Virus record (IMG/VR): IMGVR_UViG_3300045988_138129
Location: 1-25,037 of that record
Length of the DNA stretch: 25,037 bases
DNA from: a virus
Lineage: Duplodnaviria > Heunggongvirae > Uroviricota > Caudoviricetes
Direction: 5' to 3' (one strand)
Shown: piece after piece, positions 1 through 25,037 of the stretch
Layout: each line of letters opens with the position of its first letter
Position numbering within the stretch: the first letter of the stretch is position 1
The notes under the pieces: model-generated
Databases searched by the model: none
What the model saw: the letters and a program-made list of their open reading frames with translations, nothing else
What the model was told of the DNA's origin: nothing
Made by a program: the position numbers and the translations under genes

Positions 1-105
1 CAAGGCTGGGACGGAAGTCACTGTCGTTCTCAAAATCGGTGGAGCTGCATGACAAAGTCATCGGGCATTATCTGAACATAAAACACTATCAATAAGTTGG
101 AGTCA

Positions 106-597
106 TTACCCGCGGATGCGGTGCTCAAGCCCGGCGCGATACCAGTGCAACTGATATTCGAAAGACTGCTCAAAGAAAATCTGCTCCAGCTTTTCGATAG
201 CCTCGTCACTGAAAAAATTCTTTTTCGGTTTGCGCCGCCCGCCTTTGTTGCGGTTAGCGATGTTCGGATTAAGGTCTGCCTCGTTGCCGGTCTGGCTGTA
301 GCGGTTTACCCGTGCCAGTCGTTCAATCTGGCGTCCGAGCAGGTCAATTTCCTTGAAGTCACCGCCGGTTTTCTGCGGTTTGATGATGAGCTGGGTCAGC
401 CGCGCTTCCAGACTCATTTCGACACGGCTGATGGGGGCAACGCTGTCCCAGCCGTCGCGCTGTTTCCAGCTCTGCACCGTCGGGCGTTTCATCTGCAACA
501 TGGCGGCAATCTGCGGCACGGAAAACCCCTGCCAGTACAGCAGCGCCGCCTGACGACGCGGGTCGTGTAAAAGAGTGGTGTCTGTGGTGATGGTCAT
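106..597 (-). CDS. P: Terminase ATPase (large) subunit gpP, N-terminal ~163 codons only; apparently truncated
   Basis: Translation MTITTDTTLLHDPRRQAALLYWQGFSVPQIAAMLQMKRPTVQSWKQRDGW... is the HTH-containing N-terminus of P2-family terminase ATPase. GAGG RBS 9 nt upstream of the ATG at 597. An in-frame TAA at 106-108 ends it far short of the ~590 aa expected, before any ATPase motif. Confidence 0.75.
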   Translation of the reverse strand: MTITTDTTLLHDPRRQAALLYWQGFSVPQIAAMLQMKRPTVQSWKQRDGWDSVAPISRVEMSLEARLTQLIIKPQKTGGDFKEIDLLGRQIERLARVNRYSQTGNEADLNPNIANRNKGGRRKPKKNFFSDEAIEKLEQIFFEQSFEYQLHWYRAGLEHRIRG

Positions 598-770
598 GAA
601 TACCTCGCCGTGATGAATACACGGCAAGGCTACTGAGTCGCGCCCCGCGATTCGCTAAGGTGCTGTTGTGTCAGTGATAAGCCATCCGGGACTGATGGCG
701 GAGGATGCGCATCGTCGGGAAACTGATGCCGACATGTGACTCCTCTAATCACTATTCAGGACTCCTGACA
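598..770. promoter_or_regulatory. Divergent P/O intergenic region, expected site of the late promoters for P (leftward) and O (rightward)
   Basis: 173-bp gap between divergent starts of P (597, minus) and O (771, plus). Contains a TGTTGTGT element and a CCGTG-N7-CACGG dyad. Called from position only; no exact late-promoter consensus was confirmed. Confidence 0.35.
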
Positions 771-1625
771 ATGGCAAAAAAAGTCTCAAAATTCTTTCGT
801 ATCGGCGTTGAGGGTGACACCTGTGACGGGCGTGTCATCAGTGCGCAGGATATTCAGGAAATGGCCGAAACCTTTGACCCGCGTGTCTACGGTTGCCGCA
901 TTAACCTGGAACATCTGCGCGGCATCCTGCCTGACGGTATTTTTAAACGTTATGGCGATGTGGCCGAACTGAAGGCCGAAAAGATTGATGACGATTCGGC
1001 GCTGAAAGGCAAATGGGCGCTGTTTGCGAAAATCACCCCGACCGATGACCTTATCGCGATGAACAAGGCCGCGCAGAAGGTCTACACCTCAATGGAAATT
1101 CAGCCGAACTTTGCCAACACCGGCAAATGTTATCTGGTGGGTCTGGCCGTCACCGATGACCCGGCAAGCCTCGGCACGGAATACCTGGAATTCTGCCGCA
1201 CGGCAAAACACAACCCCCTGAACCGCTTCAAATTAAGCCCTGAAAACCTGATTTCAGTGGCAACGCCTGTTGAGCTGGAATTTGAAGACCTGCCTGAAAC
1301 CGTGTTCACCGCCCTGACCGAAAAGGTGAAATCCATTTTTGGCCGCAAACAGGCCAGCGATGACGCCCGTCTGAATGACGTGCATGAAGCGGTGACCGCT
1401 GTTGCTGAACATGTGCAGGAAAAGCTGAGCGCCACTGAGCAGCGACTCGCTGAGATGGAAACCGCCTTTTCCGCACTTAAGCAGGAGGTGACTGACAGGG
1501 CGGATGAAACCAGCCAGGCATTCAGCCGCCTGAAAAACAGTCTCGACCACACCGAAAGTCTGACCCAGCAGCGCCGCAGCAAGGCCACCGGCGGTGGCGG
1601 TGACGCCCTGATGACGAACTGCTGA
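771..1625 (+). CDS. O: Capsid scaffolding protein gpO
   Basis: MAKKVSKFFRIGVEGDTCDGRVISAQDIQEMAETFDPRVYGCRINLEHL... matches P2 gpO. AGGA RBS upstream of the ATG at 771. The ORF-track start at 705 is an upstream extension. Confidence 0.93.
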   Translation: MAKKVSKFFRIGVEGDTCDGRVISAQDIQEMAETFDPRVYGCRINLEHLRGILPDGIFKRYGDVAELKAEKIDDDSALKGKWALFAKITPTDDLIAMNKAAQKVYTSMEIQPNFANTGKCYLVGLAVTDDPASLGTEYLEFCRTAKHNPLNRFKLSPENLISVATPVELEFEDLPETVFTALTEKVKSIFGRKQASDDARLNDVHEAVTAVAEHVQEKLSATEQRLAEMETAFSALKQEVTDRADETSQAFSRLKNSLDHTESLTQQRRSKATGGGGDALMTNC

Positions 1626-1683
1626 CCGGCGTCAGCCAGTCCGGGAAAACCTTCACGATTAACCCTTAATTTCAGGAAAAACT

Positions 1684-2757
1684 ATGCGCCAGGAAACCCG
1701 CTTTAAATTTAATGCCTACCTGTCCCGTGTTGCCGAACTGAACGGCATCGACGCCGGTGATGTGTCGAAAAAATTCACCGTTGAACCGTCGGTCACCCAG
1801 ACCCTGATGAACACCATGCAGGAGTCCTCTGACTTTCTGACCCGCATCAACATTGTGCCGGTCAGCGAAATGAAAGGGGAAAAAATTGGTATTGGTGTCA
1901 CCGGCTCCATCGCCAGCACCACAGACACCGCCGGTGGCACCGAGCGTCAGCCGAAGGACTTCTCGAAGCTGGCGTCAAACAAGTACGAATGCGACCAGAT
2001 TAACTTCGATTTTTATATCCGCTACAAAACGCTTGACCTGTGGGCGCGTTATCAGGATTTCCAGCTCCGTGTCCGTAACGCCATTATCAAACGCCAGTCC
2101 CTTGATTTAATCATGGCCGGTTTTAACGGCGTGAGGCGTGCCGAAACCTCTGACCGCAGCAGTAACCAGATGCTGCAGGATGTGGCGGTCGGCTGGCTGC
2201 AGAAATACCGCAATGAAGCCCCGGCGCGCGTGATGAGCAAGGTTACTGACGAGGAAGGTCACACGACCTCTGAGGTCATCCGCGTGGGTAAGGGCGGTGA
2301 TTATGCCAGCCTCGATGCACTGGTGATGGATGCGACCAACAACCTGATTGAGCCGTGGTATCAGGAAGACCCTGACCTTGTGGTGATTGTGGGGCGTCAG
2401 CTACTGGCGGACAAGTATTTCCCCATCGTCAACAAGGAGCAGGACAACAGCGAGATGCTGGCCGCTGACGTCATCATCAGCCAGAAACGCATCGGTAACC
2501 TGCCGGCGGTACGCGTCCCGTACTTCCCGGCGGATGCGATGCTCATCACGAAGCTGGAAAACCTGTCCATCTACTACATGGATGACAGCCATCGCCGCGT
2601 GATTGTGGAAAACCCGAAACTCGACCGCGTGGAGAACTACGAGTCAATGAACATTGATTACGTGGTGGAAGACTACGCCGCCGGTTGTCTGGTGGAAAAA
2701 ATCAAGGTCGGTGACTTCTCCACACCGGCTAAAGCGACCGCAGAGCCGGGAGCGTAA
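1684..2757 (+). CDS. N: Major capsid protein gpN
   Basis: 357 aa, MRQETRFKFNAYLSRVAELNGIDAGDVSKKF...; P2 gpN-type major capsid protein in the conserved position after O. Confidence 0.95.
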   Translation: MRQETRFKFNAYLSRVAELNGIDAGDVSKKFTVEPSVTQTLMNTMQESSDFLTRINIVPVSEMKGEKIGIGVTGSIASTTDTAGGTERQPKDFSKLASNKYECDQINFDFYIRYKTLDLWARYQDFQLRVRNAIIKRQSLDLIMAGFNGVRRAETSDRSSNQMLQDVAVGWLQKYRNEAPARVMSKVTDEEGHTTSEVIRVGKGGDYASLDALVMDATNNLIEPWYQEDPDLVVIVGRQLLADKYFPIVNKEQDNSEMLAADVIISQKRIGNLPAVRVPYFPADAMLITKLENLSIYYMDDSHRRVIVENPKLDRVENYESMNIDYVVEDYAAGCLVEKIKVGDFSTPAKATAEPGA

Positions 2758-2760
2758 CCG

Positions 2761-3510
2761 ATGACGAGTCCCGCACAGCGCCACATGATGCGGGTCTCGG
2801 CAGCGATGACCGCGCAGCGGGAAGCCGCCCCGCTGCGACATGCAACTGTCTATGAGCAGATGCTGGTTAAGCTCGCCGCAGACCAGCGCACACTGAAAGC
2901 GATTTATTCAAAAGAGCTGAAGGCCGCGAAAAAACGCGAACTGCTGCCGTTCTGGTTGCCGTGGGTGAACGGCGTGCTGGAGCAGGGCAAAGGTGCACAG
3001 GATGACATTCTGATGACGGTCATGCTGTGGCGTCTGGATACCGGCGATATTGCCGGTGCGCTGGAGATTGCCCGTTATGCCCTGAAGTACGGTCTGACCA
3101 TGCCGGGTAAACACCGCCGCACCCCGCCGTACATGTTCACCGAGGAGGTCGCGCTTGCGGCCATGCGTGCCCACGCTGCCGGTGAGTCTGTGGATACCCG
3201 CCTGCTGACGGAGACCCTTGAACTGACTGCCGCTGCTGACATGCCTGATGAAGTGCGCGCAAAGCTGCACAAAATCACCGGTCTGTTTCTGCGTGACGGT
3301 GGTGATGCCGCCGGTGCGCTGGCGCACCTGCAACGTGCGACACAGCTCGACTGTCAGGCAGGCGTCAAAAAAGAGATTGAACGACTGGAGCGGGAGCTGA
3401 AACCGAAGCCGGAGCCGCAGCCGCAGCCAAAAGCGGCCACCCGTACCCCGCGTAAGACCCGGAGCGTGACACCGGCAAAACGTGGACGCCCGAAAAAGAA
3501 AGCCAGTTAA
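2761..3510 (+). CDS. M: Terminase endonuclease (small) subunit gpM
   Basis: 249 aa, MTSPAQRHMMRVSAAMTAQREAAPLRHATVYEQMLVKLAADQRTLKAIY..., basic PKPEPQPQPK...RGRPKKK tail. Position and sequence match P2 gpM. Confidence 0.93.
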   Translation: MTSPAQRHMMRVSAAMTAQREAAPLRHATVYEQMLVKLAADQRTLKAIYSKELKAAKKRELLPFWLPWVNGVLEQGKGAQDDILMTVMLWRLDTGDIAGALEIARYALKYGLTMPGKHRRTPPYMFTEEVALAAMRAHAAGESVDTRLLTETLELTAAADMPDEVRAKLHKITGLFLRDGGDAAGALAHLQRATQLDCQAGVKKEIERLERELKPKPEPQPQPKAATRTPRKTRSVTPAKRGRPKKKAS

Positions 3511-3609
3511 CAACCGAATGCGCCCCGCGCCAGGGCGGCACGCCGGTCAGTGAGGGTGAATCATCTGACACTGCACCGGCGTCCACCGCCCGACTTTTCA
3601 GAGGTAGTC

Positions 3610-4119
3610 ATGATGACGCTGATTATTCCGCGAAAGGAGGCTCCCGTGTCCGGTGAGGGTACGGTGGTCATCCCGCAACCGGCAGGCGACGAGCCGGTGA
3701 TTAAAAACACGTTCTTTTTTCCCGATATCGACCCGAAGCGCGTCCGGGAACGTATGCGCCTTGAGCAGACTGTCGCCCCCGCCCGTCTGCGTGAGGCCAT
3801 CAAGTCAGGCATGGCGGAAACAAATGCGGAGCTGTACGAGTACCGCGAACAGAAAATTGCCGCCGGTTTTACGCGTCTGGCGGACGTCCCGGCGGACGAC
3901 ATCGACGGTGAAAGCATCAGGGTTTTTTACTACGAGCGCGCCGTGTGTGCGATGGCGACCGCGTCGCTGTATGAGCGTTATCGCGGCGTGGATGCCAGTG
4001 CGAAAGGCGACAAGAAGGCTGACAGCATTGACAGCACCATTGATGAGCTGTGGCGGGATATGCGCTGGGCGGTGGCGCGCATCCAGGACAAGCCGCGCTG
4101 CATCGTGAGTCAAATCTGA
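3610..4119 (+). CDS. L: Head completion/stabilization protein gpL
   Basis: MMTLIIPRKEAPVSGEGTVVIPQPAGDEPVIKNTFFFPDIDPKRVRE... with GAGG RBS before the ATG at 3610. The ORF-track start at 3550 is an upstream extension. Confidence 0.92.
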   Translation: MMTLIIPRKEAPVSGEGTVVIPQPAGDEPVIKNTFFFPDIDPKRVRERMRLEQTVAPARLREAIKSGMAETNAELYEYREQKIAAGFTRLADVPADDIDGESIRVFYYERAVCAMATASLYERYRGVDASAKGDKKADSIDSTIDELWRDMRWAVARIQDKPRCIVSQI

Positions 4120-4322
4120 TGAAGACCTTTGCGCTACAGGGCGACACGCTCGACGCCATTTGTGTCCGGTATTACGGGCGCACTGAGGGCGTGGTTGAGA
4201 CCGTGCTCGCCGCAAATCCGGGACTGGCTGAACTGGGCGCGGTGCTGCCGCACGGCACCGCCGTCGAACTGCCCGACGTTCAGACCGCGCCCGTGGCTGA
4301 AACTGTCAATCTGTGGGAGTAA
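4119..4322 (+). CDS. X: Tail protein X (gpX)
   Basis: 67 aa, MKTFALQGDTLDAICVRYYGRTEGVVETVLAANPGLAELGAVLPHGTAVELPDV...; its start overlaps the L stop (TGATG). P2 gpX position. Confidence 0.9.
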   Translation: MKTFALQGDTLDAICVRYYGRTEGVVETVLAANPGLAELGAVLPHGTAVELPDVQTAPVAETVNLWE

Positions 4323-4325
4323 CGC

Positions 4326-4607
4326 ATGACAGCAGAAGAAAAAAGCGTCCTGTCGCTTTTCATGATTGGGGTGCTGATTGTTGTCGGCAAGGTGCTTGCC
4401 GGTGGTGAACCCATCACCCCGCGTCTGTTTATCGGGCGCATGTTGCTCGGTGGTTTTGTCTCGATGGTTGCCGGTGTTGTTCTGGTGCAGTTTCCTGACC
4501 TGTCATTGCCTGCGGTGTGCGGCATCGGCTCCATGCTGGGTATCGCCGGTTATCAGGTGATTGAGATTGCCATTCAGCGCCGCTTTAAGGGCAGGGGGAA
4601 ACCGTAA
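4326..4607 (+). CDS. Y: Holin (gpY)
   Basis: 93 aa with hydrophobic transmembrane segments (LSLFMIGVLIVVGKVLAGG..., GGFVSMVAGVVLVQF) and a charged C-terminus, placed immediately before the endolysin gene. Confidence 0.9.
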   Translation: MTAEEKSVLSLFMIGVLIVVGKVLAGGEPITPRLFIGRMLLGGFVSMVAGVVLVQFPDLSLPAVCGIGSMLGIAGYQVIEIAIQRRFKGRGKP

Positions 4608-5104
4608 TGCCGGTTATTAACACGCATCAGAATATCGCCGCCTTTCTCGACATGCTGGCCGTGTCCGAAGGGACGGCGAACCATCCGCTGACGAAAAACC
4701 GGGGCTATGACGTGATAGTCACCGGACTGGACGGAAAGCCGGAAATTTTCACCGACTACAGTGACCACCCGTTCGCACATGGCCGACCGGCGAAGGTGTT
4801 TAACCGTCGCGGTGAAAAATCCACGGCCTCCGGTCGCTATCAGCAGCTTTACCTGTTCTGGCCGCATTACCGCAAACAGCTTGCCCTGCCGGATTTCAGT
4901 CCGTTGTCACAGGACAGACTCGCCATTCAGTTGATCCGCGAACGCGGTGCGCTGGATGACATCCGGGCGGGACGTATTGAGCGCGCCATTTCACGCTGTC
5001 GCAATATCTGGGCGTCCCTGCCGGGTGCCGGTTACGGTCAGCGTGAGCATTCACTGGAAAAACTGGTCACCGTCTGGCGTACCGCTGGCGGCGTACCGGC
5101 TTAA
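4607..5104 (+). CDS. K: Endolysin (gpK)
   Basis: 165 aa; start overlaps the Y stop (TAATG). Position in the lysis cassette and P2 gpK-like sequence. Confidence 0.9.
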   Translation: MPVINTHQNIAAFLDMLAVSEGTANHPLTKNRGYDVIVTGLDGKPEIFTDYSDHPFAHGRPAKVFNRRGEKSTASGRYQQLYLFWPHYRKQLALPDFSPLSQDRLAIQLIRERGALDDIRAGRIERAISRCRNIWASLPGAGYGQREHSLEKLVTVWRTAGGVPA

Positions 5105-5118
5105 ACGGAGTAAACACC

Positions 5119-5544
5119 ATGAAGAAATTATCCCTTTCACAGATGCTGAACGTGTCGCTGGCGCTGATGCTGGCACTGTCCCTGATTTACCCGCAGAGCG
5201 TGGCCGTCAATTTTGTCGCCGCCTGGGCGATTCTGGCGACGGTTATCTGTGTGGTTACCGGTGGTGTCGGGGTGTATGCCACTGAGTATGTGCTGGAACG
5301 CTACGGGCGGGAGCTGCCGCCGGAATCGCTGGCCGTGAAGATTGTCACGTCGCTGTTTTTGCAGCCGGTGCCGTGGCGCAGACGGGCGGCGGCTCTGGTG
5401 GTGATGGTGGCGACGTTTATCGCGCTGGTCGCTGCCGGGTGGATTTTTACCGCGCTGATTTATCTTGTGGCGTCGGTGTTCTTCCGGCTGATACGTACGG
5501 CCTGCCGTCAGCGTTTTGAGGGGCGGGAACCATGTCAAAGCTGA
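5119..5544 (+). CDS. lysA: Lysis regulatory membrane protein LysA
   Basis: 141 aa, multi-TM hydrophobic protein downstream of the endolysin; P2 lysA position. Confidence 0.85.
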   Translation: MKKLSLSQMLNVSLALMLALSLIYPQSVAVNFVAAWAILATVICVVTGGVGVYATEYVLERYGRELPPESLAVKIVTSLFLQPVPWRRRAAALVVMVATFIALVAAGWIFTALIYLVASVFFRLIRTACRQRFEGREPCQS

Positions 5545-5957
5545 TGATTGTGCTGGTTGTGTTGTTATCACTGGCGGTGCCGGGGCTGTTTCTGGTGAAG
5601 CATGAAAATGCCAGCCTGCGCACCTCACTGGACAGGGCGAACAGCGTCGCCAGCGGGCAGCAGACGACCATCACCATGCTGAAAAATCAGCTTCATGTTG
5701 CACTCACCAGGGCAGACAAAAACGAGCTGGCGCAGGTGGCACTGCGTCAGGAACTGGAGAACGCCGCGAAGCGTGAAGCACTGCGCGAGAAAACCATCAC
5801 GAGGTTACTTAATGAAAACGAGGATTTCCGCCGCTGGTATGGCGCTGACCTGCCTGATGCTGTGCGCCGGTTGCACCAGCGTCCGGCCTGCACTGACGCC
5901 AGTGATTGTCGCCAACGCCTGCCCGAAAGTGAGCCTTTGCCCGATGCCGGGCAGTGA
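5532..5957 (+). CDS. lysB: LysB, Rz-like inner-membrane spanin
   Basis: 141 aa, N-terminal TM segment (LMIVLVVLLSLAVPGLFLV) then a coiled-coil-like periplasmic region; overlaps the lysA stop. Confidence 0.88.
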   Translation: MSKLMIVLVVLLSLAVPGLFLVKHENASLRTSLDRANSVASGQQTTITMLKNQLHVALTRADKNELAQVALRQELENAAKREALREKTITRLLNENEDFRRWYGADLPDAVRRLHQRPACTDASDCRQRLPESEPLPDAGQ

Positions 5958-6102
5958 CCCGCAGAAGAACGGCGATTTAAGTGCCGATATCCGGCAGCTT
6001 GAGAACGCGCTGGCACGCTGTGCCAGCCAGGTAAAAATGATTAAACACTGTCAGGACGAAAACGATGCTCAAACCCGACAGCCTGCGCAGGGCGCTGACT
6101 GA
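5812..6102 (+). CDS. lysC: LysC, Rz1-like outer-membrane lipoprotein spanin, embedded out of frame in the 3' end of lysB
   Basis: In-frame ATG at 5812 inside ORF 5695..6102 gives MKTRISAAGMALTCLMLCAGC..., a signal peptide with an LCAGC lipobox, followed by a proline-rich mature region. Overlaps the lysB 3' end and the R start. Confidence 0.82.
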   Translation: MKTRISAAGMALTCLMLCAGCTSVRPALTPVIVANACPKVSLCPMPGSDPQKNGDLSADIRQLENALARCASQVKMIKHCQDENDAQTRQPAQGAD

Positions 6103-6532
6103 TGCCGTCACGGTGCTGAAAACTAACCCCGATATGCTGCGGATATTCGTGGATAACGGGAGTATTGCCTCCACACTGGCGACGTCGCTGTCGTTCGAAA
6201 AGCGTTACACGCTCAATGTCATTGTGACCGGCTTTACCGGTGATTTTGACCTGCTCATCGTGCCGGTGCTGGCGTGGCTGCGGGAAAATCAGCCCGACAT
6301 CATGACCACCGACGAAGGCCAGAAAAAGGGCTTCACGTTTTATGCAGACATCAACAATGACAGCAGCTTTGATATCAGCATCAGCCTGATGCTGACCGAG
6401 CGCACGCTGGTCAGTGAGGTGGACGGCGCGCTGCATGTGAAGAATATCCCGGAACCTCCGCCGCCGGAGCCGGTCACCCGCCCGATGGAGCTTTATATCA
6501 ATGGCGAACTGGTGAGTAAGTGGGATGAATGA
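6065..6532 (+). CDS. R: Tail completion protein gpR
   Basis: 155 aa, MLKPDSLRRALTDAVTVLKTNPDMLRIFVDNGSIASTLATSLSFEKRYTLNVIVTGFTGDFD...; P2 gpR. Confidence 0.92.
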   Translation: MLKPDSLRRALTDAVTVLKTNPDMLRIFVDNGSIASTLATSLSFEKRYTLNVIVTGFTGDFDLLIVPVLAWLRENQPDIMTTDEGQKKGFTFYADINNDSSFDISISLMLTERTLVSEVDGALHVKNIPEPPPPEPVTRPMELYINGELVSKWDE

Positions 6533-6977
6533 GTTTAAGCGTTTTGAAGACAGGCTGACCGGACTGATTGAGTCGCTGTCACCGTCAGGGCGTCGGCGAC
6601 TGAGCGCCGAACTGGCGAAACGTCTGCGTCAGAGTCAGCAGCGTCGGGTGATGGCACAGAAAGCCCCGGACGGCACACCCTACGCACCACGCCAGCAGCA
6701 GAGCGCCAGAAAAAAGACCGGTCGCGTTAAGCGAAAAATGTTTGCGAAACTTATCACCAGTCGTTTTTTGCATATCCGCGCCAGCCCTGAACAGGCATCA
6801 ATGGAGTTTTACGGCGGGAAGTCACCGAAAATAGCCAGTGTGCATCAGTTCGGTCTGTCGGAAGAAACCCGGAAAGACGGTAAGAAAATTGAATATCCGG
6901 CGCGTCCTCTGCTCGGCTTTACCGGTGAGGATGTGCAGATGATTGAAGAGATTATCCTGGCTCACCTGAATCGTTAG
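6525..6977 (+). CDS. S: Tail completion / virion morphogenesis protein gpS
   Basis: 150 aa, MNEFKRFEDRLTGLIESLSPSGRRRLSAELAKRLRQSQQRRV...; P2 gpS; start overlaps the R stop. Confidence 0.92.
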   Translation: MNEFKRFEDRLTGLIESLSPSGRRRLSAELAKRLRQSQQRRVMAQKAPDGTPYAPRQQQSARKKTGRVKRKMFAKLITSRFLHIRASPEQASMEFYGGKSPKIASVHQFGLSEETRKDGKKIEYPARPLLGFTGEDVQMIEEIILAHLNR

Positions 6978-7052
6978 CTTTAATCATCTGAGAATATAAG
7001 ATAGAAATCAATTGATTAGCATAATTTATTTTGAATTTTCATGTTAATAAAT

Positions 7053-7075
7053 AAAAGGCCAGTTATTGGCCTTTT
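7053..7075. terminator. Bidirectional hairpin terminator between convergent S and the S-V cargo gene
   Basis: aaaaGGCCAgttatTGGCCtttt: GC stem flanked by A-run and T-run, so it can serve both strands. Sits between the S stop (6977) and the stop of the minus-strand cargo gene (7080). Confidence 0.7.
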
Positions 7076-7079
7076 ATCA

Positions 7080-8153
7080 TTACTTTCCATTTTTTAATGA
7101 ATTGATTAACGATGCTATTTGCTCAATGCCATCAAATGTAGATGGTATCTTATCATCGGATAGCATGATGTTTGAAAATACTACGTCTTCGAATTTTGAA
7201 AGCGCTTCCGGATTGTTTTTCCTTATCTCTGAGGAATAGTCGCTATAACTCTGAATGAACTGACAAAGGCTCTTTCTGAGTTCTATTTGCATAATCTGAG
7301 TTCGTAACGATATATGATTTAGCAGTACAACTCTAAAGTAATACATGAAAATCAATGTAACTGATGCAAAAGGTAGTGCTGACATAAAATATGTGGCAGC
7401 ATTTGTCGTTTCGAGAGCTGGTAATTTATGCATTCCATAGTATATCAGCGGGGAGGGAATGATTATAGCCAAGATGATAAGAGTTATTCTTGATAGCATG
7501 ATTTCACTTTCTTTCTTTTTGCCAAGTGAATTAAAGCCTTCAAACAATCCAACAAAATTAAATGCGACCTCATACCCTTTTAATGACTCTTTGATTGACT
7601 CTATTTTGGCATGTTGCTCCTTTAAGAAGGAGTCGCACTTTTCGAAAAATTGACGCCCTTCGTTTAAACTATCAATGTATTTTTTATATGTGTCAACATT
7701 GCTGGAGCTTAAAACTTCTTTAACCATTGCTAATGGCAGTTCTCTAAGAGAAAAGTCTATCTGTGCTCTGCTCCGCTCATCGAATTCATTATAGTTATAC
7801 AGAGCAAAATCCTTGATGGTTCTTAGTGGTGAAAAGTGAGACTCTATTTCCGGAGAGAGAATGCTTGGTTCAATGATAAATCTAAAAAAGCAAGTGAATA
7901 TAAGGTTGATGCTGTTGTTATCTTCTCCCTTTTCTCTTAAGAAACTTTTAAAGGTGTCGCCAATCATAGCAATGTTGTACTGGGATTTTTTGTCCCAATC
8001 TTCAGGGTTTTCGGAAATGAAGTTTATTGCTTGAGCAATTATTTTGTTTCTGCTTGATTCAAAGTTTGTGCCGGGAGTCAGCGTGTTCAAAAAGACCAGA
8101 TAATCTTTGAACAATTCTTTCATTGTTTCTGACGAGAAAAAGTAAGTACTCAT
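7080..8153 (-). CDS. Hypothetical two-TM membrane protein in the S-V accessory position; candidate abortive-infection or defense protein
   Basis: Uninterrupted minus-strand ORF, AT-rich by eye. Soluble N-terminal ~240 aa, two hydrophobic helices (LSRITLIILAIIIPSPLIYYG; AATYFMSALPFASVTLIFMYYFRVVLL), C-terminal ~85 aa tail. ATG at 8153 (MSTYFF...) gives 358 aa and avoids overlapping V; alternative starts are GTG at 8249 (389 aa, overlaps V) and ATG at 8123. Confidence 0.75.
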   Translation of the reverse strand: MSTYFFSSETMKELFKDYLVFLNTLTPGTNFESSRNKIIAQAINFISENPEDWDKKSQYNIAMIGDTFKSFLREKGEDNNSINLIFTCFFRFIIEPSILSPEIESHFSPLRTIKDFALYNYNEFDERSRAQIDFSLRELPLAMVKEVLSSSNVDTYKKYIDSLNEGRQFFEKCDSFLKEQHAKIESIKESLKGYEVAFNFVGLFEGFNSLGKKKESEIMLSRITLIILAIIIPSPLIYYGMHKLPALETTNAATYFMSALPFASVTLIFMYYFRVVLLNHISLRTQIMQIELRKSLCQFIQSYSDYSSEIRKNNPEALSKFEDVVFSNIMLSDDKIPSTFDGIEQIASLINSLKNGK

Positions 8154-8239
8154 AATGGATTTTGTTGTCCCTTGTTGTTCTGTGCACCAGAAATCGTGGT
8201 GTGATTTACTTCGAGATTGTACAGAATCATTATTATCGA
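8154..8239. promoter_or_regulatory. Divergent intergenic region, expected site of the V late promoter and of the cargo-gene promoter
   Basis: 86-bp gap between the cargo-gene start (8153, minus) and the V start (8240, plus), containing TTGTTGT...TTGTTCTGT elements. Called from position only. Confidence 0.3.
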
Positions 8240-8869
8240 ATGAATGCACAATACAATGAAATTCTTCGCTTTATACGCAATATGATTCGCACTGGCATTA
8301 TCGTCGAAACCGACCTTAATGCCGGTCGCTGCCGTGTGCAGACCGGCGGCATGTGCACCGACTGGCTTCAGTGGCTGACCCATCGCGCCGGTCGTTCGCG
8401 CACATGGTGGGCACCTTCCGTGGGGGAACAGGTGCTGATTCTGGCCGTGGGCGGTGAACTCGACACGGCGTTCGTTCTGCCGGGGATTTATTCCGGCGAT
8501 AACCCCGCGCCGTCGGCGTCGGCGGATGCCCTGCATATCCGTTTCCCTGACGGGGCGGTGATTGAGTATGAACCTGAAACCAGTGCACTCACGGTAAGCG
8601 GAATTAAAACGGCCAGCGTGACGGCTTCTGATTCTGTTACTGCCACGGTGCCGGTGGTCATGGTGAAAGCATCAACCCGCGTCACCCTGGACACACCGGA
8701 GGTGGTCTGCACCAACAAGCTGATTACCGGCACGCTGGAAGTGCAGAAGGGCGGGACGATGCGCGGCAACATTGAACACACCGGCGGTGAACTTTCATCA
8801 AACGGGAAGGTACTGCATACCCATAAACACCCCGGCGACAGCGGCGGCACAACCGGGAGTCCTCTATGA
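8240..8869 (+). CDS. V: Baseplate spike / assembly protein gpV
   Basis: MNAQYNEILRFIRNMIRTGIIVETDLNAGRCRVQTGGMCTDWLQWLTHRAGRSRTWWAPSVGEQ... matches P2 gpV. The ORF-track start at 8162 is an upstream extension. Confidence 0.93.
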   Translation: MNAQYNEILRFIRNMIRTGIIVETDLNAGRCRVQTGGMCTDWLQWLTHRAGRSRTWWAPSVGEQVLILAVGGELDTAFVLPGIYSGDNPAPSASADALHIRFPDGAVIEYEPETSALTVSGIKTASVTASDSVTATVPVVMVKASTRVTLDTPEVVCTNKLITGTLEVQKGGTMRGNIEHTGGELSSNGKVLHTHKHPGDSGGTTGSPL

Positions 8870-9213
8870 CAGCGCGTTATCTCGGAATGAATCGCAGTGA
8901 TGGCCTGACGGTCACTGACCTTGAGCATATCAGCCAGAGTATCGGCGATATCCTGCGCACACCGGTCGGCTCACGGGTGATGCGTCGTGATTACGGCTCG
9001 TTGCTGGCATCAATGATTGACCAGCCGCAGACCCCGGCGCTTGAGTTGCAGATTAAGGTCGCCTGTTACATGGCAGTGCTGAAATGGGAACCCCGCGTCA
9101 CCCTGTCATCCGTCACCACGGCGCGCAGTTTTGACGGGCGAATGACGGTCACGTTAACCGGTCAGCACAACGACACCGGCCAGCCACTTTCGTTAACCAT
9201 CCCTGTGAGTTGA
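8866..9213 (+). CDS. W: Baseplate assembly protein gpW
   Basis: 115 aa, MTARYLGMNRSDGLTVTDLEHISQSIGDILRTPVGSRVMRRDYGS...; gpW/gp25-like baseplate wedge protein; ATGA overlap with V. Confidence 0.93.
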   Translation: MTARYLGMNRSDGLTVTDLEHISQSIGDILRTPVGSRVMRRDYGSLLASMIDQPQTPALELQIKVACYMAVLKWEPRVTLSSVTTARSFDGRMTVTLTGQHNDTGQPLSLTIPVS

Positions 9214-9217
9214 AACC

Positions 9218-10126
9218 ATGCCGATTATCGACCTGAACCAGCTACCCGCACCGGATGTGGTCGAGGAGCTGGACTTTGAAACCATTCTTGCCGAACGCAA
9301 GGCGACACTGATTTCCCTTTACCCGGAAGACCAGCAGGAGGCGGTCGCCCGTACCCTGACGCTTGAATCTGAGCCTCTCGTCAAACTGCTGGAGGAAAAT
9401 GCTTATCGTGAGCTTATCTGGCGTCAGCGTGTGAATGAGGCCGCACGGGCGGTGATGCTGGCCTGTGCTGCCGGTAATGACCTTGATGTGATTGGTGCCA
9501 ATTACAACACCGCGCGCCTGATTATCACCCCGGCAGATGATTCGACCCTCCCGCCGACACCGGCCGAGATGGAATCTGACACCGATTATCGTCTGCGTAT
9601 TCAGCAGGCGTTTGAAGGTTTAAGCGTCGCCGGGTCGGTGGGGGCCTATCAGTATCATGGTCGAAGTGCCGACGGGCGTGTCGCAGATATCTCTGTCACC
9701 AGTCCTTCTCCGGCCTGCGTCACCATCTCTGTGCTGTCACGTGAAAATAACGGTGTCGCATCCGAAGACCTGCTGGCGGTGGTGCGTAACGCCCTTAATG
9801 GCGAGGACGTCAGGCCGGTAGCCGACCGCGTGACCGTGCAGTCTGCCGCCATCGTTGAATACCAGATAAACGCCACGCTTTACCTTTACCCTGGTCCCGA
9901 AAGCGAACCCATCCGCGCTGCCGCCGTGAAAAAACTGGAAGCGTACATCACGGCACAGCACCGGCTGGGGCGCGACATCCGTCTGTCTGCCATTTATGCC
10001 GCTTTGCATGTGGAAGGCGTGCAGCGTGTCGAACTGGCTGCACCACTGGCCGACATTGTGCTCAACAGTACGCAGGCGTCTTTCTGTACCGAATACCGCG
10101 TCGTGACCGGAGGCTCGGATGAGTGA
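9218..10126 (+). CDS. J: Baseplate assembly protein gpJ
   Basis: 302 aa, MPIIDLNQLPAPDVVEELDFETILAERKATLISLYPEDQQEAV...; P2 gpJ position and sequence. Confidence 0.93.
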   Translation: MPIIDLNQLPAPDVVEELDFETILAERKATLISLYPEDQQEAVARTLTLESEPLVKLLEENAYRELIWRQRVNEAARAVMLACAAGNDLDVIGANYNTARLIITPADDSTLPPTPAEMESDTDYRLRIQQAFEGLSVAGSVGAYQYHGRSADGRVADISVTSPSPACVTISVLSRENNGVASEDLLAVVRNALNGEDVRPVADRVTVQSAAIVEYQINATLYLYPGPESEPIRAAAVKKLEAYITAQHRLGRDIRLSAIYAALHVEGVQRVELAAPLADIVLNSTQASFCTEYRVVTGGSDE

Positions 10127-10649
10127 TTCGCGCCTGCTGCCGACCGGCTCATCACCGCTTGAAGTCGCCGCCGCAAAAGCCTGTGCGGAAATTGAAAAAA
10201 CGCCGGTCAGTATTCGTGATCTGTGGAACCCGGATACCTGTCCGGCAAATCTGCTGCCGTGGCTGGCGTGGGCGTTTTCGGTCGACAGGTGGGATGAAAA
10301 GTGGCCGGAAGCGACCAAACGCGCCGTTATTCGCGATGCCTATTTCATCCACTGTCATAAAGGCACTATAGGTGCAATCCGGCGTGTGGTGGAGCCGCTG
10401 GGCTATCTCATCAACGTGACGGAGTGGTGGGAAACCAGTGACCCGCCAGGCACCTTCCGGCTTGATATTGGCGTACTGGAAAGCGGCATCACAGAGGCAA
10501 TGTATCAGGAAATGGAACGGCTTATTGCTGATGCCAAACCTGCAAGCCGTCATCTTATTGGCCTGAACATTACCCGGGATATTCCCGGCTACCTGTTCGC
10601 CGGTGGTGTGGCTTACGACGGCGATGTAATTACGGTTTACCCCGGATAA
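10119..10649 (+). CDS. I: Baseplate / tail fiber-associated protein gpI
   Basis: 176 aa, MSDSRLLPTGSSPLEVAAAKACAEIEKTPVSIRDLWNPDTCPANLLPWLAWAFSVDRW...; P2 gpI. Confidence 0.92.
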   Translation: MSDSRLLPTGSSPLEVAAAKACAEIEKTPVSIRDLWNPDTCPANLLPWLAWAFSVDRWDEKWPEATKRAVIRDAYFIHCHKGTIGAIRRVVEPLGYLINVTEWWETSDPPGTFRLDIGVLESGITEAMYQEMERLIADAKPASRHLIGLNITRDIPGYLFAGGVAYDGDVITVYPG

Positions 10650-10659
10650 GTGAGGAATA

Positions 10660-12750
10660 ATGAGCACAAAATTCAAAACCGTTATCACCACTGCCGGTGC
10701 AGCAAAGCTGGCAGCGGCAACCGCACCGGGAGGGCGGAAGGTCAACATTACCACGATGGCCGTCGGGGATGGCGGTGGTAAATTGCCTGTCCCGGATGCC
10801 GGACAGACCGGGCTTATCCATGAAGTCTGGCGACATGCGCTGAACAAAATCAGCCAGGACAAACGAAACAGTAATTATATTATCGCAGAGCTGGTTATTC
10901 CGCCGGAGGTGGGCGGTTTCTGGATGCGTGAACTTGGCCTGTACGATGATGCGGGAACGCTAATTGCCGTGGCGAACATGGCCGAAAGTTATAAGCCAGC
11001 CCTTGCCGAAGGCTCAGGGCGTTCGCAGACCTGCCGCATGGTCATCATCGTCAGCAGTGTGGCCTCAGTGGAGCTGACCATTGACACCACAACGGTGATG
11101 GCAACGCAGGATTACGTTGATGACAAAATTGCAGAACATGAACAGTCACGACGTCACCCTGACGCCTCGCTGACCGCAAAAGGTTTTACTCAGTTAAGCA
11201 GTGCGACCAACAGCACGTCTGAAACACTGGCTGCAACTCCGAAAGCGGTTAAGGCCGCATATGACCTTGCTAACGGGAAATATACCGCACAGGACGCTAC
11301 CACCGCGCGAAAAGGCCTTGTTCAGCTCAGTAGTGCGACTAACAGCACGTCTGAAACGCTCGCCGCAACGCCGAAAGCGGTAAAGGCAGCATATGACCTT
11401 GCTAACGGGAAATACACTGCACAGGATGCCACAACAGCGCGAAAAGGCCTTGTTCAGCTCAGTAGCGCCACCAACAGCGATTCTGAAACGCTTGCGGCAA
11501 CGCCAAAGGCGGTTAAGACAGCATATGACCTTGCTAACGGGAAATACACTGCACAGGATGCCACCACGGCGCGAAAAGGTCTTGTCCAGCTCAGTAGCGC
11601 CACCAACAGTGATTCTGAAACGCAGGCTGCAACGCCAAAGGCGGTGAAGTCTGCCTATGACAATGCTGAAAAACGTCTTCAGAAAGATCAGAACGGTGCG
11701 GATATTCCGGGAAAGGATACCTTCACGAAAAATATCGGTGCCTGTCGTGCTTATAGCGGCGCTTTGAGCACTGAAGCCGGAAACTGGACAACCGCTCAGT
11801 TTATTGAATGGCTGGATTCCCGTGGTGCATTTAATCATCCGTACTGGATGTGCAAAGGCTCCTGGTCATATGCAAATAACAAAATCATTACGGATACTGG
11901 CTGTGGCAATATTCATCTTGCTGGCGCTGTTATTGAGGTAATGGGCATAAAGTCTGCAATGACTATTCGTATTACCACACCAACAACATCAAGCGGTGGG
12001 GGCACTACAAGCGCGCAATTTACTTATATTAACCACGGGGACAACTATGCTCCTGGCTGGCGGCGTGACTGGAACCGTTACGGCGATTCTATGTCTGGAA
12101 CTATTAATCAGGATAGTGGAAGCCAGAATGCCTATATGTCTACGGCCTTATGTTCCGGCACCAGAGGCGGCAAAAAATATCTCAGAAAGTTTCGTGGTGG
12201 AGAAGGAGACACTATCTGGCATGAAACAGTACAGGGCGGGGTAATTCGCTGGGCGACAGGTAATACTGATGCTCAGGAAGAATTATCACTCAGCTCTGCT
12301 TATGGTCTTCGTTCAAGAGGTGAAATTACATCGCTCAGTGCTAATGGTCTGCGCATTGCTTATGGCAATTATGGATTCTTTATCAGGAATGATGGCGGCA
12401 GCACATATTTAATGCTGACGGCCTCTGGCGATAAATTTGGAACATGGAACGGTTTAAGACCGCTGACTATCAATAACGCCAATGGCGGAGTGTCAATGGG
12501 GCATGGCCTGAGTGTTACTGGACGTGTTAACCCATCAGATTACGGAAATTTTGATTCCCGCTATGTGAAAGATGTTCGCCTGGGTACGCGTGTTGTTCAG
12601 ACCATGCAAAAAGGCGTGATGTATGAGAAATCAGGCCATGTAATTACAGGGCTTGGCATTGTCGGCGAAGTTGATGGCGATGATCCGGCAGTATTCAGAC
12701 CAATACAAAAATACATTAATGGCACATGGTATAACGTCGCACAGGTGTAA
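10660..12750 (+). CDS. H: Tail fiber protein gpH, with an internal tandem-repeat shaft segment
   Basis: 696 aa; N-terminus MSTKFKTVITTAGAAKLAAATAPGGRKVNITTMAVGDGGG... is the conserved P2-type fiber anchor. The C-terminal third is AT-richer and likely the host-range-determining region. Confidence 0.92.
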   Translation: MSTKFKTVITTAGAAKLAAATAPGGRKVNITTMAVGDGGGKLPVPDAGQTGLIHEVWRHALNKISQDKRNSNYIIAELVIPPEVGGFWMRELGLYDDAGTLIAVANMAESYKPALAEGSGRSQTCRMVIIVSSVASVELTIDTTTVMATQDYVDDKIAEHEQSRRHPDASLTAKGFTQLSSATNSTSETLAATPKAVKAAYDLANGKYTAQDATTARKGLVQLSSATNSTSETLAATPKAVKAAYDLANGKYTAQDATTARKGLVQLSSATNSDSETLAATPKAVKTAYDLANGKYTAQDATTARKGLVQLSSATNSDSETQAATPKAVKSAYDNAEKRLQKDQNGADIPGKDTFTKNIGACRAYSGALSTEAGNWTTAQFIEWLDSRGAFNHPYWMCKGSWSYANNKIITDTGCGNIHLAGAVIEVMGIKSAMTIRITTPTTSSGGGTTSAQFTYINHGDNYAPGWRRDWNRYGDSMSGTINQDSGSQNAYMSTALCSGTRGGKKYLRKFRGGEGDTIWHETVQGGVIRWATGNTDAQEELSLSSAYGLRSRGEITSLSANGLRIAYGNYGFFIRNDGGSTYLMLTASGDKFGTWNGLRPLTINNANGGVSMGHGLSVTGRVNPSDYGNFDSRYVKDVRLGTRVVQTMQKGVMYEKSGHVITGLGIVGEVDGDDPAVFRPIQKYINGTWYNVAQV
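11185..11658 (+). repeat. In-frame tandem repeat inside H, ~3.6 copies of a 132-bp (44-aa) unit
   Basis: Unit boundaries at 11185, 11317, 11449 and 11581. Encoded unit (F/L)(T/V)QLSSATNS(T/D)SETLAATPKAVKAAYDLANGKYTAQDATTARKG. Minus-strand ORF 11194..11838 and short plus ORFs here are repeat-generated shadows. Confidence 0.9.
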
Positions 12751-12753
12751 TTT

Positions 12754-13281
12754 ATGCAGCATTTAAAAAATATTACTGCGGGTAATCCCAAAACTGTTGC
12801 CCAATATCAACTGACAAAAAATTTTGATGTTATCTGGTTATGGTCTGAAGACGGAAAAAACTGGTATGAGGAAGTAAGTAATTTTCAGGAAGACACGATA
12901 AAGATTGTTTACGACGAGAATAATATAATTGTCGGCATCACCAGAGATGCTTCAACGCTTAACCCTGAAGGTTTTAGCGTTGTCGAGGTTCCTGATATTA
13001 CCGCCAACCGACGTGCTGATGACTCAGGTAAATGGATGTTTAAGGATGGTGCCGTGATTAAGCGGATTTATACGGCAGACGAACAGCAGCAACTGGCAGA
13101 ATCACAAAAGGCAACTTTACTTTCCGAAGCTGAATCCGTGATTTTGCCGCTGGAGCGCGCTGTCAGGCTGAATATGGCAACAGATGAGGAGCGCAGCCGA
13201 CTGGAAGCATGGGAACGCTACAGCGTTCTGGTCAGTCGTGTGGATCCTGCAAATCCTGAATGGCCGGAAATGCCGCAATAA
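12754..13281 (+). CDS. G: Tail fiber assembly chaperone gpG
   Basis: 175 aa, [41 protein letters not shown]...; Tfa-type fiber assembly protein immediately after H. Confidence 0.9.
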
Positions 13282-13326
13282 GTTGTATGAGCTGACATAC
13301 CTATAGCACAGAGTAAAGTCTAATCT

Positions 13327-13355
13327 GACAGTCCGCTCTGTGCCAAGAGCAGACG
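13327..13355. repeat. Near-palindromic site A (GACAGTCCGCT-ctgtgccaag-AGCAGAC), left boundary of the transporter cassette
   Basis: 7-bp arms GTCCGCT / AGCAGAC with one central mismatch, 10-nt core. Related to sites B (17003) and C (18008). Lies in the 315-bp gap between G and the BetT-like gene. Confidence 0.6.
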
Positions 13356-13596
13356 CTGGTAATTCGTGCCTAATATACTTCACTTAACTTATATCCCAGC
13401 TTTGATACAGATCATACAAATTAAATGCCCCAGTAATTGGCAGGCTGAGTAACTTAAAACTCCTTAGAATATAGGATGATTTGTATCGGCACTCATTCCA
13501 CCATGCATTCCGATTAATCCCGCATAGCCAGTTGAACTTTGCTACTCTGTGAGAGGTAGTACCTTCTATCCAGTGCGGATTTAATTAATGGAATAA

Positions 13597-15600
13597 ATGA
13601 TTATGAGTGAAAATGATACAACCCCAAAGAAGTCTACAAGCCAGGTTAACAAAGCGGTATTCTTTACATCTGCTTTGCTAATTTTCCTTCTTGTCGCCTT
13701 TGCCGCCGTATTCCCGGATGTCGCCGACAAAAATTTTAAACTACTTCAGCAACAAATCTTCACGAATGCCAGCTGGTTCTACATACTTGCTGTGGCCCTG
13801 ATTTTACTGAGCGTCACGTTCCTTGGACTCTCACGTTACGGTGATATAAAGCTGGGCCCAGACCATGCGCAGCCTGATTTCAGCTACCACTCCTGGTTCG
13901 CGATGCTTTTTTCGGCAGGGATGGGGATCGGCCTGATGTTCTTTGGCGTTGCCGAACCTGTGATGCATTATCTTTCGCCACCTGTCGGCACTCCAGAGAC
14001 CGTTGCGGCAGCGAAGGAAGCCATGCGCCTGACGTTCTTCCACTGGGGTCTGCACGCATGGGCAATTTATGCCATCGTGGCGCTGATTCTGGCCTTTTTC
14101 AGTTACCGTCACGGTCTGCCTTTAACGCTGCGTTCTGCGCTCTATCCCATTATCGGCGATCGCATTTACGGGCCTATAGGCCACGCGGTTGATATCTTCG
14201 CCGTGATAGGCACTGTCTTTGGCGTTGCAACATCGCTGGGTTACGGTGTATTGCAGGTGAATGCCGGTTTGAACCATCTTTTCGGCGTGCCCATCAATGA
14301 AACGGTACAGGTCATTTTGATCGTGGTCATCACGGGGTTAGCGACGATTTCGGTGGTGTCCGGCCTGGACAAGGGAATACGCATCCTGTCTGAGCTTAAT
14401 CTGGGCCTGGCGGTGTTGCTCCTGGCGCTGGTCTTGTGCCTGGGTCCCACTGTGCTTCTGCTGAAGTCATTTGTGGAAAATACGGGTGGTTATCTGTCGG
14501 AACTGGTGAGTAAAACGTTCAACCTTTACGCGTATGAACCCAAGTCGAGCAACTGGCTGGGGGGCTGGACATTATTATACTGGGGATGGTGGCTTTCATG
14601 GTCGCCGTTTGTAGGTATGTTCATTGCACGCGTTTCCCGCGGCAGGACAATTCGTGAGTTCGTGACTGGCGTGTTGTTTGTTCCCGCCGGCTTTACGCTC
14701 ATGTGGATGACGGTGTTTGGAAACAGCGCCATCTATCTCATCATGAACCAGGGCGCCACTGACCTCGCCAATACCGTTCAGCAGGATGTTGCGCTTGCCC
14801 TGTTTAATTTCCTGGAGCATTTCCCGTTCTCTTCCGTGCTGTCATTCATTGCAATGGCGATGGTCATCGTCTTCTTTGTAACGTCTGCTGATTCGGGGGC
14901 AATGGTTGTGGATACTCTGGCATCAGGTGGGGTGGCAAACACGCCCGTCTGGCAGCGAATTTTCTGGGCATTGCTCATGGGCGTTGTTGCTATTGCCCTG
15001 CTGATCGCAGGGGGGCTGAGTGCGTTGCAAACCGTAACGATAGCGAGTGCATTGCCCTTCTCAGTTATCTTATTAATATCCATATACGGACTGTTAAAAG
15101 CCCTGCGTCGGGATTTGACCAAGCGTGAAAGCCTTAGCATGGCGACTATTGCTCCTACGGCTGCACGTAACCCAATTCCTTGGCAGAGAAGGTTACGCAA
15201 TATCGCGTATTTGCCGAAGCGCTCTCTTGTGAAACGTTTTATGGACGACATTATCCAACCCGCCATGACGCTGGTTCAGGAGGAACTTAACAAGCAGGGA
15301 ACGATAAGCCACATCAGTGACGCCGCCGAGGATCGTATTCGCCTTGAAGTCGATTTGGGCAACGAGCTGAATTATATATATGAAGTGAGGCTTCGCGGGT
15401 ATAACTCACCGACCTTCGCGCTCGCTGCGCTGGATAATGATGAGCAGCAGAGTGAACAACATCGATATTATCGCGCTGAAGTCTATCTCAAAGAGGGCGG
15501 CCAAAATTATGATGTAATGGGCTGGAATCAGGAACAGCTGATTAATGACATACTGGACCAGTACGAAAAACACCTGCACTTCCTGCATCTGGTTCGTTAA
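13597..15600 (+). CDS. BCCT-family transporter, BetT-like (choline/betaine-type), full length with long C-terminal cytoplasmic domain
   Basis: 667 aa, ~12 hydrophobic helices. BCCT signature GWTLLYWGWWLSWSPFVGMFIARVSRGRTIREF. Conserved blocks resembling BetT at both ends (YGDIKLGP...AMLFSAGMGIGLMFFGVAEPV; QEQLINDILDQYEKHLHFLHL). Alternative start ATG at 13603. Confidence 0.85.
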   Translation: MIMSENDTTPKKSTSQVNKAVFFTSALLIFLLVAFAAVFPDVADKNFKLLQQQIFTNASWFYILAVALILLSVTFLGLSRYGDIKLGPDHAQPDFSYHSWFAMLFSAGMGIGLMFFGVAEPVMHYLSPPVGTPETVAAAKEAMRLTFFHWGLHAWAIYAIVALILAFFSYRHGLPLTLRSALYPIIGDRIYGPIGHAVDIFAVIGTVFGVATSLGYGVLQVNAGLNHLFGVPINETVQVILIVVITGLATISVVSGLDKGIRILSELNLGLAVLLLALVLCLGPTVLLLKSFVENTGGYLSELVSKTFNLYAYEPKSSNWLGGWTLLYWGWWLSWSPFVGMFIARVSRGRTIREFVTGVLFVPAGFTLMWMTVFGNSAIYLIMNQGATDLANTVQQDVALALFNFLEHFPFSSVLSFIAMAMVIVFFVTSADSGAMVVDTLASGGVANTPVWQRIFWALLMGVVAIALLIAGGLSALQTVTIASALPFSVILLISIYGLLKALRRDLTKRESLSMATIAPTAARNPIPWQRRLRNIAYLPKRSLVKRFMDDIIQPAMTLVQEELNKQGTISHISDAAEDRIRLEVDLGNELNYIYEVRLRGYNSPTFALAALDNDEQQSEQHRYYRAEVYLKEGGQNYDVMGWNQEQLINDILDQYEKHLHFLHLVR

Positions 15601-15607
15601 CAGCAAC

Positions 15608-15636
15608 ATGCCGCCACAGAGGCGGCATTTATTTAT
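15608..15636 (+). terminator. Rho-independent terminator after the BetT-like gene
   Basis: ATGCCGCC-acag-GGCGGCAT hairpin followed by TTATTTAT, 8 nt after the stop at 15600. Confidence 0.75.
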
Positions 15637-15663
15637 CCCGGCTGCAATATGAGGGAATGCAGA

Positions 15664-16941
15664 ATGATTTCACGCTGGAAATGGATGCTGAAGCAGACAT
15701 TTAAAAAACTATGGTTCAGGGCAACGTTATTCGCAATTGTCGCAATAATAACGGCCCTTTTATCAATTCTTTTTAAATCAATGATACCTGAGTCGGTTTC
15801 CGTGAAGGTTGGTGCGGAAGCAGTCGATAACATTCTGAACATACTGGCATCGAGTATGCTGGCAGTGACCACATTTTCGCTGAGCATCATGGTCACAGCC
15901 TACGGTTCAGCCACTACTAATGTGACTCCCAGAGCTACTCGTTTAGTTGTTGAAGACGTCACCACACAAAATGTACTGGCCACCTTCATCGGTTCTTTTC
16001 TCTTCAGTCTGGTAGGGATTATTGCCCTCAATATGGGAGCTTATGGAGAAAGGGGGAGAGTCATTTTATTCATTGTAACACTGGTTGTCATTGCCTTAAT
16101 CCTCATCACATTGCTTCGCTGGATACAGCATTTGACCTCTCTGGGGAGGGTTGGTGAGACAACGGCAAAAGTAGAACAGGCGGCCATCGAAACATTTATT
16201 GCGAGAGCAAGAAATCCCTGTCTCGGCGGATATCCATGGCTTGAGAACAATGAACAGCCGAAAGGAACGGTTGCAGTTTATCCGAAAAAGATTGGCTATG
16301 TTGAATATGTTGATATGGTGAAACTCAGCAAGCTGCTGACCAATGATCCCCGTCATGTATACCTCGTGGCGCAGCCGGGCAGTTTCATACATCCGTCCAC
16401 GCCAGTTTTGTACCTGAGTCAGGGCCAGGAGTCATCAATCAGCACCGATTTACTTGAGACGATTATTGTCTCGGATGTACGTTCATTTGCTCAGGACCCC
16501 CGATTTTGTCTTAGCGTCATGGCCGAAATAGCCTGCCGAGCCCTTTCCCCCGCAGTGAACGATCCTGGAACCGCCATTGATGTCATTGGCAGAGGTGTAC
16601 GTATACTTTCCGCTTACGCGCAGAATAAATCTGATGAAATAGAAGTGAAATATCCTTCTGTACATGTTGCACCACTTCAGAATAACGATCTACTTGAAGA
16701 CTTTTTCTCACCTGTTGCGCGCGATGGTGCCAGTATGAGGGAAATTCAGATAAGGGTCCTTAAAGGACTGTCGATGCTGAGTAAGGGTTGGCCTGGAATT
16801 TTTGCTGAAGCCGCACAAACCCTAGCATTTGAAACATTAGAGCATGCTACTCGTGCTGACCATATAGATTCTGACAGATATCTAATAAAATCAATTTATT
16901 ATAATTTATTTAGTGGCGAAGATTCTAATAAAAAACCATAG
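15664..16941 (+). CDS. Membrane protein with four N-terminal TM helices and a large cytoplasmic domain; DUF2254-like (family assignment from memory, uncertain)
   Basis: GAGGG RBS before the ATG at 15664 (MISRWKWMLKQ...); the ORF-track start at 15649 is less likely. Four hydrophobic helices in the first ~160 aa. Conserved-looking block SFAQDPRFCLSVMAEIACRALSPAVNDPGTAIDVIGRG. Confidence 0.75.
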   Translation: MISRWKWMLKQTFKKLWFRATLFAIVAIITALLSILFKSMIPESVSVKVGAEAVDNILNILASSMLAVTTFSLSIMVTAYGSATTNVTPRATRLVVEDVTTQNVLATFIGSFLFSLVGIIALNMGAYGERGRVILFIVTLVVIALILITLLRWIQHLTSLGRVGETTAKVEQAAIETFIARARNPCLGGYPWLENNEQPKGTVAVYPKKIGYVEYVDMVKLSKLLTNDPRHVYLVAQPGSFIHPSTPVLYLSQGQESSISTDLLETIIVSDVRSFAQDPRFCLSVMAEIACRALSPAVNDPGTAIDVIGRGVRILSAYAQNKSDEIEVKYPSVHVAPLQNNDLLEDFFSPVARDGASMREIQIRVLKGLSMLSKGWPGIFAEAAQTLAFETLEHATRADHIDSDRYLIKSIYYNLFSGEDSNKKP

Positions 16942-17002
16942 TTGCGGAGCAAGCGATACGGTTGTTGGCAAGTCAAGGGCAAAGCATTCGCGTGAGAGTG
17001 GG

Positions 17003-17027
17003 CGTCTGCTTTGTGCCAACAGCGGAC
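17003..17027. repeat. Near-palindromic site B (GTCTGCT-ttgtgccaac-AGCGGAC), between the convergent DUF2254-like and HNH genes
   Basis: Core 8/10 identical to site A in direct orientation. Its arms are the reciprocal variants of site A's arms (A: GTCCGCT/AGCAGAC; B: GTCTGCT/AGCGGAC). Confidence 0.6.
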
Positions 17028-17081
17028 ATTATAGATGGTATATGTAGAAAGTGAACATGCGTAGATTGTATGATTTAGCCG

Positions 17082-17891
17082 TCACTTAATTATTGGATAA
17101 CTCACACAAGTATGACCGTTGCTTATCGCATACATTTGGTTTCCCTTAAGATTTACAAATGGAAATGTCGTATACTCATAATTTATAGAGGTCATATTAA
17201 ATGTAAGGAATTTATCTTCAAGTTCTAATTTTGTAGAGTGGGCAGGGTATGTTCCTTCATTTCTCATTGTGATAATAAAACCGATAGGAAAAAAATGTAA
17301 AGCACAAATAAATGCCACATGTCCTTCGTTCATAAATGCTACACTTTGAGCGGATATGTGCATTCTGTGTGGGTAAAACCAGTAGTAAATATCATGAGTT
17401 TCCTCAAAACTTGAATTTTTACCCAAAACATAATCCTTTAAAGGTGTATAGAAGGGGCTATCTACGGGTTCTTTTTTACAATCTTCAACTGAAGTTGCTG
17501 ATAGCACGTGCCCAATCATAGCCTTAGTGAAAGATATGCTATCAAAAGGTATTCTAATGAATGGATATACATTCATACCATTCATATATCGACTTAACTG
17601 TTCTTTAAAGGACTTTGTTACATTTTCAATTGCAACATCGAGCCCACCTAATACCTTATTGTTACAGTGGCTGCAAATGGTTCTGAAATAAGAGCCATTT
17701 TTAGCATTTAATGGTTTAACTGGTTCCTGAATACCAAAAAATTCGCTAACTGTTTTCTGCAAAACAGGGCCTAAGGTTATGGCGCACTTTGGAGGAACAT
17801 GATCTTTTGTGAGCAAGCCATATTTCCCACAAATATTGCAATAACCTTCAGTAATGCCATTGTGCTTCCATCGTTCACTAATTTTCGTCAT
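17082..17891 (-). CDS. HNH endonuclease-domain protein (N-terminal HNH motif, C-terminal domain of unknown function)
   Basis: 269 aa, AT-rich, GAGGGA RBS before the ATG at 17891. Motif C-N-I-C-G-x9-D-H-V-P-P-K ... N-x12-C-S-H-C-N-N-K fits the CxxC...(D/H)H..P...N...CxxC(N)xK HNH zinc-finger nuclease pattern. Confidence 0.78.
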   Translation of the reverse strand: MTKISERWKHNGITEGYCNICGKYGLLTKDHVPPKCAITLGPVLQKTVSEFFGIQEPVKPLNAKNGSYFRTICSHCNNKVLGGLDVAIENVTKSFKEQLSRYMNGMNVYPFIRIPFDSISFTKAMIGHVLSATSVEDCKKEPVDSPFYTPLKDYVLGKNSSFEETHDIYYWFYPHRMHISAQSVAFMNEGHVAFICALHFFPIGFIITMRNEGTYPAHSTKLELEDKFLTFNMTSINYEYTTFPFVNLKGNQMYAISNGHTCVSYPIIK

Positions 17892-18007
17892 TTTTATTCC
17901 CTCAGTAGCATAAGCTATCTATACGTTTTTTAATCCTATCAAAGATACAACTTAACGTCAGGAAAATGATAGTGTTTATCTAAGTAATACAATTAACTTC
18001 AACGCGT

Positions 18008-18039
18008 GACAGTCTGCTTTTCGCTCAAAGCAGACTGTC
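18008..18039. repeat. Perfect palindrome site C (GACAGTCTGCTTT-tcgctc-AAAGCAGACTGTC) upstream of the HNH gene
   Basis: 13-bp perfect inverted arms around a 6-nt centre. The arms share the GACAGTC(T/C)GCT...AGCAGAC sequence with sites A and B. No T-run follows, so it is not a classic terminator; it could be a recombination site or operator. Confidence 0.65.
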
Positions 18040-18103
18040 AGATTTGATAGCGTTTTGGCTATGTAAATTGTCAGTCGGAAAATGAGTGAGTACAAACTAG
18101 GAC

Positions 18104-18128
18104 AGGCGGGCGAATTGCCCGCCTTTTC
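18104..18128 (+). terminator. Rho-independent terminator (plus orientation) just upstream of the FI promoter region
   Basis: AGGCGGGC-gaatt-GCCCGCCT hairpin followed by TTTTCT. Confidence 0.7.
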
Positions 18129-18227
18129 TGTATCTGTTGTTTCATCCACTGACCAGACAGATCAAATAGCGTCTCATGCTCTGTACAACAGAAAATAGTT
18201 GCACCCATTAACCACGGAGTTAAACGG
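18129..18227 (+). promoter_or_regulatory. Expected late promoter region for the FI-FII-E-T-U-D operon
   Basis: Called from position: the ~100 bp upstream of FI after the terminator, containing a TGTTGTTTCATCC...CCAGACAGA element. I could not confirm an exact match to the late-promoter dyad I recall from the P2 literature. Confidence 0.3.
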
Positions 18228-19418
18228 ATGAGTGACTATCATCACGGCGTGCAGGTGCTGGAGATTAACGACGGCACCCGCGTCATTTCAACCGTATCCA
18301 CCGCCATTGTCGGCATGGTCTGCACGGCCAGCGATGCGGATGCGGAAACCTTCCCCCTCAATAAACCGGTGCTGATTACCAATGTGCAGAGCGCAATTGC
18401 AAAGGCCGGTAAAAAAGGCACGCTGGCGGCATCGTTGCAGGCCATCGCTGACCAGTCAAAACCGGTCACCGTTGTTGTGCGCGTGGAAGACGGCACCGGC
18501 GACGACGAAGAAACGAAACTCGCGCAGACCGTTTCCAATATCATCGGCACCACCGACGAAAACGGTCAGTACACCGGACTGAAAGCCCTGCTGGCGGCGG
18601 AGTCGGTAACCGGTGTTAAACCGCGTATTCTCGGCGTACCGGGACTGGATACCAAAGAGGTGGCTGTTGCACTGGCATCAGTCTGTCAGAAGTTGCGCGC
18701 TTTCGGGTATATCAGCGCATGGGGCTGTAAAACCATTTCCGAGGTGAAAGCTTACCGCCAGAATTTCAGCCAGCGTGAGCTGATGGTCATCTGGCCGGAT
18801 TTCCTCGCATGGGATACGGTCACCAGTACCACCGCCACCGCGTATGCTACCGCCCGTGCGCTGGGTCTGCGTGCCAAAATCGACCAGGAGCAGGGCTGGC
18901 ATAAAACGCTGTCCAACGTCGGGGTGAACGGTGTTACCGGCATCAGCGCATCTGTATTCTGGGATTTGCAGGAGTCCGGCACCGATGCTGACCTGCTTAA
19001 CGAGTCAGGCGTCACAACACTGATTCGCCGTGACGGTTTCCGCTTCTGGGGTAACCGTACCTGCTCTGATGACCCGCTGTTCCTCTTTGAAAACTACACC
19101 CGCACCGCACAGGTACTGGCCGACACGATGGCTGAGGCGCACATGTGGGCGGTGGACAAGCCCATCACCGCAACGCTGATTCGTGACATCGTTGACGGCA
19201 TCAATGCCAAATTCCGTGAGCTGAAAACAAACGGCTATATCGTGGATGCGACCTGCTGGTTTAGCGAAGAATCCAACGATGCGGAAACCCTCAAGGCCGG
19301 AAAACTGTATATCGACTACGACTATACCCCGGTGCCTCCTCTTGAAAACCTGACCCTGCGCCAGCGTATCACCGATAAATACCTGGCAAATCTGGTCACC
19401 TCGGTTAACAGCAATTAA
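18228..19418 (+). CDS. FI: Tail sheath protein gpFI
   Basis: 396 aa, MSDYHHGVQVLEINDGTRVISTVSTAIVGMVCTASDADAETFPLNKPVLITNVQ...; contractile tail sheath of P2 type. Confidence 0.95.
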   Translation: MSDYHHGVQVLEINDGTRVISTVSTAIVGMVCTASDADAETFPLNKPVLITNVQSAIAKAGKKGTLAASLQAIADQSKPVTVVVRVEDGTGDDEETKLAQTVSNIIGTTDENGQYTGLKALLAAESVTGVKPRILGVPGLDTKEVAVALASVCQKLRAFGYISAWGCKTISEVKAYRQNFSQRELMVIWPDFLAWDTVTSTTATAYATARALGLRAKIDQEQGWHKTLSNVGVNGVTGISASVFWDLQESGTDADLLNESGVTTLIRRDGFRFWGNRTCSDDPLFLFENYTRTAQVLADTMAEAHMWAVDKPITATLIRDIVDGINAKFRELKTNGYIVDATCWFSEESNDAETLKAGKLYIDYDYTPVPPLENLTLRQRITDKYLANLVTSVNSN

Positions 19419-19430
19419 GGAGCCTGACCG

Positions 19431-19949
19431 ATGGCAATGCCGCGCAAACTCAAGTTAATGAACGTCTTTCTGAACGGCTACAGCTATCAGGGCGTTGCAA
19501 AGTCCGTCACGCTGCCAAAACTGACCCGTAAGCTCGAAAACTATCGAGGTGCGGGGATGAACGGCAGCGCACCGGTAGACCTCGGCCTTGATGACGATGC
19601 GCTGTCAATGGAGTGGTCGCTCGGGGGCTTCCCGGATTCGGTTATCTGGGAGCTTTACGCCGCAACCGGTGTGGATGCCGTGCCGATTCGTTTTGCAGGC
19701 TCTTACCAGCGCGACGATACCGGCGAAACGGTGGCCGTCGAGGTGGTCATGCGTGGACGTCAGAAAGAAATCGACACCGGCGAGGGTAAACAGGGAGAAG
19801 ACACCGAGTCGAAAATCTCCGTGGTCTGCACCTATTTCCGGCTGACGATGGACGGTAAGGAGCTGGTCGAAATCGACACCATCAACATGATTGAGAAGGT
19901 GAACGGCGTCGACCGGCTGGAGCAACACCGCCGCAATATCGGCCTGTGA
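19431..19949 (+). CDS. FII: Tail tube protein gpFII
   Basis: 172 aa, MAMPRKLKLMNVFLNGYSYQGVAKSVTLPKLTRKLENYRGAGMNGSAPVDLGLDDDALSMEW...; follows the sheath gene. Confidence 0.94.
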   Translation: MAMPRKLKLMNVFLNGYSYQGVAKSVTLPKLTRKLENYRGAGMNGSAPVDLGLDDDALSMEWSLGGFPDSVIWELYAATGVDAVPIRFAGSYQRDDTGETVAVEVVMRGRQKEIDTGEGKQGEDTESKISVVCTYFRLTMDGKELVEIDTINMIEKVNGVDRLEQHRRNIGL

Positions 19950-20006
19950 TTTTCATCCGGTCAGCCAGGCTGACCGGTTAACCCCCGATTCAGAAGTGAG
20001 AAAACC

Positions 20007-20282
20007 ATGAACAAAGAAAATGTGATTACCCTGGACAATCCGGTCAAGCGTGGTGAGCAGGTCATCGAACAGGTCACGCTGATGAAACCCAGTGCCGGGA
20101 CGCTGCGCGGTGTCAGTCTGGCTGCGGTCGCGAACTCTGAAGTCGATGCACTGATTAAGGTGCTGCCGCGCATGACGGCACCGATGCTGACCGAGCAGGA
20201 AGTCGCCGCGCTGGAACTGCCTGACCTTGTGGCGCTGGCCGGTAAGGTGGTCGGTTTTTTGTCGCCGAACTCGGTGCAGTGA
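20007..20282 (+). CDS. E: Tail assembly chaperone gpE
   Basis: 91 aa, MNKENVITLDNPVKRGEQVIEQVTLMKPSAGTLRGVSLAAVANSEVDALIKVLPRMTAPM...; ends 9 codons after a TTTTTTG slippery heptamer. Confidence 0.9.
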   Translation: MNKENVITLDNPVKRGEQVIEQVTLMKPSAGTLRGVSLAAVANSEVDALIKVLPRMTAPMLTEQEVAALELPDLVALAGKVVGFLSPNSVQ

Positions 20283-20434
20283 CGTTTCCGAAAAATCTCT
20301 CGGTCGATGACCTGATGGCGGATGTGGCAGTGATATTTCACTGGCCGCCATCAGAACTGTATCCCATGAGCCTGACCGAACTCATCACATGGCGCGAAAA
20401 GGCGCTCCGGCGAAGCGGAAACACGAATGAGTAA
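20007..20434 (+). CDS. E': gpE+E' fusion chaperone made by -1 programmed ribosomal frameshift near the end of E
   Basis: After a -1 slip at the TTTTTTG heptamer (20255..20261) the frame stays open for 58 codons (VAELGAVTFPKNLSVDDLMADVAVIFHWPPSELYPMSLTELITWREKALRRSGNTNE) to TAA at 20432..20434, overlapping the T start. Same logic as lambda G/GT. Confidence 0.75.
20255..20261 (+). promoter_or_regulatory. -1 frameshift slippery heptamer T-TTT-TTG
   Basis: X-XXY-YYZ slippery sequence in the E reading frame, 21 nt before the E stop, with an open -1 frame downstream. Confidence 0.7.
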
Positions 20435-22874
20435 CAATGTAAAATTACAGGTATTGCTCAGGGCTGTTGACCAGGCATCCCGCCCGTTTAAATCCATCCG
20501 CACAGCGAGCAAATCGCTGTCGGGGGATATCCGGGAAACACAAAAATCACTGCGCGAGCTGAACGGTCAGGCATCCCGTATTGAGGGATTCCGCAAGACC
20601 AGTGCACAGCTCGCCGTGACTGGTCATGCACTTGAAAAGGCACGGCAGGAGGCCGAAGCCCTTGCCACACAGTTTAAAAACACCGAACGTCCGACCCGTG
20701 CTCAGGCGAAAGTGCTGGAATCCGCAAAGCGTGCGGCGGAGGACTTACAGGCGAAATATAACCGCCTGACAGATTCCGTTAAACGCCAGCAGCGGGAACT
20801 GGCCGCTGTGGGAATTAATACCCGCAATCTTGCACATGATGAGCAGGGACTGAAAAACCGTATCAGTGAAACCACCGCACAGCTTAACCGTCAGCGCGAC
20901 GCGCTGGCGCGTGTCAGTGCACAACAGGCAAAACTTAACGCAGTAAAACAGCGTTATCAGGCCGGAAAGGAACTGGCCGGAAATATGGCCTCGGTGGGCG
21001 CTGCCGGTGTGGGGATTGCGGCGGCGGGAACGATGGCCGGAGTTAAGCTGCTGATGCCCGGTTATGAGTTTGCGCAGAAAAACTCAGAATTGCAGGCCGT
21101 GCTCGGAGTGGTAAAAGACTCCGCCGAAATGGCTGCACTACGCAAGCAGGCGCGTCAGCTCGGCGACAATACCGCAGCCTCGGCAGATGATGCAGCTGGT
21201 GCGCAGATTATTATTGCGAAAGCCGGTGGGGATGTTGATGCCATTCAGGCGGCAACGCCGGTCACGCTGAATATGGCGCTGGCGAACCGTCGCACGATGG
21301 AAGAAAACGCCGCCCTGCTGATGGGGATGAAATCCGCCTTTCAGCTTTCAAACGATAAGGTCGCTCATATCGGGGATGTTCTCTCCATGACGATGAACAA
21401 AACCGCCGCCGATTTTGACGGCATGAGCGATGCGCTGACCTATGCCGCACCTGTGGCAAAAAATGCCGGTGTCAGCATTGAAGAAACCGCCGCAATGGTC
21501 GGGGCGCTGCATGATGCAAAAATCACAGGCTCAATGGCGGGAACGGGAAGCCGTGCCGTGTTAAGCCGCCTGCAGGCACCGACGGGAAAAGCATGGGATG
21601 CACTCAAAGAGCTTGGTGTGAAAACCTCAGACAGTAAGGGAAACACCCGACCAGTATTTACCATTCTGAAAGAAATGCAGGCCAGTTTTGAGAAAAACCG
21701 GCTCGGTACTGCCCAGCAGGCTGAATACATGAAAACCATTTTCGGGGAGGAGGCCAGTTCAGCCGCCGCCGTGCTGATGACTGCCGCCTCAACCGGAAAG
21801 CTGGACAAACTGACCGCTGCGTTTAAAGCCTCAGACGGAAAGACCGCAGAGCTGGTAAATATCATGCAGGACAACCTCGGCGGTGACTTTAAGGAGTTTC
21901 AGTCCGCTTATGAGGCGGTGGGGACTGACCTGTTTGACCAGCAGGAAGGCGCACTGCGTAAGCTCACGCAGACGGCCACAAAGTATGTGTTAAAACTCGA
22001 CGGCTGGATCCAGAAAAACAAATCACTGGCGTCAACCATCGGCATCATTGTCGGTGGTGCACTGGCAATGATTGGTGTCATCGGTGCCATTGGCCTCGTA
22101 GCCTGGCCGGTTATCACCGGCATCAATGCCATCATCGCGGCAGCAGGCGCAATGGGGGCAATCTTCACGACGGTTGGCAGTGCTGTTATGACCGCCATTG
22201 GAGCGATTAGCTGGCCGGTTGTGGCCGTGGTGGCCGCCATTGTCGCCGGGGCGTTGCTTATCCGTAAATACTGGGAGCCTGTCAGCGCATTCTTTGGCGG
22301 TGTGGTGGAAGGGCTGAAAGCGGCATTTGCGCCGGTGGGGGAACTGTTCACGCCACTTAAGCCGGTGTTTGACTGGCTGGGCGAAAAGTTACAGGCCGCG
22401 TGGCAGTGGTTTAAAAACCTGATTGCCCCGGTTAAAGCCACACAGGACACCCTGAACCGTTGCCGTGACACGGGCGTCATGTTCGGGCAGGCACTGGCTG
22501 ACGCGTTGATGCTGCCGCTTAATGCGTTCAACAAACTGCGCAGTGGTATTGACTGGGTACTGGAAAAACTCGGTGTTATTAACAAAGAGTCAGACACACT
22601 TGACCAGACCGCCGCAAGGACTAATGCCGCCACGTATGGCACCGGTGGTTATATTCCGGCGACCAGCTCTTATGCAGGCTATCAGGCTTATCAGCCGGTT
22701 ACGGCACCGGCTGGCCGCTCTTATGTGGACCAGAGTAAAAACGAATATCACATCAGCCTGACGGGTGGTACTGCGCCGGGGACACAGCCTGACCGCCAGT
22801 TACAGGATGCGCTCGAAAAATACGAGCGGGATAAACGTGCGCGCGCCCGTGCCAGCATGATGCATGACGGTTAA
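20427..22874 (+). CDS. T: Tail tape measure protein gpT
   Basis: 815 aa, N-terminal coiled-coil region, central Gly/Ala-rich hydrophobic segment (IGIIVGGALAMIGVIGAIGLVAWPVITGINAIIAAAGAMG...), position after E/E'. Confidence 0.94.
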   Translation: MSNNVKLQVLLRAVDQASRPFKSIRTASKSLSGDIRETQKSLRELNGQASRIEGFRKTSAQLAVTGHALEKARQEAEALATQFKNTERPTRAQAKVLESAKRAAEDLQAKYNRLTDSVKRQQRELAAVGINTRNLAHDEQGLKNRISETTAQLNRQRDALARVSAQQAKLNAVKQRYQAGKELAGNMASVGAAGVGIAAAGTMAGVKLLMPGYEFAQKNSELQAVLGVVKDSAEMAALRKQARQLGDNTAASADDAAGAQIIIAKAGGDVDAIQAATPVTLNMALANRRTMEENAALLMGMKSAFQLSNDKVAHIGDVLSMTMNKTAADFDGMSDALTYAAPVAKNAGVSIEETAAMVGALHDAKITGSMAGTGSRAVLSRLQAPTGKAWDALKELGVKTSDSKGNTRPVFTILKEMQASFEKNRLGTAQQAEYMKTIFGEEASSAAAVLMTAASTGKLDKLTAAFKASDGKTAELVNIMQDNLGGDFKEFQSAYEAVGTDLFDQQEGALRKLTQTATKYVLKLDGWIQKNKSLASTIGIIVGGALAMIGVIGAIGLVAWPVITGINAIIAAAGAMGAIFTTVGSAVMTAIGAISWPVVAVVAAIVAGALLIRKYWEPVSAFFGGVVEGLKAAFAPVGELFTPLKPVFDWLGEKLQAAWQWFKNLIAPVKATQDTLNRCRDTGVMFGQALADALMLPLNAFNKLRSGIDWVLEKLGVINKESDTLDQTAARTNAATYGTGGYIPATSSYAGYQAYQPVTAPAGRSYVDQSKNEYHISLTGGTAPGTQPDRQLQDALEKYERDKRARARASMMHDG

Positions 22875-22888
22875 GGAGGTGACGAAAA

Positions 22889-23368
22889 ATGATGCTCGCG
22901 TTAGGTATGTTTGTTTTTATGCGCCAGACGCTGCCACACCAGACCATGCAGCGCGAATCAGATTATCGCTGGCCGTCAAATCCCCGTATCGGTAAACGGG
23001 ATGCCTTTCAGTTTCTCGGTGTGGGTGAGGAAAACATGACGCTTGCCGGCGTGCTTTATCCCGAACTGACCGGCGGGAAGCTGACGATGACCACGCTCAG
23101 GCTGATGGCAGAGGAAGGCCGGGCGTGGCCGTTGCTGGATGGCACCGGCATGATTTACGGCATGTATGTCATCAGCAGGGTGAGTGAAACAGGGAGTATT
23201 TTCTTTGCAGACGGCACACCCCGGAAAATTGATTTTACGTTGTCGCTCACCCGCGTGGATGAATCACTGGCCGCGCTTTATGGCGATATCGGTAAACAGG
23301 CGGAATCGCTCATCGGTAAGGCTGGCAGTATGGCGACTAAATTCACGGGTATGACGGGGGCGGGATAA
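22889..23368 (+). CDS. U: Tail protein gpU
   Basis: 159 aa, MMLALGMFVFMRQTLPHQTMQRESDYRWPSNPRIGKRDAFQFLGVGEE...; P2 gpU. Confidence 0.93.
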   Translation: MMLALGMFVFMRQTLPHQTMQRESDYRWPSNPRIGKRDAFQFLGVGEENMTLAGVLYPELTGGKLTMTTLRLMAEEGRAWPLLDGTGMIYGMYVISRVSETGSIFFADGTPRKIDFTLSLTRVDESLAALYGDIGKQAESLIGKAGSMATKFTGMTGAG

Positions 23369-24531
23369 TGCTGGACGCGCTGACATTTGATGCAGGTAGT
23401 ACGCTGACGCCGGATTACATGCTGATGCTCGACAGCAGGGATATTACCGGCAATATCAGCGACCGTCTGATGAGCATGACCCTGACGGATAACCGGGGCT
23501 TTGAGGCTGACCAGCTTGATATTGAACTGAACGATGCCGACGGGCAGGTCGGGCTGCCGGTTCGTGGCGCTGTCCTGACGGTGTATATCGGCTGGAAAGG
23601 TTTTGCCCTGGTATGCAAAGGGAAATTCACCGTTGATGAGGTTGAACACCGGGGCGCGCCGGATGTGGTCACCATCCGCGCCCGGAGTGCAGATTTCCGC
23701 GGGACGCTCAATTCCCGCCGTGAAGGCTCCTGGCATGACACCACGCTCGGTGCGATTGTTGAGGCGATAGCCTCCCGTAACAGGCTGGAAGCCAGTGTCG
23801 CTCCGTCACTGGCCGGAATTAAAATCCCGCACATCGACCAGTCGCAGGAGTCTGATGCGAAATTCCTGACCCGTCTTGCAGAACGCAACGGCGGTGAGGT
23901 CTCGGTAAAAATGGGAAAACTGTTGTTTCTCAAAGCGGGGCAGGGGGTGACGGCCAGTGGTAAAAAAATCCCGCAGGTCACCATAACCCGCAGCGACGGC
24001 GACCGCCATCATTTTGCGATTGCTGACCGTGGAGCCTATACCGGCGTAACAGCAAAGTGGTTACACACCAAAGACCCGAAGCCACAAAAGCAGAAGGTAA
24101 AACTGAAACGCAAAAAGAAAGAGAAACACCTGCGCGCACTGGAGCACCCGAAAGCGAAACCGGTCACGCAGAAGAAAACGCCAAAAGTACCGGAAGCGCG
24201 CGAAGGTGAATACATGGCAGGTGAGGCTGACAACGTTTTTGCCCTGACCACGGTATATGCCACGAAAGCGCAGGCCATGCGCGCCGCTCAGGCGAAGTGG
24301 GATAAGCTGCAACGGGGCGTTGCGGAGTTTTCCATCAGTCTGGCTACTGGTCGGGCAGATATTTACACGGAAACGCCGGTCAAAGTATCAGGCTTTAAGC
24401 GCGTCATAGACGAGCAGGACTGGACAATCACTAAGGTGACACATTTTCTGAATAATAGCGGCTTCACGACGTCCTTAGAGCTTGAGGTCAGGCTTTCTGA
24501 TGTGGAGTACGAAACAGAAGATGATGAGTGA
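23368..24531 (+). CDS. D: Tail protein / late control protein gpD
   Basis: 387 aa, MLDALTFDAGSTLTPDYMLMLDSRDITGNISDRLMSMTLTDNRGFEADQLDIELND...; start overlaps the U stop (TAATG). Confidence 0.93.
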   Translation: MLDALTFDAGSTLTPDYMLMLDSRDITGNISDRLMSMTLTDNRGFEADQLDIELNDADGQVGLPVRGAVLTVYIGWKGFALVCKGKFTVDEVEHRGAPDVVTIRARSADFRGTLNSRREGSWHDTTLGAIVEAIASRNRLEASVAPSLAGIKIPHIDQSQESDAKFLTRLAERNGGEVSVKMGKLLFLKAGQGVTASGKKIPQVTITRSDGDRHHFAIADRGAYTGVTAKWLHTKDPKPQKQKVKLKRKKKEKHLRALEHPKAKPVTQKKTPKVPEAREGEYMAGEADNVFALTTVYATKAQAMRAAQAKWDKLQRGVAEFSISLATGRADIYTETPVKVSGFKRVIDEQDWTITKVTHFLNNSGFTTSLELEVRLSDVEYETEDDE

Positions 24532-24611
24532 TGTTTTGTTTTATCTGTTTGTTTTATAAGGGTAAATTAACTAAAATGGCACCATCAACAAAACCGGAAG
24601 AGGTGCTCGCG

Positions 24612-24830
24612 ATGTTTCATTGTCCTTTATGCCAGCATGCCGCACATGCGCGTACAAGTCGCTATATCACTGACACGACAAAAGAGCGTTATCACCAGTG
24701 TCAGAACGTGAATTGCAGCGCCACGTTCATCACTTATGAGTCGGTACAGAGATACATCGTGAAGCCGGGAGAAGTCCACGCAGTAAGGCCGCACCCGTTG
24801 CCGTCAGGGCAGCAAATTATGTGGATGTAA
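24612..24830 (+). CDS. ogr: Late gene transcriptional activator Ogr (C4 zinc-finger protein)
   Basis: 72 aa, MFHCPLCQHAAHARTSRYITDTTKERYHQCQNVNCSATFITYESVQRYIVKPGEVHAVRPHPLPSGQQIMWM with CxxC...CxxxxC zinc-binding cysteines. GGAAGAGG RBS before the ATG at 24612. The ORF-track start at 24528 is an upstream extension. Confidence 0.93.
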   Translation: MFHCPLCQHAAHARTSRYITDTTKERYHQCQNVNCSATFITYESVQRYIVKPGEVHAVRPHPLPSGQQIMWM

Positions 24831-24842
24831 TTAGAAACAGGA

Positions 24843-24869
24843 AGCCCCTCAGTCGAGGGGCTTTTTTTG
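24843..24869 (+). terminator. Rho-independent terminator after ogr
   Basis: AGCCCCTC-agtc-GAGGGGCT hairpin followed by TTTTTTT, 12 nt after the ogr stop. Confidence 0.85.
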
Positions 24870-24932
24870 TCGATGTGGTCAATGTGTGGACGTGACCAGA
24901 AATAAATCCTTTTATTTCAATTTGTTGTACGT

Positions 24933-24959
24933 AAAAAATAAGCCCGTGTAAGGGAGATT
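24933..24959. other. att core-like 27-nt sequence (prophage attachment-site junction)
   Basis: AAAAAATAAGCCCGTGTAAGGGAGATT, ~100 bp after ogr, which is where att lies in P2. Matches the P2 att core as I recall it (from memory, not verified). Only 78 nt of flank remain in the window. Confidence 0.6.
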
Positions 24960-25037
24960 ACACAGGCTAAGGAGGTGGTTCTTGGTACAGCTAGCATTTT
25001 ATGGGTTATGTTTTTCAGCGAAACGGATGATAACCTT

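Follow-up and report, generated by a model that had tools for sequence, protein, structure and literature searches.

A probable IS1 insertion in the terminase gene P of a P2-like prophage from human-gut Escherichia coli

Close to its left edge, the 25,037-nucleotide stretch of DNA analysed here (the window) encodes only the first part of a P2-family terminase large subunit. We consider it highly probable that gene P of an otherwise complete P2-like prophage has been split by a simple insertion of IS1, accompanied by duplication of a 9-bp target, and that the edge of the window is an assembly break. In the sequence of events that we propose, a copy of IS1 would have transposed into P of a Peduovirus prophage residing between yegR and yegQ in a human-gut E. 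coli, inserting after nucleotide 487 of 1773 and duplicating the 9-bp target CGCGGATGC. The reading frame of P would then enter the inverted repeat of IS1 by two bases and meet a TAA, giving a 163-aa fragment that comprises only the HTH region, while the rest of P, followed by Q and the early genes, would lie on the other side of IS1.

A truncated terminase ORF beside an IS1 end

The features at the left edge of the window are as follows.

1..110, plus strand: right-hand end of an IS1 element (110/110 identity), comprising the last transposase codons and the terminal inverted repeat
88..110, minus strand: IS1 right terminal inverted repeat, GGTAATGACTCCAACTTATTGAT as read on the minus strand
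106..597, minus strand: truncated terminase large-subunit ORF, P' (ATG 597..595, TAA 108..106, 163 aa)
111..119, no strand: right-hand copy of the 9-bp target-site duplication CGCGGATGC, whose second copy is at 14658..14666 of the partner contig described below (locus L006)
598..770, no strand: P-O intergenic region, with the late-promoter site assigned by position only

The first-pass annotation of this DNA stated that a terminase of a family whose members are about 590 aa long ends here after about 163 codons, at a TAA that follows the HTH region and precedes any ATPase motif. This description was accurate in each respect. Both gpP of phage Wphi and the P that we reconstruct below are 590 aa long, and the minus-strand ORF P' comprises 163 aa before its TAA at 108..106. 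The Pfam model Terminase_5, which describes the gpP-type N-terminal HTH, matches P' at residues 12-69 (E 4e-28, 97.5 bits against a score cutoff of 20.3 bits), and the other Pfam matches of P' are to generic HTH models only. In full-length Wphi gpP the Terminase_6N ATPase domain spans residues 164-386 and the Terminase_6C nuclease domain residues 413-571; a Pfam search of the 163-aa P' found neither this ATPase nor the RNaseH-like nuclease.

Residues 1-162 of P' are gpP sequence, identical to those of WP_000156847.1, the terminase of an intact E. coli prophage, and different at one residue from those of Wphi gpP. Gly163 and the stop codon derive from the IS1 end: two bases of the Gly163 codon (111..109) come from the terminal repeat, and the TAA (108..106) lies wholly within it. 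Base 111 corresponds to position 2508 of Wphi, in which gene P occupies 1222..2994 on the minus strand, and the break, after nucleotide 487 of the 1773-nt gene, separates codon 162 from codon 163 immediately ahead of the ATPase domain. Compared with gpP of P2 and Wphi, the gene is thus split after codon 162 and the encoded product is devoid of the ATPase and nuclease domains. Judged by its sequence, P' is a gene fragment and not a functional member of the terminase family. A 157-aa plus-strand ORF at 97..570, which begins within the IS1 end and reads through P' in antisense, is almost certainly a mechanical ORF opposite a well-conserved gene, and not a gene itself.

The intergenic region upstream of P' (598..770) presumably corresponds, by its position, to the segment that contains the divergent late promoters of P2. 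It lies inside a match in which identity exceeds 98.5% with Wphi and other P2-like phages and reaches 99.956% with the intact E. coli prophage. A scan for the strict Ogr-type pattern TGT-N12-ACA found nothing in this intergenic region and two matches elsewhere, which is below chance expectation.

The first-pass annotation had also observed that bases 1..105 do not continue a terminase and had proposed a search for insertion sequence ends at the junction. Such an end is present, since bases 1..110 are the right end of IS1. Complete IS1 elements measure about 768 bp and encode the InsA/InsAB' DDE transposase; they are strongly polar and create 9-bp target duplications. In a megablast search of the plasmid collection, bases 1..110 were identical over 110/110 positions (E 2e-50) to at least 5000 records, and all of the plasmid matches lay under genes annotated as IS1-family transposases, labelled IS1A, IS1B or IS1X2. 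In the plasmid record examined (L002), the identical 110 bases extend from the last ~95 bases of the transposase coding sequence through the end of the element. In the window itself, the InsB part of the transposase is read in frame 3 as its last ~31 codons, with the stop at 93..95, and the equivalent IS1 fragment in a second locus carrying the junction (L004, see below) matches the Pfam model PF03400 (DDE_Tnp_IS1). The visible part shows no difference from the IS1 of E. coli, Shigella and their plasmids; as it comprises 110 of ~768 bp, neither the isoform nor the integrity of the transposase gene can be read from it.

Every phage or E. coli match to the window, whether bases 1..3000 or 1..25000 were used as the query, starts exactly at base 111. 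As P homology ends abruptly at this base and IS1 takes over, neither a frameshift nor a sequencing error was accepted as an explanation of the truncation. The first-pass annotation had named such an error, restoring a full-length P followed by Q and cos, as what would contradict its reading; distal P and Q were recovered on the partner contig OGWT01000048.1, across IS1.

The reciprocal junction and its recurrence

We searched for the reciprocal junction with a pattern consisting of ...GGATAT, a gap of 0-14 bases and the IS1 left end GGTGATGCTGCCAAC. One metagenome contig matched, the 72-kb OGWT01000048.1 (L006), which reads from distal P as ...GGATAT CGCGGATGC GGTGATGCTGCCAACTTACTGATTTAG... 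and ends 55 bases into IS1. This junction was found in metagenome contigs only and not in the genome-contig collection, and it lies on a different contig from the window, possibly from a different sample. The L006 copy of CGCGGATGC (14658..14666) immediately precedes the left end of IS1, whose inverted repeat GGTGATGCTGCCAACTTACTGAT is at L006 14667..14689 and matches the right repeat GGTAATGACTCCAACTTATTGAT at 18/23 positions, the two ends being on different contigs. The closest intact relative, an E. coli prophage in NZ_CP062901.1, reads without interruption as ...TTTCAGGATAT CGCGGATGC GGTGCTC..., and CGCGGATGC is single-copy in the uninterrupted gene P (L005 6001..6009).

When L006 up to 14657 was joined in silico to 111..597 of the window, a 1773-nt ORF of 590 codons for amino acids resulted, whose product is identical to WP_000156847.1 and one residue different from Wphi gpP. 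The matching 9-bp duplication and the perfect reconstructed P together argue for a single IS1 transposition without an adjacent deletion or inversion. The ATPase and nuclease domains are encoded across IS1, at L006 13372..14657, and this distal part of P is cut off by IS1 from its own start and promoter. The first-pass annotation had suggested a deletion, insertion or rearrangement junction near position ~105. Of these, the insertion was borne out, with the position corrected to 110|111, while deletion and rearrangement are contradicted by the intact distal P, Q and early region on L006 and by the matching duplication. Its remark that portal gene Q and cos are not visible in the window is also accurate: both are placed beyond IS1, and Q was read on L006.

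The junction seen in the window recurs. Exact look-up of the 163-aa product returned six metagenome contigs, all of 20-50 kb except one of 6.8 kb. The k127 human-gut assembly ERZ920157 contributes one of them, 25,123 bp long, and ERZ19634338 another, and the same junction nucleotide is found in at least three independent assemblies, including these two. Such recurrence across independent assemblies argues that the junction is no chance feature. Both of the loci that we read (L003 and L004) cross this junction and stop ~110-120 bases into IS1, and by blastn the window aligns to them through the junction with one mismatch and no gap. The IS1 part of the window differs at 2/110 bases from L003 10493..10611 and L004 6684..6795, and the phage part in the same assemblies has one mismatch in 10.5 kb. 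We attribute the two base differences, given the identical junction, to different IS1 copies that were collapsed at contig ends, so that the IS1 isoform at the P site is not readable from these contigs.

All contigs carrying either junction end inside IS1. The suggestion of the first-pass annotation that the edge of the window hides a junction was therefore well founded: the left edge is an assembly break inside a multicopy repeat, the short-read assembly having stopped 110 bases into IS1 because the element is multicopy. A comparable situation is described in a preprint (bioRxiv 10.64898/2026.05.19.726188), in which short-read assemblies break at IS1 and an IS1 insertion in wcaA was settled only by long reads. 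Neither junction was present in any of 5,426 complete E. coli genomes or among the GTDB species representatives, which suggests a source lineage without a closed genome in these collections.

The remainder of the prophage and its cargo

From base 111 to its end at 25037, the window aligns to the NZ_CP062901.1 prophage without gaps and with 11 mismatches in 24,927 bp (99.956%). Two features complete the picture on this side.

771..24830, plus strand (two cargo ORFs on the minus strand): remaining P2-like late region, O to ogr, and two cargo slots, in gapless alignment with the NZ_CP062901.1 prophage
24933..24959, no strand: attR core of 27 bp, AAAAAATAAGCCCGTGTAAGGGAGATT, with an identical 27-mer at L006 5051..5077

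The late genes are ordered O, N, M, L, X, Y, K, lysABC, R, S, V, W, J, I, H, G, FI, FII, E, T, U, D and ogr, and the window is collinear with P2, Wphi, pro147 and fiAA91-ss; as in P2 and Wphi, P is divergent from O-N-M-L and the genes that follow. All 29 coding sequences from O to ogr, cargo included, are free of internal stops and differ by at most one amino acid from their counterparts in the NZ_CP062901.1 prophage. L006 supplies int, C, cox, the early genes, A, a DUF4238 gene and the portal gene Q at full length, at 99.9-100% identity, and its prophage part shows ~5 differences from the same reference in 9.6 kb, most of the divergence being in flanking host DNA. The attL core (L006 5051..5077) lies between yegR and int, and the relative in NZ_CP062901.1 sits between yegR and yegQ. 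The conserved late-gene order, the integrase and the att cores at both ends, taken from the window and L006, place the element among the P2-like phages (Peduovirus). As reconstructed from these two contigs, the element is a complete prophage of ~34.5 kb in which one lesion was found, IS1, and a complete prophage bearing a single lesion argues for a recent event. The term cryptic, which the first-pass annotation had applied, overstates the decay, since the other genes and both att cores are intact; its statement that cargo genes are retained agrees with the intact state of all 29 coding sequences.

The window stops 78 bases past attR, its ends being IS1 on the left and the prophage/host junction on the right. 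Ends at the boundaries of mobile elements on both sides would be consistent with a mixed population in which only some cells carry the prophage.

The non-P2 cargo of the prophage occupies the customary variable slots and comprises the following genes. The first three lie in a non-P2 island at 13282..18227, between the tail-fibre assembly gene G and the sheath gene FI, a position that we take to be the Z/fun slot of P2.

13603..15600, G-FI island: BCCT betaine/carnitine/choline transporter (PF02028, E 3e-199)
15664..16941, G-FI island: DUF2254 membrane protein
17082..17891, minus strand, G-FI island: 269-aa ORF, no Pfam or PADLOC match
7080..8123, minus strand, between S and V: 347-aa ORF, no Pfam or PADLOC match

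The intact prophage of NZ_CP062901.1 carries the same G-FI island, and the counterpart of the 347-aa ORF in this relative is WP_000661081.1, annotated in RefSeq only as hypothetical; the S-V slot presumably corresponds to that of orf30 in P2. On the other side of IS1, the DUF4238 gene (L006 11004..11933) lies between the replication gene A and the portal gene Q, which we take to be the place where P2 carries old/tin, and its protein and DUF4238-Pers, a candidate defence model of PADLOC, match over their full length (E 1.5e-219). Intact relatives also carry all of the cargo genes, which have no connection with the IS1 event. Within the tail-fibre gene H, a ~355-bp segment at 11175..11661 matches itself at an offset of 131 bp with 87% identity, which indicates internal tandem-like repeats in the fibre shaft.

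Competing explanations, consequences and known parallels

An IS1-mediated deletion or inversion, with unrelated DNA beyond IS1 in the genome of the window and a truly truncated remnant of the prophage, would accommodate a window that stops inside IS1 with its own far side out of view. IS1 promotes deletions adjacent to itself, and no closed genome has the insertion structure. We nevertheless consider this explanation improbable: no matching duplication of the target would be expected after an adjacent deletion, whereas a contig with the exact reciprocal junction and the identical 9-bp duplication exists, the prophage on that contig is about as close to the reference as the window is (~5 differences in 9.6 kb), and the reconstructed P is perfect. 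Still less credible, to the point of being barely worth entertaining, is that the join between IS1 and P is an assembly chimera and that P is intact in the real genome. Metagenome assemblers may mis-join at repeats, and the 2/110 IS1 bases at which the window differs from L003 and L004 do reflect repeat collapse at contig ends, but a random mis-join would reproduce neither an identical junction nucleotide in at least three independent assemblies, with six contigs encoding the exact 163-aa product, nor a reciprocal junction bearing the 9-bp duplication typical of IS1.

A different kind of alternative accepts the insertion and regards the HTH-only fragment as a selected product, dominant-negative or DNA-binding, that hampers packaging by incoming P2-like phages or P4, the insertion locking useful cargo in the chromosome. 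The allele recurs in several gut metagenome samples, P' retains a complete Terminase_5 HTH and the native promoter region, and the cargo of the prophage includes a PADLOC candidate defence gene. Yet the fragment is 100% identical to the corresponding stretch of intact P, no decay is seen elsewhere in the prophage, a recent and possibly neutral clonal event fits these data better, and recurrence across samples may reflect one circulating clone; we think it very unlikely that the fragment is selected. We give just as little credence to the related idea that IS1::P is no neutral accident but keeps a P2-like prophage with its cargo "grounded" in a gut E. coli lineage. The HTH-only gpP fragment behind the late promoter would in that case hinder superinfecting P2-like phages or P4 satellites in assembling terminase or recognising cos.

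If a simple IS1 insertion has split P, as we favour, the prophage is very probably incapable of packaging DNA, as the first-pass annotation had proposed. Without a functional large terminase, neither infectious P2 particles nor helper-dependent P4 particles would be expected. Both gpM and gpP are required for P2 DNA packaging (PMC7552001), so the prophage should neither package its own DNA nor support P4. Expression of the portal gene is probably reduced as well: the late promoter drives both genes in one transcript, with P ahead of Q, and as IS1 is strongly polar, an insertion in P is likely to affect Q downstream in the same late unit. The immunity, lysis, tail and cargo genes would remain intact, and if IS1 were excised precisely between the two 9-bp repeats, P would regain its original sequence. 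The term non-inducible, also used in the first-pass annotation, would apply to a P2-type prophage with or without this lesion, as such prophages are not known to be SOS-inducible; by itself, a test of induction would therefore be uninformative.

The practical value of these observations is that an apparently truncated gene at the edge of a contig can be a repeat-induced assembly break, and that the hidden half of the gene can be recovered by predicting the reciprocal insertion sequence junction. Biologically, they point to one recent, clean and reversible step of prophage domestication, in which a single IS1 insertion would remove packaging and probably portal expression. The finding raises no new question. 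Both of its parts are already known, one being IS1 and the other gpP from a Peduovirus prophage that is common in E. coli, and prophages are well known to become defective when insertion sequences inactivate their genes. A literature search for IS1 insertion in a P2 terminase found no specific precedent; IS1::P is an unrecorded allele and not a new kind of thing. The nearest parallel is the "defective prophage pool" of E. coli O157:H7, in which prophages are disrupted by IS629. As in those prophages, a resident insertion sequence inactivates a morphogenetic or packaging gene of a recognisable prophage; here, in contrast, the element is IS1 and not IS629, the prophage is P2-like and not lambdoid, and it bears one lesion and not several defects.

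Follow-up and report, generated by a model that had tools for sequence, protein, structure and literature searches.

An antisense, AT-rich membrane-protein gene between the tail genes S and V of a P2-like prophage: a candidate anti-phage moron

Between the tail genes S and V of a P2-like prophage, within a stretch of Caudoviricetes DNA of 25,037 nucleotides (IMG/VR record IMGVR_UViG_3300045988_138129, positions 1 to 25,037; hereafter the window), lies a single AT-rich gene that is antisense to its late-gene neighbors and encodes a protein predicted to be tethered to the inner membrane by a transmembrane hairpin. The protein belongs to a widespread, polymorphic family under purifying selection, in which an N-terminal domain diverges rapidly while the C-terminal tail is conserved across phyla. 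The best explanation of these features, held tentatively and at a probability of about 0.45, is that the gene is a lysogenic-conversion moron encoding a stand-alone inner-membrane protein that acts against phages by abortive infection or exclusion.

The cassette and its gene

The initial annotation had described an AT-rich cargo gene in the S-V position (the P2 orf30 slot), opposite in orientation to the flanking late genes, and this description holds in each of its parts. Pfam matches identify gpS and gpV on either side of the slot, the GC content falls to 0.32-0.37 over positions 7000-8200 (versus 0.55-0.60 in the flanks), and the gene is on the minus strand with gpS and gpV on the plus strand. 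In megablast comparisons with P2-like phages, matches were restricted to the S end and the start of V, leaving the interior of the cassette unmatched. The cassette holds one gene; the same prophage also carries a transporter as cargo. The features of the region are as follows.

6065-6532: gpR (PF06891, 1e-44)
6525-6977, plus strand: gpS, tail completion protein, left anchor of the slot (PF05069, 6.6e-44)
6978-8239, no strand assigned: AT-rich cassette from the gpS stop to the gpV start (GC profile, megablast, and borders compared with P2 and Wphi)
7051-7077, no strand assigned: putative bidirectional terminator, a G+C-rich hairpin (ATAAAAGGCCAGTTATTGGCCTTTTAT) bordered by an A-run and, on the opposite side, a T-run
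7080-8153, minus strand: coding sequence of the cargo protein, 357 aa plus the stop codon (7080-7082); member of PHROG 9373, dN/dS 0.155
8154-8239, no strand assigned: divergent intergenic region of 86 bp between the starts of the cargo gene and gpV
8240-8869, plus strand: gpV, baseplate spike, right anchor of the slot (PF04717 and PF18715, start taken from RefSeq)

The bidirectional terminator originally proposed at 7053-7075 corresponds to a hairpin that is indeed present, with slightly wider limits, where gpS and the cargo gene converge at their 3' ends; its role as a bidirectional terminator is putative. The P2 record has an annotated terminator at the equivalent place, and some homologous loci are too tight to fit one. 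At the opposite end, the late promoter pV and a promoter for the cargo gene must both fit into the 86-bp divergent region. At 8163-8169 this region has a TGTTGTC half-site resembling the annotated activator site of P2. Scanning the minus strand of 8154-8239 with the sigma-70 consensus gave no convincing promoter upstream of the cargo gene, so that the promoter assignment is weak; the best -10 element found by eye is TACAAT at 8221-8216.

The open reading frame at 7080-8249 (minus strand) would encode 389 aa if begun at the GTG at 8249, as initially listed. The gene is real, but the biological start is almost certainly the ATG at 8153, giving 357 aa; this start is preferred because all of the 40 aligned homologues begin at its position and residue F6 is invariant among them. 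The RefSeq gene call for a 92%-identical allele is 1074 nt long, and in another genome RefSeq starts at M11 (347 aa). The GTG-extended version would overlap the gpV start at 8240; the gpV open reading frame itself extends over 8162-8869. A chance reading frame is excluded, since the computed probability of 357 open codons at this base composition is ~3e-12, homologues number in the hundreds, and the whole-gene dN/dS against the 92%-identical allele is 0.155, indicating purifying selection. Positive selection was not detected by this coarse dN/dS analysis. The same ratio, together with a frame that is intact in 60 genomes, rules out a decaying remnant.

Architecture, family and allele diversity

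Members of the family share a uniform architecture, consisting of an N-terminal helical bundle, a coiled-coil stalk, a transmembrane hairpin, and a conserved C-terminal tail. In the window protein these elements are arranged as follows, all on the minus strand.

7704-8153: N-terminal all-helical bundle, residues 1-150, fast-evolving, a putative sensor (confidently predicted)
7494-7703: long helix or coiled-coil stalk of variable length, residues 151-220 (structure model and alignment)
7317-7493: transmembrane hairpin, residues 221-279 (hydropathy, charge distribution, alignment)
7083-7316: conserved cytoplasmic C-tail, residues 280-357 (identity 0.64, dN/dS 0.024)

The large soluble N-terminal domain and two transmembrane helices of the initial annotation are thus recovered as the bundle and as TM1 (approximately residues 221-241) and TM2 (approximately 255-279), and its statement that a catalytic motif is absent was upheld. 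The predicted structure has one helix over residues 151-231. Other family members carry insertions of ~8 to 25 residues in the stalk region, and the stalk ends in a conserved pre-membrane motif, FNFVGLxxGFxxLxxxK. The K/R-rich flanks of the hairpin are predicted to be cytoplasmic, so that both ends of the protein are predicted to lie in the cytoplasm (~215 residues before the hairpin and ~78 after it). Because the outer loop between TM1 and TM2 is short (~13 residues) and poorly conserved, and because the K/R-rich flanks point inward, the functional surfaces are likely to be cytoplasmic or intramembrane. The C-tail contains the motifs QIELRKSLCQFIQSY, KFExxIFSNIM and KIPSTFDG, in that order, which recur across phyla. 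Invariant positions along the protein include E95, K214, R293, C297, E322 and D341/G342.

The two halves of the protein evolve very differently. Mean pairwise identity is 0.285 in the N-terminal part, 0.524 in the C-terminal part, and 0.64 over the last 77 aa, and the regional dN/dS is 0.18 for the N-terminal domain versus 0.024 for the C-tail. The 58 loci compared contain 34 allele groups. Cargo identity follows gpV identity weakly (rho 0.31), compared with a rho of 0.63 between gpS and gpV. In 33 phage pairs, gpV is more than 90% identical and the cargo less than 60% identical (alleles 32-60% identical), and within these pairs mean identity is 30% over the N-terminal 190 aa and 69% over the tail. 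Cargo alleles are therefore swapped, as cassettes, between near-identical phages.

The window protein matches PHROG 9373, a phage protein family annotated as of unknown function, over its full length (E 2e-133, residues 47-388 of the 389-aa reading frame aligned with profile positions 9-387 of 388). The family comprises ~926 clusters at 50% identity from several bacterial phyla. Among 80 IMG/VR viral contigs carrying the family, 66 have gpS and/or gpV adjoining the gene; of the 50 S-V loci that are fully resolved, 49 have the antisense arrangement. In 58 of 60 genomes, the GC content of the gene is lower than that of its flanks by 5 points or more (median -16). The family also occupies this slot in phages with gpS identities as low as 40-49%, ruling out a recent one-off acquisition. 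Beyond the S-V slot, the locations of the gene are varied. Family members are carried by 223 plasmids (Klebsiella) and by 60 complete E. coli genomes out of 5,426; one is surrounded by replication genes in a Klebsiella phage-plasmid, others, in phage contigs of ~50 kb, have DNA methyltransferases or a RecE-like gene as neighbors, one is in a contig with a Zot-like gene, and one adjoins a putAbiC gene in an integrative element. Many members are chromosomal and away from any prophage, and at many loci the gene is an isolated insert between housekeeping genes. The family is therefore of the accessory type, being found patchily in variable mobile-element loci and bearing signs of horizontal transfer. 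Neighbor clustering over 60 loci revealed no conserved partner gene, so the gene is regarded as a one-gene unit.

The S-V region is one of three regions of P2-like phages with horizontally acquired genes (PMC6823313, PMC3091744), which agrees with the initial description of the slot as a horizontally acquired position. Across Enterobacterales, most of what occupies the slot is this one highly polymorphic membrane family. In E. coli, however, the slot is no rich hotspot: among 60 sampled P2-like prophages it is empty in ~36 and holds orf30-sized cargo in ~12. All of the cargo in those 60 prophages is annotated as 'hypothetical', and none of the known defense systems was seen in their slots. Cargo at the orf30 slot has likewise been described only as hypothetical proteins (PMC6823313). 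The gene is absent from P2, Wphi, and most of the P2-like prophages sampled.

Candidate functions of the cargo protein

The protein most likely serves in conflicts with mobile elements or other phages. A mechanism can be proposed in which a separate promoter, directed against the silent late operons, would drive its expression in the lysogen, and the hairpin would anchor the protein with the N-terminal bundle and C-tail both in the cytoplasm. The fast-evolving N-terminal domain may recognize a component or a consequence of an incoming phage, and recognition might then release or oligomerize the conserved module of stalk, hairpin and C-tail. This module would in turn impair either the inner membrane itself or a conserved host machine associated with the membrane, so that infection would be aborted or its establishment blocked. 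The resemblance to abortive-infection or exclusion proteins, already suggested in the initial annotation, is consistent with the accessory position, the AT-richness, the one-gene unit, the contrast between a hypervariable N-terminal domain and a conserved membrane and C-terminal module, and the allele swapping, but it finds no counterpart in homology to defense proteins. The predicted topology, the defense-type genes beside some members, and the precedent of P22 sieA also speak for it. The conservation of the C-tail is unusually extreme for simple pore-forming effectors, which counts against the proposal, and it could equally mean that the tail binds a conserved host partner in a non-defensive role. 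Also weighing against the proposal are the empty slot in ~60% of the sampled E. coli P2-like prophages, the housekeeping character of most chromosomal neighbors, the negative promoter scan, and the lack of a positive-selection signal in the coarse dN/dS.

The remote-homology searches suggested at the outset found no known defense or exclusion relative; structure prediction gave the helical layout described above. Against Pfam-A, the window protein gave only a sub-threshold match at E<=1 (Mlp, E 0.067), and 40 homologues gave, at E<=0.1, only scattered unrelated families and nothing above noise. NCBIfam yielded no match, PADLOC-DB 2.0 none for the window protein at E<=10, and a sequence profile search of the PDB none below E 0.2. 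For seven further members, PADLOC-DB 2.0 produced nothing meaningful, the sole hit, of the Klebsiella phage-plasmid member to BnzB (E 0.0056), being taken as noise. Confident fold similarity to known defense, Abi or exclusion proteins was not found, and comparison with putAbiC (PF16872) gave no Pfam match and an hhalign probability of 0.09% against the neighboring putAbiC protein. WP_000661081 is not mentioned in the literature searched, nor does it appear in the accessible portions of the supplements of Vassallo 2022 and DefensePredictor. Any association with known defense genes looks weak: by a raw, uncontrolled count, ~10 of 150 neighbors within two genes at ~55 non-P2 loci match credible defense or candidate-defense models, and the remaining neighbors are mostly housekeeping genes. 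In a Vibrio locus, a KAP NTPase (PADLOC PDC-S20, 5.5e-88) overlaps the gene by 7 nt, and other defense-type neighbors include TIR, HEC-06, GajB-like and DRT matches.

Foremost among the alternatives, and still unlikely, is superinfection exclusion without cell death, in which the protein would, like P22 SieA, keep incoming phage genomes out or block an early step at the inner membrane. A prophage-borne, antisense inner-membrane protein in a position like that of P22 sieA, encoded by a single-gene unit and with an allele diversity that suits a changing set of targets, would fit this. However, the periplasmic loop of ~13 residues is poorly conserved, nearly all of the mass is cytoplasmic, homology to SieA or SieB is lacking (hhalign probability 0.56% and 0.18%, respectively), and many members are chromosomal, away from prophages. 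The many loci that are isolated inserts among housekeeping genes would fit a lysogenic-conversion factor unrelated to phages, which would help the lysogen by altering host envelope or stress physiology or by binding a conserved host machine. The strong conservation of the C-tail across phyla also suggests a conserved cellular partner, and the same prophage has a transporter among its cargo. Even so, such a factor is rather less probable again, as a hypervariable N-terminal domain and allele swapping would be unexpected for a housekeeping-type benefit, and the family is patchy in distribution and consistently AT-rich.

Carriage by several types of element (including phage-plasmids and one integrative element), and a membrane hairpin that could be toxic, would be compatible with a selfish toxin or addiction-like element, or with a weapon aimed not at lytic phages but at rival mobile elements (e.g., satellites or plasmids). 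This is improbable given that no antitoxin-sized adjacent ORF is conserved, the slot has no room for one, a search of Rfam found no RNA family in the cassette, and the chromosomal copies are stably kept under purifying selection. The location of the gene between lysis and tail genes, and its long-standing association with the S-V slot in P2-like phages, could alternatively reflect an accessory role in the phage's own lytic cycle, in lysis timing or in tail or baseplate assembly. The gene is, however, antisense to both late operons, missing from P2, Wphi, and most P2-like prophages, and found in many genomes away from any phage genes, making this the least probable reading of all.

Should the preferred reading of a membrane-acting anti-phage moron be correct, the S-V slot would be a further defense locus of the P2-like phages, one more in a well-studied phage family. 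A protective gene would represent a compact (~1.1 kb) single-gene system with a swappable specificity domain, would explain a common 'hypothetical protein' of E. coli genomes and Klebsiella plasmids, and would make the conserved C-tail motif a pointer to a definable effector mechanism or host target. The family is named in no database, and it spans temperate phages, phage-plasmids, integrative elements, and the chromosomes of several phyla. A more far-reaching version, which we consider very improbable, is that it constitutes a new multi-phylum single-protein immune system, in which the hypervariable N-terminal bundle would be a bacterial counterpart of the CC (plant NLR), MLKL 4HB and HeLo death folds that target membranes in eukaryotic immunity, but permanently membrane-tethered by its own hairpin and controlled by the conserved C-tail.

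Comparison with known systems

The closest positional counterpart is P2 Orf30, which occupies the same slot in antisense orientation, with a terminator on the S side and a start ~85 bp from that of V, and has no assigned function. In the P2 record, orf30 is nonessential and on the minus strand, and its function has been entered as 'unknown' (PMC3091744). The two proteins differ in length (261 aa versus 357 aa here), and the comparison called for in the initial annotation did not bear out a relationship by descent (best BLASTP E 1.6 over 36 residues), leaving Orf30 as a positional analogue only.

P22 SieA is similarly a prophage-expressed membrane protein encoded by one gene, antisense in the late region and with a separate promoter, but it is 164 aa long and mostly membrane-embedded, whereas the protein described here is mostly cytoplasmic. 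Lambda RexB, from the RexAB abortive-infection system, is likewise a membrane protein expressed by the prophage; it is multi-pass and acts at the membrane to abort infection. It is 144 aa long, and rexA lies directly adjacent to it in the lambda record, whereas the present family lacks a conserved partner; a rexA-like neighbor was found neither in the one-gene cassette nor as a conserved family across 60 loci, and the hhalign probability of homology to RexB is 0.12%.

A further comparison is with the SLATT effectors of CBASS, retron and Pycsar systems, made here with Pfam models only. Pfam-A scans of the window protein and 40 members gave no match to any SLATT or other 2TM effector model present in that library, and no nucleotide-signal generator or reverse transcriptase is conserved beside the family (a single DRT-like match among 150 neighbors). 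The likeness to SLATT is one of design: a transmembrane pair is followed by conserved cytoplasmic helices, and a presumed membrane executioner is fused to, or controlled by, a sensor.

The S-V cassette and its surroundings

The window is a P2-like prophage in which an AT-rich gene lies on the minus strand between the plus-strand tail genes gpS and gpV, with W, J and I following gpV on the plus strand. The initial annotation had described an AT-rich orphan gene running against the flanking late genes, and this observation as a whole is confirmed, the GC profile giving 0.32-0.37 across the gene versus 0.55-0.60 outside.

Features of the S-V region (gpR, gpS and gpV identified by Pfam and from a nearly identical prophage annotated in RefSeq)
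6065-6532, plus strand, gpR
6525-6977, plus strand, gpS
7051-7077, hairpin ATAAAAGGCCAGTTATTGGCCTTTTAT between the convergent ends of gpS and the cargo gene
7080-8153, minus strand, cargo gene
8240-8869, plus strand, gpV

The size first proposed, 358-389 aa, holds for the open frame (389 aa from a GTG, 7080..8249, minus strand, in the ORF list of the window) but not for the protein, since the first in-frame ATG, at 8153, yields 357 aa. All 40 aligned homologues start at the position of this ATG, F6 is invariant in the alignment, and a 92%-identical allele is a 1074-nt gene in RefSeq; the cargo gene is therefore taken as 7080..8153, and the retention of residues 4-6 in homologues likewise favors the 357-aa start. 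The start is annotated inconsistently in RefSeq (records L001 and L096; window 8123-8153): WP_000661081.1 has 347 aa, from M11, and WP_089583640.1, in the annotation of another genome, has 357 aa. The putative bidirectional terminator placed at 7053..7075 corresponds to the hairpin, and phage P2 has a terminator annotated at the matching position. It is not universal: at several homologous loci the 3' ends of S and the cargo gene directly adjoin or overlap. In a megablast comparison with phage genomes, nothing between S and V was matched beyond the terminal bases of S and the initial bases of V, so 6978-8239 as a whole is a replaceable cassette.

The description of the S-V gap as a known horizontally acquired position agrees with two papers, in which it is one of three regions of P2-like phages with horizontally acquired genes (PMC6823313; PMC3091744). 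Recent work on defense hotspots of P2-like phages covers the A-Q (old/tin) locus, the Z/fun locus and a few minor loci, and the S-V slot is not explicitly named in that literature as far as it is accessible. Phage P2 carries orf30 in the same slot, a nonessential antisense gene of 261 aa located ~85 bp from the V start (P2 record); the comparison suggested initially demonstrates that slot and antisense orientation are shared but that the proteins are unrelated (BLASTP E 1.6). The R-S/V-W block is present in 1,625 of 5,426 complete E. coli genomes, and 60 E. coli genomes contain the cargo gene. Slot content was counted in an evenly spaced sample of 60 E. coli records: the slot was empty in ~36, held an orf30-sized insert in ~12, the cargo gene in 3 and other inserts in a few (among them a 246-aa co-oriented gene), with every insert annotated as hypothetical. 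The mostly empty slot and the few insert types indicate a low-diversity moron site in E. coli, not a crowded hotspot.

A second cargo block occupies the Z/fun slot of the window (13597-17891), between genes G and FI. None of its three cargo proteins had a match in PADLOC, and 34 complete E. coli genomes contain the entire 4.7-kb block. A CyaR/RyeE sRNA gene, full-length by Rfam (RF00112, 95.5 bits), is located at the window's right edge; since cyaR adjoins a P2 remnant in E. coli K-12, this gene may mark the host side of the right prophage junction.

Other features of the window
12754-13281, G (tail-fiber assembly)
13597-15600, plus strand, BCCT betaine/carnitine/choline transporter, 667 aa
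15649-16941, plus strand, DUF2254 membrane protein, 430 aa
17082-17891, minus strand, AT-rich (GC 0.35) 269-aa protein without family match
18228-19418, FI (sheath)
24936-25021, minus strand, CyaR/RyeE sRNA gene

Architecture, conservation and allele exchange

The layout first read from the sequence, a large soluble N-terminal domain and two transmembrane (TM) helices in the C-terminal half, is upheld by hydropathy (hydrophobic helices at ~221-241 and ~255-279, with ~13 residues between them) and by structure prediction. GKKKESE precedes the first TM helix and R/K residues follow the second, so that under the positive-inside rule both termini are predicted to be cytoplasmic. The AlphaFold2 model (40 sequences; pLDDT 79.6, pTM 0.45) is all-helical, with a compact N-terminal bundle, a long helix (151-231) leading into TM1, a second long helix (252-313) with TM2 at its beginning, and a low-confidence extreme C-terminus; the N-domain modeled by itself is confident (pLDDT 91.7, pTM 0.87). 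Conservation is sharply asymmetric in the family alignment, mean pairwise identity being 0.285 over residues 1-195, 0.524 over residues 196-357 and 0.64 over the last 77 residues. Conserved motifs occur upstream of TM1 (FNFVGLxxGFxxLxxxK), within TM2 (YYFRV) and past TM2 (QIELRKSLCQFIQSY, KFExxIFSNIM, KIPSTFDG). Distant members differ mainly by stalk insertions, and one has a longer outer loop; domain order is constant across those compared.

A comparison with the 92%-identical allele from E. coli yields a dN/dS of 0.155 for the whole gene, 0.18 for the N-domain and 0.024 for the C-tail, which indicates that the gene is functional and its C-tail very strongly constrained. Across P2-like viral loci, cargo identity correlates weakly with gpV identity (Spearman 0.31, versus 0.63 for gpS and gpV), and the 58 loci sort into 34 groups of alleles with 60% identity as the cutoff. 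The existence of 33 phage pairs with gpV >90% identical and cargo proteins <60% identical implies that close phages exchange very different alleles at this site. The differences between exchanged alleles are located in the N-domain, as mean identity within these pairs is 30% over the N-terminal 190 aa and 69% over the last 77 aa.

Promoter region and genomic settings

The cargo and V ATGs are 86 bp apart, and a TGTTGTC half-site resembling the annotated activator site of the P2 late promoter pV, upstream of gpV, is located 10-16 bp before the cargo start. Its complement, (A/G)ACAAC, is found ~10-60 bp upstream of the cargo start in all seven loci compared (window 8154-8239; family loci L003, L006, L009, L010, L083 and L089), yet their cargo alleles are merely 36-40% identical. 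From the spacing and this element, we infer that the cargo promoter must overlap the pV core back to back on the opposite strand, an arrangement that would permit expression in the lysogen and interference after pV activation. A consensus scan upstream of the gene detected no sigma-70 site; the best -10 candidate by eye is TACAAT (8221-8216), with a poor -35.

When 1.84 billion representative proteins were searched with a profile, 926 clusters matched at E<=1e-3, of which 672 did so at E<=1e-30, and the best 150 of the 926 representatives are mostly 350-400 aa and matched over their whole length. Members occur in species-level genomes of, among others, Gamma- and Betaproteobacteria, Campylobacterota, Desulfobacterota, Nitrospirales and Bacteroidota. 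The gene stands out as AT-rich against its surroundings at 58 of 60 loci (median GC difference -16 points), and no conserved neighboring gene family was found around it. Enterobacterales members occupy the S-V slot of P2-like prophages (E. coli, Citrobacter, Pantoea, Erwinia, Pectobacterium, Rouxiella and Yersinia phages); gpS and/or gpV adjoin the gene in 66 of 80 IMG/VR loci, and of the 50 fully resolved ones, 49 have it in antisense orientation between V and S.

Other viral settings include ~50-kb contigs where the gene adjoins DNA methyltransferases or a RecE-like exonuclease; on non-P2 IMG/VR contigs (L165, L166, L170, L175, L168, L154) it is often antisense beside phage DNA methyltransferases (four contigs) or the exonuclease. 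One member neighbors a Zot-like gene, and the 9-kb contig carrying both may be an inovirus. A distant but genuine member (hhalign 99.6%) is antisense amid replication genes of Klebsiella phage-plasmids and is a fixed feature of 223 PLSDB plasmids; in Klebsiella phage pJN2-26 (L004) it has 388 aa and lies, antisense, between primase and other replication genes. These Klebsiella plasmids are non-mobilizable, ~110 kb among the records listed, and look like phage-plasmids. Another member resides in an integrative element with a D5-type primase, resolvases and a putAbiC gene, and many chromosomal copies are isolated inserts amid housekeeping genes. By our reading of family counts, an uncontrolled tally, ~10 of 150 neighbors (within two genes) match credible defense or candidate-defense models, including TIR, HEC-06, GajB-like, DRT and PDC-S35. 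In Vibrio brasiliensis (L050:1325-3956), a 508-aa KAP-family NTPase shares a 7-nt overlap at its end with the family gene. This NTPase matches PADLOC candidate system PDC-S20 (5.5e-88) and, less strongly, PifA and QatA, and the pair may constitute a two-gene version of the system.

Proposed function

In the best-supported reading, to which we assign a probability of about 0.45, the gene encodes an anti-phage protein that is expressed from the prophage, works as a single gene and acts on the membrane. Infection would be sensed by the variable cytoplasmic N-domain, upon which the conserved stalk/hairpin/tail module would oligomerize or change conformation, harming either the inner membrane or a conserved, membrane-associated target in the host. 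Allele exchange centered on the N-domain is the pattern expected of a specificity-determining module in a conflict system and is difficult to square with a benefit of the housekeeping type. A role in lysogenic conversion unrelated to phages would account for the extreme conservation of the tail, but it leaves the allele swapping unexplained and is improbable. Blocking of phage entry in the manner of SieA, with survival of the cell, is unlikely given that the outer loop is tiny and unconserved, although it ranks ahead of the conversion role. A selfish toxin, or a role against satellites or plasmids, is very improbable, and least probable of all is a part in the phage's own lytic cycle, against which stand the orientation of the gene, its dispensability and its occurrence outside phages.

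The earlier likening to single-gene, membrane-acting abortive-infection or exclusion proteins is partly supported, but homology searches gave the protein no known relative: profile comparisons with lambda RexB, P22 SieA, P22 SieB and a putAbiC protein were all negative. Searches of Pfam, NCBIfam, PADLOC and PDB sequences also returned no match. The sole family match is PHROG 9373 (E 2e-133), whose function is unannotated; databases already list the gene, as a hypothetical protein and under a PHROG without function, and no database searched assigns the family one. The cargo gene is a well-delimited candidate that can be tested cheaply and whose evolutionary signatures are unusually clear; if the anti-phage reading is true, it would represent a new family within a known kind, that of single-gene, membrane-acting, prophage-borne defense or exclusion.

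Follow-up and report, generated by a model that had tools for sequence, protein, structure and literature searches.

The window, which means here the whole 25,037-nt stretch of viral DNA that was analysed, shows 100% identity to E. coli S10 (NZ_CP010229.1), a RefSeq assembly at the 'complete genome' level. It contains a tail-fibre gene of the gpH family of a P2-like prophage (Table 1), whose DNA identity to Peduovirus H genes is 88-95%, and the RefSeq CDS with the same coordinates in E. coli S10 is WP_000104687.1, a 'tail fiber protein'. At the N-terminus, the PF12571 match on residues 1-151 covers profile positions 1-150 of 150. RefSeq annotates the identical locus, in the gene order J-I-H-G, as baseplate assembly protein, tail protein I, tail fiber protein and tail fiber assembly protein. 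The PF12571 N-terminus, this gene order with the Caudo_TAP gene directly downstream, and the P2-like late operon place the product among the fibres of the P2 gpH type; by homology, it would form a trimeric fibre on the virion.

The orphan ORFs nearby had no match in PADLOC and Pfam scans. A gene overlapping the array on the opposite strand (ORF 11194-11838, minus, 214 aa) was considered and rejected, because the differences between the repeat units cluster at third positions of the plus frame; this third-position excess fits selection on the H frame only.

Table 1. Features of the fibre locus. Repeat units are counted from the conserved Gly (nt 11182, 11314, 11446 and 11578; aa 175, 219, 263 and 307).
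Feature	Coordinates	Strand	Evidence or description
gpH-family tail-fibre gene, P2-like prophage, 696 aa	10660..12750	+	PF12571, PF03406 x4, PF21446
N-terminal baseplate-attachment domain, aa 1-151	10660..11112	+	PF12571 Phage_tail_fib, E 1.1e-58
Repeat unit 1, aa 175-218	11182..11313	+	GFTQLSS...TTARK; leading turn DASLTAK from about nt 11158
Repeat unit 2, aa 219-262	11314..11445	+	
Repeat unit 3, aa 263-306	11446..11577	+	
Repeat unit 4, terminal	11578..11709	+	Core conserved to about nt 11667, helix then Mu-S-type AYDNAEKRLQKDQNGADIP
Distal fibre, Mu S/S'-like	11710..12750	+	PDB sequence matches 8ju3 (E 5e-93), 5yvq (E 5e-60)
Gp34_trimer domain in distal fibre, aa 540-604	12277-12471	+	PF21446, E 2.2e-23
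gpG-like tail-fibre assembly chaperone	12754..13281	+	PF02413 Caudo_TAP, E 9.4e-35; RefSeq 'tail fiber assembly protein'

The repeat array

Tandem Repeats Finder reported a single array in the whole window, at 11206-11661 (period 132, 3.5 copies, 88% matches, 0% indels, score 653). In the repeat search, similarity reached 11178-11667, as three 226-nt copies at a spacing of 132 nt, or about 3.7 DNA units. The 132-bp array is in frame with the fibre ORF and encodes four protein modules of 44 aa each, exactly spaced. As proteins, units 1-3 show 2-4 residue differences, and unit 4 keeps the first ~30 residues (GLVQLSSATNSDSETQAATPKAVKSAYD) before running on into the distal fibre.

A preliminary description had placed a 132-bp in-frame tandem repeat at 11185-11658, in the shaft of a gpH-type tail fibre. 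The repeat is borne out and lies inside the longer tract given above, and the 44-aa consensus proposed for it was correct. The gpH assignment agrees with PF12571, with the place between gene I and the Caudo_TAP chaperone gene G, and with the RefSeq annotation; the repeats sit between the PF12571 baseplate anchor and the distal, Mu-S-like receptor-binding part, that is, in the proximal shaft. The same description called the units near-identical, which is true of the protein only, as the DNA units are 81-89% identical.

We found that PF03406 (Phage_fiber_2) matched four stretches of the fibre ORF (E 3.9e-81) at 266.8 bits, against a gathering cut-off of 22, and the repeat is therefore far beyond chance. 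The top stretch aligned residues 170-210 with profile positions 1-41 of 42. Judged by its score above the cut-off and by its tandem units of about 40 residues in a tail-fibre ORF, the 132-bp unit is the Pfam Phage_fiber_2 repeat, already catalogued. This family occurs in trimeric fibres of many phages (myo-, sipho- and podophages), and PF03406 ('Pf2') of lambda Stf, StfR and the collagen-like proteins of EHEC prophages shows no categorical difference from the units here. Repeats in P2 H were reportedly noted in the literature of the 1990s. The repeat is real but ordinary and already known; because the family is catalogued, the fibre gene well studied and the exact protein present in RefSeq, its value as a discovery is small.

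At E<=1e-3, 2505 clusters (50% identity) match PF03406. Among the best 150 of these 2505 representatives, arrays reach up to 12 units and periods include 44, 56, 53, 39, 51, 58 and 78; these varied periods point to a constant core combined with a variable linker. Non-redundant four-unit arrays with a period of 44 numbered only 5 among the representatives, too few for a useful whole-array alignment.

Predicted fold of the module

[quoted passage not shown] One unit, modelled in AF2 with an alignment of 101 diverse units, reached a pLDDT of 83.3; the model places two strands (12-14, 24-26) before a helix (28-41). A single-sequence AF2 model of residues 151-367, the four-repeat segment, was discarded (pLDDT 44.8, all helical hairpins). 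The predicted order in the 44-residue module is a turn, the conserved Gly, a beta-strand (LVQLSS), a loop (ATNSTSET), a short strand, Thr-Pro and an alpha-helix (PKAVKAAYDLANGK). Positions G9, S19, A25, A26, T27, V31, K32, D36 and A38 were nearly invariant across the 101 diverse units, G9 and T27 each being conserved in at least 90% of them, and T27 is followed by a consensus Pro.

The repeats of T4 gp34 and gp12 form a central bundle of three helices; in them a Gly opens the strand, and the helix is capped by Ser/Thr-Pro (PMC5537660). The PF03406 module has the same motif, with a conserved Gly where the strand starts and Ser/Thr-Pro capping the predicted helix at its N-terminal end; the logic of turn, Gly-strand, loop and Ser/Thr-Pro helix is common to both, and the secondary-structure order in the AF2 model agrees. 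As predicted for the units here, the gp34 repeats (744-776, 780-812 and 823-868; PDB 5nxh) follow one another as modules of a trimeric fibre shaft, but they differ from the units here in a variable loop, in an additional short helix and in copies that are not near-identical. By analogy with gp34 and gp12, the three helices of the trimer may pack on the fibre axis, and each module would lengthen the shaft by a constant step of roughly 3 nm.

Profile comparison of PF03406 units with the gp34/gp12 repeats by hhalign gave weak similarity, with probabilities of 30% (E 5.5e-4, 32 columns) and 21% (E 1e-3, 16 columns) and P values of about 1e-3. PF03406 had no hit when T4 gp34 was scanned with Pfam, a fold search gave no match, and profile searches of the PDB, with 9 units and with 101 units, matched only Mu gpS. 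The PDB chains that contain the module by sequence are Mu gpS entries only, in which the module may not be modelled. In the cryo-EM study of Mu, only the N-terminus of gp49 was built (PMC11915804).

Divergence and copy number of the units

DNA identity was 84.8% between units 1 and 2, 89.4% between units 2 and 3, and 81.1% between units 1 and 3, and third codon positions accounted for 16/20, 11/14 and 18/25 of the respective differences (72-80%). Pairwise among units 1-3, dS was 0.41-0.92 and dN 0.04-0.08, which gives dN/dS of about 0.05-0.09; the longest identical runs in register were 26-46 bp. Nucleotide identity between units 3 and 4 was 86% in the first 87 nt and 65% across 132. In hypermutable contingency repeats of slipped-strand phase variation, short and perfectly identical DNA units switch expression or reading frame when they are gained or lost; the units here, being 132 bp long, in frame and divergent to this degree, are not of that kind. 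A binding function, and not a structural one alone, could lie behind conservation at a dN/dS below 0.1.

The nearest relatives of the units in DNA were found in other phages. Unit 1 was closest to unit 1 of phage P37 (97.7%, against 84.8% to unit 2 of its own gene), unit 2 to the second unit of an E. coli gene that has 6 (95.5%; its own neighbour reaches 89.4%) and unit 3 to unit 4 of 5 in the homologue L008 (97.7%), and unit 2 of the 3-unit phage fiAA91-ss was in turn closest to unit 3 here (96.2%). All four units were 95.5-97.7% identical to some unit in other phages and at most 89.4% identical to any unit of their own gene. Seven complete genomes taken as a spread sample (H32-H38) were colinear with the region over the whole 937-940 bp in one alignment piece, at 93.5-96.8% identity, and their arrays are therefore equal in length to the one here; among the list entries sampled, at least seven complete genomes besides E. 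coli S10 thus carry an equal-length array. Because positional counterparts are closer than neighbours and dS is high, the array appears old and stably inherited, and not a fresh product of slippage or of assembly.

Comparison of repeat number across related prophages gave 2-6 units, with length differences always in exact 44-aa steps. Among the closest homologues, 107 of 120 were full enough to count, and 37 had 3 units, 57 had 4, 8 had 5 and 5 had 6; homologues labelled 'partial' were numerous, and most of them end 90-330 aa past the last repeat, not within the array. Among named phages, canonical P2 and Wphi have 2 units, fiAA91-ss and P37 have 3, and NC_070905 and 12474III have 4; the complete E. 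coli genomes examined have 2, 2, 3 and 4. The unit-2 type is missing in fiAA91-ss and the unit-3 type in P37, which argues for independent deletions. In CFS3246, a complete genome, units 2 and 3 are 100% identical; units 2-4 of L010 are 100% and 98.5% identical, and Citrobacter L011 has a duplicated block of two units (units 1/3 97.7%, units 2/4 100%). Of the four arrays whose units are near-identical, three (L007, L010 and L011) are from draft assemblies, in which copy number is least to be trusted. The polymorphism in 44-aa steps and the 100% identical adjacent units together indicate that gain and loss by recombination between units does occur. One distal fibre type was found with 2, 3, 4, 5 and 6 units, and copy number is therefore not tied to the receptor-binding module. 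This natural series of 2-6 copies is a ready set for testing shaft length against adsorption.

Shaft modules and alternative readings

We consider it highly probable that the PF03406 units are shaft modules whose number changes by recombination, in an array that is old and conserved and whose last unit serves as a junction. The four modules would build the proximal shaft of a trimeric tail fibre of the P2 gpH type, and their number would set the distance from the PF12571 anchor to the Mu-S-like receptor-binding end. Over evolutionary time, unequal homologous recombination between the 132-bp units may have changed copy number, giving the 2-6 modules seen in Peduovirus H, and the four-module array here would have been inherited vertically for long. 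Purifying selection would hold the module protein nearly constant while synonymous sites drift, and this drift may also make recombination between units rarer at present. The last module would double as the joining point for distal fibres of different types.

P2 gpH (NC_001895, 669 aa) has the N-terminal anchor and the gene position (J-I-H-G) in common with the gene here, and the first units of the two genes share 94.7% DNA identity; however, P2 gpH has 2 units in place of 4, and past the last ATPKAVK core it continues into a different distal fibre (TVMDETNKKAPLN...), whereas the gene here continues into a Mu-S-like one. The distal domains of the Mu tail fibre gpS/gp49 (PDB 5yvq, 9ki1 and 8ju3) are homologous to those of the fibre here. 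Unlike the gene here, Mu gpS has another N-terminal anchor and a single unit, residues 111-154; its match to the terminal unit here takes in the continuation DNA..RL.KD.NGADIP, and unit 4 aligns to Mu gpS residues 111-161. In Peduovirus H genes, three distal continuations follow one core (...AVKSAYDNAEKRLQKDQNGADIP, ...AVKTVMDETNKKAPLN and ...AVKAANDNANGRVPS), and the ATPKAVK core offers a natural place to splice when chimeric fibres of P2 or tailocins are engineered.

These observations could also mean that the repeat is mainly a recombination linker for swapping distal receptor-binding segments among unrelated phages, with the tandem copies as a by-product. The one core before three unrelated continuations, the resemblance of the terminal unit and distal part to Mu S/S', and the presence of the family in lambda Stf, StfR and EHEC collagen-like fibres are all in its favour. 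Yet it leaves the retention of internal units and their strong protein constraint unexplained, and it is compatible with the structural explanation without replacing it; as the main role of the repeat we hold it possible but unlikely.

The strong constraint was also considered as a sign of binding. Modules might act as binding sites beyond spacing, either docking a folded-back fibre on the sheath or baseplate or binding a glycan of the host surface, with copy number tuning avidity. The dN/dS of about 0.05-0.09 and the nine nearly invariant positions in the 101 diverse units would fit such a role, and parallels exist: insertions in the analogous repeats of T4 gp34 were proposed as sheath contacts (PMC5537660), and Mu fibres dock along the sheath (PMC11915804). 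On the other hand, the conserved Gly turn, the Thr-Pro helix cap and the small-residue core fit a structural role in an intertwined trimer, and the occurrence of PF03406 in fibres of myo-, sipho- and podophages, which have different tails, argues against one specific docking partner. A binding role is thus rather improbable. Equally doubtful is a further reading, in which the module would be a fibre fold without a solved structure and distant kin of gp34/gp12, the array (2-6 modules in Peduovirus, up to at least 12 among the best 150 representatives) a ruler tuning reach to the thickness of the host's O-antigen or capsule, and the synonymous divergence itself selected. If this were true, synonymous divergence between units would protect a favoured copy number from recombinational loss.

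Differences in copy number among close relatives and identical adjacent units in some of them would also be expected from an active, fast-switching hotspot, resembling a contingency locus, that makes fibre-length variants in the prophage population now. RecA-dependent recombination and mismatch-repair editing should make exchange rare between sequences of such divergence. With units here that are 81-89% identical, that share at most 26-46 bp without interruption, that differ by dS of 0.41-0.92 and that never have a neighbour as closest relative, and with a 4-unit architecture unchanged in many genomes, an active hotspot is very unlikely. The earlier proposal that such repeats let fibre length change by recombination holds for the relatives, with their 2-6 units and identical adjacent copies, but the array here is not fresh slippage, and calling it a possible hotspot of variation, given its divergence, its short identical runs and its closest positional counterparts, went too far.

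It is extremely improbable that the copy number is an assembly artefact, with the true array collapsed or expanded: short reads can mis-assemble tandem repeats and many database homologues are 'partial', but the array is 100% identical in the complete-genome assembly of E. coli S10, H32-H38 carry one of equal length, the 'partial' homologues mostly end well after the last repeat, and units of 81-89% identity whose longest shared in-register run is 46 bp can each be placed by ordinary reads. The risk of assembly collapse attached to this region was overstated in view of the complete E. coli S10 genome and the at least seven other colinear ones. Near-identity at the protein level does not imply unstable DNA, which is relevant when assembly risk is judged from translations.

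The repeat-bearing gene and its family

The window is 100% identical to part of the chromosome of E. coli S10 (NZ_CP010229.1), where the locus is a P2-like prophage adjoining ogrK and yegQ, and the repeat-bearing ORF, annotated "tail fiber protein", lies between tail protein I and tail fiber assembly protein. Tandem Repeats Finder placed the sole array of the 25-kb window at 11206-11661 (period 132, 3.5 copies, 88% matches, no indels, score 653), and ungapped extension of the repeat put the limits of the similarity at 11178-11667. Repeat finding and translation confirmed the 132-bp in-frame repeat of the preliminary description, with its 44-aa consensus and coordinates, inside the tail-fibre gene H. 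Unit 4 has only its first ~30 residues in common with units 1-3 and then passes into distal fibre sequence. Starting with unit 4, the protein is similar to S and S', fibre proteins of Mu (PDB 8ju3, E 5e-93; 5yvq, E 5e-60), and the next gene downstream encodes a Caudo_TAP chaperone (Pfam). Because the array lies between a baseplate anchor (PF12571) and the receptor-binding end, "shaft" is a fair word for its location.

Features of the window and of related H genes
Feature	Nucleotides	Strand	Residues	Evidence
H, 696 aa	10660-12750	+
N-terminal tail-collar fibre domain, PF12571			1-151	Pfam, E 1e-58
Phage_fiber_2, PF03406			four stretches	Pfam, 266.8 bits vs cut-off 22
Unit 1, start	11182	+	175	conserved Gly
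Unit 2, start	11314	+	219	conserved Gly
Unit 3, start	11446	+	263	conserved Gly
Unit 4, start	11578	+	307	conserved Gly
Distal half of H	11710-12750	+
Mu S/S' chimera-like segment			334-484	8ju3 chain, close alignment without large gaps, domain E 5.6e-70
Mu S-like segment			519-623	5yvq
Gp34 trimerisation domain, PF21446			540-604	Pfam
T4 gp34 trimerisation domain match			550-624
BCCT betaine/carnitine/choline transporter, full-length	13597-15600	+		PF02028, E 3e-199
DUF2254 membrane protein	15649-16941	+		PF10011, E 1.6e-92
269-aa ORF	17082-17891	-
ORF at second insertion hotspot	7080-8249	-
Relative L007 (draft), 101-aa overlapping ORF past array	2124-2429
Relative L008, separate 188-aa ORF	2193-2493			Gp34_trimer match
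Relative L017, pseudogene	1289-3303			RefSeq "frameshifted"

The four PF03406 stretches identify the repeat as the catalogued "phage tail fibre repeat". As "Pf2", it has been described in lambda Stf, StfR and EHEC prophage fibres, with little known of its structure and function (PMC3368898), and the family has been placed among repeat families without known structure (PMC8078820). The family and the protein are both known, and the exact protein is in RefSeq. When 1.84 billion cluster representatives were scanned in full with HMMER, 2505 clusters matched (E<=1e-3). Among the best 150 of these, arrays reach 12 units; 44 residues is the commonest period, and next come 56, 53, 39, 51, 58 and 78, a spread that indicates a ~30-residue core that stays constant and a linker that varies in length. 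The consensus of 101 diverse units is xxATTxxxGxVQLSxxxxSTSxTxAATPxAVKxAYDLA, with G9, S19, A25, A26, T27, V31, K32, D36 and A38 at least 90% conserved. In four representatives (P0121, P0122, P0124 and P0127), unit lengths of 56 and 44 alternate (e.g., 56-44-56-56-44-56...) in arrays of 6-12 units, which suggests a higher-order two-unit repeat, comparable with a duplicated two-unit block in the Citrobacter relative L011.

Age and copy number of the units

The units were said to be near-identical, and this holds for the protein, in which units 1-3 differ by only 2-4 amino acids, but not for their DNA, which is 84.8%, 89.4% and 81.1% identical. Third codon positions hold 72-80% of the DNA differences, and Nei-Gojobori estimates are 0.04-0.08 for dN and 0.41-0.92 for dS; in register, identity is unbroken for at most 26 bp between units 1 and 2 and 46 bp between units 2 and 3. 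Low dN with high dS marks the copies as old duplicates, held alike in protein by purifying selection, rather than fresh slippage products. The third-position pattern also speaks against an additional gene read in a different frame, for example the minus-strand ORF 11194-11838.

We compared the 132-bp units of eleven H genes all against all. The closest DNA relative of every window unit was a unit at a corresponding position in another phage (97.7%, 95.5%, 97.7% and 95.5% for units 1-4), whereas units within the window's own gene were at most 89.4% identical, which points to positional identity of the units and inheritance of the four-unit array as such. Instead of the hotspot that had been proposed, the dS values and positional counterparts point to a stable, ancient array in the window.

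Copy number does vary across related phages, always in 44-aa steps and from 2 to 6 units: two in canonical P2 (NC_001895) and Wphi, three each in fiAA91-ss and P37, four each in NC_070905, vB_EcoM-12474III and the window, five and six in draft assemblies, and 2, 2, 3 and 4 in four further complete E. coli genomes. Among the closest 120 database homologues, a sample biased towards the four-unit query, the 107 full enough for counting had 3 (37), 4 (57), 5 (8) or 6 (5) units. The unit-2 type is absent from fiAA91-ss and the unit-3 type from P37, so that their three-unit arrays are independent deletions. Recent duplications are seen in other genes: in CFS3246, a complete genome, unit 3 is 100% identical to unit 2; in the draft L010, identities among units 2-4 are 100% and 98.5%; and the Citrobacter gene contains its two-unit block twice. 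Together with the copy-number steps, they show that unequal recombination between units happens in the H gene family. The suggested change of fibre length by recombination is therefore upheld for the family, but the window bears no mark of a recent event.

Collapse of the repeat during assembly had also been feared, and many database homologues are indeed partial; these mostly stop well downstream of the array, however, not within it. An artefactual copy number is unlikely, given that RefSeq lists the assembly of the identical S10 record as "complete genome", that the units can be told apart in DNA, and that seven further complete genomes from a spread sample each give one unbroken, colinear alignment of 937-940 bp and hence have the same array length.

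Distal continuations and predicted fold

Past the core that they share, Peduovirus H genes continue in at least three unrelated ways: TVMDETNKK... (P2/Wphi type), SAYDNAEKRLQKDQNGADIP (Mu-S type) and AANDNANGRVPS... (third type). The last module thus also serves as the seam at which one distal, receptor-binding part replaces another. Genes with the Mu-S-type ending have 2, 3, 4, 5 or 6 modules, so copy number and receptor-binding type vary independently. The distal half of H, not the repeat, is likely the determinant of receptor specificity. This half is mosaic, made up of segments of Mu fibres (Table). In several relatives, H is split or frameshifted downstream of the array, which could reflect prophage fibre decay or sequencing errors.

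Conserved modules follow one another in a set order along H. Single-sequence AF2 gave a useless model of the whole array (pLDDT 44.8); one unit modeled with the 101-unit alignment reached pLDDT 83.3, with a leading turn, a strand just past the conserved Gly (12-14), a loop, a short strand (24-26), Thr-Pro and a helix (28-41). The predicted order matches that published for T4 gp34 and gp12, in which an invariant Gly after a tight turn starts a β-strand, a loop and a short strand come next, and Ser/Thr-Pro caps a helix; the helices of the trimer pack along its axis as a three-helix bundle, and three such repeats stand in series in the shaft (PMC5537660). We infer that the H modules would likewise be trimeric and serial, each lengthening the proximal shaft by a constant amount, roughly 3 nm by analogy with gp34 dimensions (PMC5537660).

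Other insertions in the prophage

Cargo lies where P2 has Z/fun, with the fibre-assembly gene G on one side and the sheath gene FI on the other (13597-16941, +; flanks 13290-18220). About 2,500 E. coli genomes have any match to the 4.9-kb query, most at 90-95% identity; the sampled 90-95% matches cover the BCCT-DUF2254 pair at ~94%, and only 34 genomes have the whole arrangement. The transporter was not found in isolated-phage records. The two genes appear to be a chromosomal pair taken up by the prophage. The ORF between this cargo and the sheath gene had no significant Pfam or PADLOC match. Phage pro147 matches part of the 4.9-kb query that includes this ORF (94% identity, 25% covered, three pieces), a match that may or may not take in the ORF itself; the pro147 genes concerned are annotated as a putative metal-binding domain-containing protein and a hypothetical protein. 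At the second P2 insertion hotspot, between tail-completion genes and baseplate gene V, the opposite-strand ORF had no Pfam or PADLOC match; counted from a GTG codon it is 389 aa long, and the RefSeq call is a hypothetical protein of 347 aa.

Follow-up and report, generated by a model that had tools for sequence, protein, structure and literature searches.

A cargo island between genes G and FI of a P2-like prophage as the probable content of a site-specific cassette docking site

Genes and composition of the island

The window analysed here is a 25,037-nucleotide stretch of DNA from a tailed phage (IMG/VR record IMGVR_UViG_3300045988_138129), in which the interval between G and FI of a P2-like prophage is occupied by a 4.9-kb island. 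Its genes encode a BCCT transporter of BetT type, a membrane protein of the DUF2254 family and, convergent to these, a protein of 269 aa (Table 1). Much of what the original prediction had read from the sequence was borne out. The extent of the island (about 4.9 kb), its three genes and their coordinates agree with Pfam matches to G, FI, BCCT and DUF2254; the transporter is indeed full-length and BetT-like, the second protein DUF2254-like with four predicted membrane segments, and a terminator-like hairpin stands between their genes.

Table 1. Features of the G-FI interval and its flanks (positions in the window)
Feature	Position	Strand	Evidence
Gene G of P2 (tail fibre assembly), backbone on the left of the hotspot	12754..13281	+	Pfam Caudo_TAP, 9.4e-35
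Site a1, GTCCGCTCT-GTGCCA-AGAGCAGAC, left docking site (predicted)	13331..13354	+	exact pattern match
BetT-subfamily BCCT transporter, 667 aa (RefSeq start two codons later, 665 aa)	13597..15600	+	Pfam BCCT, NCBIfam BetT
Terminator-like GC hairpin with T-run, between BCCT and DUF2254 genes	15608..15628	+	pattern scan
DUF2254 membrane protein, 430-aa ORF (RefSeq start 15664, 425 aa)	15649..16941	+	Pfam DUF2254
Site a2, GTCTGCTTT-GTGCCA-ACAGCGGAC, boundary between two cassettes (predicted)	17004..17027	+	exact pattern match
269-aa protein, Zn-ribbon/HNH-like motif, separate cassette	17082..17891	-	motif, weak HNH_5
Site b, GTCTGCTTT-TCGCTC-AAAGCAGAC, right docking site (predicted)	18012..18035	+	exact pattern match
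Strong intrinsic-terminator-like hairpin, phage backbone, upstream of FI	18104..18124	+	9-bp stem, 7 GC pairs, then TTTCTGT
P2 gene FI (tail sheath), right backbone flank	18228..19418	+	Pfam Phage_sheath_1, Phage_sheath_1C, Gp18_domIII_N

The BCCT reading frame matches Pfam PF02028 over model positions 1-485 of 485 (3.3e-199), and its residues 10-667 score 751.8 bits against the NCBIfam BetT model NF007399, for which the cut-off is 695. The product is 42% identical to BetT of E. coli K-12, a choline:H+ symporter of the BCCT family, in an alignment that runs end to end through residue 667 and includes the C-terminal cytoplasmic regulatory domain; unlike BetT, it is not betIBA-linked and is always paired with DUF2254. 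The hairpin that follows has an 8-bp stem with 6 GC pairs and the tail TTATTTAT. The DUF2254 frame covers model positions 3-366 of 368 in PF10011 (1.6e-92; 310.6 bits, cut-off 28.8), and its protein has four hydrophobic N-terminal segments.

The third gene had been called an HNH nuclease on the opposite strand. Its orientation was confirmed and it has a conserved CxxC...DHVPP...CxxCN motif, but no HNH model was matched at its curated threshold: at normal thresholds the protein has no Pfam (E <= 0.01), NCBIfam or PADLOC match, and at E <= 10 the HNH_5 model reaches 11.6 bits, below its cut-off of 27.5. The family comprises 93 clusters in which C20, D29-H30-V31-P32-P33, C72, C75-N76 and G126-H127 are invariant and C17 nearly so, and weak, sub-threshold HNH_5 matches recur in 21 of 30 members (best E = 0.0045). 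The gap between the two halves of the motif is presumably longer than in typical HNH domains. An AF2 model (pLDDT 90.7) gave no PDB fold match, and the beta-beta-alpha-metal fold was not detected in it. The protein is possibly a metal-dependent nuclease. Profile searches of the island proteins thus placed the first two in Pfam families but not the third at threshold, and PADLOC-DB 2.0, searched at E <= 1, returned no defence model for any of them, nor for the 389-aa ORF at 7080-8249 or the recombinase and 476-aa protein discussed below.

The description of the island as AT-rich applies strongly to the 269-aa gene (GC 0.35) but only mildly to the BCCT (0.47-0.55) and DUF2254 (0.44-0.47) genes, against about 0.55-0.59 in the phage backbone. 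An identical island in an identical P2 context is present in four complete RefSeq assemblies from three unrelated strains, one of which holds it inside an otherwise complete P2-like prophage adjoining yegQ. Since the same junctions recur in these assemblies, including the complete prophage, the island is not an assembly artefact. The prophage is about 3.6 kb longer with the island than with a Z/fun-sized insert. The prophage adjoining yegQ also has a DUF4238 gene in its A-Q hotspot.

Sites at the cassette borders and in related phages

Three exact matches to a 24-bp pattern, GTCYGCnnn followed by a 6-bp spacer and nnnGCRGAC, occur in the window, where the chance expectation is 0.24 matches even with one mismatch permitted, and all three lie exactly at cassette borders. 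The spacer is GTGCCA in the first two ('a') and TCGCTC in the third ('b'). The outer sites are hybrids. The left arm of a1, GTCCGCTCT, is phage-type, as in pro147, 12474III and R18C, and its right arm, AGAGCAGAC, is cargo-type, as in plasmids L001 and L002 and prophage L003; in site b the left arm, GTCTGCTTT, is the cargo-type one that accompanies the 269-aa cassette on plasmids, and the right arm, AAAGCAGAC, is phage-type, as in P2 and phage 899. Such phage/cargo hybrids would be expected if crossover took place inside the spacers.

In 2.79 Mb of fetched loci, one or other of the two spacers was present in 288 of the 388 sites defined by their arms, neighbouring sites were co-oriented in a ratio of 180 to 2, and a composite junction of b, 18 nt and a was represented by 31 distinct 66-mers. 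With the spacer fixed by the search, complementarity of the arms at outer positions was 0.67-0.99 in a and 0.40-0.96 in b, and at the two inner positions it fell to about the chance level (0.24-0.44), which speaks against a hairpin formed in RNA. The sites have 7-bp conserved inverted arms around a 6-bp asymmetric spacer, as expected of core-type sites of tyrosine recombinases, and natural recombinants swap arms across the spacer as they would at such a site. The sites with their locations, the hybrid arms, the build of the arrays, the natural rearrangement across spacers and the distribution of the genes were observed directly; a and b are predicted core-type recombination sites.

The same arrangement is found in relatives. 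In P2, 12474III, phage 899 and R18C, G is followed by an a-site and FI is preceded by a b-site, phage 899 having two tandem a-cargo-b units, and the Z/fun insert of P2, which lies between G and FI and is flanked by conserved inverted-repeat sites, has an a-like site and a b-site in the same positions. Among 20 IMG/VR P2-like contigs that include both G and FI, the a-site was present in 19, about 50-90 nt past the end of the G match, and the b-site as well in 12; in the P2 backbone site b lies about 200 nt ahead of FI. The original prediction had named the Z/fun cargo position as an exception to the close spacing of G and FI, and the island in fact occupies that very position; its view of the island as prophage cargo at a hotspot is upheld by the G-FI location and by flanking a and b sites as in P2. 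At 4.7 kb, the cargo of BCCT-DUF2254 and the 269-aa gene far exceeds P2 fun in size and includes no known exclusion gene. When the interval is compared with those of other P2-like phages, the insertion is bounded by a and b, and the 269-aa gene varies independently: in phage pro147 and in IMG/VR contigs it is the only G-FI cargo.

Inverted repeats at the G-FI hotspot were, according to a review, reported by Nilsson, Karlsson and Haggard-Ljungquist (2004, Mol Biol Evol 21:1). In the literature, with the 2004 paper represented by that review, neither the two-spacer logic nor the arrays nor the candidate recombinase was found described. As late as 2026, a survey of P2 and P4 hotspots counted the way in which they exchange genes with plasmids among the unknowns (PMC13586616).

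A candidate recombinase and comparison with known systems

In Enterobacterales, co-oriented arrays of 3-8 sites surround a gene for a 200-aa tyrosine recombinase that consists of the catalytic domain only (Pfam Phage_integrase, 1e-17). A b-site lies upstream of the gene and a hairpin and an a-site downstream; the ATG is about 60 nt downstream of the start of the b-site, the left arm of the a-site is part of the 3' hairpin of the gene, and this spacing is kept across several genera. Of 5,426 E. coli genomes, 885 carry the gene, and the protein has more than 546 matches across Proteobacteria. In the more distant of these, the half-site AGCRGAC is about 9-fold enriched within 120 nt of the recombinase stop (13 of 78 loci, where about 1.4 would be expected). 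This genomic association makes the 200-aa protein the likely enzyme acting on the a and b sites.

It is also conceivable, but rather unlikely, that the sites are real and are served by some other recombinase of Xer or shufflon type, with the 200-aa gene a passenger. The link between enzyme and sites is one of genomic association, P2-like phages have sites and no recombinase, and the central GTGCCA(A) resembles the core sequence of sfx, the site on which Rci acts in the R64 shufflon. Against this stand the fixed position of the gene relative to the b-site and a-site across several Enterobacterales genera and the enrichment of the half-site near the recombinase stop in more distant Proteobacteria; the sites are also unlike E. 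coli dif. The 200-aa recombinase remains the better candidate, and because no copy was found in the window with its P2-like prophage, it would act there in trans.

Integrons and CALINs offer the closest parallel, in that integrons likewise combine a tyrosine recombinase with an adjoining co-oriented cassette array, have recombination sites between cassettes and mix defence with fitness genes in their cargo, and that CALINs, like P2 here, are clusters of sites lacking a recombinase, for which the enzyme is presumably supplied in trans. Unlike an IntI-type integrase, however, the recombinase is only 200 aa long, with the catalytic domain alone, and scores 12.5 bits against the integron-integrase model NF011946 (cut-off 435). 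The co-oriented array adjoins a recombinase gene as in integrons, but the sites are not of attC type: attC acts as a folded single strand, whereas the sites here are double-strand palindromes of 24 bp in which two types of spacer alternate. Unlike those of integrons, the cassettes occur in either orientation, seemingly with their own expression signals. The pdif modules of Acinetobacter plasmids are also discrete, move between replicons and have short arm-spacer-arm sites with a 6-bp spacer; they depend on host XerC/XerD, their arms are 11 bp long and their orientation alternates, whereas in the present case the conserved arms measure 7 bp and the sites share one orientation, fall into two spacer classes and are accompanied by a dedicated recombinase. 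Engineered recombinase-mediated cassette exchange with heterospecific lox or FRT sites resembles the scheme proposed below in that a replaceable segment lies between two sites that share one enzyme but have incompatible spacers, and a double exchange replaces its cargo and leaves nothing else of the donor behind; that, however, is a laboratory design, and the arrangement here would be a natural one.

Exchange between replicons and the reading of the island

Window positions 13328-18036 are 99.8-99.9% identical to plasmids L001 and L002 and to a lambdoid prophage (L003), and this identity begins at a1 and stops at b, that is, at the outer sites; the hairpin upstream of FI is outside the shared region. 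A shared segment that ends exactly at recombination sites points to real mobility. The IncF plasmid and lambdoid prophage copies lie in co-oriented a/b arrays with the 200-aa recombinase. The two plasmids are otherwise 99.7-99.98% identical and differ by a swap of the 269-aa cassette and a 476-aa cassette, in which, at all four junctions, the arms on either side of the 6-bp spacer have traded partners within just 7-9 nt of shared identity; a2 is the crossover point of this rearrangement. The 269-aa cassette is shared, at 99.6% identity, by a P2 G-FI site (L168) and lambdoid DUF977-hokD sites, and its gene is found alone in lambdoid prophages.

We regard it as probable that the island between G and FI fills a docking site for site-specific exchange of cassettes and does not form a three-gene system. 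The P2 backbone would carry two different core-type sites, a just past G and b before FI, and its cargo could be replaced by a double exchange (a x a and b x b) with a replicon bearing the same pair, or by integration of an excised circle at one site. The block a-[BCCT-DUF2254]-a-[269 aa]-b, given its 99.9% identity, was most likely copied recently from a cassette array like those of Qin/Rac-type lambdoid prophages and IncF plasmids, in which the recombinase gene sits between a b-site and an a-site, and we infer that exchange is still ongoing. As judged by sequence comparison, the island is two separately mobile cassettes split at a2, of which BCCT-DUF2254 would be a two-gene module of Enterobacteriaceae chromosomes that became captured as a cassette, and the 269-aa protein an unrelated one. 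The BCCT-DUF2254 unit is flanked in the window by two a-sites and not by a and b; in an Enterobacter prophage the pair has a and b sites but no left site.

The original prediction had treated the three genes as one architecture, either an osmoprotectant module of lysogenic conversion or an undescribed exclusion system. That they form a single anti-phage or superinfection-exclusion system in a P2 defence hotspot is decidedly improbable, even though the locus is a known position of anti-phage cargo and home of P2 fun (PMC8987985, PMC9122126), the DUF2254 and 269-aa proteins are without known function, and the same prophage has a DUF4238 gene of the A-Q hotspot, from which a DUF4238 protein protected against T7 (PMC9122126). 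The cassettes are separated by a site and occur independently of each other, so that the three genes are not one architecture. The pair lies without sites or phage context in Lelliottia and Leclercia chromosomes, adjoins metal-resistance genes on about 1,270 Klebsiella plasmids (sil genes on IncF plasmids of that genus) and is part of a fec-linked island in E. coli; in all, it is present in 1,966 of 5,426 complete E. coli genomes (36%) and on 1,531 plasmids. The absence of PADLOC matches also speaks against a defence system, as does the plainly non-defence cargo of the same cassette system in E. coli Nissle, a TonB-receptor/ABC iron-uptake operon. Of the two options, osmoprotectant conversion fits the transporter pair better, and we read the pair as putative osmolyte-uptake fitness cargo and not as phage defence; a lysogen would most likely gain added uptake of choline, betaine or a related compound.

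Still less probable is that the palindromes are mere terminators or structural repeats and that the island was moved by homologous, illegitimate or IS-mediated recombination. The sites are GC-rich intergenic hairpins, a2 lies between convergent genes, and IS26, IS1 and IS3 elements border many plasmid and island copies of the pair. This explanation, however, is at odds with crossovers confined to 7-9 nt of identity with precise exchange of half-sites, with sites that are defined by a constant 'loop' and lack complementarity at the inner 'stem' positions, and with the co-orientation and fixed b-18 nt-a geometry described above; the sites lack a downstream T-run, none was called a terminator in the scan, and the island in the window has no IS. 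Finally, the three genes are contiguous on IncF qnrS1 plasmids with phage genes absent, literally the finding that the original prediction had named as the sign of an assembly chimera of a prophage with a plasmid or other region, but a chimera can practically be dismissed since the segment ends at recombination sites with hybrid half-sites and the same junctions recur in the four complete assemblies.

The same site-bounded cassettes are found in prophages elsewhere as well as on plasmids and in genomic islands, a distribution that suggests a route by which the cargo hotspots of phages may exchange genes. Decayed copies of a2 lie 3' of the DUF2254 gene in the island of E. coli NCTC86 and on a Klebsiella plasmid.

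An island shared by a phage hotspot and unrelated elements

The window covers the late region of a P2-like prophage. The tail fibre gene H, G and FI were all recognised by ORF and Pfam searches, and the interval between G and FI is occupied by a gene for a BCCT transporter, a gene for a DUF2254 membrane protein and a convergent gene for a 269-aa protein (see table). Four complete assemblies from three E. coli strains contain the same island in the same P2 context with 100% identity, and in one of the four it belongs to a complete prophage adjoining yegQ. The original prediction that this is a genuine insertion, and cargo at a known P2 hotspot, is thus borne out, and an assembly chimera can be dismissed on the same evidence. 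The prediction had also described the island as AT-rich; strongly so is the 269-aa gene alone (GC 0.35), the remainder of the island having a GC content of 0.44-0.55 against about 0.55-0.59 in the backbone. The further suggestion of a new defence architecture was not upheld. No island protein had a match in PADLOC, and matches to PHROGs were confined to function-unknown families near-identical to the query. The 269-aa protein likewise had no match in Pfam or NCBIfam.

Among complete E. coli genomes, the segment corresponding to window positions 13328-18036 recurred at 99.8-99.9% identity in two settings outside P2: a pair of IncF qnrS1 plasmids (L001 and L002) and a Rac/Qin-type lambdoid prophage (L003), where its neighbours are a DUF977 gene on one side and hokD on the other. 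In both settings two extra genes are present, one encoding a 200-aa 'site-specific integrase' and the other a 476-aa protein that had no match in Pfam, NCBIfam or PADLOC and whose cassette adjoins the recombinase gene on the plasmids and in lambdoid prophages. In phage pro147 the 269-aa gene stands alone within the G-FI interval.

Features of the prophage and of related loci (window coordinates unless a fetched locus, L number, is named)
Feature	Position	Basis or strand	Remarks
Second low-GC insert	7080-8249	(-)	GC 0.33-0.36; 389-aa ORF (RefSeq 347 aa)
Perfect 11-bp hairpin	7051-7077		near the 389-aa ORF insert
G, tail fibre assembly	12754-13281	ORF + Pfam	
a-site	13331-13354	exact pattern match	left end of island
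BCCT transporter, 667 aa		score above curated BetT subfamily cut-off	between G and FI
Terminator-like hairpin	15608-15628		between BCCT and DUF2254 genes
DUF2254 membrane protein, 430 aa			between G and FI, after BCCT gene
a-site	17004-17027	exact pattern match	boundary of DUF2254 and 269-aa genes
269-aa protein		strand opposite to BCCT and DUF2254 genes	between G and FI
b-site	18012-18035	exact pattern match	right end of island
FI, sheath	18228-19418	ORF + Pfam	
476-aa cassette	L001 13923-15353; L002 12228-13658		own a...b unit
TonB-dependent receptor and three-gene ABC iron-uptake operon	L009 12751-18494		5.7 kb, a-site to b-site
E. coli Nissle island			a, hypothetical, b, recombinase, a, ETEC_3214, b, 269-aa homologue, b, a, TonB receptor + ABC iron-uptake operon, b
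K-12 MG1655 Qin a-site, GTCCGCTTT-GTGCCA-GGAGCAGCC	L224 4982-5005		inside annotated ydfV frame
DUF4238 gene	L226 3458-4387		A-Q hotspot of same prophage, gene A to portal gene Q, outside window

Recombination sites and a candidate enzyme

The two plasmids are 99.7-99.98% identical apart from the transposed order of their 269-aa and 476-aa segments, and every junction of this natural rearrangement consists of a 24-bp site that follows the pattern GTCYGCnnn-spacer-nnnGCRGAC, with a 6-bp spacer that reads either GTGCCA (a-site) or TCGCTC (b-site). At the junctions the left arm of one parent joins the right arm of the other precisely across the spacer, which is the trace expected of a tyrosine-recombinase crossover; identity between the parents amounts to only 7-9 nt, which is insufficient homology for recombination of the RecA type. 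The order in L001 could be converted to that in L002 in two steps, namely excision of a circle by recombination between two a-sites followed by re-integration between two b-sites.

Three exact matches to this pattern are present in the window, where shuffles gave a chance expectation of 0.24 with one mismatch permitted, and the two outer sites are hybrids. The left arm of the left a-site, GTCCGCTCT, is of the type found in other P2-like phages, and its right arm, AGAGCAGAC, is of the type carried by the plasmid and lambdoid segments. Conversely, the left arm of the right b-site, GTCTGCTTT, is a constant companion of the 269-aa cassette, and the right arm, AAAGCAGAC, is of the type of P2 and phage 899. 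Such phage/cargo hybrids would result from entry of the block a-[BCCT-DUF2254]-a-[269 aa]-b into the phage by crossovers within both outer spacers. The finding thereby reveals the probable route by which the island reached the G-FI interval. The general idea had already been published, inverted repeats at the P2 hotspot having been reported in 2004 by Nilsson et al., as summarised in PMC8987985.

The same arrangement extends to other P2-like phages. In P2, 12474III, R18C and phage 899, an a-type site occurs 62 nt past G, FI is preceded at about 200 nt by a b-type site, and phage 899 contains two a-cargo-b units in tandem. An exact a-site scan of IMG/VR returned at least 120 contigs, and the contexts among the 120 listed were the P2 tail (31), the lambdoid DUF977/hokD position (35) and elsewhere (54). 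Among the matches listed, 19 of the 20 contigs with both G and FI had the a-site, a frequency biased upward because the sample was chosen by that site; it lay about 50-90 nt past the end of the G match, and in 12 of the 20 a b-site was present upstream of FI, with cargo intervals of 1.2-3.6 kb. In phage pro147 the 269-aa cassette is accompanied by the a-site and the b-site is missing (L004 4293-4303), a loss by which the cassette would become fixed. The deletion in pro147 is of about 67 bp, equivalent to window positions 17978-18044.

The candidate enzyme is the 200-aa protein, a tyrosine recombinase consisting of the catalytic domain alone; WP_001752951 is one example, with the predicted catalytic tyrosine being the Y of STVRYLG. 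Its Pfam match is to the catalytic domain of Phage_integrase (1e-17); it bears only a distant Xer-like resemblance, and falls below every curated NCBIfam threshold, that of the integron-integrase model included. Of 5,426 complete E. coli genomes, 885 carry its gene. In a collection of species-representative genomes, more than 546 matches to relatives (61-95% identity) were confirmed across the Gamma- and Betaproteobacteria; no close relative was found in any P2-like phage record. In the Enterobacterales a b-site with the right arm ATAAGGGAC consistently precedes the recombinase gene, and downstream of the gene the left arm of an a-site supplies the 3' half of a hairpin. Arrays comprise 3-8 a and b sites within 20 kb, oriented as the recombinase gene. 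In more distant Proteobacteria an AGCRGAC half-site is located just 3' of the gene in 13 of 78 loci, about 9-fold above the approximately 1.4 expected. From these associations we infer a link between the recombinase and the sites.

Of the 388 arm-defined sites in the fetched loci, 2.79 Mb in all, 288 have a GTGCCA or TCGCTC spacer, adjacent sites are co-oriented by 180 to 2, and the composite junction b-18 nt-a is represented by 31 distinct 66-mers. Complementarity prevails at the outer positions of the arms and is close to chance at the two positions that adjoin the spacer; the search had fixed the spacer itself. An RNA hairpin would be expected to have the opposite pattern, which argues against it as an explanation of the sites. 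The centre of the a-sites, GTGCCA(A), matches the 7-bp core ascribed to the R64 shufflon sfx sites, which Rci recombines, possibly by coincidence; the base that follows the a-site spacer is either A or G.

A possible platform for cassette exchange

Taken together, we see an even chance that the a and b sites and the 200-aa recombinase constitute a widespread, uncharacterised, integron-like platform for cassette exchange with two heterospecific sites, serving the P2 Z/fun position, the lambdoid DUF977-hokD position, islands and plasmids. Its docking places would include Z/fun, the DUF977-hokD position of Qin/Rac-type prophages (with flxA of E. coli K-12), genomic islands such as that of E. coli Nissle, and plasmids. 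In IMG/VR the lone 269-aa cassette was found at 99.6% identity both in a G-FI interval (L168) and between DUF977 and hokD (L167, L192 and others), and the BCCT-DUF2254 unit was found in six lambdoid contigs. The sequences bordering the plasmid array have their counterparts in Qin on the relBE side and in the flxA-ydfW spacer, so flxA may itself occupy a docking site of this type as a cassette, and the ydfV reading frame may have been called in error across a recombination site. The iron-uptake cassette of the Nissle island indicates that ordinary fitness genes are carried besides candidate defence genes.

The likeness to an integron consists in a recombinase, a co-oriented cassette array and clusters of sites presumably served in trans; the difference lies in the two defining features, the integrase family and the attC sites, neither of which the a/b system has. 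Arm length, orientation and the presence of a dedicated enzyme set it apart from pdif modules. Engineered cassette exchange with heterospecific sites would appear to work alike, and the a/b system may be its natural counterpart.

P2-like prophages are known to swap hotspot cargo rapidly, such that the same core genes are accompanied by different cargo (PMC13586616). A 2026 survey of thousands of P2/P4 elements treated the movement of genes between P2 and unrelated elements such as plasmids as an open question, reported that transposons are rare at the hotspots and that flanking homology for homologous recombination is absent, and mentioned neither the sites nor the recombinase (PMC13586616). 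The site sequences were not found in the literature searched, nor did keyword searches recover a described cassette system of this kind. If the platform is real, it would be the missing mechanism for the shuttling of defence and fitness genes among unrelated mobile elements, and two heterospecific backbone sites with a small recombinase acting in trans would provide a testable mechanism for one hotspot. Confirmation would explain the near-identical cargo of unrelated elements, would offer a simple sequence rule that delimits cassettes and hence a route to new defence and fitness genes, and could possibly yield a compact natural tool for cassette exchange. The island itself has a more ordinary message, that of a very common Enterobacteriaceae transporter module riding in a phage.

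Cargo of the prophage

The BCCT and DUF2254 genes maintain the same spacing in three further genera. In a lambdoid prophage of Enterobacter asburiae the pair (88% DNA identity) precedes an a-site, a DUF2971 gene and a b-site; in the chromosomes of Lelliottia and Leclercia (76-77%) it has ordinary chromosomal neighbours and no sites. The more distant DUF2254 genes of Serratia, Pantoea and Alcanivorax had no BCCT neighbour. Synteny was therefore rejected as an argument for functional coupling, the pairing being confined to a single Enterobacteriaceae clade with at least 76% DNA identity, and coupling is rated as possible.

The pair is present in 1,966 of the 5,426 E. coli genomes, mostly as a 94% allele in an IS-rich island adjoining fec, where a decayed a-site persists after DUF2254. 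In many E. coli chromosomes, including that of the K-12/B hybrid RR1, this allele is cut off inside DUF2254 (coverage to query base 2645), which suggests recurrent decay of DUF2254 with the transporter kept. The pair is also a very successful plasmid module, being found on 1,531 PLSDB plasmids, of which 1,266 are from Klebsiella and mostly conjugative; on the one inspected, a Klebsiella pneumoniae IncFIB/FII plasmid (L223), it is IS-flanked and lies beside the sil copper/silver resistance cluster. Aligned over its full length with K-12 BetT, the transporter shows 42% identity. No informative fold match came from the DUF2254 structure model, and the literature yielded no function for this protein. 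We accordingly regard the pair as an accessory module common among the Enterobacteriaceae, which most likely imports choline, betaine or a related compound and most likely travels in this prophage as a lysogenic-conversion gene set.

The family of the 269-aa protein comprises 93 sequence clusters in the Gammaproteobacteria, with invariant residues C20, D29-H30-V31-P32-P33, C72, C75-N76 and G126-H127. Weak, sub-threshold matches to Pfam HNH_5 were obtained for 21 of 30 members, and a confident AF2 model (pLDDT 90.7) matched no solved fold, so that 'HNH-like' stays a suggestion at the level of motifs and assigns the protein to no family. A role as a defence nuclease would be plausible.

The second low-GC insert is located between the tail-completion gene and the baseplate gene V, the orf30 position of P2. 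Its ORF had no Pfam or PADLOC match, its sole match being phrog_9373, a PHROG of unknown function. No a/b-type sites were found around it, which argues that it arrived by another route than the island. With regard to the DUF4238 gene of the same prophage, a DUF4238 protein from the P2 A-Q hotspot protects against T7 (PMC9122126). As the G-FI, orf30 and A-Q positions are filled, all three classical P2 cargo positions are occupied.

Follow-up and report, generated by a model that had tools for sequence, protein, structure and literature searches.

Putative tyrosine-recombinase sites appear to divide P2-like prophage cargo into exchangeable cassettes

Accessory and anti-phage genes have a major reservoir in P2-like prophages, whose hotspots change content so quickly that different cargo may be carried by phages with identical cores. 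How is cargo replaced at such a locus? According to a 2026 survey, recombination at P2/P4 defence hotspots is a process that "still needs to be elucidated", and a 2022 study offered speculation about cos ends only. In outline, a site-specific answer has already been put forward for the tail-gene hotspot, where a review credits Nilsson, Karlsson and Haggard-Ljungquist (2004, Mol Biol Evol, doi 10.1093/molbev/msg223) with inverted repeats and site-specific exchange at Z/fun of P2-like coliphages. Compared through that review's summary, those repeats share with the sites described here both the locus between G and FI and the underlying idea, whereas the present island (BCCT/DUF2254 and a 269-aa gene as cargo, with an A-A-C architecture) is a different instance. 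The 25,037-nucleotide stretch of viral DNA analysed here (herein referred to as the window) offers a specific, testable mechanism for the tail-gene hotspot at base-pair resolution.

Gene order and Pfam matches place three near-palindromic sites, A, B and C, in the G-FI ("Z/fun") cargo hotspot of a P2-like Escherichia coli prophage, a position likewise occupied in 10 phage isolates and 117 contigs of viral origin. The initial annotation had read the three as related sites with hybrid junctions; all were found at the positions it gave, with the reciprocal arm variants it described (C/A in A, T/G in B), and its interpretation is supported as largely right. The features of the island are as follows.

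12754..13281, + strand: P2 gene G (tail fibre assembly), the final backbone gene ahead of the hotspot (Pfam Caudo_TAP, 9e-35; related-phage annotation).
13331..13354, + strand: site A (A-type), GTCCGCTCT-GTGCCA-AGAGCAGAC; left arm GTCCGCTCT at 13331-13339 (part of the phage backbone), centre GTGCCA at 13340-13345, right arm AGAGCAGAC at 13346-13354 (part of cassette 1).
13346..17018, + strand: cassette 1, with a BCCT transporter (13597-15600; Pfam BCCT, 3e-199), its own terminator (15608-15628) and a DUF2254 membrane protein (15649-16941; Pfam DUF2254, 2e-92).
17004..17027, + strand: site B (A-type), GTCTGCTTT-GTGCCA-ACAGCGGAC; left arm GTCTGCTTT at 17004-17012 (part of cassette 1), centre GTGCCA at 17013-17018, right arm ACAGCGGAC at 17019-17027 (part of cassette 2).
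17019..18026, - strand: cassette 2, with a 269-aa gene (17082-17891, - strand; phrog_21495).
18012..18035, + strand: site C (C-type), GTCTGCTTT-TCGCTC-AAAGCAGAC; left arm GTCTGCTTT at 18012-18020 (part of cassette 2), centre TCGCTC at 18021-18026, right arm AAAGCAGAC at 18027-18035 (part of the phage backbone).
18104..18124, + strand: intrinsic terminator of the backbone, upstream of the FI promoter region and outside the putative recombination sites (9-bp stem with 7 GC pairs, then TTTTCT; kept in all related phages).
18228..19418, + strand: P2 gene FI (tail sheath), the initial backbone gene past the hotspot (Pfam Phage_sheath_1 and Phage_sheath_1C).

GC content falls to 0.35 at 17001-18000 of the window, and A, B and C lie between G and FI around foreign, low-GC cargo, as the flanking repeats of P2 Z/fun do. 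None of the four island genes has a PADLOC match to a defence system. The gene between B and C had been labelled HNH, a label that finds no support, as it has no HNH match in Pfam or NCBIfam and belongs to a PHROG family without known function.

Each site is 24 bp long, with 9-bp inverted arms (GTCYGCTYY and RRAGCRGAC) on either side of a 6-bp centre. The motif GTCYGCT-N10-AGCRGAC, allowing at most one mismatch, occurs at exactly A, B and C on both strands of the 25 kb (expected number 0.03), and none of 100 shuffles reached three matches. The centres GTGCCA and TCGCTC are both non-palindromic, and the 9-6-9 layout recurs in dozens of related sites; inverted arms around an asymmetric centre of 6-8 bp are the anatomy of core-type tyrosine-recombinase sites. 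Site C is the perfect palindrome that had been claimed, with extended arms of 14 bp (18007-18040) rather than 13; it had also been grouped with A and B as one kind of site, but because its centre, TCGCTC, differs from GTGCCA, we assign it to a second, putatively non-cross-reacting class. From these patterns we consider it likely that A, B and C are core-type tyrosine-recombinase sites that cut the P2 cargo island into exchangeable cassettes. The asymmetric centre would be the crossover region and the two arms would bind the recombinase, with GTGCCA (A-type) and TCGCTC (C-type) defining two classes within which alone exchange would occur.

Junctions in related phages, plasmids and chromosomes bear directly on this reading. 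The initial annotation proposed that a crossover in a 10-nt core left A and B as hybrids, and pro147, a related phage in which the 269-aa gene is the sole cargo of the hotspot, does hold the single unrecombined site: its one site, GTCCGCTCTGTGCCAAGAGCGGACattatagatggt, combines A's left half with the right half of B and its flank. We place the exchange point in the 6-bp centre of a 9-6-9 site rather than in a 10-nt core. Where pro147 and the window region align, they are 92.5% identical, and we therefore attribute to divergence a G/C difference between their copies at position 17 of the 269-aa cassette boundary. Cassette 1 is 99.9% identical on plasmids of E. coli, Shigella, Klebsiella and Enterobacter, including conjugative ones, where the matches start at window positions 13328/13331 and end at 17029/17030, that is, at A and B; on plasmids and chromosomes alike it is a discrete unit ending there, as expected of the ~3.65 kb transporter/DUF2254 segment that A and B had been said to flank. 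Both cassettes recur on plasmids and chromosomes between the sites that bound them in the window, so that, as with the Z/fun repeats, the same repeats surround the same genes in bacterial genomes.

In plasmid arrays, cassette 1 lies alongside the 269-aa gene and a gene for a 200-aa tyrosine recombinase (int), with cassette order permuted between plasmids. The 269-aa gene is a separate unit in two different positions there, which, with its solitary state in pro147, agrees with the earlier suggestion of a second module. Array L011 differs from arrays L012 and L014 in that the 269-aa and 476-aa cassettes have traded places around the recombinase gene with strands unchanged, and each of the four junctions is an exact reciprocal recombinant whose partner changes at GTGCCA or TCGCTC with no bases gained or lost; the 476/int and int/269 junctions were predicted beforehand and then matched on reading. 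The halves of all three sites change partners: the right half and flank of A occur on plasmids behind other left halves, the left half of B is followed in L012 and L014 by a different right half, three different left partners in total precede the right half of B (left halves from the int cassette or the P2 backbone, seen in L012, L014 and pro147), and the left half of C has four right partners, three of them, besides that of the window, on plasmids and a chromosome. Every switch lies within 6-7 bp, left and right halves reassorting together with their flanks at unchanged length, and in about a dozen junctions compared the breakpoints lie exactly in the 6-bp centre irrespective of flanking homology, the pattern of conservative exchange confined to a central region. 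Nearly all full sites in three chromosomal arrays share one orientation.

The same boundaries recur across P2-like hotspots. In 117 of them, backbone homology stops within the left site and restarts within the right site, as the earlier proposal on cargo boundaries anticipated. The left half of site A is near-invariant in this set (the search pattern itself fixed part of it, through GTGC), and the right half goes with the cargo: after two positions that vary comes AGCGGAC, which is conserved (0.7-0.99), and past it the sequences are unrelated. The right boundary mirrors this pattern, the right half and flank of site C being conserved in 79 hotspots behind unrelated left flanks. These 79 loci, in which both boundaries were found, hold 36 cargo clusters; every classifiable site in their cargo lies in one orientation, and none of the 79 is empty. 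P2 and Wphi have decayed A-type and C-type sites at the same locus. In these alignments, the sites follow cargo boundaries and are not a general host repeat.

Which enzyme acts on the sites? The initial annotation saw no recombinase gene in the window, and indeed none related to the 200-aa protein of the plasmid arrays is present there. On sequence grounds, the absent enzyme is probably this 200-aa, catalytic-domain-only tyrosine recombinase, itself a cassette in related arrays, which would carry out conservative site-specific recombination in trans. The protein matches PF00589 at 1e-17 with the R..HxxR..H..Y residues visible. Its gene occupies a C-to-A slot in related arrays on plasmids, genomic islands and a lambdoid prophage, with GTCYGCTYY and a C-type centre upstream and an A-type centre and RRAGCGGAC downstream (in Enterobacterales and several more distant loci). 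Half-sites flank the gene at 41% and 36% of 76 loci, compared with 10% and 8% of control windows. Against this assignment, the cassette's own arms are poor consensus matches, and below about 65% recombinase identity many loci have no half-sites recognisable under the strict motif. In favour of availability in trans, the recombinase is carried by 885 of 5426 E. coli genomes (16% of complete genomes); the source strain, S10, was not among the records with the recombinase at ≥99% identity. In phage YpM_22 and locus L166 a 5' stub of the recombinase cassette is fused to P2 backbone, so that the cassette was evidently once present in a P2 hotspot.

It is improbable, but the best of the alternatives, that the sites are genuine and another enzyme (host XerC/XerD, the P2 integrase or a further recombinase) acts on them, with the 200-aa protein as a passenger cassette. 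A site-linked recombinase was seen at none of the 128 P2-like hotspot loci examined, the 200-aa protein has no N-terminal DNA-binding domain, and pdif modules are a precedent in which host Xer proteins are able to move plasmid modules. The sites, however, do not look like Xer targets: the dif pattern (GGTGCGCATAA-TGTATA-TTATGTTAAAT, 11-6-11) has no match at ≤3 mismatches, and arms and centres are by inspection unrelated to it. Acinetobacter plasmid pdif modules resemble the present cassettes as gene modules bounded by short tyrosine-recombinase core sites in varied plasmid contexts, but their sites are 11-6-11, dif-like, of alternating orientation and served by host XerC/XerD, whereas those here are 9-6-9, of unrelated sequence, oriented alike throughout and associated with a small recombinase of their own. 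Against a passenger role, the recombinase gene keeps its C-to-A slot, and the spacing of the half-sites is fixed, in Enterobacterales as well as in several genera more distant than these, and full sites are enriched more than 20-fold around its homologues (46 in 1.07 Mb, compared with 0-2 in shuffles).

A somewhat weaker alternative, which we regard as quite unlikely, is that the palindromes are conserved backbone or regulatory hairpins (terminators or RNA-stability elements), that cargo turns over by homologous recombination in G and FI and that the hybrid look is incidental. Both genes are strongly conserved among P2 relatives, so flanking homology is available and homologous recombination in them could be an alternative route of exchange among these relatives; site C, moreover, folds strongly (-14.5 kcal/mol, z = -5.4). 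Sites A and B, in contrast, fold weakly (z = -0.7 to -1.6, no better than shuffles), A, B and C have no T tract and are not among the predicted terminator-like sites of the window, and the real terminators lie at 15608-15628 and 18104-18124. Nor does backbone homology account for cargo-side arms conserved past two variable positions, and on plasmids and islands without G/FI homology the same sites bound the same cassettes, in permuted order.

Integrons offer a further comparison. They share with the present system arrays of promoter-poor cargo cassettes with short imperfect palindromes between them, a tyrosine recombinase and the occurrence of site arrays that lack it. Unlike attC sites (RYYYAAC ... 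GTTRRRY), which recombine as folded single strands and conserve structure rather than sequence, the arms here are sequence-conserved (GTCYGCT/AGCRGAC) and have no GTTRRRY. IntI, of about 320-340 aa with an extra domain, lies outside the array beside attI and the cassette promoter, whereas the recombinase here has 200 aa, lies inside the array as a unit (12.5 bits against the NCBIfam integron-integrase model, cut-off 435) and goes with two centre classes. That the sites work as folded single-stranded hairpins (attC-like or HUH/IS200-type targets) on strands from P2 rolling-circle replication is very improbable: they are palindromic, P2 does replicate by rolling circle and the arrays look like integron cassette arrays, but arm sequence beyond mere pairing is conserved across unrelated cassettes, A and B fold poorly and have mismatched arms, neither R''/R' boxes nor an IntI or HUH gene is linked to the sites, and each partner gives a whole half-site around a shared centre, as is typical of duplex core sites.

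Returning to duplex exchange by the 200-aa recombinase, we hypothesize that the backbone gives an A-type left half after gene G and a C-type right half before FI, everything between being cargo. A pro147-like phage with the 269-aa cassette alone would have gained the transporter/DUF2254 cassette by circle integration, or by cointegrate resolution, at its A-type site, leaving hybrid sites A and B in direct orientation. With two incompatible centres, the hotspot would behave as a natural cassette-exchange dock. A close analogy is engineered heterospecific lox/FRT cassette exchange, in which two sites with the same arms and incompatible spacers surround the cargo, which, because the spacers are incompatible, can be swapped between replicons but not deleted; the absence of empty loci among the 79 hotspots is consistent with cargo not being lost. 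The lox/FRT systems are man-made and use Cre or Flp, whereas the natural equivalent proposed here is deduced from junction patterns only.

Literature searches for the recombinase protein accessions, or for any published cassette system of this kind with a tyrosine recombinase, returned nothing relevant. More tentatively, with an expectation slightly short of even, we propose that the P2 tail-gene hotspot is one dock of a widespread, not-yet-described cassette-exchange system, integron-like but mechanistically distinct. Cargo units would be bounded by one A-type and one C-type site, and the complementary C-to-A slot would hold the minimal 200-aa recombinase (at least 60% identity across alpha-, beta- and gamma-proteobacteria), or alternatively an 18-bp linker or a whole phage backbone; through the incompatible crossover regions, cargo would be swapped among phages, plasmids and islands and never simply lost. 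Such a system, if real, would be the hotspot recombination process that recent P2/P4 studies leave unsolved. The same cassettes between the same sites on conjugative plasmids suggest how phages and plasmids trade accessory genes, and confirmation would explain how cargo moves among phages, plasmids and islands without common flanking homology, why it is replaced rather than lost, and how tandem cassettes originate; A-type and C-type sites together would then be a sequence signature for cargo cassettes that needs no knowledge of function.

Two further families bear comparison. FimB/FimE invertases are likewise about 200 aa, essentially the catalytic domain alone, and act at 9-bp inverted repeats, but they invert a promoter segment, whereas direct-repeat sites here delimit cassettes; NCBIfam matches of the 200-aa protein to FimB/FimE-type models are weak (25.5 and 18.1 bits; family cut-offs about 220). 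The sfx repeat consensus of the IncI shufflon, GTGCCAATCCGGTNNGTGGA, starts with GTGCCA(A), as in the A-type centre, and sfx repeats have one arm conserved and the other not, resembling the recombinase cassette's own junctions. Shufflon inversions lie within pilV, its recombinase, Rci, is about 384 aa, and its arm sequences differ from those here; because only 26 Escherichia plasmid records match the 200-aa protein at E ≤ 1e-20, Rci seems not to be a close relative. We treat this resemblance as a lead, not a finding.

A synthetic query for the circle or tandem junction of cassette 1 gave no exact match. All that it retrieved, in about 100 genomes, was a remnant of the 3' end of the cassette, diverged and lying upstream of the 5' site, which is suggestive of such a junction but not decisive.

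The window spans the late genes of a P2-like E. coli prophage (Peduovirus), with capsid, lysis, tail completion, baseplate, tail fibre H and G genes followed by an island, the sheath gene FI and onward; across the island it matches E. coli strain S10 at 100% identity. The island lies between G and FI, where phage P2 carries Z/fun, and comprises a transporter cassette and a 269-aa gene bounded by three near-palindromic sites, each composed of 9-bp inverted arms (GTCYGCTYY / RRAGCRGAC) around a 6-bp centre (A-type, GTGCCA, in sites A and B; C-type, TCGCTC, in site C).

Genes and sites of the G-FI island and its borders
10660-12750, tail fibre H
12754-13281, tail fibre assembly G
13331-13354, site A, GTCCGCTCT GTGCCA AGAGCAGAC
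13597-15600, BCCT transporter (island)
15649-16941, DUF2254 membrane protein (island)
17004-17027, site B, GTCTGCTTT GTGCCA ACAGCGGAC
17082-17891, minus strand, 269-aa gene of unknown function (island)
18012-18035, site C, GTCTGCTTT TCGCTC AAAGCAGAC; perfect arms reach 14 bp
18228-19418, sheath FI

The pattern GTCYGCT-N10-AGCRGAC, with at most one mismatch, occurs three times in the window (A, B and C only) against 0.03 expected; the sites lie exactly where the initial annotation had placed them, and the reciprocal arm variants that it described (C/A and T/G) are real. Its HNH label for the 269-aa gene did not hold, as no HNH or other significant domain match was obtained. The pro147 phage copy of this gene carries the RefSeq name putative metal-binding domain protein, and in E. 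coli ATCC 25922 an 810-bp minus-strand gene, matched to it by length alone, is flanked by two C-type sites rather than by an A-type and a C-type site. The backbone half-sites at 13319-13339 and 18027-18047 are inverted copies of one another over at least 19 nt (TCTAATCTGACAGTCCGCT vs AGCAGACTGTCAGATTTGA), as though cargo had split a single long ancestral palindrome.

If A and B are hybrid junctions flanking the transporter segment, as was initially proposed, a phage without that segment is predicted to retain an unrecombined parental site. We fetched the same region from ten isolated P2-like phages; in pro147, where the 269-aa gene is the only cargo, the single site after G, ctaatctgacaGTCCGCTCTGTGCCAAGAGCGGACattatagatggt, is the predicted one: through the centre it follows A and its left flank, and from the right arm outward it follows B and its right flank. 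Entry of the transporter cassette at the A-type site of a phage resembling pro147 would have given rise to A and B, and A×B recombination would excise the cassette again, yielding a circle with the expected junction ...GGGCGTCTGCTTTGTGCCAAGAGCAGACGCTGG... Among complete E. coli genomes the pro147-type junction is present in 21 and the window-type junction (P2 backbone and transporter cassette) in 4, and insertion into the P2 backbone is therefore rare; because the cassette is near-identical to plasmid copies, it is also probably recent. Site C is missing from pro147 (L001, around 2100), in which a 78-bp stretch is deleted between two GATAGYGTTT direct repeats; these lie at 17968-17977 and 18046-18055 in the window, and deletion between them takes out the whole C-type site.

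The 3.65-kb transporter segment recurs, 99.9% identical, on many conjugative plasmids (E. coli, Shigella, Klebsiella, Enterobacter) and on chromosomes, with matches that begin at window position 13328/13331 and stop at 17029/17030, the edges of A and B, bearing out its description as a discrete unit. On these replicons it shares an array with the window's own 269-aa gene and with two further units, a 476-aa gene and a 200-aa "site-specific integrase". Between plasmid L011 and two other array loci (L012 and L014), the 269-aa and 476-aa units are swapped around the integrase gene with the strand of every gene kept. Each arrangement has four junctions, and the two sets are exact reciprocal recombinants of each other: left flank and left arm travel together, as do right arm and right flank, and partners switch at GTGCCA or TCGCTC with zero bases gained or lost. 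Two of the L012 junctions were predicted from L011 beforehand, and both are present. In the window, pro147 and three further loci taken together, four different right partners follow the left half of C and three different left partners precede the right half of B; the switch falls at the centre every time, and exchange was observed only between sites with the same centre. Judged from these sequences, the junction pattern is the signature of conservative site-specific recombination with a putative 6-bp overlap region. The initial recombination reading of the sites is confirmed in its observation and supported in its interpretation, which can be sharpened to two centre classes with the 6-bp centre as switch point. 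Homologous recombination in G and FI surely contributes to cargo exchange among P2 relatives, but it cannot account for either the same junctions on plasmids and islands or the permuted arrays.

When viral contigs were scanned with the left site's backbone half, 118 loci matched, 117 of them with enough flank to profile. The left site is ~99% conserved from the backbone flank through the left arm and centre, the stretch through GTGC being fixed by the search pattern; beyond the centre lie two variable positions (0.4-0.6), a conserved cargo-side AGCGGAC (0.7-0.99) and then background level. The right site has the mirror profile, with unrelated flank, conserved cargo-side GTCCGCTYY (0.4-0.9; at least 0.6 at 6/9 positions), TCGCTC and backbone. 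Because the search pattern did not include the cargo-side arms and the cargo of the 79 loci that have both boundaries falls into 36 unrelated clusters, this conservation indicates that selection acts on the arm itself. Of the architectures that could be recognised, A...C is present at 39 loci, A only at 25 and A-A-C, the window's type, at 5; in the 79 hotspots every classifiable site points the same way, and none of the 79 is empty, the shortest being 846 nt. In phage 899 a C-type site, 18 nt and an A-type site lie between two cargo genes, and such a doublet (with a spacer of ~18 nt) recurs in many arrays. Complete doublets are present at 2848-2913 of locus L008 and also in L015, L018, L019, L020, L021, L213, L214 and L215, filling the slot held by the recombinase gene in other arrays. 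The window also contains a second low-GC island (7080-8249, minus strand; GC 0.33-0.36) with a 389-aa ORF between the tail-completion and baseplate genes that had no match in Pfam and PADLOC searches and belongs to phrog_9373, of unknown function; since neither an A-type nor a C-type site lies on its flanks, the mechanism of this hotspot appears to differ from that at G-FI.

The candidate enzyme for the sites is the 200-aa array protein (WP_001752951.1, WP_001305361.1), a tyrosine recombinase consisting essentially of the catalytic domain only (PF00589 at 1e-17, with R..HxxR..H..Y visible), which reaches no family-level cut-off in NCBIfam and whose sole solved relative is XerD (E about 1e-3). 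It is encoded in 885/5426 complete E. coli genomes and, in the contexts examined (CP4-like islands, a lambdoid prophage and plasmids), is each time embedded in an array of A-type and C-type sites, of which nearly all point the same way as the gene. More than 546 relatives occur in alpha-, beta- and gamma-proteobacteria (with at least 60% identity for the best 80). Both in Enterobacterales and at several more distant loci, GTCYGCTYY and a C-type centre lie upstream of the gene, and a hairpin, an A-type centre and RRAGCGGAC downstream; in more distant genera the centres beside it are GGGTCG and CGGCCA. Full sites around recombinase genes number 46 in 1.07 Mb (0-2 in shuffles), and half-sites adjoin the gene at 41% and 36% of 76 loci, compared with 10% and 8% of control windows. 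Neither the window nor any of the 128 P2-like hotspots searched has the gene; a 5' stub of its cassette is joined to the backbone terminator in Yersinia phage YpM_22 and one viral contig. At these loci (L010 2476-2600 and L166 around 2055, respectively), a C-type site is followed by the recombinase upstream hairpin, the first ~20 nt of the coding sequence and, fused to these without a gap, the P2 backbone terminator, a relic of a recombinase cassette formerly in a P2 hotspot.

It is possible that a different, unlinked recombinase acts on the sites. Integron-type single-strand recombination does not fit, as the arms are conserved in sequence and the recombinase family differs. Nor can A and B be explained as terminators or RNA hairpins, given that they fold weakly, without a T tract, and are not called terminators, the true terminators lying elsewhere (15608-15628 and 18104-18124). 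Xer recombination was dropped because a search for dif-like sequence found none.

Immediately ahead of the start codon of each recombinase gene, the Shine-Dalgarno GGAG is base-paired in a hairpin with a CTCC that lies upstream of it (L011 10713-10750, with equivalents in loci L015-L060; such as CTCAAATCTCC...GGAGATTTGAG and GTCCTCC...GGAGGAC). Its pairing is preserved through compensatory changes across genera and hence suggests translational occlusion of read-through transcripts.

We propose that the small recombinase would bind the arms and exchange strands across the 6-bp centre, that two same-class sites in direct orientation would release a circle and that this circle could enter any site of the same class. 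Because the P2 backbone flanks its cargo with sites of different class, one A-type and one C-type, this cargo would be replaceable but not removable by A×C recombination, with replacement proceeding by integration at one site and deletion at the other, via C-linker-A intermediates like that of phage 899. Such cassette exchange agrees with the absence of empty hotspots here and with the rapid swapping without pseudogenes published for P2/P4 hotspots. A review attributes flanking inverted repeats and site-specific exchange at the Z/fun locus to Nilsson et al. (2004), and on that attribution the initial idea is a rediscovery in outline; this kind of site was already known at the G-FI locus, and the window adds a new example whose cargo differs. 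Neither of two recent large studies of P2/P4 hotspots makes use of flanking-repeat exchange, one speculating on cos ends and the other listing transposition, homologous and illegitimate recombination for a process that "still needs to be elucidated". In the open-access literature that we searched, neither the 9-6-9 anatomy nor the two centre classes were described, nor were the arrays or the small recombinase in the C-to-A slot, and the wider system to which the window points may be undescribed and is directly testable. The start of the shufflon repeat GTGCCAATCCGGTNNGTGGA matches the A-type centre, a feature common to both that we treat as a lead only.

A BCCT/DUF2254 variant of 94% identity is frequent in E. 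coli, with more than 1,000 chromosomal records, and the Klebsiella-rich plasmid matches fall mainly into a 90-95% identity class. In the copy examined, on the E. coli 200164 chromosome (L013), the 94% variant is surrounded by IS elements in the vicinity of lpxM/virK, and at its end is a decayed site, GTATGCTTTGTGCCAAAAGCAAAC (9510-9533). On the E. coli WP8-S18-CRE-02 chromosome (L216 6940-7035), as in about 100 genomes, a diverged remnant of the transporter cassette 3' end sits directly upstream of the A-type site that starts the cassette, an arrangement that a former tandem or circle junction would leave.

Follow-up and report, generated by a model that had tools for sequence, protein, structure and literature searches.

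A betU glycine-betaine transporter cassette bounded by 24 bp palindromic sites in the G/FI slot of a P2-like prophage

The open reading frame at 13597-15600 of the window, by which we mean the whole 25,037-nucleotide stretch analysed (IMG/VR record IMGVR_UViG_3300045988_138129, positions 1 to 25,037), is betU, an accessory glycine-betaine uptake transporter gene of Enterobacteriaceae already known as mobile. Together with a DUF2254 gene, betU makes up a 3,673 bp cassette lying between 24 bp palindromic sites (9 bp arm, 6 bp spacer, 9 bp arm), and comparison of the junction sequences indicates that the cassette arrived by site-specific recombination. Our model, in which a betaine transporter, BetU, is acquired as a cassette through a recombinase acting in trans and confers osmotolerance on the lysogen, appears probable as a whole. 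Its new part is the route of arrival, as recorded in the cassette junctions; the transporter itself adds little. The coordinates of the features are collected in Table 1.

Table 1. Features of the G/FI slot and its surroundings, in window coordinates.
Feature	Position	Strand	Details
P2 gene G, tail-fibre assembly; left backbone gene of the slot	12754..13281	+	Pfam Caudo_TAP, 120 bits; annotated as tail fiber assembly protein in S10
Left docking site; site A proper at 13331-13354	13319..13354	+	P2-backbone outer arm and flank TCTAATCTGACA GTCCGCTCT, spacer GTGCCA, cassette-derived inner arm AGAGCAGAC
Cassette-borne betU leader, 242 bp	13355..13596	+	No promoter by consensus; no Rfam match
betU, BCCT-family glycine-betaine transporter with BetT-type autoinhibitory C-terminal domain	13597..15600	+	667 aa; profiles, structure alignment, PMC4411257, PMC3139670, PMC11323884
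Terminator- or attenuator-like hairpin between betU and DUF2254	15608..15628	+	8 bp stem, 6 GC pairs; 8 nt past the stop; weak T-tract; TTATTTAT
DUF2254 membrane protein, second cassette gene	15649..16941	+	430 aa (425 aa from RefSeq start 15664); PF10011, 310.6 bits
Site B, cassette right end and junction with the next cassette	17004..17027	+	GTCTGCTTT gtgcca ACAGCGGAC
269-aa gene, second cassette in the slot	17082..17891	-	35% GC; N-terminal CxxC..DHxxP..CxxCN (HNH-like) motif
Right docking site C	18012..18047	+	GTCTGCTTT tcgctc AAAGCAGAC, then backbone flank TGTCAGATTTGA; second spacer type, TCGCTC
Strong terminator-like hairpin, 5' of the FI late-promoter region	18104..18124	+	9 bp stem, 7 GC pairs, then TTTTCT
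P2 gene FI, tail sheath; right backbone gene of the slot	18228..19418	+	Pfam Phage_sheath_1, Phage_sheath_1C, Gp18_domIII_N

Identity and substrate of the transporter

A first-pass annotation had described a full-length transporter with the tryptophan-rich BCCT signature and a BetT-type C-terminal domain, carried as cargo among phage tail genes, and this description was borne out in each respect. The product covers the whole Pfam BCCT profile (PF02028; positions 1-485 of 485, aligned to residues 21-506) with 662.8 bits, the cut-off being 27, and scores 543.6 with TIGR00842 (cut-off 407.55). The Trp box WTLLYWGWW in TM8 lies at residue 322 of the 665-aa form, which begins at the RefSeq start two codons later (13603), and the protein aligns without large gaps to the cores of BetP, BetT and the TMA transporter. 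Its C-terminal domain of ~150 residues, which matches residues ~515-667 of 8ybq, was included in a full-length alignment to this P. syringae BetT structure (query 7-667, E 1.5e-193), and the gene lies between a Caudo_TAP gene and a sheath gene.

Near-identity to experimentally studied alleles places the protein in BetU. It shares 97.6% amino acid identity with BetU of the Tn6062 locus (16 substitutions, no gaps) and 97.9% with an IS-flanked chromosomal allele, with all transport motifs identical. The Tn6062 reference used here is the IS1-flanked locus of an S. Typhi IncHI1 plasmid, to which both published cloning primers map; owing to allelic divergence, the second Holt primer has no match in the window within 2 mismatches.

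The first-pass annotation had also taken the gene for a BetT-type choline transporter, which would import choline for oxidation to betaine by host BetAB, and on this point it needs correction. The NCBIfam BetT subfamily model NF007399 is exceeded (751.8 bits against a cut-off of 695) and the betaine equivalog falls below its cut-off (595.6 against 650), P. syringae BetT, which has the closest solved structure and the same C-terminal domain, transports choline, and many database records bear the BetT label; however, BetU, whose alleles are 97.6-97.9% identical to the window protein, is reported to be betaine-specific and BetT choline-specific (PMC4411257), and no betAB genes lie alongside betU. 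Uptake by BetU has been reported for both glycine betaine and proline betaine. In addition, TM3 bears the glycine motif GMGIG of BetP and not the GIGID (9vbn) or GISIT (8ybq) of the solved choline transporters, an argument for a betaine substrate that is suggestive, the two choline transporters differing from each other at this position. We regard choline as an improbable substrate and retain betaine.

BetU combines a BetP-like substrate site (Trp box and GMGIG) with a BetT-like C-terminal domain. With BetP of Corynebacterium glutamicum it shares the betaine substrate, GMGIG and the Trp box, whereas the C-terminal domain of BetP is short and helical, its N-terminus is extended, and it is much less similar to the window protein (331 bits, compared with 648 for P. 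syringae BetT). With the BetT choline transporters (P. syringae BetT, 8ybq, and a solved 'high-affinity choline transport protein', 9vbn) it shares the family and the trimeric BCCT core, and with P. syringae BetT also the C-terminal domain of frataxin-like fold, but it differs in reported substrate, in the TM3 motif and in having no linked betIBA. In P. syringae BetT, the C-terminal domain autoinhibits transport until osmotic stress activates it. The corresponding domain of BetU would hold the trimer autoinhibited until hyperosmotic stress, upon which betaine would be imported as a compatible solute.

By this mechanism a lysogen would gain an additional, osmotically activated route of betaine uptake, amounting to conversion to salt or urine tolerance. 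Osmotolerance by lysogenic conversion is plausible. E. coli already takes up betaine through ProP and ProU, so that the benefit of BetU may be small, and betU was reportedly concluded by Ly et al. in 2004 not to be a virulence factor. A cloned Tn6062 fragment with two coding sequences, betU and DUF2254, enabled S. Typhi to grow in 0.8 M NaCl (PMC3139670); because DUF2254 was also cloned, the share of BetU itself in this phenotype is not separable.

The betU-DUF2254 cassette and its recombination sites

The window is part of an apparently intact P2-like Peduovirus prophage of E. coli of ~35 kb, and the stretch 12700-18400 is 99.97% identical to E. coli S10. The betU reading frame is flanked by P2 gene G, for tail-fibre assembly, and the tail sheath gene FI, in the G/FI (Z/fun) hotspot described in the literature (Calendar 1998; Vassallo 2022, PMC9519451; Egorov 2024 preprint). 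The cargo corresponds to a P2 moron in its position between G and FI, its variability among related phages and its atypical composition, with a GC content of 0.51 for betU, 0.45 for DUF2254 and 0.35 for the 269-aa gene, compared with 0.56 for FI.

The 24 bp site motif occurs three times in the window against an expectation of 0, each time at a junction, and the G/FI hotspot is framed by two sites with unlike spacers, GTGCCA and TCGCTC. Docking halves of the hotspot are also present in six reference P2-like phages, and the backbone half of the left docking site, which is kept in all six, was found 120 times in IMG/VR, where 58 distinct cargo flanks follow it. The right docking half lies 3' of 85 of these 120 P2-type left sites, and 78 of the 85 slots hold a single cassette.

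The cassette ends are equally sharp on the side of betU. The inner half-sites are identical in 11 of 11 non-redundant betU loci, which represent at least six left and at least four right contexts, whereas the outer halves vary; at site B, the left arm and flank are the same in all betU loci and the right arm and flank vary with the neighbouring cassette. In IMG/VR the cassette measures 3,672-3,673 bp, with at least six different right neighbours. Phage pro147, in which the 269-aa gene is the sole cargo of the G/FI slot, allows a direct comparison: relative to pro147 the insertion in the window is exactly the segment from site A to site B, and the arm polymorphisms between the two segregate as expected of a crossover in the spacer. 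By sequence comparison, the cassette integrated through a reciprocal crossover in the GTGCCA spacer of the palindromic site at the left boundary of the hotspot, and the recipient phage, like pro147, already had the 269-aa gene. An 810 bp gene beside the recombinase in APEC O2-211 was considered as a further copy of the 269-aa gene and rejected as unrelated (18/270 identities). Site-specific recombination at the Z/fun locus may have been proposed already, going by the title of a 2004 paper by Nilsson.

Entry by homologous recombination between conserved flanks or hairpins, for example shared terminators, would require no site-specific step. Such an explanation would suit a window that encodes no recombinase, the 200-aa enzyme described below included, and sites that are hairpin-forming palindromes and could be terminators or REP-like elements. 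However, the sequence common to unrelated contexts stops within the 24 bp sites, leaving homology of only 9-24 bp, and the arm polymorphisms switch exactly at the spacer. Moreover, the two conserved spacer classes are strongly tied to a tyrosine recombinase family, distant members of which have different spacers, and the recombinase segment is circularly permuted between contexts. We consider homologous entry improbable and favour a site-specific crossover. That a host betT was joined to phage DNA by misassembly, a possibility raised in the first-pass annotation, is excluded because the P2-betU junction recurs in independent assemblies: it is identical in four complete-genome records (three strains), in further NCBI assemblies and in two IMG/VR viral contigs. 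Nor is betU the core betT of E. coli, since it is absent from 64% of the genomes at the megablast level.

The signals that had been credited to betU as a lone gene belong in part to other elements. The gap of 315 bp 5' of betU is real, but the supposed leader is a composite of 49 bp of P2 backbone, the 24 bp site (13331-13354) and a 242 bp cassette leader, only the last ~66 bp of which were included in the functional Tn6062 clone. A sigma-70 promoter scan of the region returned 9 consensus matches against 9.0 expected, with none on the plus strand in the leader; with no recognisable promoter, betU expression in the lysogen is assumed. Searching 13200-18300 against Rfam at E <= 1 yielded no match and thus no recognisable riboswitch or leader RNA. 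The hairpin taken for a dedicated terminator does exist 3' of betU, but its T-tract is weak and DUF2254 starts 20-35 nt after it, so that betU and DUF2254 may form an operon with an internal attenuator. DUF2254, for which a structure model (pLDDT 78.5) gave no informative fold match, accompanies betU in every context. The transporter gene is the first of a two-gene mobile cassette between recombination sites.

This cassette circulates widely, which replaces the earlier suggestion of a fresh capture of a chromosomal betT. A megablast search detected betU in 1,959 of 5,426 complete E. coli genomes (36%), and the cassette is carried by plasmids, islands and prophages of the lambdoid and Mu types. 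Among phages, betU has already been catalogued by PHROGs and IMG/VR, mostly in a lambdoid prophage slot; a tblastn search of deposited phage genomes found no close BetU, the best matches being below 60% identity and many of them in doubtful 'phage' records. The P2 location is rare: it accounts for 4 E. coli records out of 20,395 and for 2 of the 23 IMG/VR contigs that bear the cassette. This rarity, the missing promoter, the presence of host ProP and ProU, and the size of about 35.1 kb that the cassette gives the prophage, against 33.6 kb for P2, would all suit a neutral, hitch-hiking cargo that helps neither the phage nor the lysogen or stays silent in it. Yet neither reading frame is disrupted, and conservation across contexts stands at 99.9% for both. 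More than 1,500 plasmid records and 36% of E. coli genomes retain the pair, a near-identical version of which confers a clear salt-tolerance phenotype. We judge a neutral cargo to be unlikely.

An alternative to osmoprotection is that the membrane proteins serve phage defence or, as the first-pass annotation suggested for the transporter, superinfection exclusion. The slot itself invites the idea: that of P2 holds fun(Z), which blocks T5, other P2-like phages have several validated defence systems there, and in some loci the betU cassette adjoins defence-like genes (Mrr, AAA ATPases). Nevertheless, PADLOC at E <= 0.01 gave no match for BetU, DUF2254 or the 269-aa protein, the slot also holds clearly non-defence cargo, and BetU, complete and with all its transport motifs conserved, is in every way an ordinary transporter. 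A defence role seems very improbable to us, and osmoprotection remains the preferred function.

A small tyrosine recombinase and a possible exchange system

The 24 bp sites co-occur elsewhere with a widespread tyrosine recombinase of 200 aa. Its catalytic domain is intact, with a PF00589 Phage_integrase score of 64.8 bits (cut-off 27.1), and its HxxR and GH..Y motifs align to XerD (HSMRR, GH..VRY), the arginine of LRGCD being read from the sequence. Across 80 recombinase loci we counted 56 sites, as opposed to 0-5 per shuffle. GTGCCA and TCGCTC predominate at the loci of its close relatives, and other spacers are found among distant ones. The recombinase gene is itself framed by sites, one with the TCGCTC spacer 38-40 bp upstream and one with GTGCCA about 20 bp downstream, and a segment of a 476-aa gene plus the integrase gene differs by circular permutation between its Rac and plasmid contexts. 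From this comparative anatomy, the 200-aa recombinase acting in trans is the likely catalyst of cassette integration.

These features can be drawn together in a single cassette-exchange system, in which the P2 G/FI slot, the lambdoid DUF977/hokD slot, the Mu-type prophage slot, IncF plasmid sites and chromosomal islands would serve as docking platforms, two heterospecific spacer classes (GTGCCA and TCGCTC) would define the ends, and the 200-aa recombinase, itself a cassette, would move cargo through circles or double crossover. This wider proposal is tentative, and we place its chances a little under even. The cargo in such a system would include betU-DUF2254, HNH-like genes, defence candidates and others. 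The exact site strings were absent from the literature searched, and concept searches there gave no named system. The R64 shufflon sfx spacer, which we take to be GTGCCAA, was considered for a link, and we make no claim of one.

The junctions document a cassette insertion, precise to the base, in a classic phage hotspot. Plasmids, islands and prophages of the P2, lambdoid and Mu types hold these cassettes and sites in common. Should the small recombinase prove to be the catalyst, the long-noted rapid turnover of hotspot cargo, defence systems included, would have a concrete mechanism. The exchange system, if real, would be nature's counterpart of recombinase-mediated cassette exchange and would explain cargo swaps between unrelated phages and plasmids. 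A P2-type phage transducing betU, if it does so, would represent one more route by which osmotolerance spreads, and a connection has been drawn between the betU trait and the success of the IncHI1 plasmids of S. Typhi H58.

Comparison with known systems

The closest relative of the cassette is the BetU determinant of E. coli and Tn6062 (Holt et al. 2011, PMC3139670), likewise a mobile osmoprotection determinant with a BetU of equal length and a DUF2254 gene 3' of it (98.4% identity to the window copy). In Tn6062 the pair is framed by IS1, flanks seen only in the IncHI1 locus, and the palindromic junction sites are lost; in the chromosomal island common in E. coli, the flanking elements are IS600 and IS911 and DUF2254 is truncated. 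The window differs from both in that intact recombination sites frame the cassette inside a P2 prophage, joining it to gene G and the 269-aa gene with no IS, which does not correspond to a composite transposon of the Tn6062 kind. Prophage carriage of an osmoregulatory transporter already has a precedent in trkG of the E. coli prophage Rac, and betU and trkG occur together in one Rac-like prophage, but trkG encodes a K+ transporter subunit, occupies another position and lacks the palindromic sites that delimit betU-DUF2254. With the P2 Z/fun hotspot the window shares the slot itself and a variable cargo of low GC content, and genes for lysogenic conversion have been found there before, the difference being that here a transporter cassette has been added to a resident one, whereas most slots carry one.

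In its general organization the predicted exchange system resembles integron cassettes and the Acinetobacter pdif (Xer) modules, which also have promoter-poor cassettes, short bounding sites, a tyrosine recombinase, arrays and possible circles. It departs from integrons in its sites, which are 24 bp palindromes of double-strand type in place of folded attC sites of 57-141 bp, and in its platforms: where integrons use an attI site, the cassettes here occupy slots in phages, plasmids and islands. The enzyme consists of the catalytic domain only and falls far below the cut-offs for the integron integrase (12.5 bits against 435), XerC (47 against 335) and XerD (29 against 330). The arrangement of arm, 6 bp spacer and arm recalls dif-type sites, but is 9-6-9 as opposed to 11-6-11, and the 24 bp site does not appear to resemble dif itself in sequence. 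In that two heterospecific spacer classes are predicted to frame the slot, the design parallels engineered recombinase-mediated cassette exchange.

Cargo between G and FI

The window covers the late region of an E. coli prophage of P2-like (Peduovirus) type, in which the capsid, lysis, baseplate and tail-fibre H and G genes are followed by FI, FII, E, T, U and D. The prophage of strain S10, with 99.97% identity to window 12700-18400, runs from an integrase beside yegR to ogrK beside yegQ (~35.1 kb) with every P2 module annotated. We confirmed that the transporter gene is phage cargo: its full-length product covers the whole BCCT profile, and the gene lies with two other non-P2 genes between G and FI. 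Full-length PHROGs families exist for all three cargo proteins, each labelled unknown function.

Features of the window and of the comparison loci
Feature	Position	Strand	Details
ORF, second cargo slot	7080-8249	-	389 aa; 347-357 aa by gene callers
G	12754-13281		left neighbour of the betU slot
Site A	13331		spacer GTGCCA; exactly at junction
betU	13597-15600		667 aa, real ORF; RefSeq ATG at 13603 gives 665 aa
Hairpin	15608-15628		terminator-like
DUF2254 membrane protein	15649-16941	+	non-P2 gene, 3' of betU
Match to 3' end of one Holt primer	16912-16925
Site B	17004		spacer GTGCCA; exactly at junction
269-aa gene	17082-17891	-	non-P2 gene, after DUF2254
Site C	18012		spacer TCGCTC; exactly at junction
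FI	18228-19418		right neighbour of the betU slot
DUF977-hokD array, lambdoid prophage	L003 9001-16451		Rac-like prophage, strain AST215
trkG (K+ transporter)	L003 22191-23648		same Rac-like prophage
DUF977-hokD array, lambdoid prophage	L102 6735-13497
DUF977-hokD array, lambdoid prophage	L105 5781-11191
GTGCCA site	L104 7436-7459		E. coli APEC O2-211 chromosome

The 315 bp gap 5' of betU had been read as the gene's own leader, which holds for the 242 bp that travel with betU but not for the remaining 49 bp of P2 backbone and 24 bp palindromic site. Likewise, the proposed dedicated terminator corresponds to a terminator-like hairpin, but its T-tract is weak and DUF2254 follows closely downstream. 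Because promoter-like matches were no more frequent than chance predicts (9 found, 9.0 expected, none on the + strand of the leader) and an Rfam search of the cargo region returned no match, betU expression in the lysogen is only assumed.

The 269-aa gene (35% GC) encodes a protein whose N-terminal residues follow the pattern CxxC..DHxxP..(35 aa)..CxxCN, which is characteristic of zinc-HNH (His-Me finger) nucleases; the Pfam match to HNH_5 is weak (E 0.29), and some database entries label the protein 'chaperonin' or 'metal-binding'. Since phage pro147 has no cargo but this gene in the slot, the gene could encode a defence or abortive-infection nuclease. PADLOC returned no match for it or for the other cargo proteins, leaving the suggested role of the transporter in superinfection exclusion, or in defence generally, unsupported.

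A second cargo slot of the prophage lies between tail-completion gene S and baseplate gene V, where P2 has orf30. Its low-GC (~34%) ORF had no match in Pfam or PADLOC and belongs to phrog_9373, function unknown.

Identity of the transporter

The first-pass annotation described a BetT-type choline transporter. This stands for the NCBIfam BetT subfamily score (751.8 bits; cut-off 695) and for the BetT-like C-terminal domain, but the sequence identifies the gene as betU, a betaine transporter gene, although the NCBIfam betaine equivalog scores under its cut-off. The gene is not core betT, since only 1,959 of the 5,426 complete E. coli genomes searched by megablast contain it; two alleles account for these (~93% in 1,559 records, >=99% in 407). 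The 93% allele resides in an island near fec, with IS600/IS911 flanks and a truncated DUF2254. The betU-DUF2254 pair occurs on 1,539 plasmid records, mostly from Klebsiella, and on an S. Typhi IncHI1 plasmid it lies between two IS1 copies. This locus is Tn6062, as it contains the sequences of both primers used for cloning by Holt et al.; one of these primers also matches the window with its specific 3' end. The two cloned Tn6062 CDSs conferred growth of S. Typhi in 0.8 M NaCl, and the transporter was named BetU (Holt et al., PMC3139670). The window protein shares 97.6% identity with Tn6062 BetU and 97.9% with the chromosomal allele, and the window DUF2254 is 98.4% identical to its Tn6062 counterpart. 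This near-identity to a tested determinant makes osmotolerance by lysogenic conversion plausible.

Wood's review distinguishes choline-specific BetT from betaine-specific BetU (PMC4411257). In a residue-level alignment, the unwound TM3 motif of the window protein is GMGIG, as in the betaine transporter BetP, whereas two solved choline transporters have GIGID (9vbn) and GISIT (8ybq, P. syringae BetT). Reportedly, G153D turns BetP towards choline (Perez et al. 2011). The motif thus agrees with the BetU reading and is supportive, not decisive. The last ~150 residues align throughout to the C-terminal domain of P. syringae BetT, which adopts a frataxin-like fold and holds the domain-swapped trimer in an autoinhibited state until hyperosmotic stress (PMC11323884). 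Together, the two alignments suggest that the protein would most likely act as an osmotically activated betaine importer, with a binding site resembling that of BetP and a regulatory domain of the BetT kind.

DUF2254 partners betU always within this cassette lineage, and distant homologues (Serratia, Alloalcanivorax, Paraburkholderia) have no adjoining BCCT gene. The strongly conserved family motif ERSFDQDPRFG...SPAVNDPGTAI falls in a confidently modelled soluble domain, for which no informative solved relative was found. The salt tolerance conferred by Tn6062 was obtained with the two genes cloned together, which does not distinguish the DUF2254 contribution from the BetU contribution.

Junctions and contexts of the cassette

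A 24 bp imperfect palindrome, GTCYGCTYT-N6-ARAGCRGAC, is present in three copies in the window, with none expected by chance. In pro147 the slot holds the 269-aa gene with a single GTGCCA site. Site A of the window consists of the left arm and flank of pro147 joined to a new right arm, and site B of a new left arm joined to the right arm and flank of pro147, the signature of a reciprocal crossover, within the spacer, between the site already in the slot and a betU-DUF2254 cassette in circular form.

An identical BetU is encoded at 11 non-redundant loci, found in two kinds of prophage slot besides the P2 one (Mu-type and Rac-like), on relB plasmid backbones, at a metabolic locus and in a fimbrial island beside Mrr/AAA genes. 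All 11 are identical in their inner half-sites and in the cassette sequence next to them, and vary in the outer arms and in the flanks (at least six left and at least four right contexts). In IMG/VR, the cassette junction occurred on 23 viral contigs (18 in the lambdoid DUF977/hokD slot, two in the P2 slot, one in a Mu-type phage, two elsewhere), with a cassette length of 3,672-3,673 bp and at least six different cassettes coming after. Judging from these junctions, betU makes up one half of a promiscuous cassette of 3.67 kb, most likely brought into a known P2 cargo slot by site-specific recombination.

Among six reference P2-like phages (P2, WPhi, L-413C, pro147, 12474III and YpM_46), the backbone left half-site TAATCTGACA-GTCCRCTCT-GTGCCA is present in all, and the right half-site TCGCTC-AAAGCAGAC-TGTCAGATTTGA in three, as well as in the window; inner arms and cargo are unrelated between these phages. 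The 120 left docking sites in IMG/VR carried 58 different cassette-side flanks; 85 had a right docking site downstream, and only five lacked one despite >6 kb of available sequence. These P2-type slots spanned 0.8-5.9 kb and held one cassette in 78 of 85 cases. A 449-aa cassette in the P2 slot of YpM_46 also occurs in a lambdoid slot. In APEC O2-211, a GTGCCA site is likewise bordered by the 'P2 backbone' flank TCTAATCTGACA, within a chromosomal island with dynamin-like, patatin-like and RdcB genes and the 200-aa recombinase; the extended flank may therefore be an accessory arm of the site instead of P2-backbone-specific sequence.

The DUF977-hokD slot of Rac/Qin-type prophages holds multi-cassette arrays with the same GTGCCA and TCGCTC sites. 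Their interchangeable cargo includes betU-DUF2254, a LysR/gamma-glutamylcyclotransferase/MFS block, hypothetical genes and the 200-aa recombinase itself. As the AST215 Rac-like prophage carries both betU and trkG, one phage holds two osmoregulatory transporters.

A candidate recombinase and known systems

The arrays of plasmids and Rac-like prophages have two further genes, one of 476 aa and one for a 200-aa 'site-specific integrase'. The order of this pair is a circular permutation from one context to the other: it is joined via its GTGCCA site in the Rac-like prophage and via its TCGCTC site on the plasmid, which fits a circular intermediate with one site of each class. The 200-aa protein is a tyrosine recombinase consisting of the catalytic domain only, whose HxxR and GH..Y motifs align with those of XerD; its scores fall far under all cut-offs of the XerC, XerD and IntI models. 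At least 546 species-representative genomes encode relatives, as do 864 of the 5,426 E. coli genomes, and 80 recombinase loci contained 56 sites against 0-5 per shuffle. Spacers near close relatives were mostly TCGCTC (17) and GTGCCA (16); in Enterobacterales, the TCGCTC site lies 38-40 bp upstream of the recombinase gene and the GTGCCA site ~20 bp downstream. The window itself encodes no 200-aa recombinase gene, and we infer that the enzyme would act on its sites in trans. At distant loci (L037 and others from Halomonas/Vreelandella, Pseudomonas and Burkholderiales), the recombinase is 61-65% identical and the arms are similar, but the spacer pairs differ (GGGTCG, CGGCCA), suggesting co-evolution of the recombinase and its spacer specificity across Proteobacteria.

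BetU and Tn6062 were already established, as was the G/FI (Z/fun) slot in its role as a hotspot for variable morons and defence genes. To judge by its title, Nilsson et al. 2004 proposed site-specific recombination at P2 variable loci 20 years ago. The main text of a recent survey of 5,945 P2-like viruses mentions neither BCCT nor betaine. Searches of the accessible literature gave no match to the site strings, and by concept no named system. We tentatively propose a natural cassette-exchange system with shared GTGCCA/TCGCTC sites. The R64 shufflon sfx sites have a GTGCCAA core recognised by the Rci tyrosine recombinase, which resembles the GTGCCA spacer plus A at window 13331-13354, a likeness that may be coincidence. 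Tn6062 contains the same betU-DUF2254 pair, framed there by IS1, whereas the window pair occupies a P2 cargo slot.

Follow-up and report, generated by a model that had tools for sequence, protein, structure and literature searches.

Membrane proteins of the DUF2254 family (PF10011; InterPro IPR018723, 'predicted membrane protein') are numerous, with ~9,100 clusters at 50% identity (9129 clusters at E<=1e-3) that share a uniform single-domain layout of ~410-440 aa, and the family has no solved structure and almost no literature. A search of the literature for DUF2254, PF10011, IPR018723, COG4325, the RefSeq accessions and phage-borne BCCT transporters returned no functional study, in agreement with an earlier interpretation made from the letters of this DNA (hereafter the sequence-only reading), which had described the domain as lacking a known function. 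The only published remark on the family concerns AlphaFold models that contain a 3_1 knot or slipknot (PMC11184937). A pipeline prediction of 2012 had labelled DUF2254 a 'guanosine phosphorylase', which is not credible because the protein has four transmembrane (TM) helices and no phosphorylase fold. The second system of relevance is the Z/fun (G-FI) locus of P2-like phages, a described hot spot of anti-phage genes (PMC9122126, PMC13586616).

The window analyzed here (the whole stretch of 25,037 nucleotides) is a P2-like E. coli prophage; it shows 100% identity with parts of several E. coli chromosomes, and its tail genes resemble those of P2, WPhi and L-413C at 90-94%. The series H-G-cargo-FI begins with the tail fibre gene H (10660-12750), followed by the tail-fibre assembly gene G (12754-13281), which lies directly before the cargo, and the sheath gene FI starts after the cargo at position 18228. 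The cargo spans ~4.9 kb and contains three genes, coding for a BCCT transporter, a DUF2254 protein and a CxxC-rich protein of 269 aa (17082-17891, minus strand; function not assigned). Both its location between G and FI and the conserved boundary sequences on its two sides place it among the cargoes of the P2 Z/fun hot spot. The left boundary of the cassette is a 24-nt imperfect palindrome, GTCCGCTCTGTGCCAAGAGCAGAC, at 13331-13354, which has no strand and is part of a longer inverted repeat pairing 13319-13354 with 18012-18047. A second copy (17004-17027) forms the right boundary of the cassette and a third (18012-18035) the right edge of the entire G-FI cargo region. When the pattern GTCYGCT-N10-AGCRGAC was searched with one mismatch allowed, these three copies (starting at 13331, 17004 and 18012) were found in the window versus 0.03 expected by chance. 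Phage P2 itself has the left palindrome site on the left side of its Z/fun cargo, and boundary palindromes are common to P2, P2_4C9 and pro147. The boundary sequences of the hot spot are reportedly a subject that Nilsson et al. 2004 (Mol Biol Evol 21:1) probably covers. The palindromes at 13331 and 17004 enclose exactly the BCCT and DUF2254 genes, which are 63 nt apart on the plus strand, just as the sequence-only reading had it when it noted that the DUF2254 gene follows the transporter on the same strand within one bracketed segment. The gene of the 269-aa protein is outside this module, in a neighboring cassette, and is missing in most other copies of the module.

The DUF2254 coding sequence (15664-16941, plus strand) is a real gene of 425 codons plus stop, as supported by the open reading frame, Pfam and identical proteins in RefSeq. 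Its frame is open from 15649 to 16941 and has an in-frame ATG at 15664, which is the start used in RefSeq for identical proteins (1278 nt) and is preceded at a distance of 9 nt by a Shine-Dalgarno-like GAGG (15651-15654, plus strand). The family assignment proposed earlier holds over the full profile: PF10011 was matched with 310.6 bits (cut-off 28.8, E=1.6e-92) at profile positions 3-366 of 368, and PHROG 27913 also matched the protein (E=5.9e-275). No NCBIfam model matched it, and sub-threshold Pfam hits to Wzy_C (best E=1.6e-4, 21.9 bits, cut-off 31.7), FTR1 and holin (E<=10) were dismissed as noise from TM composition. With its four N-terminal TM helices, conserved C-terminal domain and single-domain length within ~410-440 aa, the protein has the features that define the DUF2254 family, and it is under purifying selection (dN/dS 0.10-0.13 in seven comparisons).

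The four TM helices predicted by the sequence-only reading were recovered as four hydrophobic segments that coincide with long helices in the AlphaFold2 model (residues 2-40, 48-86, 99-124 and 131-159). On the basis of hydrophobicity, alignment and AlphaFold2, they form a membrane core of residues ~15-158 (15706-16137, plus strand), which is followed by a domain of residues 162-425 (16147-16938, plus strand) that AlphaFold2 builds as a small alpha/beta subdomain and then alpha-helical repeats. The N-terminus is strongly basic, being rich in K and R, and loop 1 is acidic, so that by the positive-inside rule an N-in, C-in topology is likely, and the C-terminal ~265 residues would therefore be cytoplasmic. 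In the model of the whole protein (based on a 36-sequence alignment) the mean pLDDT was 79.8, with ~60-70 in the TM part and >90 in the predicted cytoplasmic part; when the latter was modeled alone, pLDDT reached 91.3 and pTM 0.86. A sequence-profile search of the PDB with the DUF2254 protein gave no match, and Foldseek against the PDB gave a best E-value of 0.31 with no enzyme, channel, transporter or sensor fold recognizable. The best PDB fold matches of the cytoplasmic domain were generic helical repeats, including designed ones.

Conservation was examined with particular regard to the cytoplasmic block QDPRF...EIACRALSPAVNDPGTAI (16492-16578, plus strand; delimited by alignment), which the sequence-only reading had quoted as conserved. 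This is indeed the case: the block, QDPRFCLSVMAEIACRALSPAVNDPGTAI at 16492-16578, is nearly invariant among homologs of 49-91% identity, with 19 invariant columns in 36 of them. The most conserved parts of the protein are, however, TM2 (residues 57-81, SSMLAVTTFSL) and TM3 (residues 102-124, TTQNVLATFxGSFLFSLVG), which rank above the cytoplasmic block: the mean majority fraction was 0.91 in TM2 and 0.92 in TM3 versus 0.71 in the helical cytoplasmic region and 0.50 in the alpha/beta subdomain.

The upstream gene (13597-15600, plus strand) encodes a BetT-type BCCT transporter of 667 aa (Pfam BCCT, E=3.3e-199), which scored 751.8 bits against the NCBIfam model 'choline BCCT transporter BetT' (cut-off 695) and is itself under purifying selection (dN/dS ~0.03, seven comparisons). 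It ends 63 nt before the DUF2254 ATG. Both genes are on the plus strand, and this arrangement would suit an operon, yet the gap contains a conserved hairpin with a T-rich tail. In the window it is a terminator-like, GC-rich hairpin with an 8-bp stem, followed by TTATTTAT (15608-15628, plus strand; -17.7 kcal/mol, z=-2.85). All seven other enterobacterial pairs examined have a hairpin with a T-rich run at this place; their stem sequences differ, and the T-rich run is weak in one of them (L108). The genes are not translationally coupled, and because the terminator-like hairpin between them is conserved, their co-transcription would be at best partial. In comparison with the E. coli island copy, dS was 0.33 for the BCCT gene and 0.09 for DUF2254, a difference that points to recombination inside the module and to separate histories of its two genes. 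Regulation of the BetI type was considered and rejected, as DUF2254 in the E. coli island is followed by a TetR gene that belongs to the TetR_C_13 type and not to the BetI type; a BetI-type regulator was found nearby only in Pantoea eucrina.

The BCCT+DUF2254 module is widespread in enterobacteria. Among 5426 complete E. coli genomes, BCCT was found in 1959 and DUF2254 in 1945, the module being present in ~36%, and 1531 plasmids carry it, of which 1266 are from Klebsiella and which are mostly IncF. The palindrome-bracketed form occurs at 99.8-100% identity in a Rac-like lambdoid prophage, an IncFII plasmid and viral contigs. DUF2254 was detected in 25 viral contigs, and all these loci are at least 84% identical and represent one enterobacterial cassette only; the palindrome flanks the pair on one side or both in 20 of the 25, and 23 contain the BCCT gene, while in the other two the available DNA ends before the BCCT site. 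The cassettes downstream of the pair vary between copies. A diverged form of the pair (90-97% nucleotide identity) lacks the palindromes and has IS elements as flanks. One copy is located in a chromosomal island of E. coli near IS3, IS1, virK and lpxM, and another on a Klebsiella IncFIB/IncFII plasmid, where it lies ~4 kb from the sil copper/silver-resistance cluster (one plasmid inspected). Homology to the plasmid begins ~130 nt before BCCT and ends 12 nt beyond the DUF2254 stop. Pluralibacter and Lelliottia have plain chromosomal BCCT-DUF2254 pairs with different flanks, and most of the copies in E. coli and Klebsiella reside outside phages, in islands or plasmids with IS flanks. IS elements, plasmids and the cargo hot spots of phages have spread the pair, and its recurrence as a unit in islands, IncF plasmids and lambdoid and P2-like prophages bears out the earlier suggestion that the two genes were acquired together.

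Their joint presence is less complete when full-length genes are counted. At a coverage of at least 80%, BCCT was retained in 1932 E. coli genomes versus 1361 for DUF2254, and in ~570 genomes a full-length BCCT gene stands beside a DUF2254 gene truncated at nucleotide 341. Inspection of two of these, E. coli B and APEC O1:K1:H7, showed that IS911 makes the cut at nucleotide 341 and that the 665-aa BCCT reading frame is intact.

The sequence-only reading had also proposed a survey of BetT-like and DUF2254-like gene pairs in other genomes. We surveyed 80 species-level GTDB loci sharing 47-92% identity with the query; they stem from Alpha-, Beta- and Gammaproteobacteria and, in one case, a planctomycete. 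Among at least 595 matching loci these are the nearest 80, in a family with thousands of more distant clusters. Neighbors were grouped by unbiased clustering of open reading frames and their families confirmed with Pfam. BCCT-DUF2254 pairs do co-occur elsewhere, in both orders. A BCCT gene was located within 10 kb of DUF2254 at 14 loci and at none of the remaining 66, and at 7 loci it directly adjoined DUF2254 on the same strand. BCCT came first in Serratia, a proteobacterial MAG, Pluralibacter and two Agrobacterium, and DUF2254 came first in Pantoea eucrina and an Aurantimonadaceae MAG. All adjoining BCCTs are long and BetT-like (>670 bits to the BCCT of the window). Since these cases fall into at least four separate clades of the DUF2254 protein tree and show both gene orders, the pairing is recurrent and not the accident of one lineage. 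Close relatives in Mangrovibacter and Pantoea ananatis are solitary among housekeeping genes.

The survey further revealed an enrichment of other ion and osmolyte transporters next to DUF2254. Within 700 bp we found BCCT at 7 loci, NhaA at 10, ClC at 6, MscS at 3, CPA exchangers at 3 and MgtE at 2, altogether 23 of the 80 loci; the signal is partial, as 57 loci have no such transporter as an immediate neighbor. The six families first tested gave 23.5 hits per 100 kb beside DUF2254 versus 1.5-2.0 farther out at the same loci (~13-fold), where it should be noted that the families were picked post hoc after viewing the neighbor clusters, with the distance-decay comparison as a partial control, and that the hits are phylogenetically clustered. 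NhaA was near DUF2254 at 11 loci (10 within 600 bp) and ClC at 7 (6 within 600 bp), most of these cases being supplied by a Pseudomonas clade in which NhaA, DUF2254 and ClC stand together. MscS-like channels were near DUF2254 at 7 loci, two of them overlapping its start by 4 bp, whereas TrkH and CDF occurred only 1-9 kb away. Some loci resemble osmotic or ionic islands: besides the Pseudomonas group just named, one has MscS-DUF2254-BCCT ahead of a CPA exchanger and a K+ channel (L025), one has MscS-DUF2254-NhaA, where a 4-bp overlap occurs (L074), and one has a K+ channel followed by BCCT and DUF2254 (L059). MgtE-DUF2254 was found at L112.

Several explanations may be offered for these data. 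The sequence-only reading had regarded DUF2254 as a possible partner of the transporter, and its strictest form would be a dedicated accessory or regulatory subunit that binds BetT in the membrane and modulates choline uptake or its osmotic activation. The near-perfect co-occurrence in E. coli (1945 versus 1959 genomes) speaks for such a subunit, as do the preservation of the pair over at least two different mobilization routes and its adjacency, which arose independently at least four times in Proteobacteria, in both orders and in every case with a long BetT-like BCCT. However, neither of the patterns expected of an obligate partner, that is, co-occurrence with BCCT across the family and loss of BCCT where intact DUF2254 is missing, was seen: 66 of 80 loci had no BCCT within 10 kb, other loci pair DUF2254 with NhaA, ClC, MscS, CPA or MgtE, solitary copies exist, and ~570 E. 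coli genomes keep a full-length BCCT gene beside a truncated DUF2254. The conserved hairpin, the lack of translational coupling and the dS values, which show that the gene histories were parted by recombination, count against it as well. The characterized BCCT transporters (BetP, BetT, CaiT and OpuD) are not known to require accessory subunits, which also weighs against it. We therefore disfavor a BetT subunit and consider it improbable; what stands of the partnership is the tight module and the recurrent pairing, but not dependence of one gene on the other, given the loci without BCCT, the truncated alleles and the hairpin. At the opposite extreme, DUF2254 might be a hitch-hiker that owes its linkage to BCCT only to their common origin in a single ancestral locus of enterobacteria and has a role unrelated to osmolytes or ions. 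All mobile copies do go back to one enterobacterial clade, a gap of ~60 nt would seldom be parted by recombination, and most family members have unrelated neighbors. Mere linkage nevertheless leaves unexplained the independent juxtapositions with BCCT in Pantoea eucrina, Agrobacterium and Aurantimonadaceae as well as the 13-fold local enrichment of ion/osmolyte transporters, and purifying selection persists on the mobile copies, so that we find this explanation unlikely.

Two further possibilities concern the protein itself. The sequence-only reading had seen in the cytoplasmic block a hint of an enzymatic or sensing role, and DUF2254 could accordingly be a membrane-anchored enzyme or ligand sensor, for example for a choline-containing compound, with the invariant cytoplasmic residues as its site (R273, QDPRF, E288, R292, ND299-300, R310, R313, D346, RD353-354, E360 and K367). 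These charged and polar positions are invariant and the domain is folded with confidence in the model; on the other hand, no enzyme fold or family rose above noise, the top fold matches being designed helical repeats, and the matches to phosphorylases, which span ~96 helical residues, are no better than dozens of generic ones. The membrane helices, moreover, exceed the cytoplasmic block in conservation. The enzymatic part of the earlier suggestion thus received no backing from fold or profile searches, and the structure prediction that had been proposed as a check gave an alpha/beta subdomain with helical repeats in which no enzyme fold is recognizable; we view an enzyme or ligand sensor as quite improbable. 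The position of the gene in P2 Z/fun would be in keeping with a prophage defence or superinfection-exclusion membrane protein, since this locus is a hot spot of anti-phage genes in P2-like phages and the DUF2254 product is a membrane protein. However, no defence model of PADLOC-DB v2 matched DUF2254, BCCT or the 269-aa neighbor at E<=0.1, viral DUF2254 is limited to one enterobacterial cassette and accompanied by BCCT wherever the flank is available, the family is found overwhelmingly on chromosomes in the company of housekeeping or transport genes, and most E. coli and Klebsiella copies lie outside phages, in IS-flanked islands and plasmids. The absence of a PADLOC match and the single-cassette viral distribution led us to reject defence as the main reading, and we regard it as highly improbable.

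The explanation that we prefer, and that we consider plausible though short of probable, is that DUF2254 acts as an autonomous inner-membrane protein of ion or osmotic homeostasis. In such a scheme, the BetT-type transporter and DUF2254 would have been captured as a single cassette in the Z/fun (G-FI) hot spot. The polar, near-invariant core of TM2 and TM3 would be the working part, either a path for conduction or transport or an intramembrane sensing site, and the cytoplasmic domain would be a module for gating or regulation, which may also act in sensing. DUF2254 activity would complement osmolyte uptake by BetT without being that of a transporter subunit. The osmotic or ionic role is inferred, as would be any channel-like or sensor-like mechanism. 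A more specific and rather doubtful version is that the family represents a class of ion or solute channel or osmosensor not recognized before, in which TM2 and TM3 would be gated by the (possibly knotted) cytoplasmic domain, and which would have been recruited repeatedly beside BetT, MscS, NhaA, ClC, CPA and MgtE; in the enterobacterial module it would tune BetT-dependent osmoprotection, for instance through charge compensation or by serving as a release valve. About one in three complete E. coli genomes contains the module, as do over 1,200 Klebsiella plasmids, and it also moves through the cargo hot spots of phages; should DUF2254 take part in osmotic or ionic adaptation, it would be a widespread mobile fitness determinant in clinical Enterobacteriaceae and would constitute a new class of membrane protein. 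The IS911-truncated alleles offer natural controls, and the neighborhood data point to particular stresses.

Comparison with known systems helps to delimit what is new. MscS-type channels, bestrophin-like channels and CorA share with DUF2254 a layout of few TM helices with conserved polar residues and a large cytoplasmic domain, but none has sequence or fold similarity to it, CorA appearing only at Foldseek E>1. Membership in these classes was tested and did not hold, and the likeness to osmoregulatory channels is one of layout and context only. Within PF10011/IPR018723, the protein of the window matches thousands of members in length and architecture, and nothing sets it apart; gene and family are already catalogued, and RefSeq labels identical proteins 'DUF2254 domain-containing protein'. 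The new element is solely a contextual hypothesis, built on the linkage to a mobile BetT-type BCCT and on the ion/osmolyte transporters that adjoin DUF2254 across the family. As regards the accessory cargo ('morons') of P2-like phages, the site between G and FI is identical, and the palindromic sequences at the borders of the window's cargo are those that enclose the Z/fun cargo of phage P2. The hot-spot literature on P2-like phages stresses anti-phage cargo, whereas the window carries a transporter and a membrane protein without a defence signature. Finally, the BCCT+DUF2254 cassette is also carried by lambdoid prophages and an IncFII plasmid.

Segments of variable cargo at the P2 Z/fun hot spot, which lies between tail-fibre assembly gene G and sheath gene FI, were found to be bounded by a 24-nt palindrome, GTCYGCT-N10-AGCRGAC, which is able to form a hairpin with the loop GTGCCA at left-hand sites and TCGCTC at right-hand sites. 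In the window, palindrome sites were located at positions 13319-13354, 17004-17027 and 18012-18047. Successive cassettes in lambdoid prophages and in an IncFII plasmid were likewise separated by this palindrome, and further sites could be identified in loci L001, L002, L083-L107 and L119-L198, while no copy was present in the 1.5 Mb of chromosomal control loci searched. The GTGCCA-type palindrome occurred in more than 120 viral contigs among the matches listed; the BetT-type transporter (BCCT) gene was found in only 5 of the 80 viral contigs analyzed from these at least 120 listed.

Several other palindrome-bounded cassettes could be characterized. Those adjoining the BCCT-DUF2254 module in lambdoid prophages (L087, 11341-14407; L083, 11341-13794) carried either a LysR regulator, a ChaC-like protein and an MFS transporter, or proteins of 225 and 319 amino acids that had no Pfam match. 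Another cassette, detected in a Rac-like prophage (L001, 12228-14401) and in the IncFII plasmid (L002, 12748-15353), encoded a 476-aa protein that matched no Pfam family and a 200-aa tyrosine recombinase whose match to Pfam Phage_integrase covered the catalytic domain only. This recombinase is a candidate for the enzyme acting on the palindromic sites; the mechanism of such cassette exchanges has been described as unclear (PMC13586616). The recombinase cassette preceded a gene for a 269-aa protein with CxxC pairs in the Rac-like prophage but followed it in the plasmid, as if the cassettes had been shuffled. In the window, this 269-aa gene (17082-17891, minus strand) belongs to PHROG 21495, a family of unknown function, and its product had no match in Pfam, NCBIfam or PADLOC. 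In phage pro147 it is the sole cargo at the Z/fun hot spot and is annotated as a 'putative metal-binding domain-containing protein'. It is possible that it represents an uncharacterized defence gene.

A second low-GC stretch was also observed at approximately 6500-8500 of the window (GC 0.34-0.43, compared with approximately 0.55-0.60 in the flanks), which suggests a further segment of foreign cargo within the prophage.

When window positions 13597-16941 were compared with loci L115 and L116, synonymous divergence (dS) was 0.33-0.37 for BCCT and 0.09-0.14 for DUF2254, an approximately 3-4-fold difference within the same pairwise comparisons, implying that a recombination breakpoint lies either within one of the genes or in the gap separating them. 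In both genomes inspected, Escherichia coli B (L117, 6001-6341) and APEC O1:K1:H7 (L118), IS911 cuts DUF2254 at nucleotide 341 beside the fec locus, and the adjoining BCCT ORF is intact (665 aa). The same pattern of partial DUF2254 and full-length BCCT was found in approximately 570 complete E. coli genomes. These truncated copies are natural knock-outs that could be useful in function tests. In a few database proteins (P0049, P0078 and P0097), a DUF2254 fragment was fused to TrkH, Peripla_BP_3 or usher domains; such proteins probably reflect truncated copies affected by deletion or by mis-called genes, as opposed to true domain fusions.

In phage P2 itself (L239) the palindrome likewise bounds the variable cargo, with sites at 594 and 2192 of that locus, and L241 has it at 582 and 2048. 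The palindrome, which reportedly may already have been described by Nilsson et al. in 2004, looks like a cassette-exchange site common to unrelated mobile elements.

What the first reader, a model, noticed from the sequence alone, without database searches (positions are those of the whole stretch)
17082..17891. Stand-alone HNH-nuclease-domain protein in the phage cargo position, convergent to the transporter cassette
The N-terminus carries a clear HNH motif (CNICG...DHVPPK...N...CSHCNNK), while the C-terminal ~170 aa has no feature I can assign. The gene is AT-rich, has a strong RBS and its own upstream region containing the perfect palindrome C. Single HNH proteins in prophage cargo positions are candidates for anti-phage nucleases or homing endonucleases. 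This may correspond to a Z/fun-type gene, but I cannot confirm that from memory.
Basis: partly seen in the sequence, partly recalled or inferred. Interest (0 to 1): 0.65.

Follow-up and report, generated by a model that had tools for sequence, protein, structure and literature searches.

The report
Orphan HNH-like nuclease gene cassette in prophage
The gene is real and encodes an uncharacterised zinc-finger (HNH-type) nuclease-like protein that travels as a 1-kb cassette between prophage cargo hotspots; a defence role is plausible, but the only relative tested so far protected against no phage.

Summary
Observation confirmed. Window 17082-17891 (-) is a 269-aa ORF under purifying selection (dN/dS 0.10-0.15), with 35% GC in a 52% GC P2-like prophage. 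It lies between tail-fibre-assembly gene G and sheath gene FI, the P2 Z/fun hotspot.

The N-terminus carries an invariant set C18xxC21...D30-H31...C73xxC76-N77. It is a divergent HNH_5/endonuclease-VII-type finger split by a ~30-aa insert. Pfam is below threshold for this protein, but HNH_5 hits 59 of 84 relatives. The C-terminal ~180 aa has no detectable relative by sequence or fold.

It is not P2 Fun(Z). It is not tied to the BCCT/DUF2254 transporter genes: phage pro147 carries it alone.

Relatives sit beside CBASS, Shedu and the validated system DS-13. DefensePredictor scored a 52%-identical E. coli paralog as defensive. That paralog ("PDP1") was cloned and protected against none of 24 phages. 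Defence therefore remains an inference.

The gene sits in a 1008-bp cassette between conserved 24-bp dyad sites (cores GTGCCA(A) and TCGCTC(A)). These sites also flank unrelated cargos in P2-like and Rac-like prophages and in IncF plasmids. One cassette encodes a 200-aa tyrosine recombinase. This suggests site-specific cassette exchange.

The parts
17082..17891 (-). ORF of 269 aa (WP_000161640.1), including the stop codon
   Evidence: dN/dS 0.10-0.15; PHROG phrog_21495, E 4e-195, function unknown
17622..17846 (-). N-terminal HNH_5/endonuclease-VII-like beta-beta-alpha-metal finger, residues 16-90. Zinc ligands C18, C21, C73, C76. Catalytic candidates D30, H31, N77. A ~30-aa low-confidence insert spans residues 36-65.
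   Evidence: Invariant columns in 84 diverse relatives. Pfam HNH_5 hits 59/84 relatives, in two halves covering profile 1-25 and 22-54. AF2 secondary structure E24-32, E67-73, H74-81. Codons checked.
17085..17621 (-). C-terminal alpha/beta domain, residues 91-269, with invariant G127-H128, W171, P202 and P244. No known relative.
   Evidence: AF2 pLDDT mostly 83-96. No PDB or BFVD fold match. No Pfam, NCBIfam or PDB sequence match. Found only in this ~270-aa architecture.
17899..17904 (-). Shine-Dalgarno GAGGGA, 7 nt upstream of the ATG
   Evidence: read directly from the sequence
17004..17027 (.). Site S2, GTCTGCTTT-GTGCCA-ACAGCGGAC. Boundary between the BCCT/DUF2254 module and the HNH module.
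   Evidence: Pattern search gives 3 hits against 0.00 expected. Breakpoint seen in the pro147, Rac-like and IncF comparisons.
18007..18040 (.). Site S3 (core 24-mer at 18012-35), GTCTGCTTT-TCGCTC-AAAGCAGAC.
   Evidence: The right half is conserved in P2 itself and in 37/70 P2-like loci.
13331..13354 (.). Site S1, GTCCGCTCT-GTGCCA-AGAGCAGAC. Boundary between P2 (after gene G) and the BCCT module.
13597..16941 (+). Neighbouring cargo module: BCCT transporter (13597-15600) and DUF2254 membrane protein (15649-16941). A separate module, not a functional partner.
   Evidence: Pfam. NCBIfam BetT-type subfamily, 751.8 bits. GC 48.7% against 35.1% for the HNH gene. The HNH gene occurs without these genes.
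18104..18124 (+). Terminator-like hairpin with a T-run on the P2 side, upstream of the FI promoter region
   Evidence: conserved in P2 and pro147

Best explanation
The gene encodes a cytoplasmic, single-polypeptide metal-dependent nuclease of the His-Me finger (HNH) superfamily. Its catalytic finger is a divergent HNH_5/endonuclease-VII type. Four cysteines (C18, C21, C73, C76) would hold a structural zinc. H31 at the end of the first strand would act as general base. D30 and N77 would bind the catalytic divalent metal. The finger is fused in a fixed architecture to a ~180-residue domain of unknown fold. That domain most likely provides substrate or trigger specificity, or autoinhibition. The gene is carried with its own upstream region as a self-contained 1.0-kb cargo cassette, antisense to the P2 late operons, so it would be expressed from the lysogen. 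Its most likely role is inter-element conflict: lysogenic-conversion defence or exclusion by cutting incoming or replicating foreign DNA, or host DNA in an abortive response. Shown here: the gene is real, constrained and mobile; the motif set is invariant; the contexts are cargo hotspots and defence islands. Inferred: catalysis, the role of the C-terminal domain, expression in the lysogen, and the defence role.
Confidence: 0.5

Rival explanations
1. A selfish or homing-type HNH endonuclease. It would cut an empty or rival hotspot, possibly at the dyad boundary sites, and thereby promote copying of its own cassette. Its spread would reflect drive rather than benefit to the host.
For: Free-standing HNH genes are classic homing endonucleases. 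The same cassette is found at 99-100% identity in two unrelated prophage families. Endonuclease_7, a structure-specific nuclease family, is weakly hit in 13 relatives. The tested paralog gave no defence phenotype.
Against: At least 38 unrelated cargo types use the same boundary sites, so mobility does not depend on this gene. Relatives occur in many contexts that lack these sites. The family has strong full-length purifying selection and a large fixed C-terminal domain. No recognisable DNA-binding module typical of homing enzymes was found.
Confidence: 0.12
2. A non-catalytic zinc-binding protein, such as a DNA-binding regulator or adaptor, that merely retains a treble-clef/HNH-like scaffold. 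This is what the database name 'metal-binding protein' implies.
For: Sources annotate relatives as 'metal-binding protein' or 'chaperonin'. Pfam scores are below threshold and no significant fold match to a nuclease was found. Inactivated HNH folds are known within the superfamily.
Against: The catalytic residues are conserved, not just the cysteines: H31 and N77 are invariant across 84 divergent relatives and D30 is conserved in at least 90%. That pattern is not expected of a purely structural zinc ribbon. The 'chaperonin' name has no support in any profile search.
Confidence: 0.1
3. A toxin or addiction module that stabilises the carrying element by killing cells that lose it, rather than a defence against phages.
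For: It is carried on prophages, satellites and plasmids next to toxin-antitoxin pairs (RelB/ParE in L004, RelBE and PemIK in L003). A constitutive nuclease would be toxic. No anti-phage phenotype was seen for the paralog.
Against: No conserved neighbouring antitoxin gene exists; the gene is the only cargo in pro147. No Rfam RNA was found in the region. The paralog was clonable and testable in MG1655.
Confidence: 0.08
4. A functional partner of the adjacent BCCT transporter and DUF2254 membrane protein, forming a three-gene operon-like unit.
For: The 4.7-kb block of BCCT, DUF2254 and this gene is found at 99.8-100% identity in P2-like and Rac-like prophages and in IncF plasmids.
Against: The gene is convergent with the other two. 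It has 35% GC against their 49%. A boundary site (S2) separates them. In L002, two other modules lie between them. The gene occurs alone in 13 viral contigs and in pro147. Distant relatives never have these neighbours.
Confidence: 0.03
5. An ortholog of P2 Fun(Z), the T5-blocking lysogenic-conversion protein.
For: It occupies the same slot in the same antisense orientation.
Against: Fun(Z) is 528 aa and BLASTP finds no similarity (best E 0.34).
Confidence: 0.01

Closest known systems
Pfam HNH_5 (PF14279) / T4 endonuclease VII-type His-Me finger nucleases (Endonuclease_7, PF02945)
   Same: It has a Cys4 zinc site made of two CxxC pairs. An Asp-His pair ends the first strand. An Asn immediately follows the second CxxC (CxxCN), followed by an 'LG..D' tail. 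The strand-strand-helix order is the same.
   Different: A ~30-residue insert separates the two halves, so curated thresholds are not met. There is no detectable similarity outside the finger. The C-terminal 180 aa is unique to this family.
P2 hotspot lysogenic-conversion genes (fun(Z), old, tin) and the P2/P4 hotspot defence systems of Rousset et al. 2022 (PMC9122126) and Moura de Sousa et al. 2026 (PMC13586616)
   Same: It occupies the same Z/fun slot in the same antisense orientation. It is a single gene, AT-rich, and swapped between otherwise near-identical phages.
   Different: The sequence is unrelated to Fun(Z). It was not found in the main text of either paper or in the held (partly truncated) supplements of the 2022 paper; no supplements are held for the 2026 paper. 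No phenotype is known.
'PDP1' candidate (WP_001609855.1) of the DefensePredictor study (PMC13092281)
   Same: It belongs to the same family, with 52% identity over the full length and the same motif set. It is predicted defensive (log-odds 7.5).
   Different: It is a different allele in a different context (a chromosomal island between CBASS and DS-13). It tested negative against 24 phages. The window allele itself was not found in the held, partly truncated, tables.
Septu PtuB, McrA and other stand-alone or effector HNH nucleases of defence systems
   Different: There is no ATPase partner (PtuA) and no McrA-type N-terminal DNA-binding domain. No PADLOC model reaches significance for this protein.
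R64 shufflon sfx sites / heterospecific lox-type cassette exchange (for the boundary sites only)
   Same: The sites are short arm-core-arm recombination-like sites. One core reads GTGCCAA, identical to the sfx core (PMC4176322). A tyrosine recombinase gene lies alongside.
   Different: The arms differ from the sfx right arm TCCGGTACGTGG. Modules are permuted, not inverted. The recombinase is 200 aa (catalytic domain only, Xer/FimB-like). I recall Rci as a larger protein with an extra C-terminal domain; that domain is described in PMC11852207, but the size difference was not checked here. No recombination has been demonstrated.

Membership tests
His-Me finger / HNH superfamily | Catalytic His at the end of the first beta strand (general base) | tested here: met
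   H31 is invariant and D30 is conserved in at least 90% of 84 relatives. It lies at the C-terminal end of predicted strand E24-32.
His-Me finger / HNH superfamily | Metal-ligand Asn or His on the following alpha helix | tested here: met
   N77 is invariant, directly follows C76 and lies in helix H74-81. It is equivalent to N62 of T4 endonuclease VII by motif order.
His-Me finger / HNH superfamily | Beta-beta-alpha-metal fold recognisable by structure comparison | tested here: inconclusive
Pfam HNH_5 (PF14279) | Score at or above the curated gathering threshold (27.5 bits) | tested here: not met
   The window protein scores 11.6 bits, E 0.29, over residues 18-35 only. Relatives score below threshold in 59/84 cases, best E 2.3e-6, with the match split into two half-profile hits.
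Pfam HNH_5 / Endonuclease_7 | Cys4 zinc site formed by CxxC...CxxC flanking the active site | tested here: met
   C18 is conserved in at least 90% of relatives; C21, C73 and C76 are invariant.
His-Me finger / HNH superfamily | Metal-dependent nuclease activity | not testable with these tools
   Requires biochemistry.
P2 Fun(Z) | Sequence homology to NP_046777.1 | tested here: not met
   BLASTP best E is 0.34; the proteins are 528 and 269 aa.
P2 Fun(Z) | Location between G and FI, antisense to the late genes | tested here: met
Known anti-phage defence systems (PADLOC-DB v2.0.0) | Match to a system protein model | tested here: not met
   No hit even at E up to 10 for the window protein. Only 2 of 84 relatives touch PtuB at 5e-5.
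Anti-phage defence gene (functional definition) | Reduces plating of at least one phage when expressed | tested here: inconclusive
   Not testable directly here. In the literature, the 52%-identical paralog PDP1 is scored defensive = FALSE against 24 phages (PMC13092281 Table S6). The window allele is untested.
Anti-phage defence gene (contextual definition) | Enrichment next to known defence systems or in mobile-element hotspots | tested here: met
   The contexts are the P2 Z/fun slot, a Rac-like hotspot, a P4-like satellite hotspot, CBASS plus DS-13 neighbours, and a cassette array containing Shedu. This is qualitative; no statistic was computed.
Homing endonuclease | Presence/absence polymorphism at a fixed site with cleavage of the empty allele | not tested
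   The slot is polymorphic but filled by unrelated cargos. No empty-site target could be defined.
Shufflon (Rci/sfx) system (for the boundary sites) | 7-bp core GTGCCAA | tested here: met
   S1, S2 and all left-boundary sites read GTGCCAA. The sfx core is given in PMC4176322.
Shufflon (Rci/sfx) system (for the boundary sites) | Conserved 12-bp right arm TCCGGTNNNTGG and inversion of segments | tested here: not met
   The arms read ARAGCRGAC(NTTA). Modules I, A, B and C keep their orientation and change order only.

The most novel reading that the evidence does not exclude
The gene is one interchangeable cartridge in a natural recombinase-mediated cassette-exchange system. The P2 Z/fun hotspot and a hotspot downstream of a DUF977 gene in Rac-like lambdoid prophages are each bracketed by two heterospecific dyad sites of about 13-6-13 bp. 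The left core is GTGCCA(A) and the right core is TCGCTC(A). Every cargo, including at least 12 unrelated ones, brings its own matching arms. A 200-aa tyrosine recombinase is itself a cassette with the reversed core order. Because the two cores differ, cargo could be swapped between phages and plasmids without being deleted. This would give a mechanism for the very fast hotspot turnover whose mechanism the 2026 P2/P4 study left open. Within this system, the HNH-like protein would be a widespread new single-gene conflict nuclease with a sensor domain of novel fold.
Probability: 0.4. Interest if true: 0.8.

Novelty: new variant of a known kind. Interest (0 to 1): 0.5.

Why it matters
If the protein is an active nuclease used in inter-element conflict, it defines a large unannotated family. 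The family has at least 1800 clusters at 50% identity, no Pfam, NCBIfam or PADLOC model, and a C-terminal domain with no structural relative. It is present in about 4% of complete E. coli genomes and in prophages, satellites, plasmids and cassette arrays.

The negative result for a paralog makes it a useful test case. Either the machine-learning and context-based predictions are false positives here, or the family targets something that standard coliphage panels miss. Candidates are satellites, plasmids, temperate phages and modified DNA.

The boundary sites may matter more than the gene. They offer a testable molecular explanation for how unrelated prophages and plasmids exchange identical cargo modules.

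Tried and rejected
- **P2 Fun(Z) identity.** Rejected: no similarity.
- **Functional coupling to BCCT/DUF2254.** Rejected: the gene occurs alone, has a different GC content, and a boundary site lies between the modules.
- **A conserved partner gene.** The 493-aa neighbour in Pectobacterium and the 476-aa neighbour in E. coli are unrelated to each other. No conserved neighbour appears across contexts.
- **Solved-structure relatives by sequence.** I searched with the whole protein, the whole-family profile, the N-terminal profile and the C-terminal profile. Nothing was found.
- **hhalign of the N-terminal profile against T4 endonuclease VII and MobC.** Not significant; the insert breaks the alignment.
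- **Bridging to annotated HNH proteins with the N-terminal profile.** The search returned only fragments of the same family.
- **Domain swapping of the C-terminal domain.** None found; only the same architecture is seen.
- **Rfam scan of 13200-18300.** No RNA family matched.
- **Palindrome as terminator or hairpin.** S3 folds strongly (z = -5.0), but S1 and S2 fold no better than shuffled sequence. The loop/core sequence is conserved. The shared property is therefore sequence, not hairpin stability.
- **Sigma-70 promoter scan.** No candidate was found on the gene's strand between the ATG and S3.
- **Literature.** No paper holds the accession, the PHROG id or the site sequences.

Full report
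**1. What is there**

Window 17082-17891 (minus strand) is an ATG-initiated ORF of 269 aa. It is identical to RefSeq WP_000161640.1, annotated 'hypothetical protein'. The window matches a P2-like prophage of E. coli S10 integrated next to yegQ.

The gene lies between the tail-fibre-assembly gene (P2 gene G homolog, 12754-13281) and the tail-sheath gene FI (18228-19418). This is the slot that holds fun(Z) in phage P2. Two plus-strand genes share the slot. One is a BCCT transporter (13597-15600; Pfam BCCT E 3e-199; NCBIfam BetT-type subfamily, 751.8 bits). The other is a DUF2254 membrane protein (15649-16941). The ORF is convergent with them.

The gene has 35.1% GC. The window as a whole has 52.2%, and the two transporter-module genes have 48.7%. 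A GAGGGA Shine-Dalgarno sequence lies 7 nt before the ATG.

The ORF is a real, constrained gene:
- dN/dS is 0.148 against a 94%-identical allele and 0.105 against an 84%-identical Pectobacterium allele.
- The gene is present in 229 of 5426 complete E. coli genomes.
- An exhaustive profile search of 1.8 billion representative proteins found 1803 clusters at E below 1e-3. Of these, 362 are below 1e-30. Nearly all of the 150 best hits listed are ~260-300 aa and match end to end.

**2. What the protein is**

No curated library places the protein. Pfam gives only HNH_5 at E 0.29 (11.6 bits against a cut-off of 27.5) over residues 18-35. NCBIfam and PADLOC give nothing. PHROGs gives phrog_21495, function unknown. 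Sequence searches of the PDB find nothing. Database names for relatives ('chaperonin', 'metal-binding protein') have no support.

The family alignment is informative. I aligned 84 relatives that share as little as 19% overall identity with the window protein. The invariant columns are C21, H31, P33, P34, C73, C76, N77, D85, G127, H128, W171, P202 and P244. C18 and D30 are conserved in at least 90%.

Scanning those 84 proteins one by one against Pfam gives HNH_5 in 59 (best E 2.3e-6), Endonuclease_7 in 13 and HNH in 10. The HNH_5 match comes as two halves. Profile positions 1-25 cover CxxC...DHVPP. Positions 22-54 cover ...CxxCN..LG..D. A family-specific insert of about 30 residues separates them.

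By direct inspection the order parallels T4 endonuclease VII. The window protein reads C18xxC21...D30-H31...C73xxC76-N77. The T4 enzyme reads C23xxC26...D40-H41...C58xxC61-N62. hhalign did not score this as significant.

AlphaFold2 with the family alignment gives a confident single globule (mean pLDDT 84.6, pTM 0.87). Strand 24-32 ends at D30-H31, strand 67-73 follows, and helix 74-81 carries N77. This is the beta-beta-alpha-metal order. The insert (residues ~33-66) has low confidence.

The C-terminal ~180 residues are confidently modelled but have no relative by sequence or fold. A profile of this domain alone finds only proteins of the same ~270-aa architecture. It is therefore not a shuffled module.

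My reading is that this is a divergent HNH_5/endonuclease-VII-type His-Me finger with a complete catalytic set, welded to a novel domain. I do not file it as a member of Pfam HNH_5, because the curated threshold is not met.

**3. Where the family lives**

- The 94%-identical allele is the only gene in the G-FI slot of Escherichia phage pro147 (a Peduovirus) and of a prophage in E. coli E148. Its orientation there is the same as in the window.
- Relatives without any transporter neighbour occur in several mobile elements. These are a P4-like satellite of Pectobacterium beside toxin-antitoxin pairs, the accessory end of a Vibrio filamentous prophage, a Pseudomonas island with resolvases and an Enterobacter prophage next to the terminase genes.
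- A Plesiomonas homolog lies in an array of short mixed cassettes that includes Shedu SduA (PADLOC E 4e-164) and a HEPN AbiU2 gene.
- A 52%-identical paralog in E. coli 55989 lies between a CBASS pair (cyclase E 6e-113, 2TM effector E 2e-70) and a two-gene operon.

P2 Fun(Z) (528 aa) is unrelated.

**4. What has been tested by others**

The DefensePredictor study (Science 2026, PMC13092281) lists that paralog, WP_001609855.1, as working id 'PDP1' in Table S6. Its DefensePredictor log-odds is 7.50 and its category is 'Predicted novel defense gene'. It was cloned (MG1655 pCV1-PDP1). The column 'defensive' reads FALSE and no DS name was assigned. The study's panel was 24 coliphages.

The adjacent operon (WP_000387046.1 + WP_001022716.1, 'TMO1') was validated as DS-13.

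So the family sits in genuine defence islands and is predicted defensive by an independent method. Its one tested member showed no phenotype.

Neither the 2022 nor the 2026 P2/P4 hotspot paper mentions the protein in its main text. The held, partly truncated, supplements of the 2022 paper do not list it either. No supplements are held for the 2026 paper.

**5. Most likely mechanism**

Shown: gene reality, selection, the motif set, mobility and context.

Inferred from established knowledge of His-Me finger enzymes: the four cysteines bind a structural zinc. H31 activates the attacking water. D30 and N77 hold the catalytic divalent cation. The product ends are 5'-phosphate and 3'-OH.

Inferred from architecture: the invariant C-terminal domain (D85, G127-H128, W171) confers target or trigger specificity, or autoinhibition.

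Inferred from position and orientation: the gene is expressed from the lysogen, like old, tin and fun(Z). It acts on competing DNA or triggers abortive infection.

I put about 0.7 on 'active His-Me nuclease' and about 0.5 on the full statement including a conflict or defence role. The rivals are a selfish/homing nuclease, a non-catalytic zinc protein, an addiction toxin, a transporter partner and a Fun(Z) ortholog. They are weighed in the rival-explanations section of this report; the last two are effectively refuted.

**6. The palindrome and the cassette**

The 4.7-kb block of BCCT, DUF2254 and this gene recurs at 99.8-100% identity in three settings: four P2-like prophages, Rac-like lambdoid prophages, and IncF plasmids. 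Aligning these contexts with pro147 and P2 shows that similarity ends at short dyad sites.

The pattern GTCYGCTYT-N6-ARAGCRGAC occurs three times in the window, against 0.00 expected. All three copies lie at module boundaries:
- S1 at 13331-13354 (P2 | BCCT module).
- S2 at 17004-17027 (DUF2254 | HNH module).
- S3 at 18012-18035 (HNH module | P2).

There are two core classes: GTGCCA(A) at S1 and S2, and TCGCTC(A) at S3. P2 itself has one site of each class at the two ends of its fun(Z) slot.

In the Rac-like prophage the module order is I-A-B-C. In the IncF plasmid it is I-C-B-A. Here I is BCCT plus DUF2254, A is a 476-aa protein, B is a 200-aa tyrosine recombinase and C is the HNH module. All modules keep the same orientation, and junctions overlap by 19-25 bp. 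The recombinase matches Pfam Phage_integrase at E 1e-17 and resembles Xer and FimB-type enzymes.

Modules A and C start at a GTGCCA core and end at a TCGCTC core. Module B has the reverse order. The permutation is then exactly what results from two steps: excision of an A-B circle at GTGCCA cores, and its reinsertion through the internal TCGCTC core (reasoning).

A scan of viral contigs found at least 119 with the GTGCCAA-class site. Seventy of these lie just after a DUF977 gene (the Rac-like hotspot) and about 27 lie after gene G. The genes downstream fall into 38 unrelated clusters.

In 11 contigs a TCGCTC site follows exactly 1008 bp later. That is the HNH cassette alone, at 99-100% protein identity. 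Ten of these contigs are Rac-like and one is P2-like.

I also took a sample anchored only on gene G, giving 70 P2-like loci. Twenty-five have GTGCCAA just after G. In all 25 the cargo-side arm keeps the consensus (ARAGCGGAC-NTT), although at least 12 different sequences follow it. The chance of such an arm match is about 0.03 per site. On the other side, 37 loci have TCGCTCAAAG before FI, and 25 of those have a consensus cargo-side arm (chance about 0.01).

S1 and S2 do not fold better than shuffled sequence. The conserved feature is therefore the sequence, not a hairpin.

The GTGCCAA core equals the core of R64 shufflon sfx sites (PMC4176322). The arms and the outcome (permutation rather than inversion) differ, so this is a resemblance only.

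I infer that these are site-specific recombination sites, and that the two heterospecific cores would allow cassette exchange without loss of cargo. No recombination event has been demonstrated. The recombinase gene is present in only 4 of 119 contigs, so the enzyme acting in P2 lysogens is unknown. No paper in the library prints these sequences.

**7. Verdict**

The protein is an HNH-like nuclease candidate in a prophage cargo slot. It is not Z/fun, it is not linked to the transporter, and its anti-phage role is unproven; one family member tested negative.

It is a new variant of a known kind: a single-gene HNH effector candidate with a novel fused domain. The cassette-boundary sites found on the way are the most novel element and deserve their own follow-up.

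Noticed in passing
window 13331-13354, 17004-17027, 18012-18035; L002 8001-15451; L003 8004-15455; L012 336-359 and ~2433-2460: Conserved 24-bp dyad sites (arms GTCYGCTYT / ARAGCRGAC, cores GTGCCA(A) or TCGCTC(A)) bound every cargo module. They flank the P2 Z/fun hotspot and a Rac-like hotspot after a DUF977 gene. The same modules are permuted (I-A-B-C versus I-C-B-A) between a prophage and an IncF plasmid. Unrelated cargos carry their own consensus arms. This suggests site-specific cassette exchange.
   Followed up: partly
L003 12748-13350 (also L002 13799-14401): A 200-aa catalytic-domain-only tyrosine recombinase (WP_001752951.1, Xer/FimB-like) is itself a module bounded by the same sites with the reversed core order. 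It is a candidate enzyme for the exchange. It is present in only 4 of 119 site-bearing viral contigs.
   Followed up: partly
window 13597-16941: A BetT-type BCCT osmolyte transporter plus a DUF2254 membrane protein occupy a slot usually described as a defence hotspot. The same module rides on IncF plasmids; in the one examined in detail (L003) it lies beside qnrS1 and IS26. It is metabolic or osmoprotective cargo rather than defence.
   Followed up: partly
window 7080-8123 (-) (ORF listing gives 7080-8249): A second antisense cargo gene (WP_000661081.1, hypothetical) lies between the virion-morphogenesis gene and baseplate gene V of the prophage. It has no Pfam, NCBIfam or PADLOC match.
   Followed up: partly
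L013 (phage pro147) versus window 17969-17978 and 18048-18057: pro147 lacks the 79-bp stretch that contains S3. The missing stretch is bracketed in the window by the direct repeats GATAGTGTTT and GATAGCGTTT. This looks like a deletion by microhomology that removed the right-hand site.
   Followed up: no
L014 6079-10876 (E. coli 55989): The 52%-identical paralog sits between a type I CBASS pair (2TM effector and cyclase) and the operon validated as DS-13 in PMC13092281. This is a compact chromosomal defence island flanked by IS elements.
   Followed up: partly
L003 13923-15353 (also L002 12228-13658): A 476-aa protein (WP_001460374.1) forms another cassette with the same site types as the HNH module. 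It has no match in Pfam, NCBIfam or PADLOC.
   Followed up: no
window 18104-18124: A GC-rich hairpin with a T-run (GGCGGGC-GAAT-TGCCCGCC-TTTT) lies on the P2 side, between the cargo and the FI promoter region. It is conserved in P2 and pro147 and is probably a terminator that insulates the late operon from cargo transcription.
   Followed up: no

Follow-up and report, generated by a model that had tools for sequence, protein, structure and literature searches.

The question raised by this locus is where the prophage ends and what lies beyond its last gene. The window, i.e., the whole stretch of 25,037 nucleotides analyzed here (positions 1 to 25,037 of the IMG/VR record IMGVR_UViG_3300045988_138129), had been read in an original prediction as carrying a 27-nt att core-like sequence about 100 bp after ogr, in the place where att sits in P2. 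The sequence is indeed there: AAAAAATAAGCCCGTGTAAGGGAGATT occupies positions 24933–24959 on the plus strand, its first base lying 102 nt beyond the end of the ogr stop codon, and it is present as a single copy in the window even when up to three mismatches are allowed, with no occurrence expected on the basis of shuffled sequences. The resemblance to a core turned out to be full identity, as the 27-mer matches 27 of 27 positions of the P2 attP core, an annotated feature of AF063097 (24356–24382), and it is also the sequence quoted as the locI/attP core in PMC3931495.

The similarity to P2 stops where the core stops. In a megablast search of positions 24530–25037 against phage genomes, P2 aligned to query positions 1–430 only, corresponding to window 24530–24959 (97.2%), and in a three-way alignment the window followed P2 through the last core base, 24959, and the E. 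coli chromosome from there on; past the core P2 goes on with the Cox sites, the P′ arm and int, none of which follow in the window. Seen from the unoccupied host site, similarity starts at 24933, and more than 5,400 E. coli chromosomes match the last 78 nt of the window. The exact point of crossover within the 27 bp is hidden by the identity of phage and host there. Since the flank past the core is host DNA and not int, the element is integrated and the junction is the ogr-proximal one, which we take to be the junction named attR in P2 usage. The identity of the sequence, its exact boundaries and the membership of the flank in cyaR are direct observations, nothing in the evidence contradicts the attR reading, and we consider it nearly certain that positions 24842–25037 represent the attR of a P2 prophage at locI, the preferred E. 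coli site, which corresponds to the 3′ end of cyaR (Table 1). The prophage end previously placed at about 24959, with host DNA beyond it, is upheld; int, which had been named as a possible continuation of the flank, was looked for and E. coli cyaR was found in its place. The original prediction had not recognized cyaR in the host DNA, where the gene lies on the minus strand with the core as its 3′ end.

Table 1. Coordinates of the features discussed in the text (window positions).
Feature	Position	Strand	Remarks
Gene P, terminase ATPase, truncated	111–597	-	first 162 codons kept, then stop codons of IS1
347-aa gene, P2 orf30 position	7080–8123	-	between virion morphogenesis gene (S) and baseplate gene V
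BCCT betaine/carnitine/choline transporter	13603–15600	+	Pfam, 663 bits
DUF2254 membrane protein	15664–16941	+	Pfam, 311 bits
269-aa protein	17082–17891	-	no Pfam family found
ogr	24612–24830	+	late-gene activator, last prophage gene; annotated ogr/ogrK in matching records
Intrinsic terminator of ogr and F operon	24842–24869	+	9-bp G+C-rich stem, 4-nt loop, T7 run
P arm	24870–24897	.	two direct Int arm-type sites; aligns to P2 "Int, P arm" 24293–24320, invariant
Predicted IHF region of attP, kept in attR	24901–24934	.	aligns to P2 "IHF" 24324–24357, one A-to-G difference
27-bp att core	24933–24959	.	sequence common to phage and host; strand exchange somewhere within
cyaR (ryeE), host Hfq-dependent sRNA gene, complete	24933–25019	-	last 27 nt are the att core
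cyaR intrinsic terminator	24933–24968	-	11-bp stem and 6-nt loop (24941–24968) plus tail UAUUUUUU (24933–24940)
Sequence upstream of cyaR start, first 18 nt	25020–25037	-	from K-12 alignment; promoter (CRP-dependent in CyaR) cut by window edge

The assignment of the host side to cyaR relies on a covariance match and on alignment to the K-12 gene. The Rfam family RF00112 (CyaR/RyeE) was matched on the minus strand at 24936–25021 with 95.5 bits vs. a gathering score of 47 (E = 1.2e-19), the match covering the full model (positions 1–85 of 85), and the 87-nt K-12 cyaR (b4438) aligned base for base to the gene in the window except for one G-to-A change, its annotated 3′ end falling where the att core begins. 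The terminator of the gene, delimited by a terminator scan, an RNA fold and the structure line of the Rfam match, is divided between the core and the chromosome: the core provides the U-tail (24933–24940), the 3′ stem arm (24941–24951), the loop (24952–24957) and the two loop-proximal nucleotides of the 5′ arm (24958–24959), and the other 9 nt of that arm (24960–24968) are host-only. As the core is the last 27 nt of cyaR, the phage copy swaps in base for base and cyaR is therefore intact. Beyond cyaR, related genomes continue with yegQ/trhP, yegP and baeR, the overall order being ogrK, (cyaR), yegQ-yegP-baeR.

This copy of cyaR also carries a private base, a T at window position 24982 (C-to-T, corresponding to G38A in the CyaR RNA). 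No complete E. coli genome with the locus (0 of 5,424) has the variant, and exact-pattern scans of the GTDB species representatives, of IMG/VR and of the JGI metagenomes did not find it either; the wild-type cyaR pattern, run as positive control, gave 87 IMG/VR matches. G38A breaks a pair in the small central hairpin of the RNA, AGGA/UCCU around an ACCACC loop (marked "v", a non-standard pair, in the Rfam match), and this hairpin is missing from the minimum-free-energy fold of the present copy while it is found in that of K-12. Given a score far above the threshold, the copy is to be regarded as a variant within RF00112 and not as excluded from it. The change may be genuine or may stem from a sequencing error; if genuine, the loss of the central hairpin could alter the regulation of CyaR targets.

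On the phage side, the elements preceding the core correspond to those of P2. The encoded Ogr is identical to P2 Ogr over 72 of 72 amino acids, and its gene is followed by the hairpin AAGCCCCTC-AGTC-GAGGGGCTT and a T-run, which align to P2 24265–24288, annotated as "rho-independent terminator for ogr transcript and F operon"; the ogr terminator of the original prediction is thereby substantiated, and the hairpin was also picked up in a hairpin scan and folds with −19.3 kcal/mol (z = −4.3). In the P arm, the predicted Int arm-type repeats TGTGGTCA (24874–24881) and TGTGGACG (24885–24892) both fit tgTGGaCa, the consensus of P2-type arm sites (PMC3448106), and the arm is kept in nearly all of 85 IMG/VR junctions, the variants listed being 1–2 bases off in the second repeat. 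On the grounds of established P2 biology, Int and IHF would be expected to bind at this junction.

Among P2-type prophages at cyaR, the 13 nt to the left of the core (24920–24932) exist in two main versions, ...CAATTTGTTGTACGT in P2 and in the window vs. ...CATTGTATTACGCGT in the K-12 type, and the fact that many phage alignments end at window position 24919 is probably due to this variable patch. Three further Rfam candidates between 24804 and 24906, Phe_leader, isrJ and STnc100, were rejected, as they reached 18–23 bits, far under their thresholds, and matched the ogr terminator hairpin only. A promoter scan of 24400–25037 returned no sigma-70-like promoter, this being a simple scan that missed the ogr promoter annotated there in P2 and so carries no weight here.

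The second att copy lies outside the window, and the prophage of E. coli NZ_CP062901.1, to which window positions 111–25000 are 100.0% identical, was used as a proxy for attL. In this prophage the core occurs twice in direct orientation, at a distance of 34,429 bp. The left copy adjoins the chromosome on the yegR side and is followed by the P2 P′ arm and by int, whose product is identical to P2 Int at 336 of 337 positions. When the host arm of this attL was joined to the host arm of the attR in the window, the rebuilt attB measured 208 nt, and many complete E. coli genomes have it without interruption at 99.5% identity; the one mismatch over its 208 bases fits the cyaR substitution that the query contains. 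Both the second core copy and the uninterrupted empty site were directly observed, and such a rebuilt site is what is classically seen when insertion has been precise and site-specific. Of 5426 complete E. coli genomes, 1130 have ogr, att and cyaR contiguous, remnants and full prophages counted together, and in the IMG/VR prophage contigs all junctions (85/85) show the P2-type P arm, the core and cyaR.

The alternative that survives best is that the junction belongs to a short cryptic remnant of the type seen in K-12, which we take to comprise the end of D, ogr and attR only, and not to a prophage. The composition of the K-12 element is drawn in part from its annotation and from PMC3931495, where the locI core and the K-12 remnant occupying locI are described. 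The junction sequence is of the same kind as in K-12, and roughly one complete E. coli genome in five carries ogr-att-cyaR, a proportion in which remnants and full prophages are mixed; the window, however, carries the P2 late region in full, P through ogr, and is colinear with a complete 34.4-kb prophage for 24.9 kb, and although the element may still be defective on account of an IS1, a remnant of the K-12 type appears very unlikely. It is hardly credible that the DNA derives from unintegrated phage, in which case the site would be attP, continuing into the P′ arm and int. The sequence up to 24959 is identical in attP and attR, and the left half alone therefore cannot decide, but after the core P2 reads TAGGGTGTCACCAG... 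and the window ACACAGGCTAAGG..., which is cyaR, and the flank in the window resembles neither the P2 Cox sites nor int. The use of a secondary P2 site with an imperfect core (such as locH), or a chance match to the core, is improbable in the extreme, for although P2 Int accepts many core mismatches and has more than 10 sites in use (PMC3931495), the core is conserved at 27 of 27 positions with zero chance matches expected, and the flank is the cyaR/yegQ locus, home of the K-12 remnant described as occupying locI.

While the attR of a P2 prophage thus marks the right boundary, the left edge of the window is of a different nature. The truncated P had been thought to frame the element together with the junction, a view that does not hold, since P is cut at position 111 by the end of an IS1 and relatives extend about 9.6 kb farther to the left. 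Window positions 1–110 are the right end of IS1, with an exact 45-mer of K-12 IS1A and 2 mismatches over 110 nt, closing with ...GGAGTCATTACC, and all E. coli alignments of the window begin at 111. P is intact in the closest relatives, and in a near-identical intact prophage the additional sequence comprises Q, the early genes and int and ends at attL, next to yegR. An exact-pattern scan of genome contigs for the IS1/P junction gave no match. The interruption of P by IS1 suggests that the prophage is defective or rearranged in its source genome, where the element may have entered by simple insertion or be associated with a deletion, both being compatible with the window; IS1 in gene P does not touch int or cox, and the left end of the prophage is located beyond the window.

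Within the late region, a block of cargo genes, at the Z/fun position of P2, separates the tail-fibre assembly gene from the sheath gene, and the transporter encoded there is an unusual passenger for this hotspot. None of the four cargo genes listed in Table 1 matched a PADLOC defence system, and the product of the gene at the orf30 position had no Pfam or PADLOC match.

The formation of the junction can be envisaged according to the integration biology of P2, with its Int and its architecture of arm and core sites (PMC3448106). P2 Int, a tyrosine recombinase, would act with IHF to pair attP and attB, both carrying the same 27 bp, the order of elements in attP being a P arm with two arm-type Int sites, the IHF site, the 27-bp core, the Cox sites and the P′ arm. 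Int dimers would occupy the core and arm sites, IHF would bend the P arm, and strand exchange by Int would take place inside the common 27 bp. One product, attL, would consist of the yegR side, the core, the P′ arm and int, and the Cox sites together with int would accordingly pass to attL, outside the window; the other product, the attR contained in the window, would consist of ogr, its terminator, the P arm, the IHF site, the core and the body of cyaR. In the process the phage copy of the core would replace the part of cyaR that reaches from the U-tail up to the two loop-proximal bases of the 5′ arm of its terminator, leaving the gene intact. The chemistry of the recombination, the exact position of the crossover and the expression of CyaR from this copy are inferred.

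The junction itself brings no new biology. The RNA gene cyaR was listed as an insertion site of P2-type prophages in the E. coli W genome paper, with the K-12 "ogr-D′" placed there (PMC3032704), and the K-12 remnant is said to sit at locI; the P2 attR at locI/cyaR is therefore already known. In K-12 the annotated order is trhP, cyaR, "cryptic prophage PR-X", ogrK, yegZ (a D fragment) and yegR. The attR of P2 at locI in E. coli C lysogens and the ogrK-yegZ element PR-X of K-12 share with the window the core, the P arm, the IHF site, ogr and the terminator, as well as the host flank, consisting of cyaR and then yegQ/trhP. Differences concern the extent of the element, 0.6 kb for the K-12 remnant vs. 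at least 25 kb for the prophage in the window, and a few positions, the window being one base off P2 in the IHF region, having one extra T in the terminator run, and carrying the private G-to-A change in cyaR with respect to both the P2 attR and the K-12 remnant.

Comparable solutions are known from other phages. Phage 186 (tRNA-Ile), HP1 (tRNA-Leu) and Fels-2/SopE-phi (ssrA) carry, as in the window, the 3′ end of a structured RNA by which the gene is rebuilt (PMC3448106), whereas in contrast to these tRNA and tmRNA sites the target in the window is an Hfq-dependent sRNA, and the duplicated part is the 3′ half of a terminator with no tRNA-like fold. The ends of sRNA genes serve as attB, like that of cyaR, also at rybB for P2-type prophages in E. 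coli W, B and Crooks (PMC3032704, Table 2) and for a prophage at the sdsR locus of Salmonella (PMC3333887), but the rybB and sdsR sites involve other core sequences and other integrase specificities. The attP and attR of lambda resemble those of P2 in relying on a tyrosine integrase, on arm- and core-type sites with an IHF bend between them, and on a short core common with the host; unlike in lambda, the P2 core measures 27 bp and the excision factor is Cox, whose sites on the P′ side go to attL, outside the window.

A further aspect concerns the origin of the host site. In empty sites, in K-12 (3313–3489 of the extracted K-12 locus) and in the attL of NZ_CP062901.1, the host arm beside the core contains a stretch of about 40 nt resembling a decayed P arm. 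On the host side of the NZ_CP062901.1 attL (6480–6520 of the extracted locus) it comprises an exact 15-mer, TCGATGTGGTCAATG, which includes one putative Int arm-type repeat, followed by GTGACCAG, and a hairpin precedes it at the position of the ogr terminator. The local alignment score of the stretch was 21 vs. 8.6 ± 1.3 in shuffles, a value of 21 being reached by none of the 2000 shuffles. The left edge of the K-12 remnant has kept a partial core, AAAAAAATAAGCCCGTGTA. We raise tentatively, and consider somewhat unlikely, the possibility that the "bacterial" attB at cyaR goes back to an older P2-like prophage and is its scar.

Overall, the right boundary of the prophage is fixed at 24933–24959, and integration took place at the classical P2 site. 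The value of this result is chiefly for annotation, as the last 87 bases before the window edge are a conserved host sRNA gene, cyaR, and not an anonymous flank. The junction represents a clean textbook case in which the phage carries the 3′ end of an RNA gene and the gene survives the insertion. If the attB at cyaR were indeed the scar of an older prophage, the terminator end of a core sRNA would have been repeatedly overwritten by phage copies.
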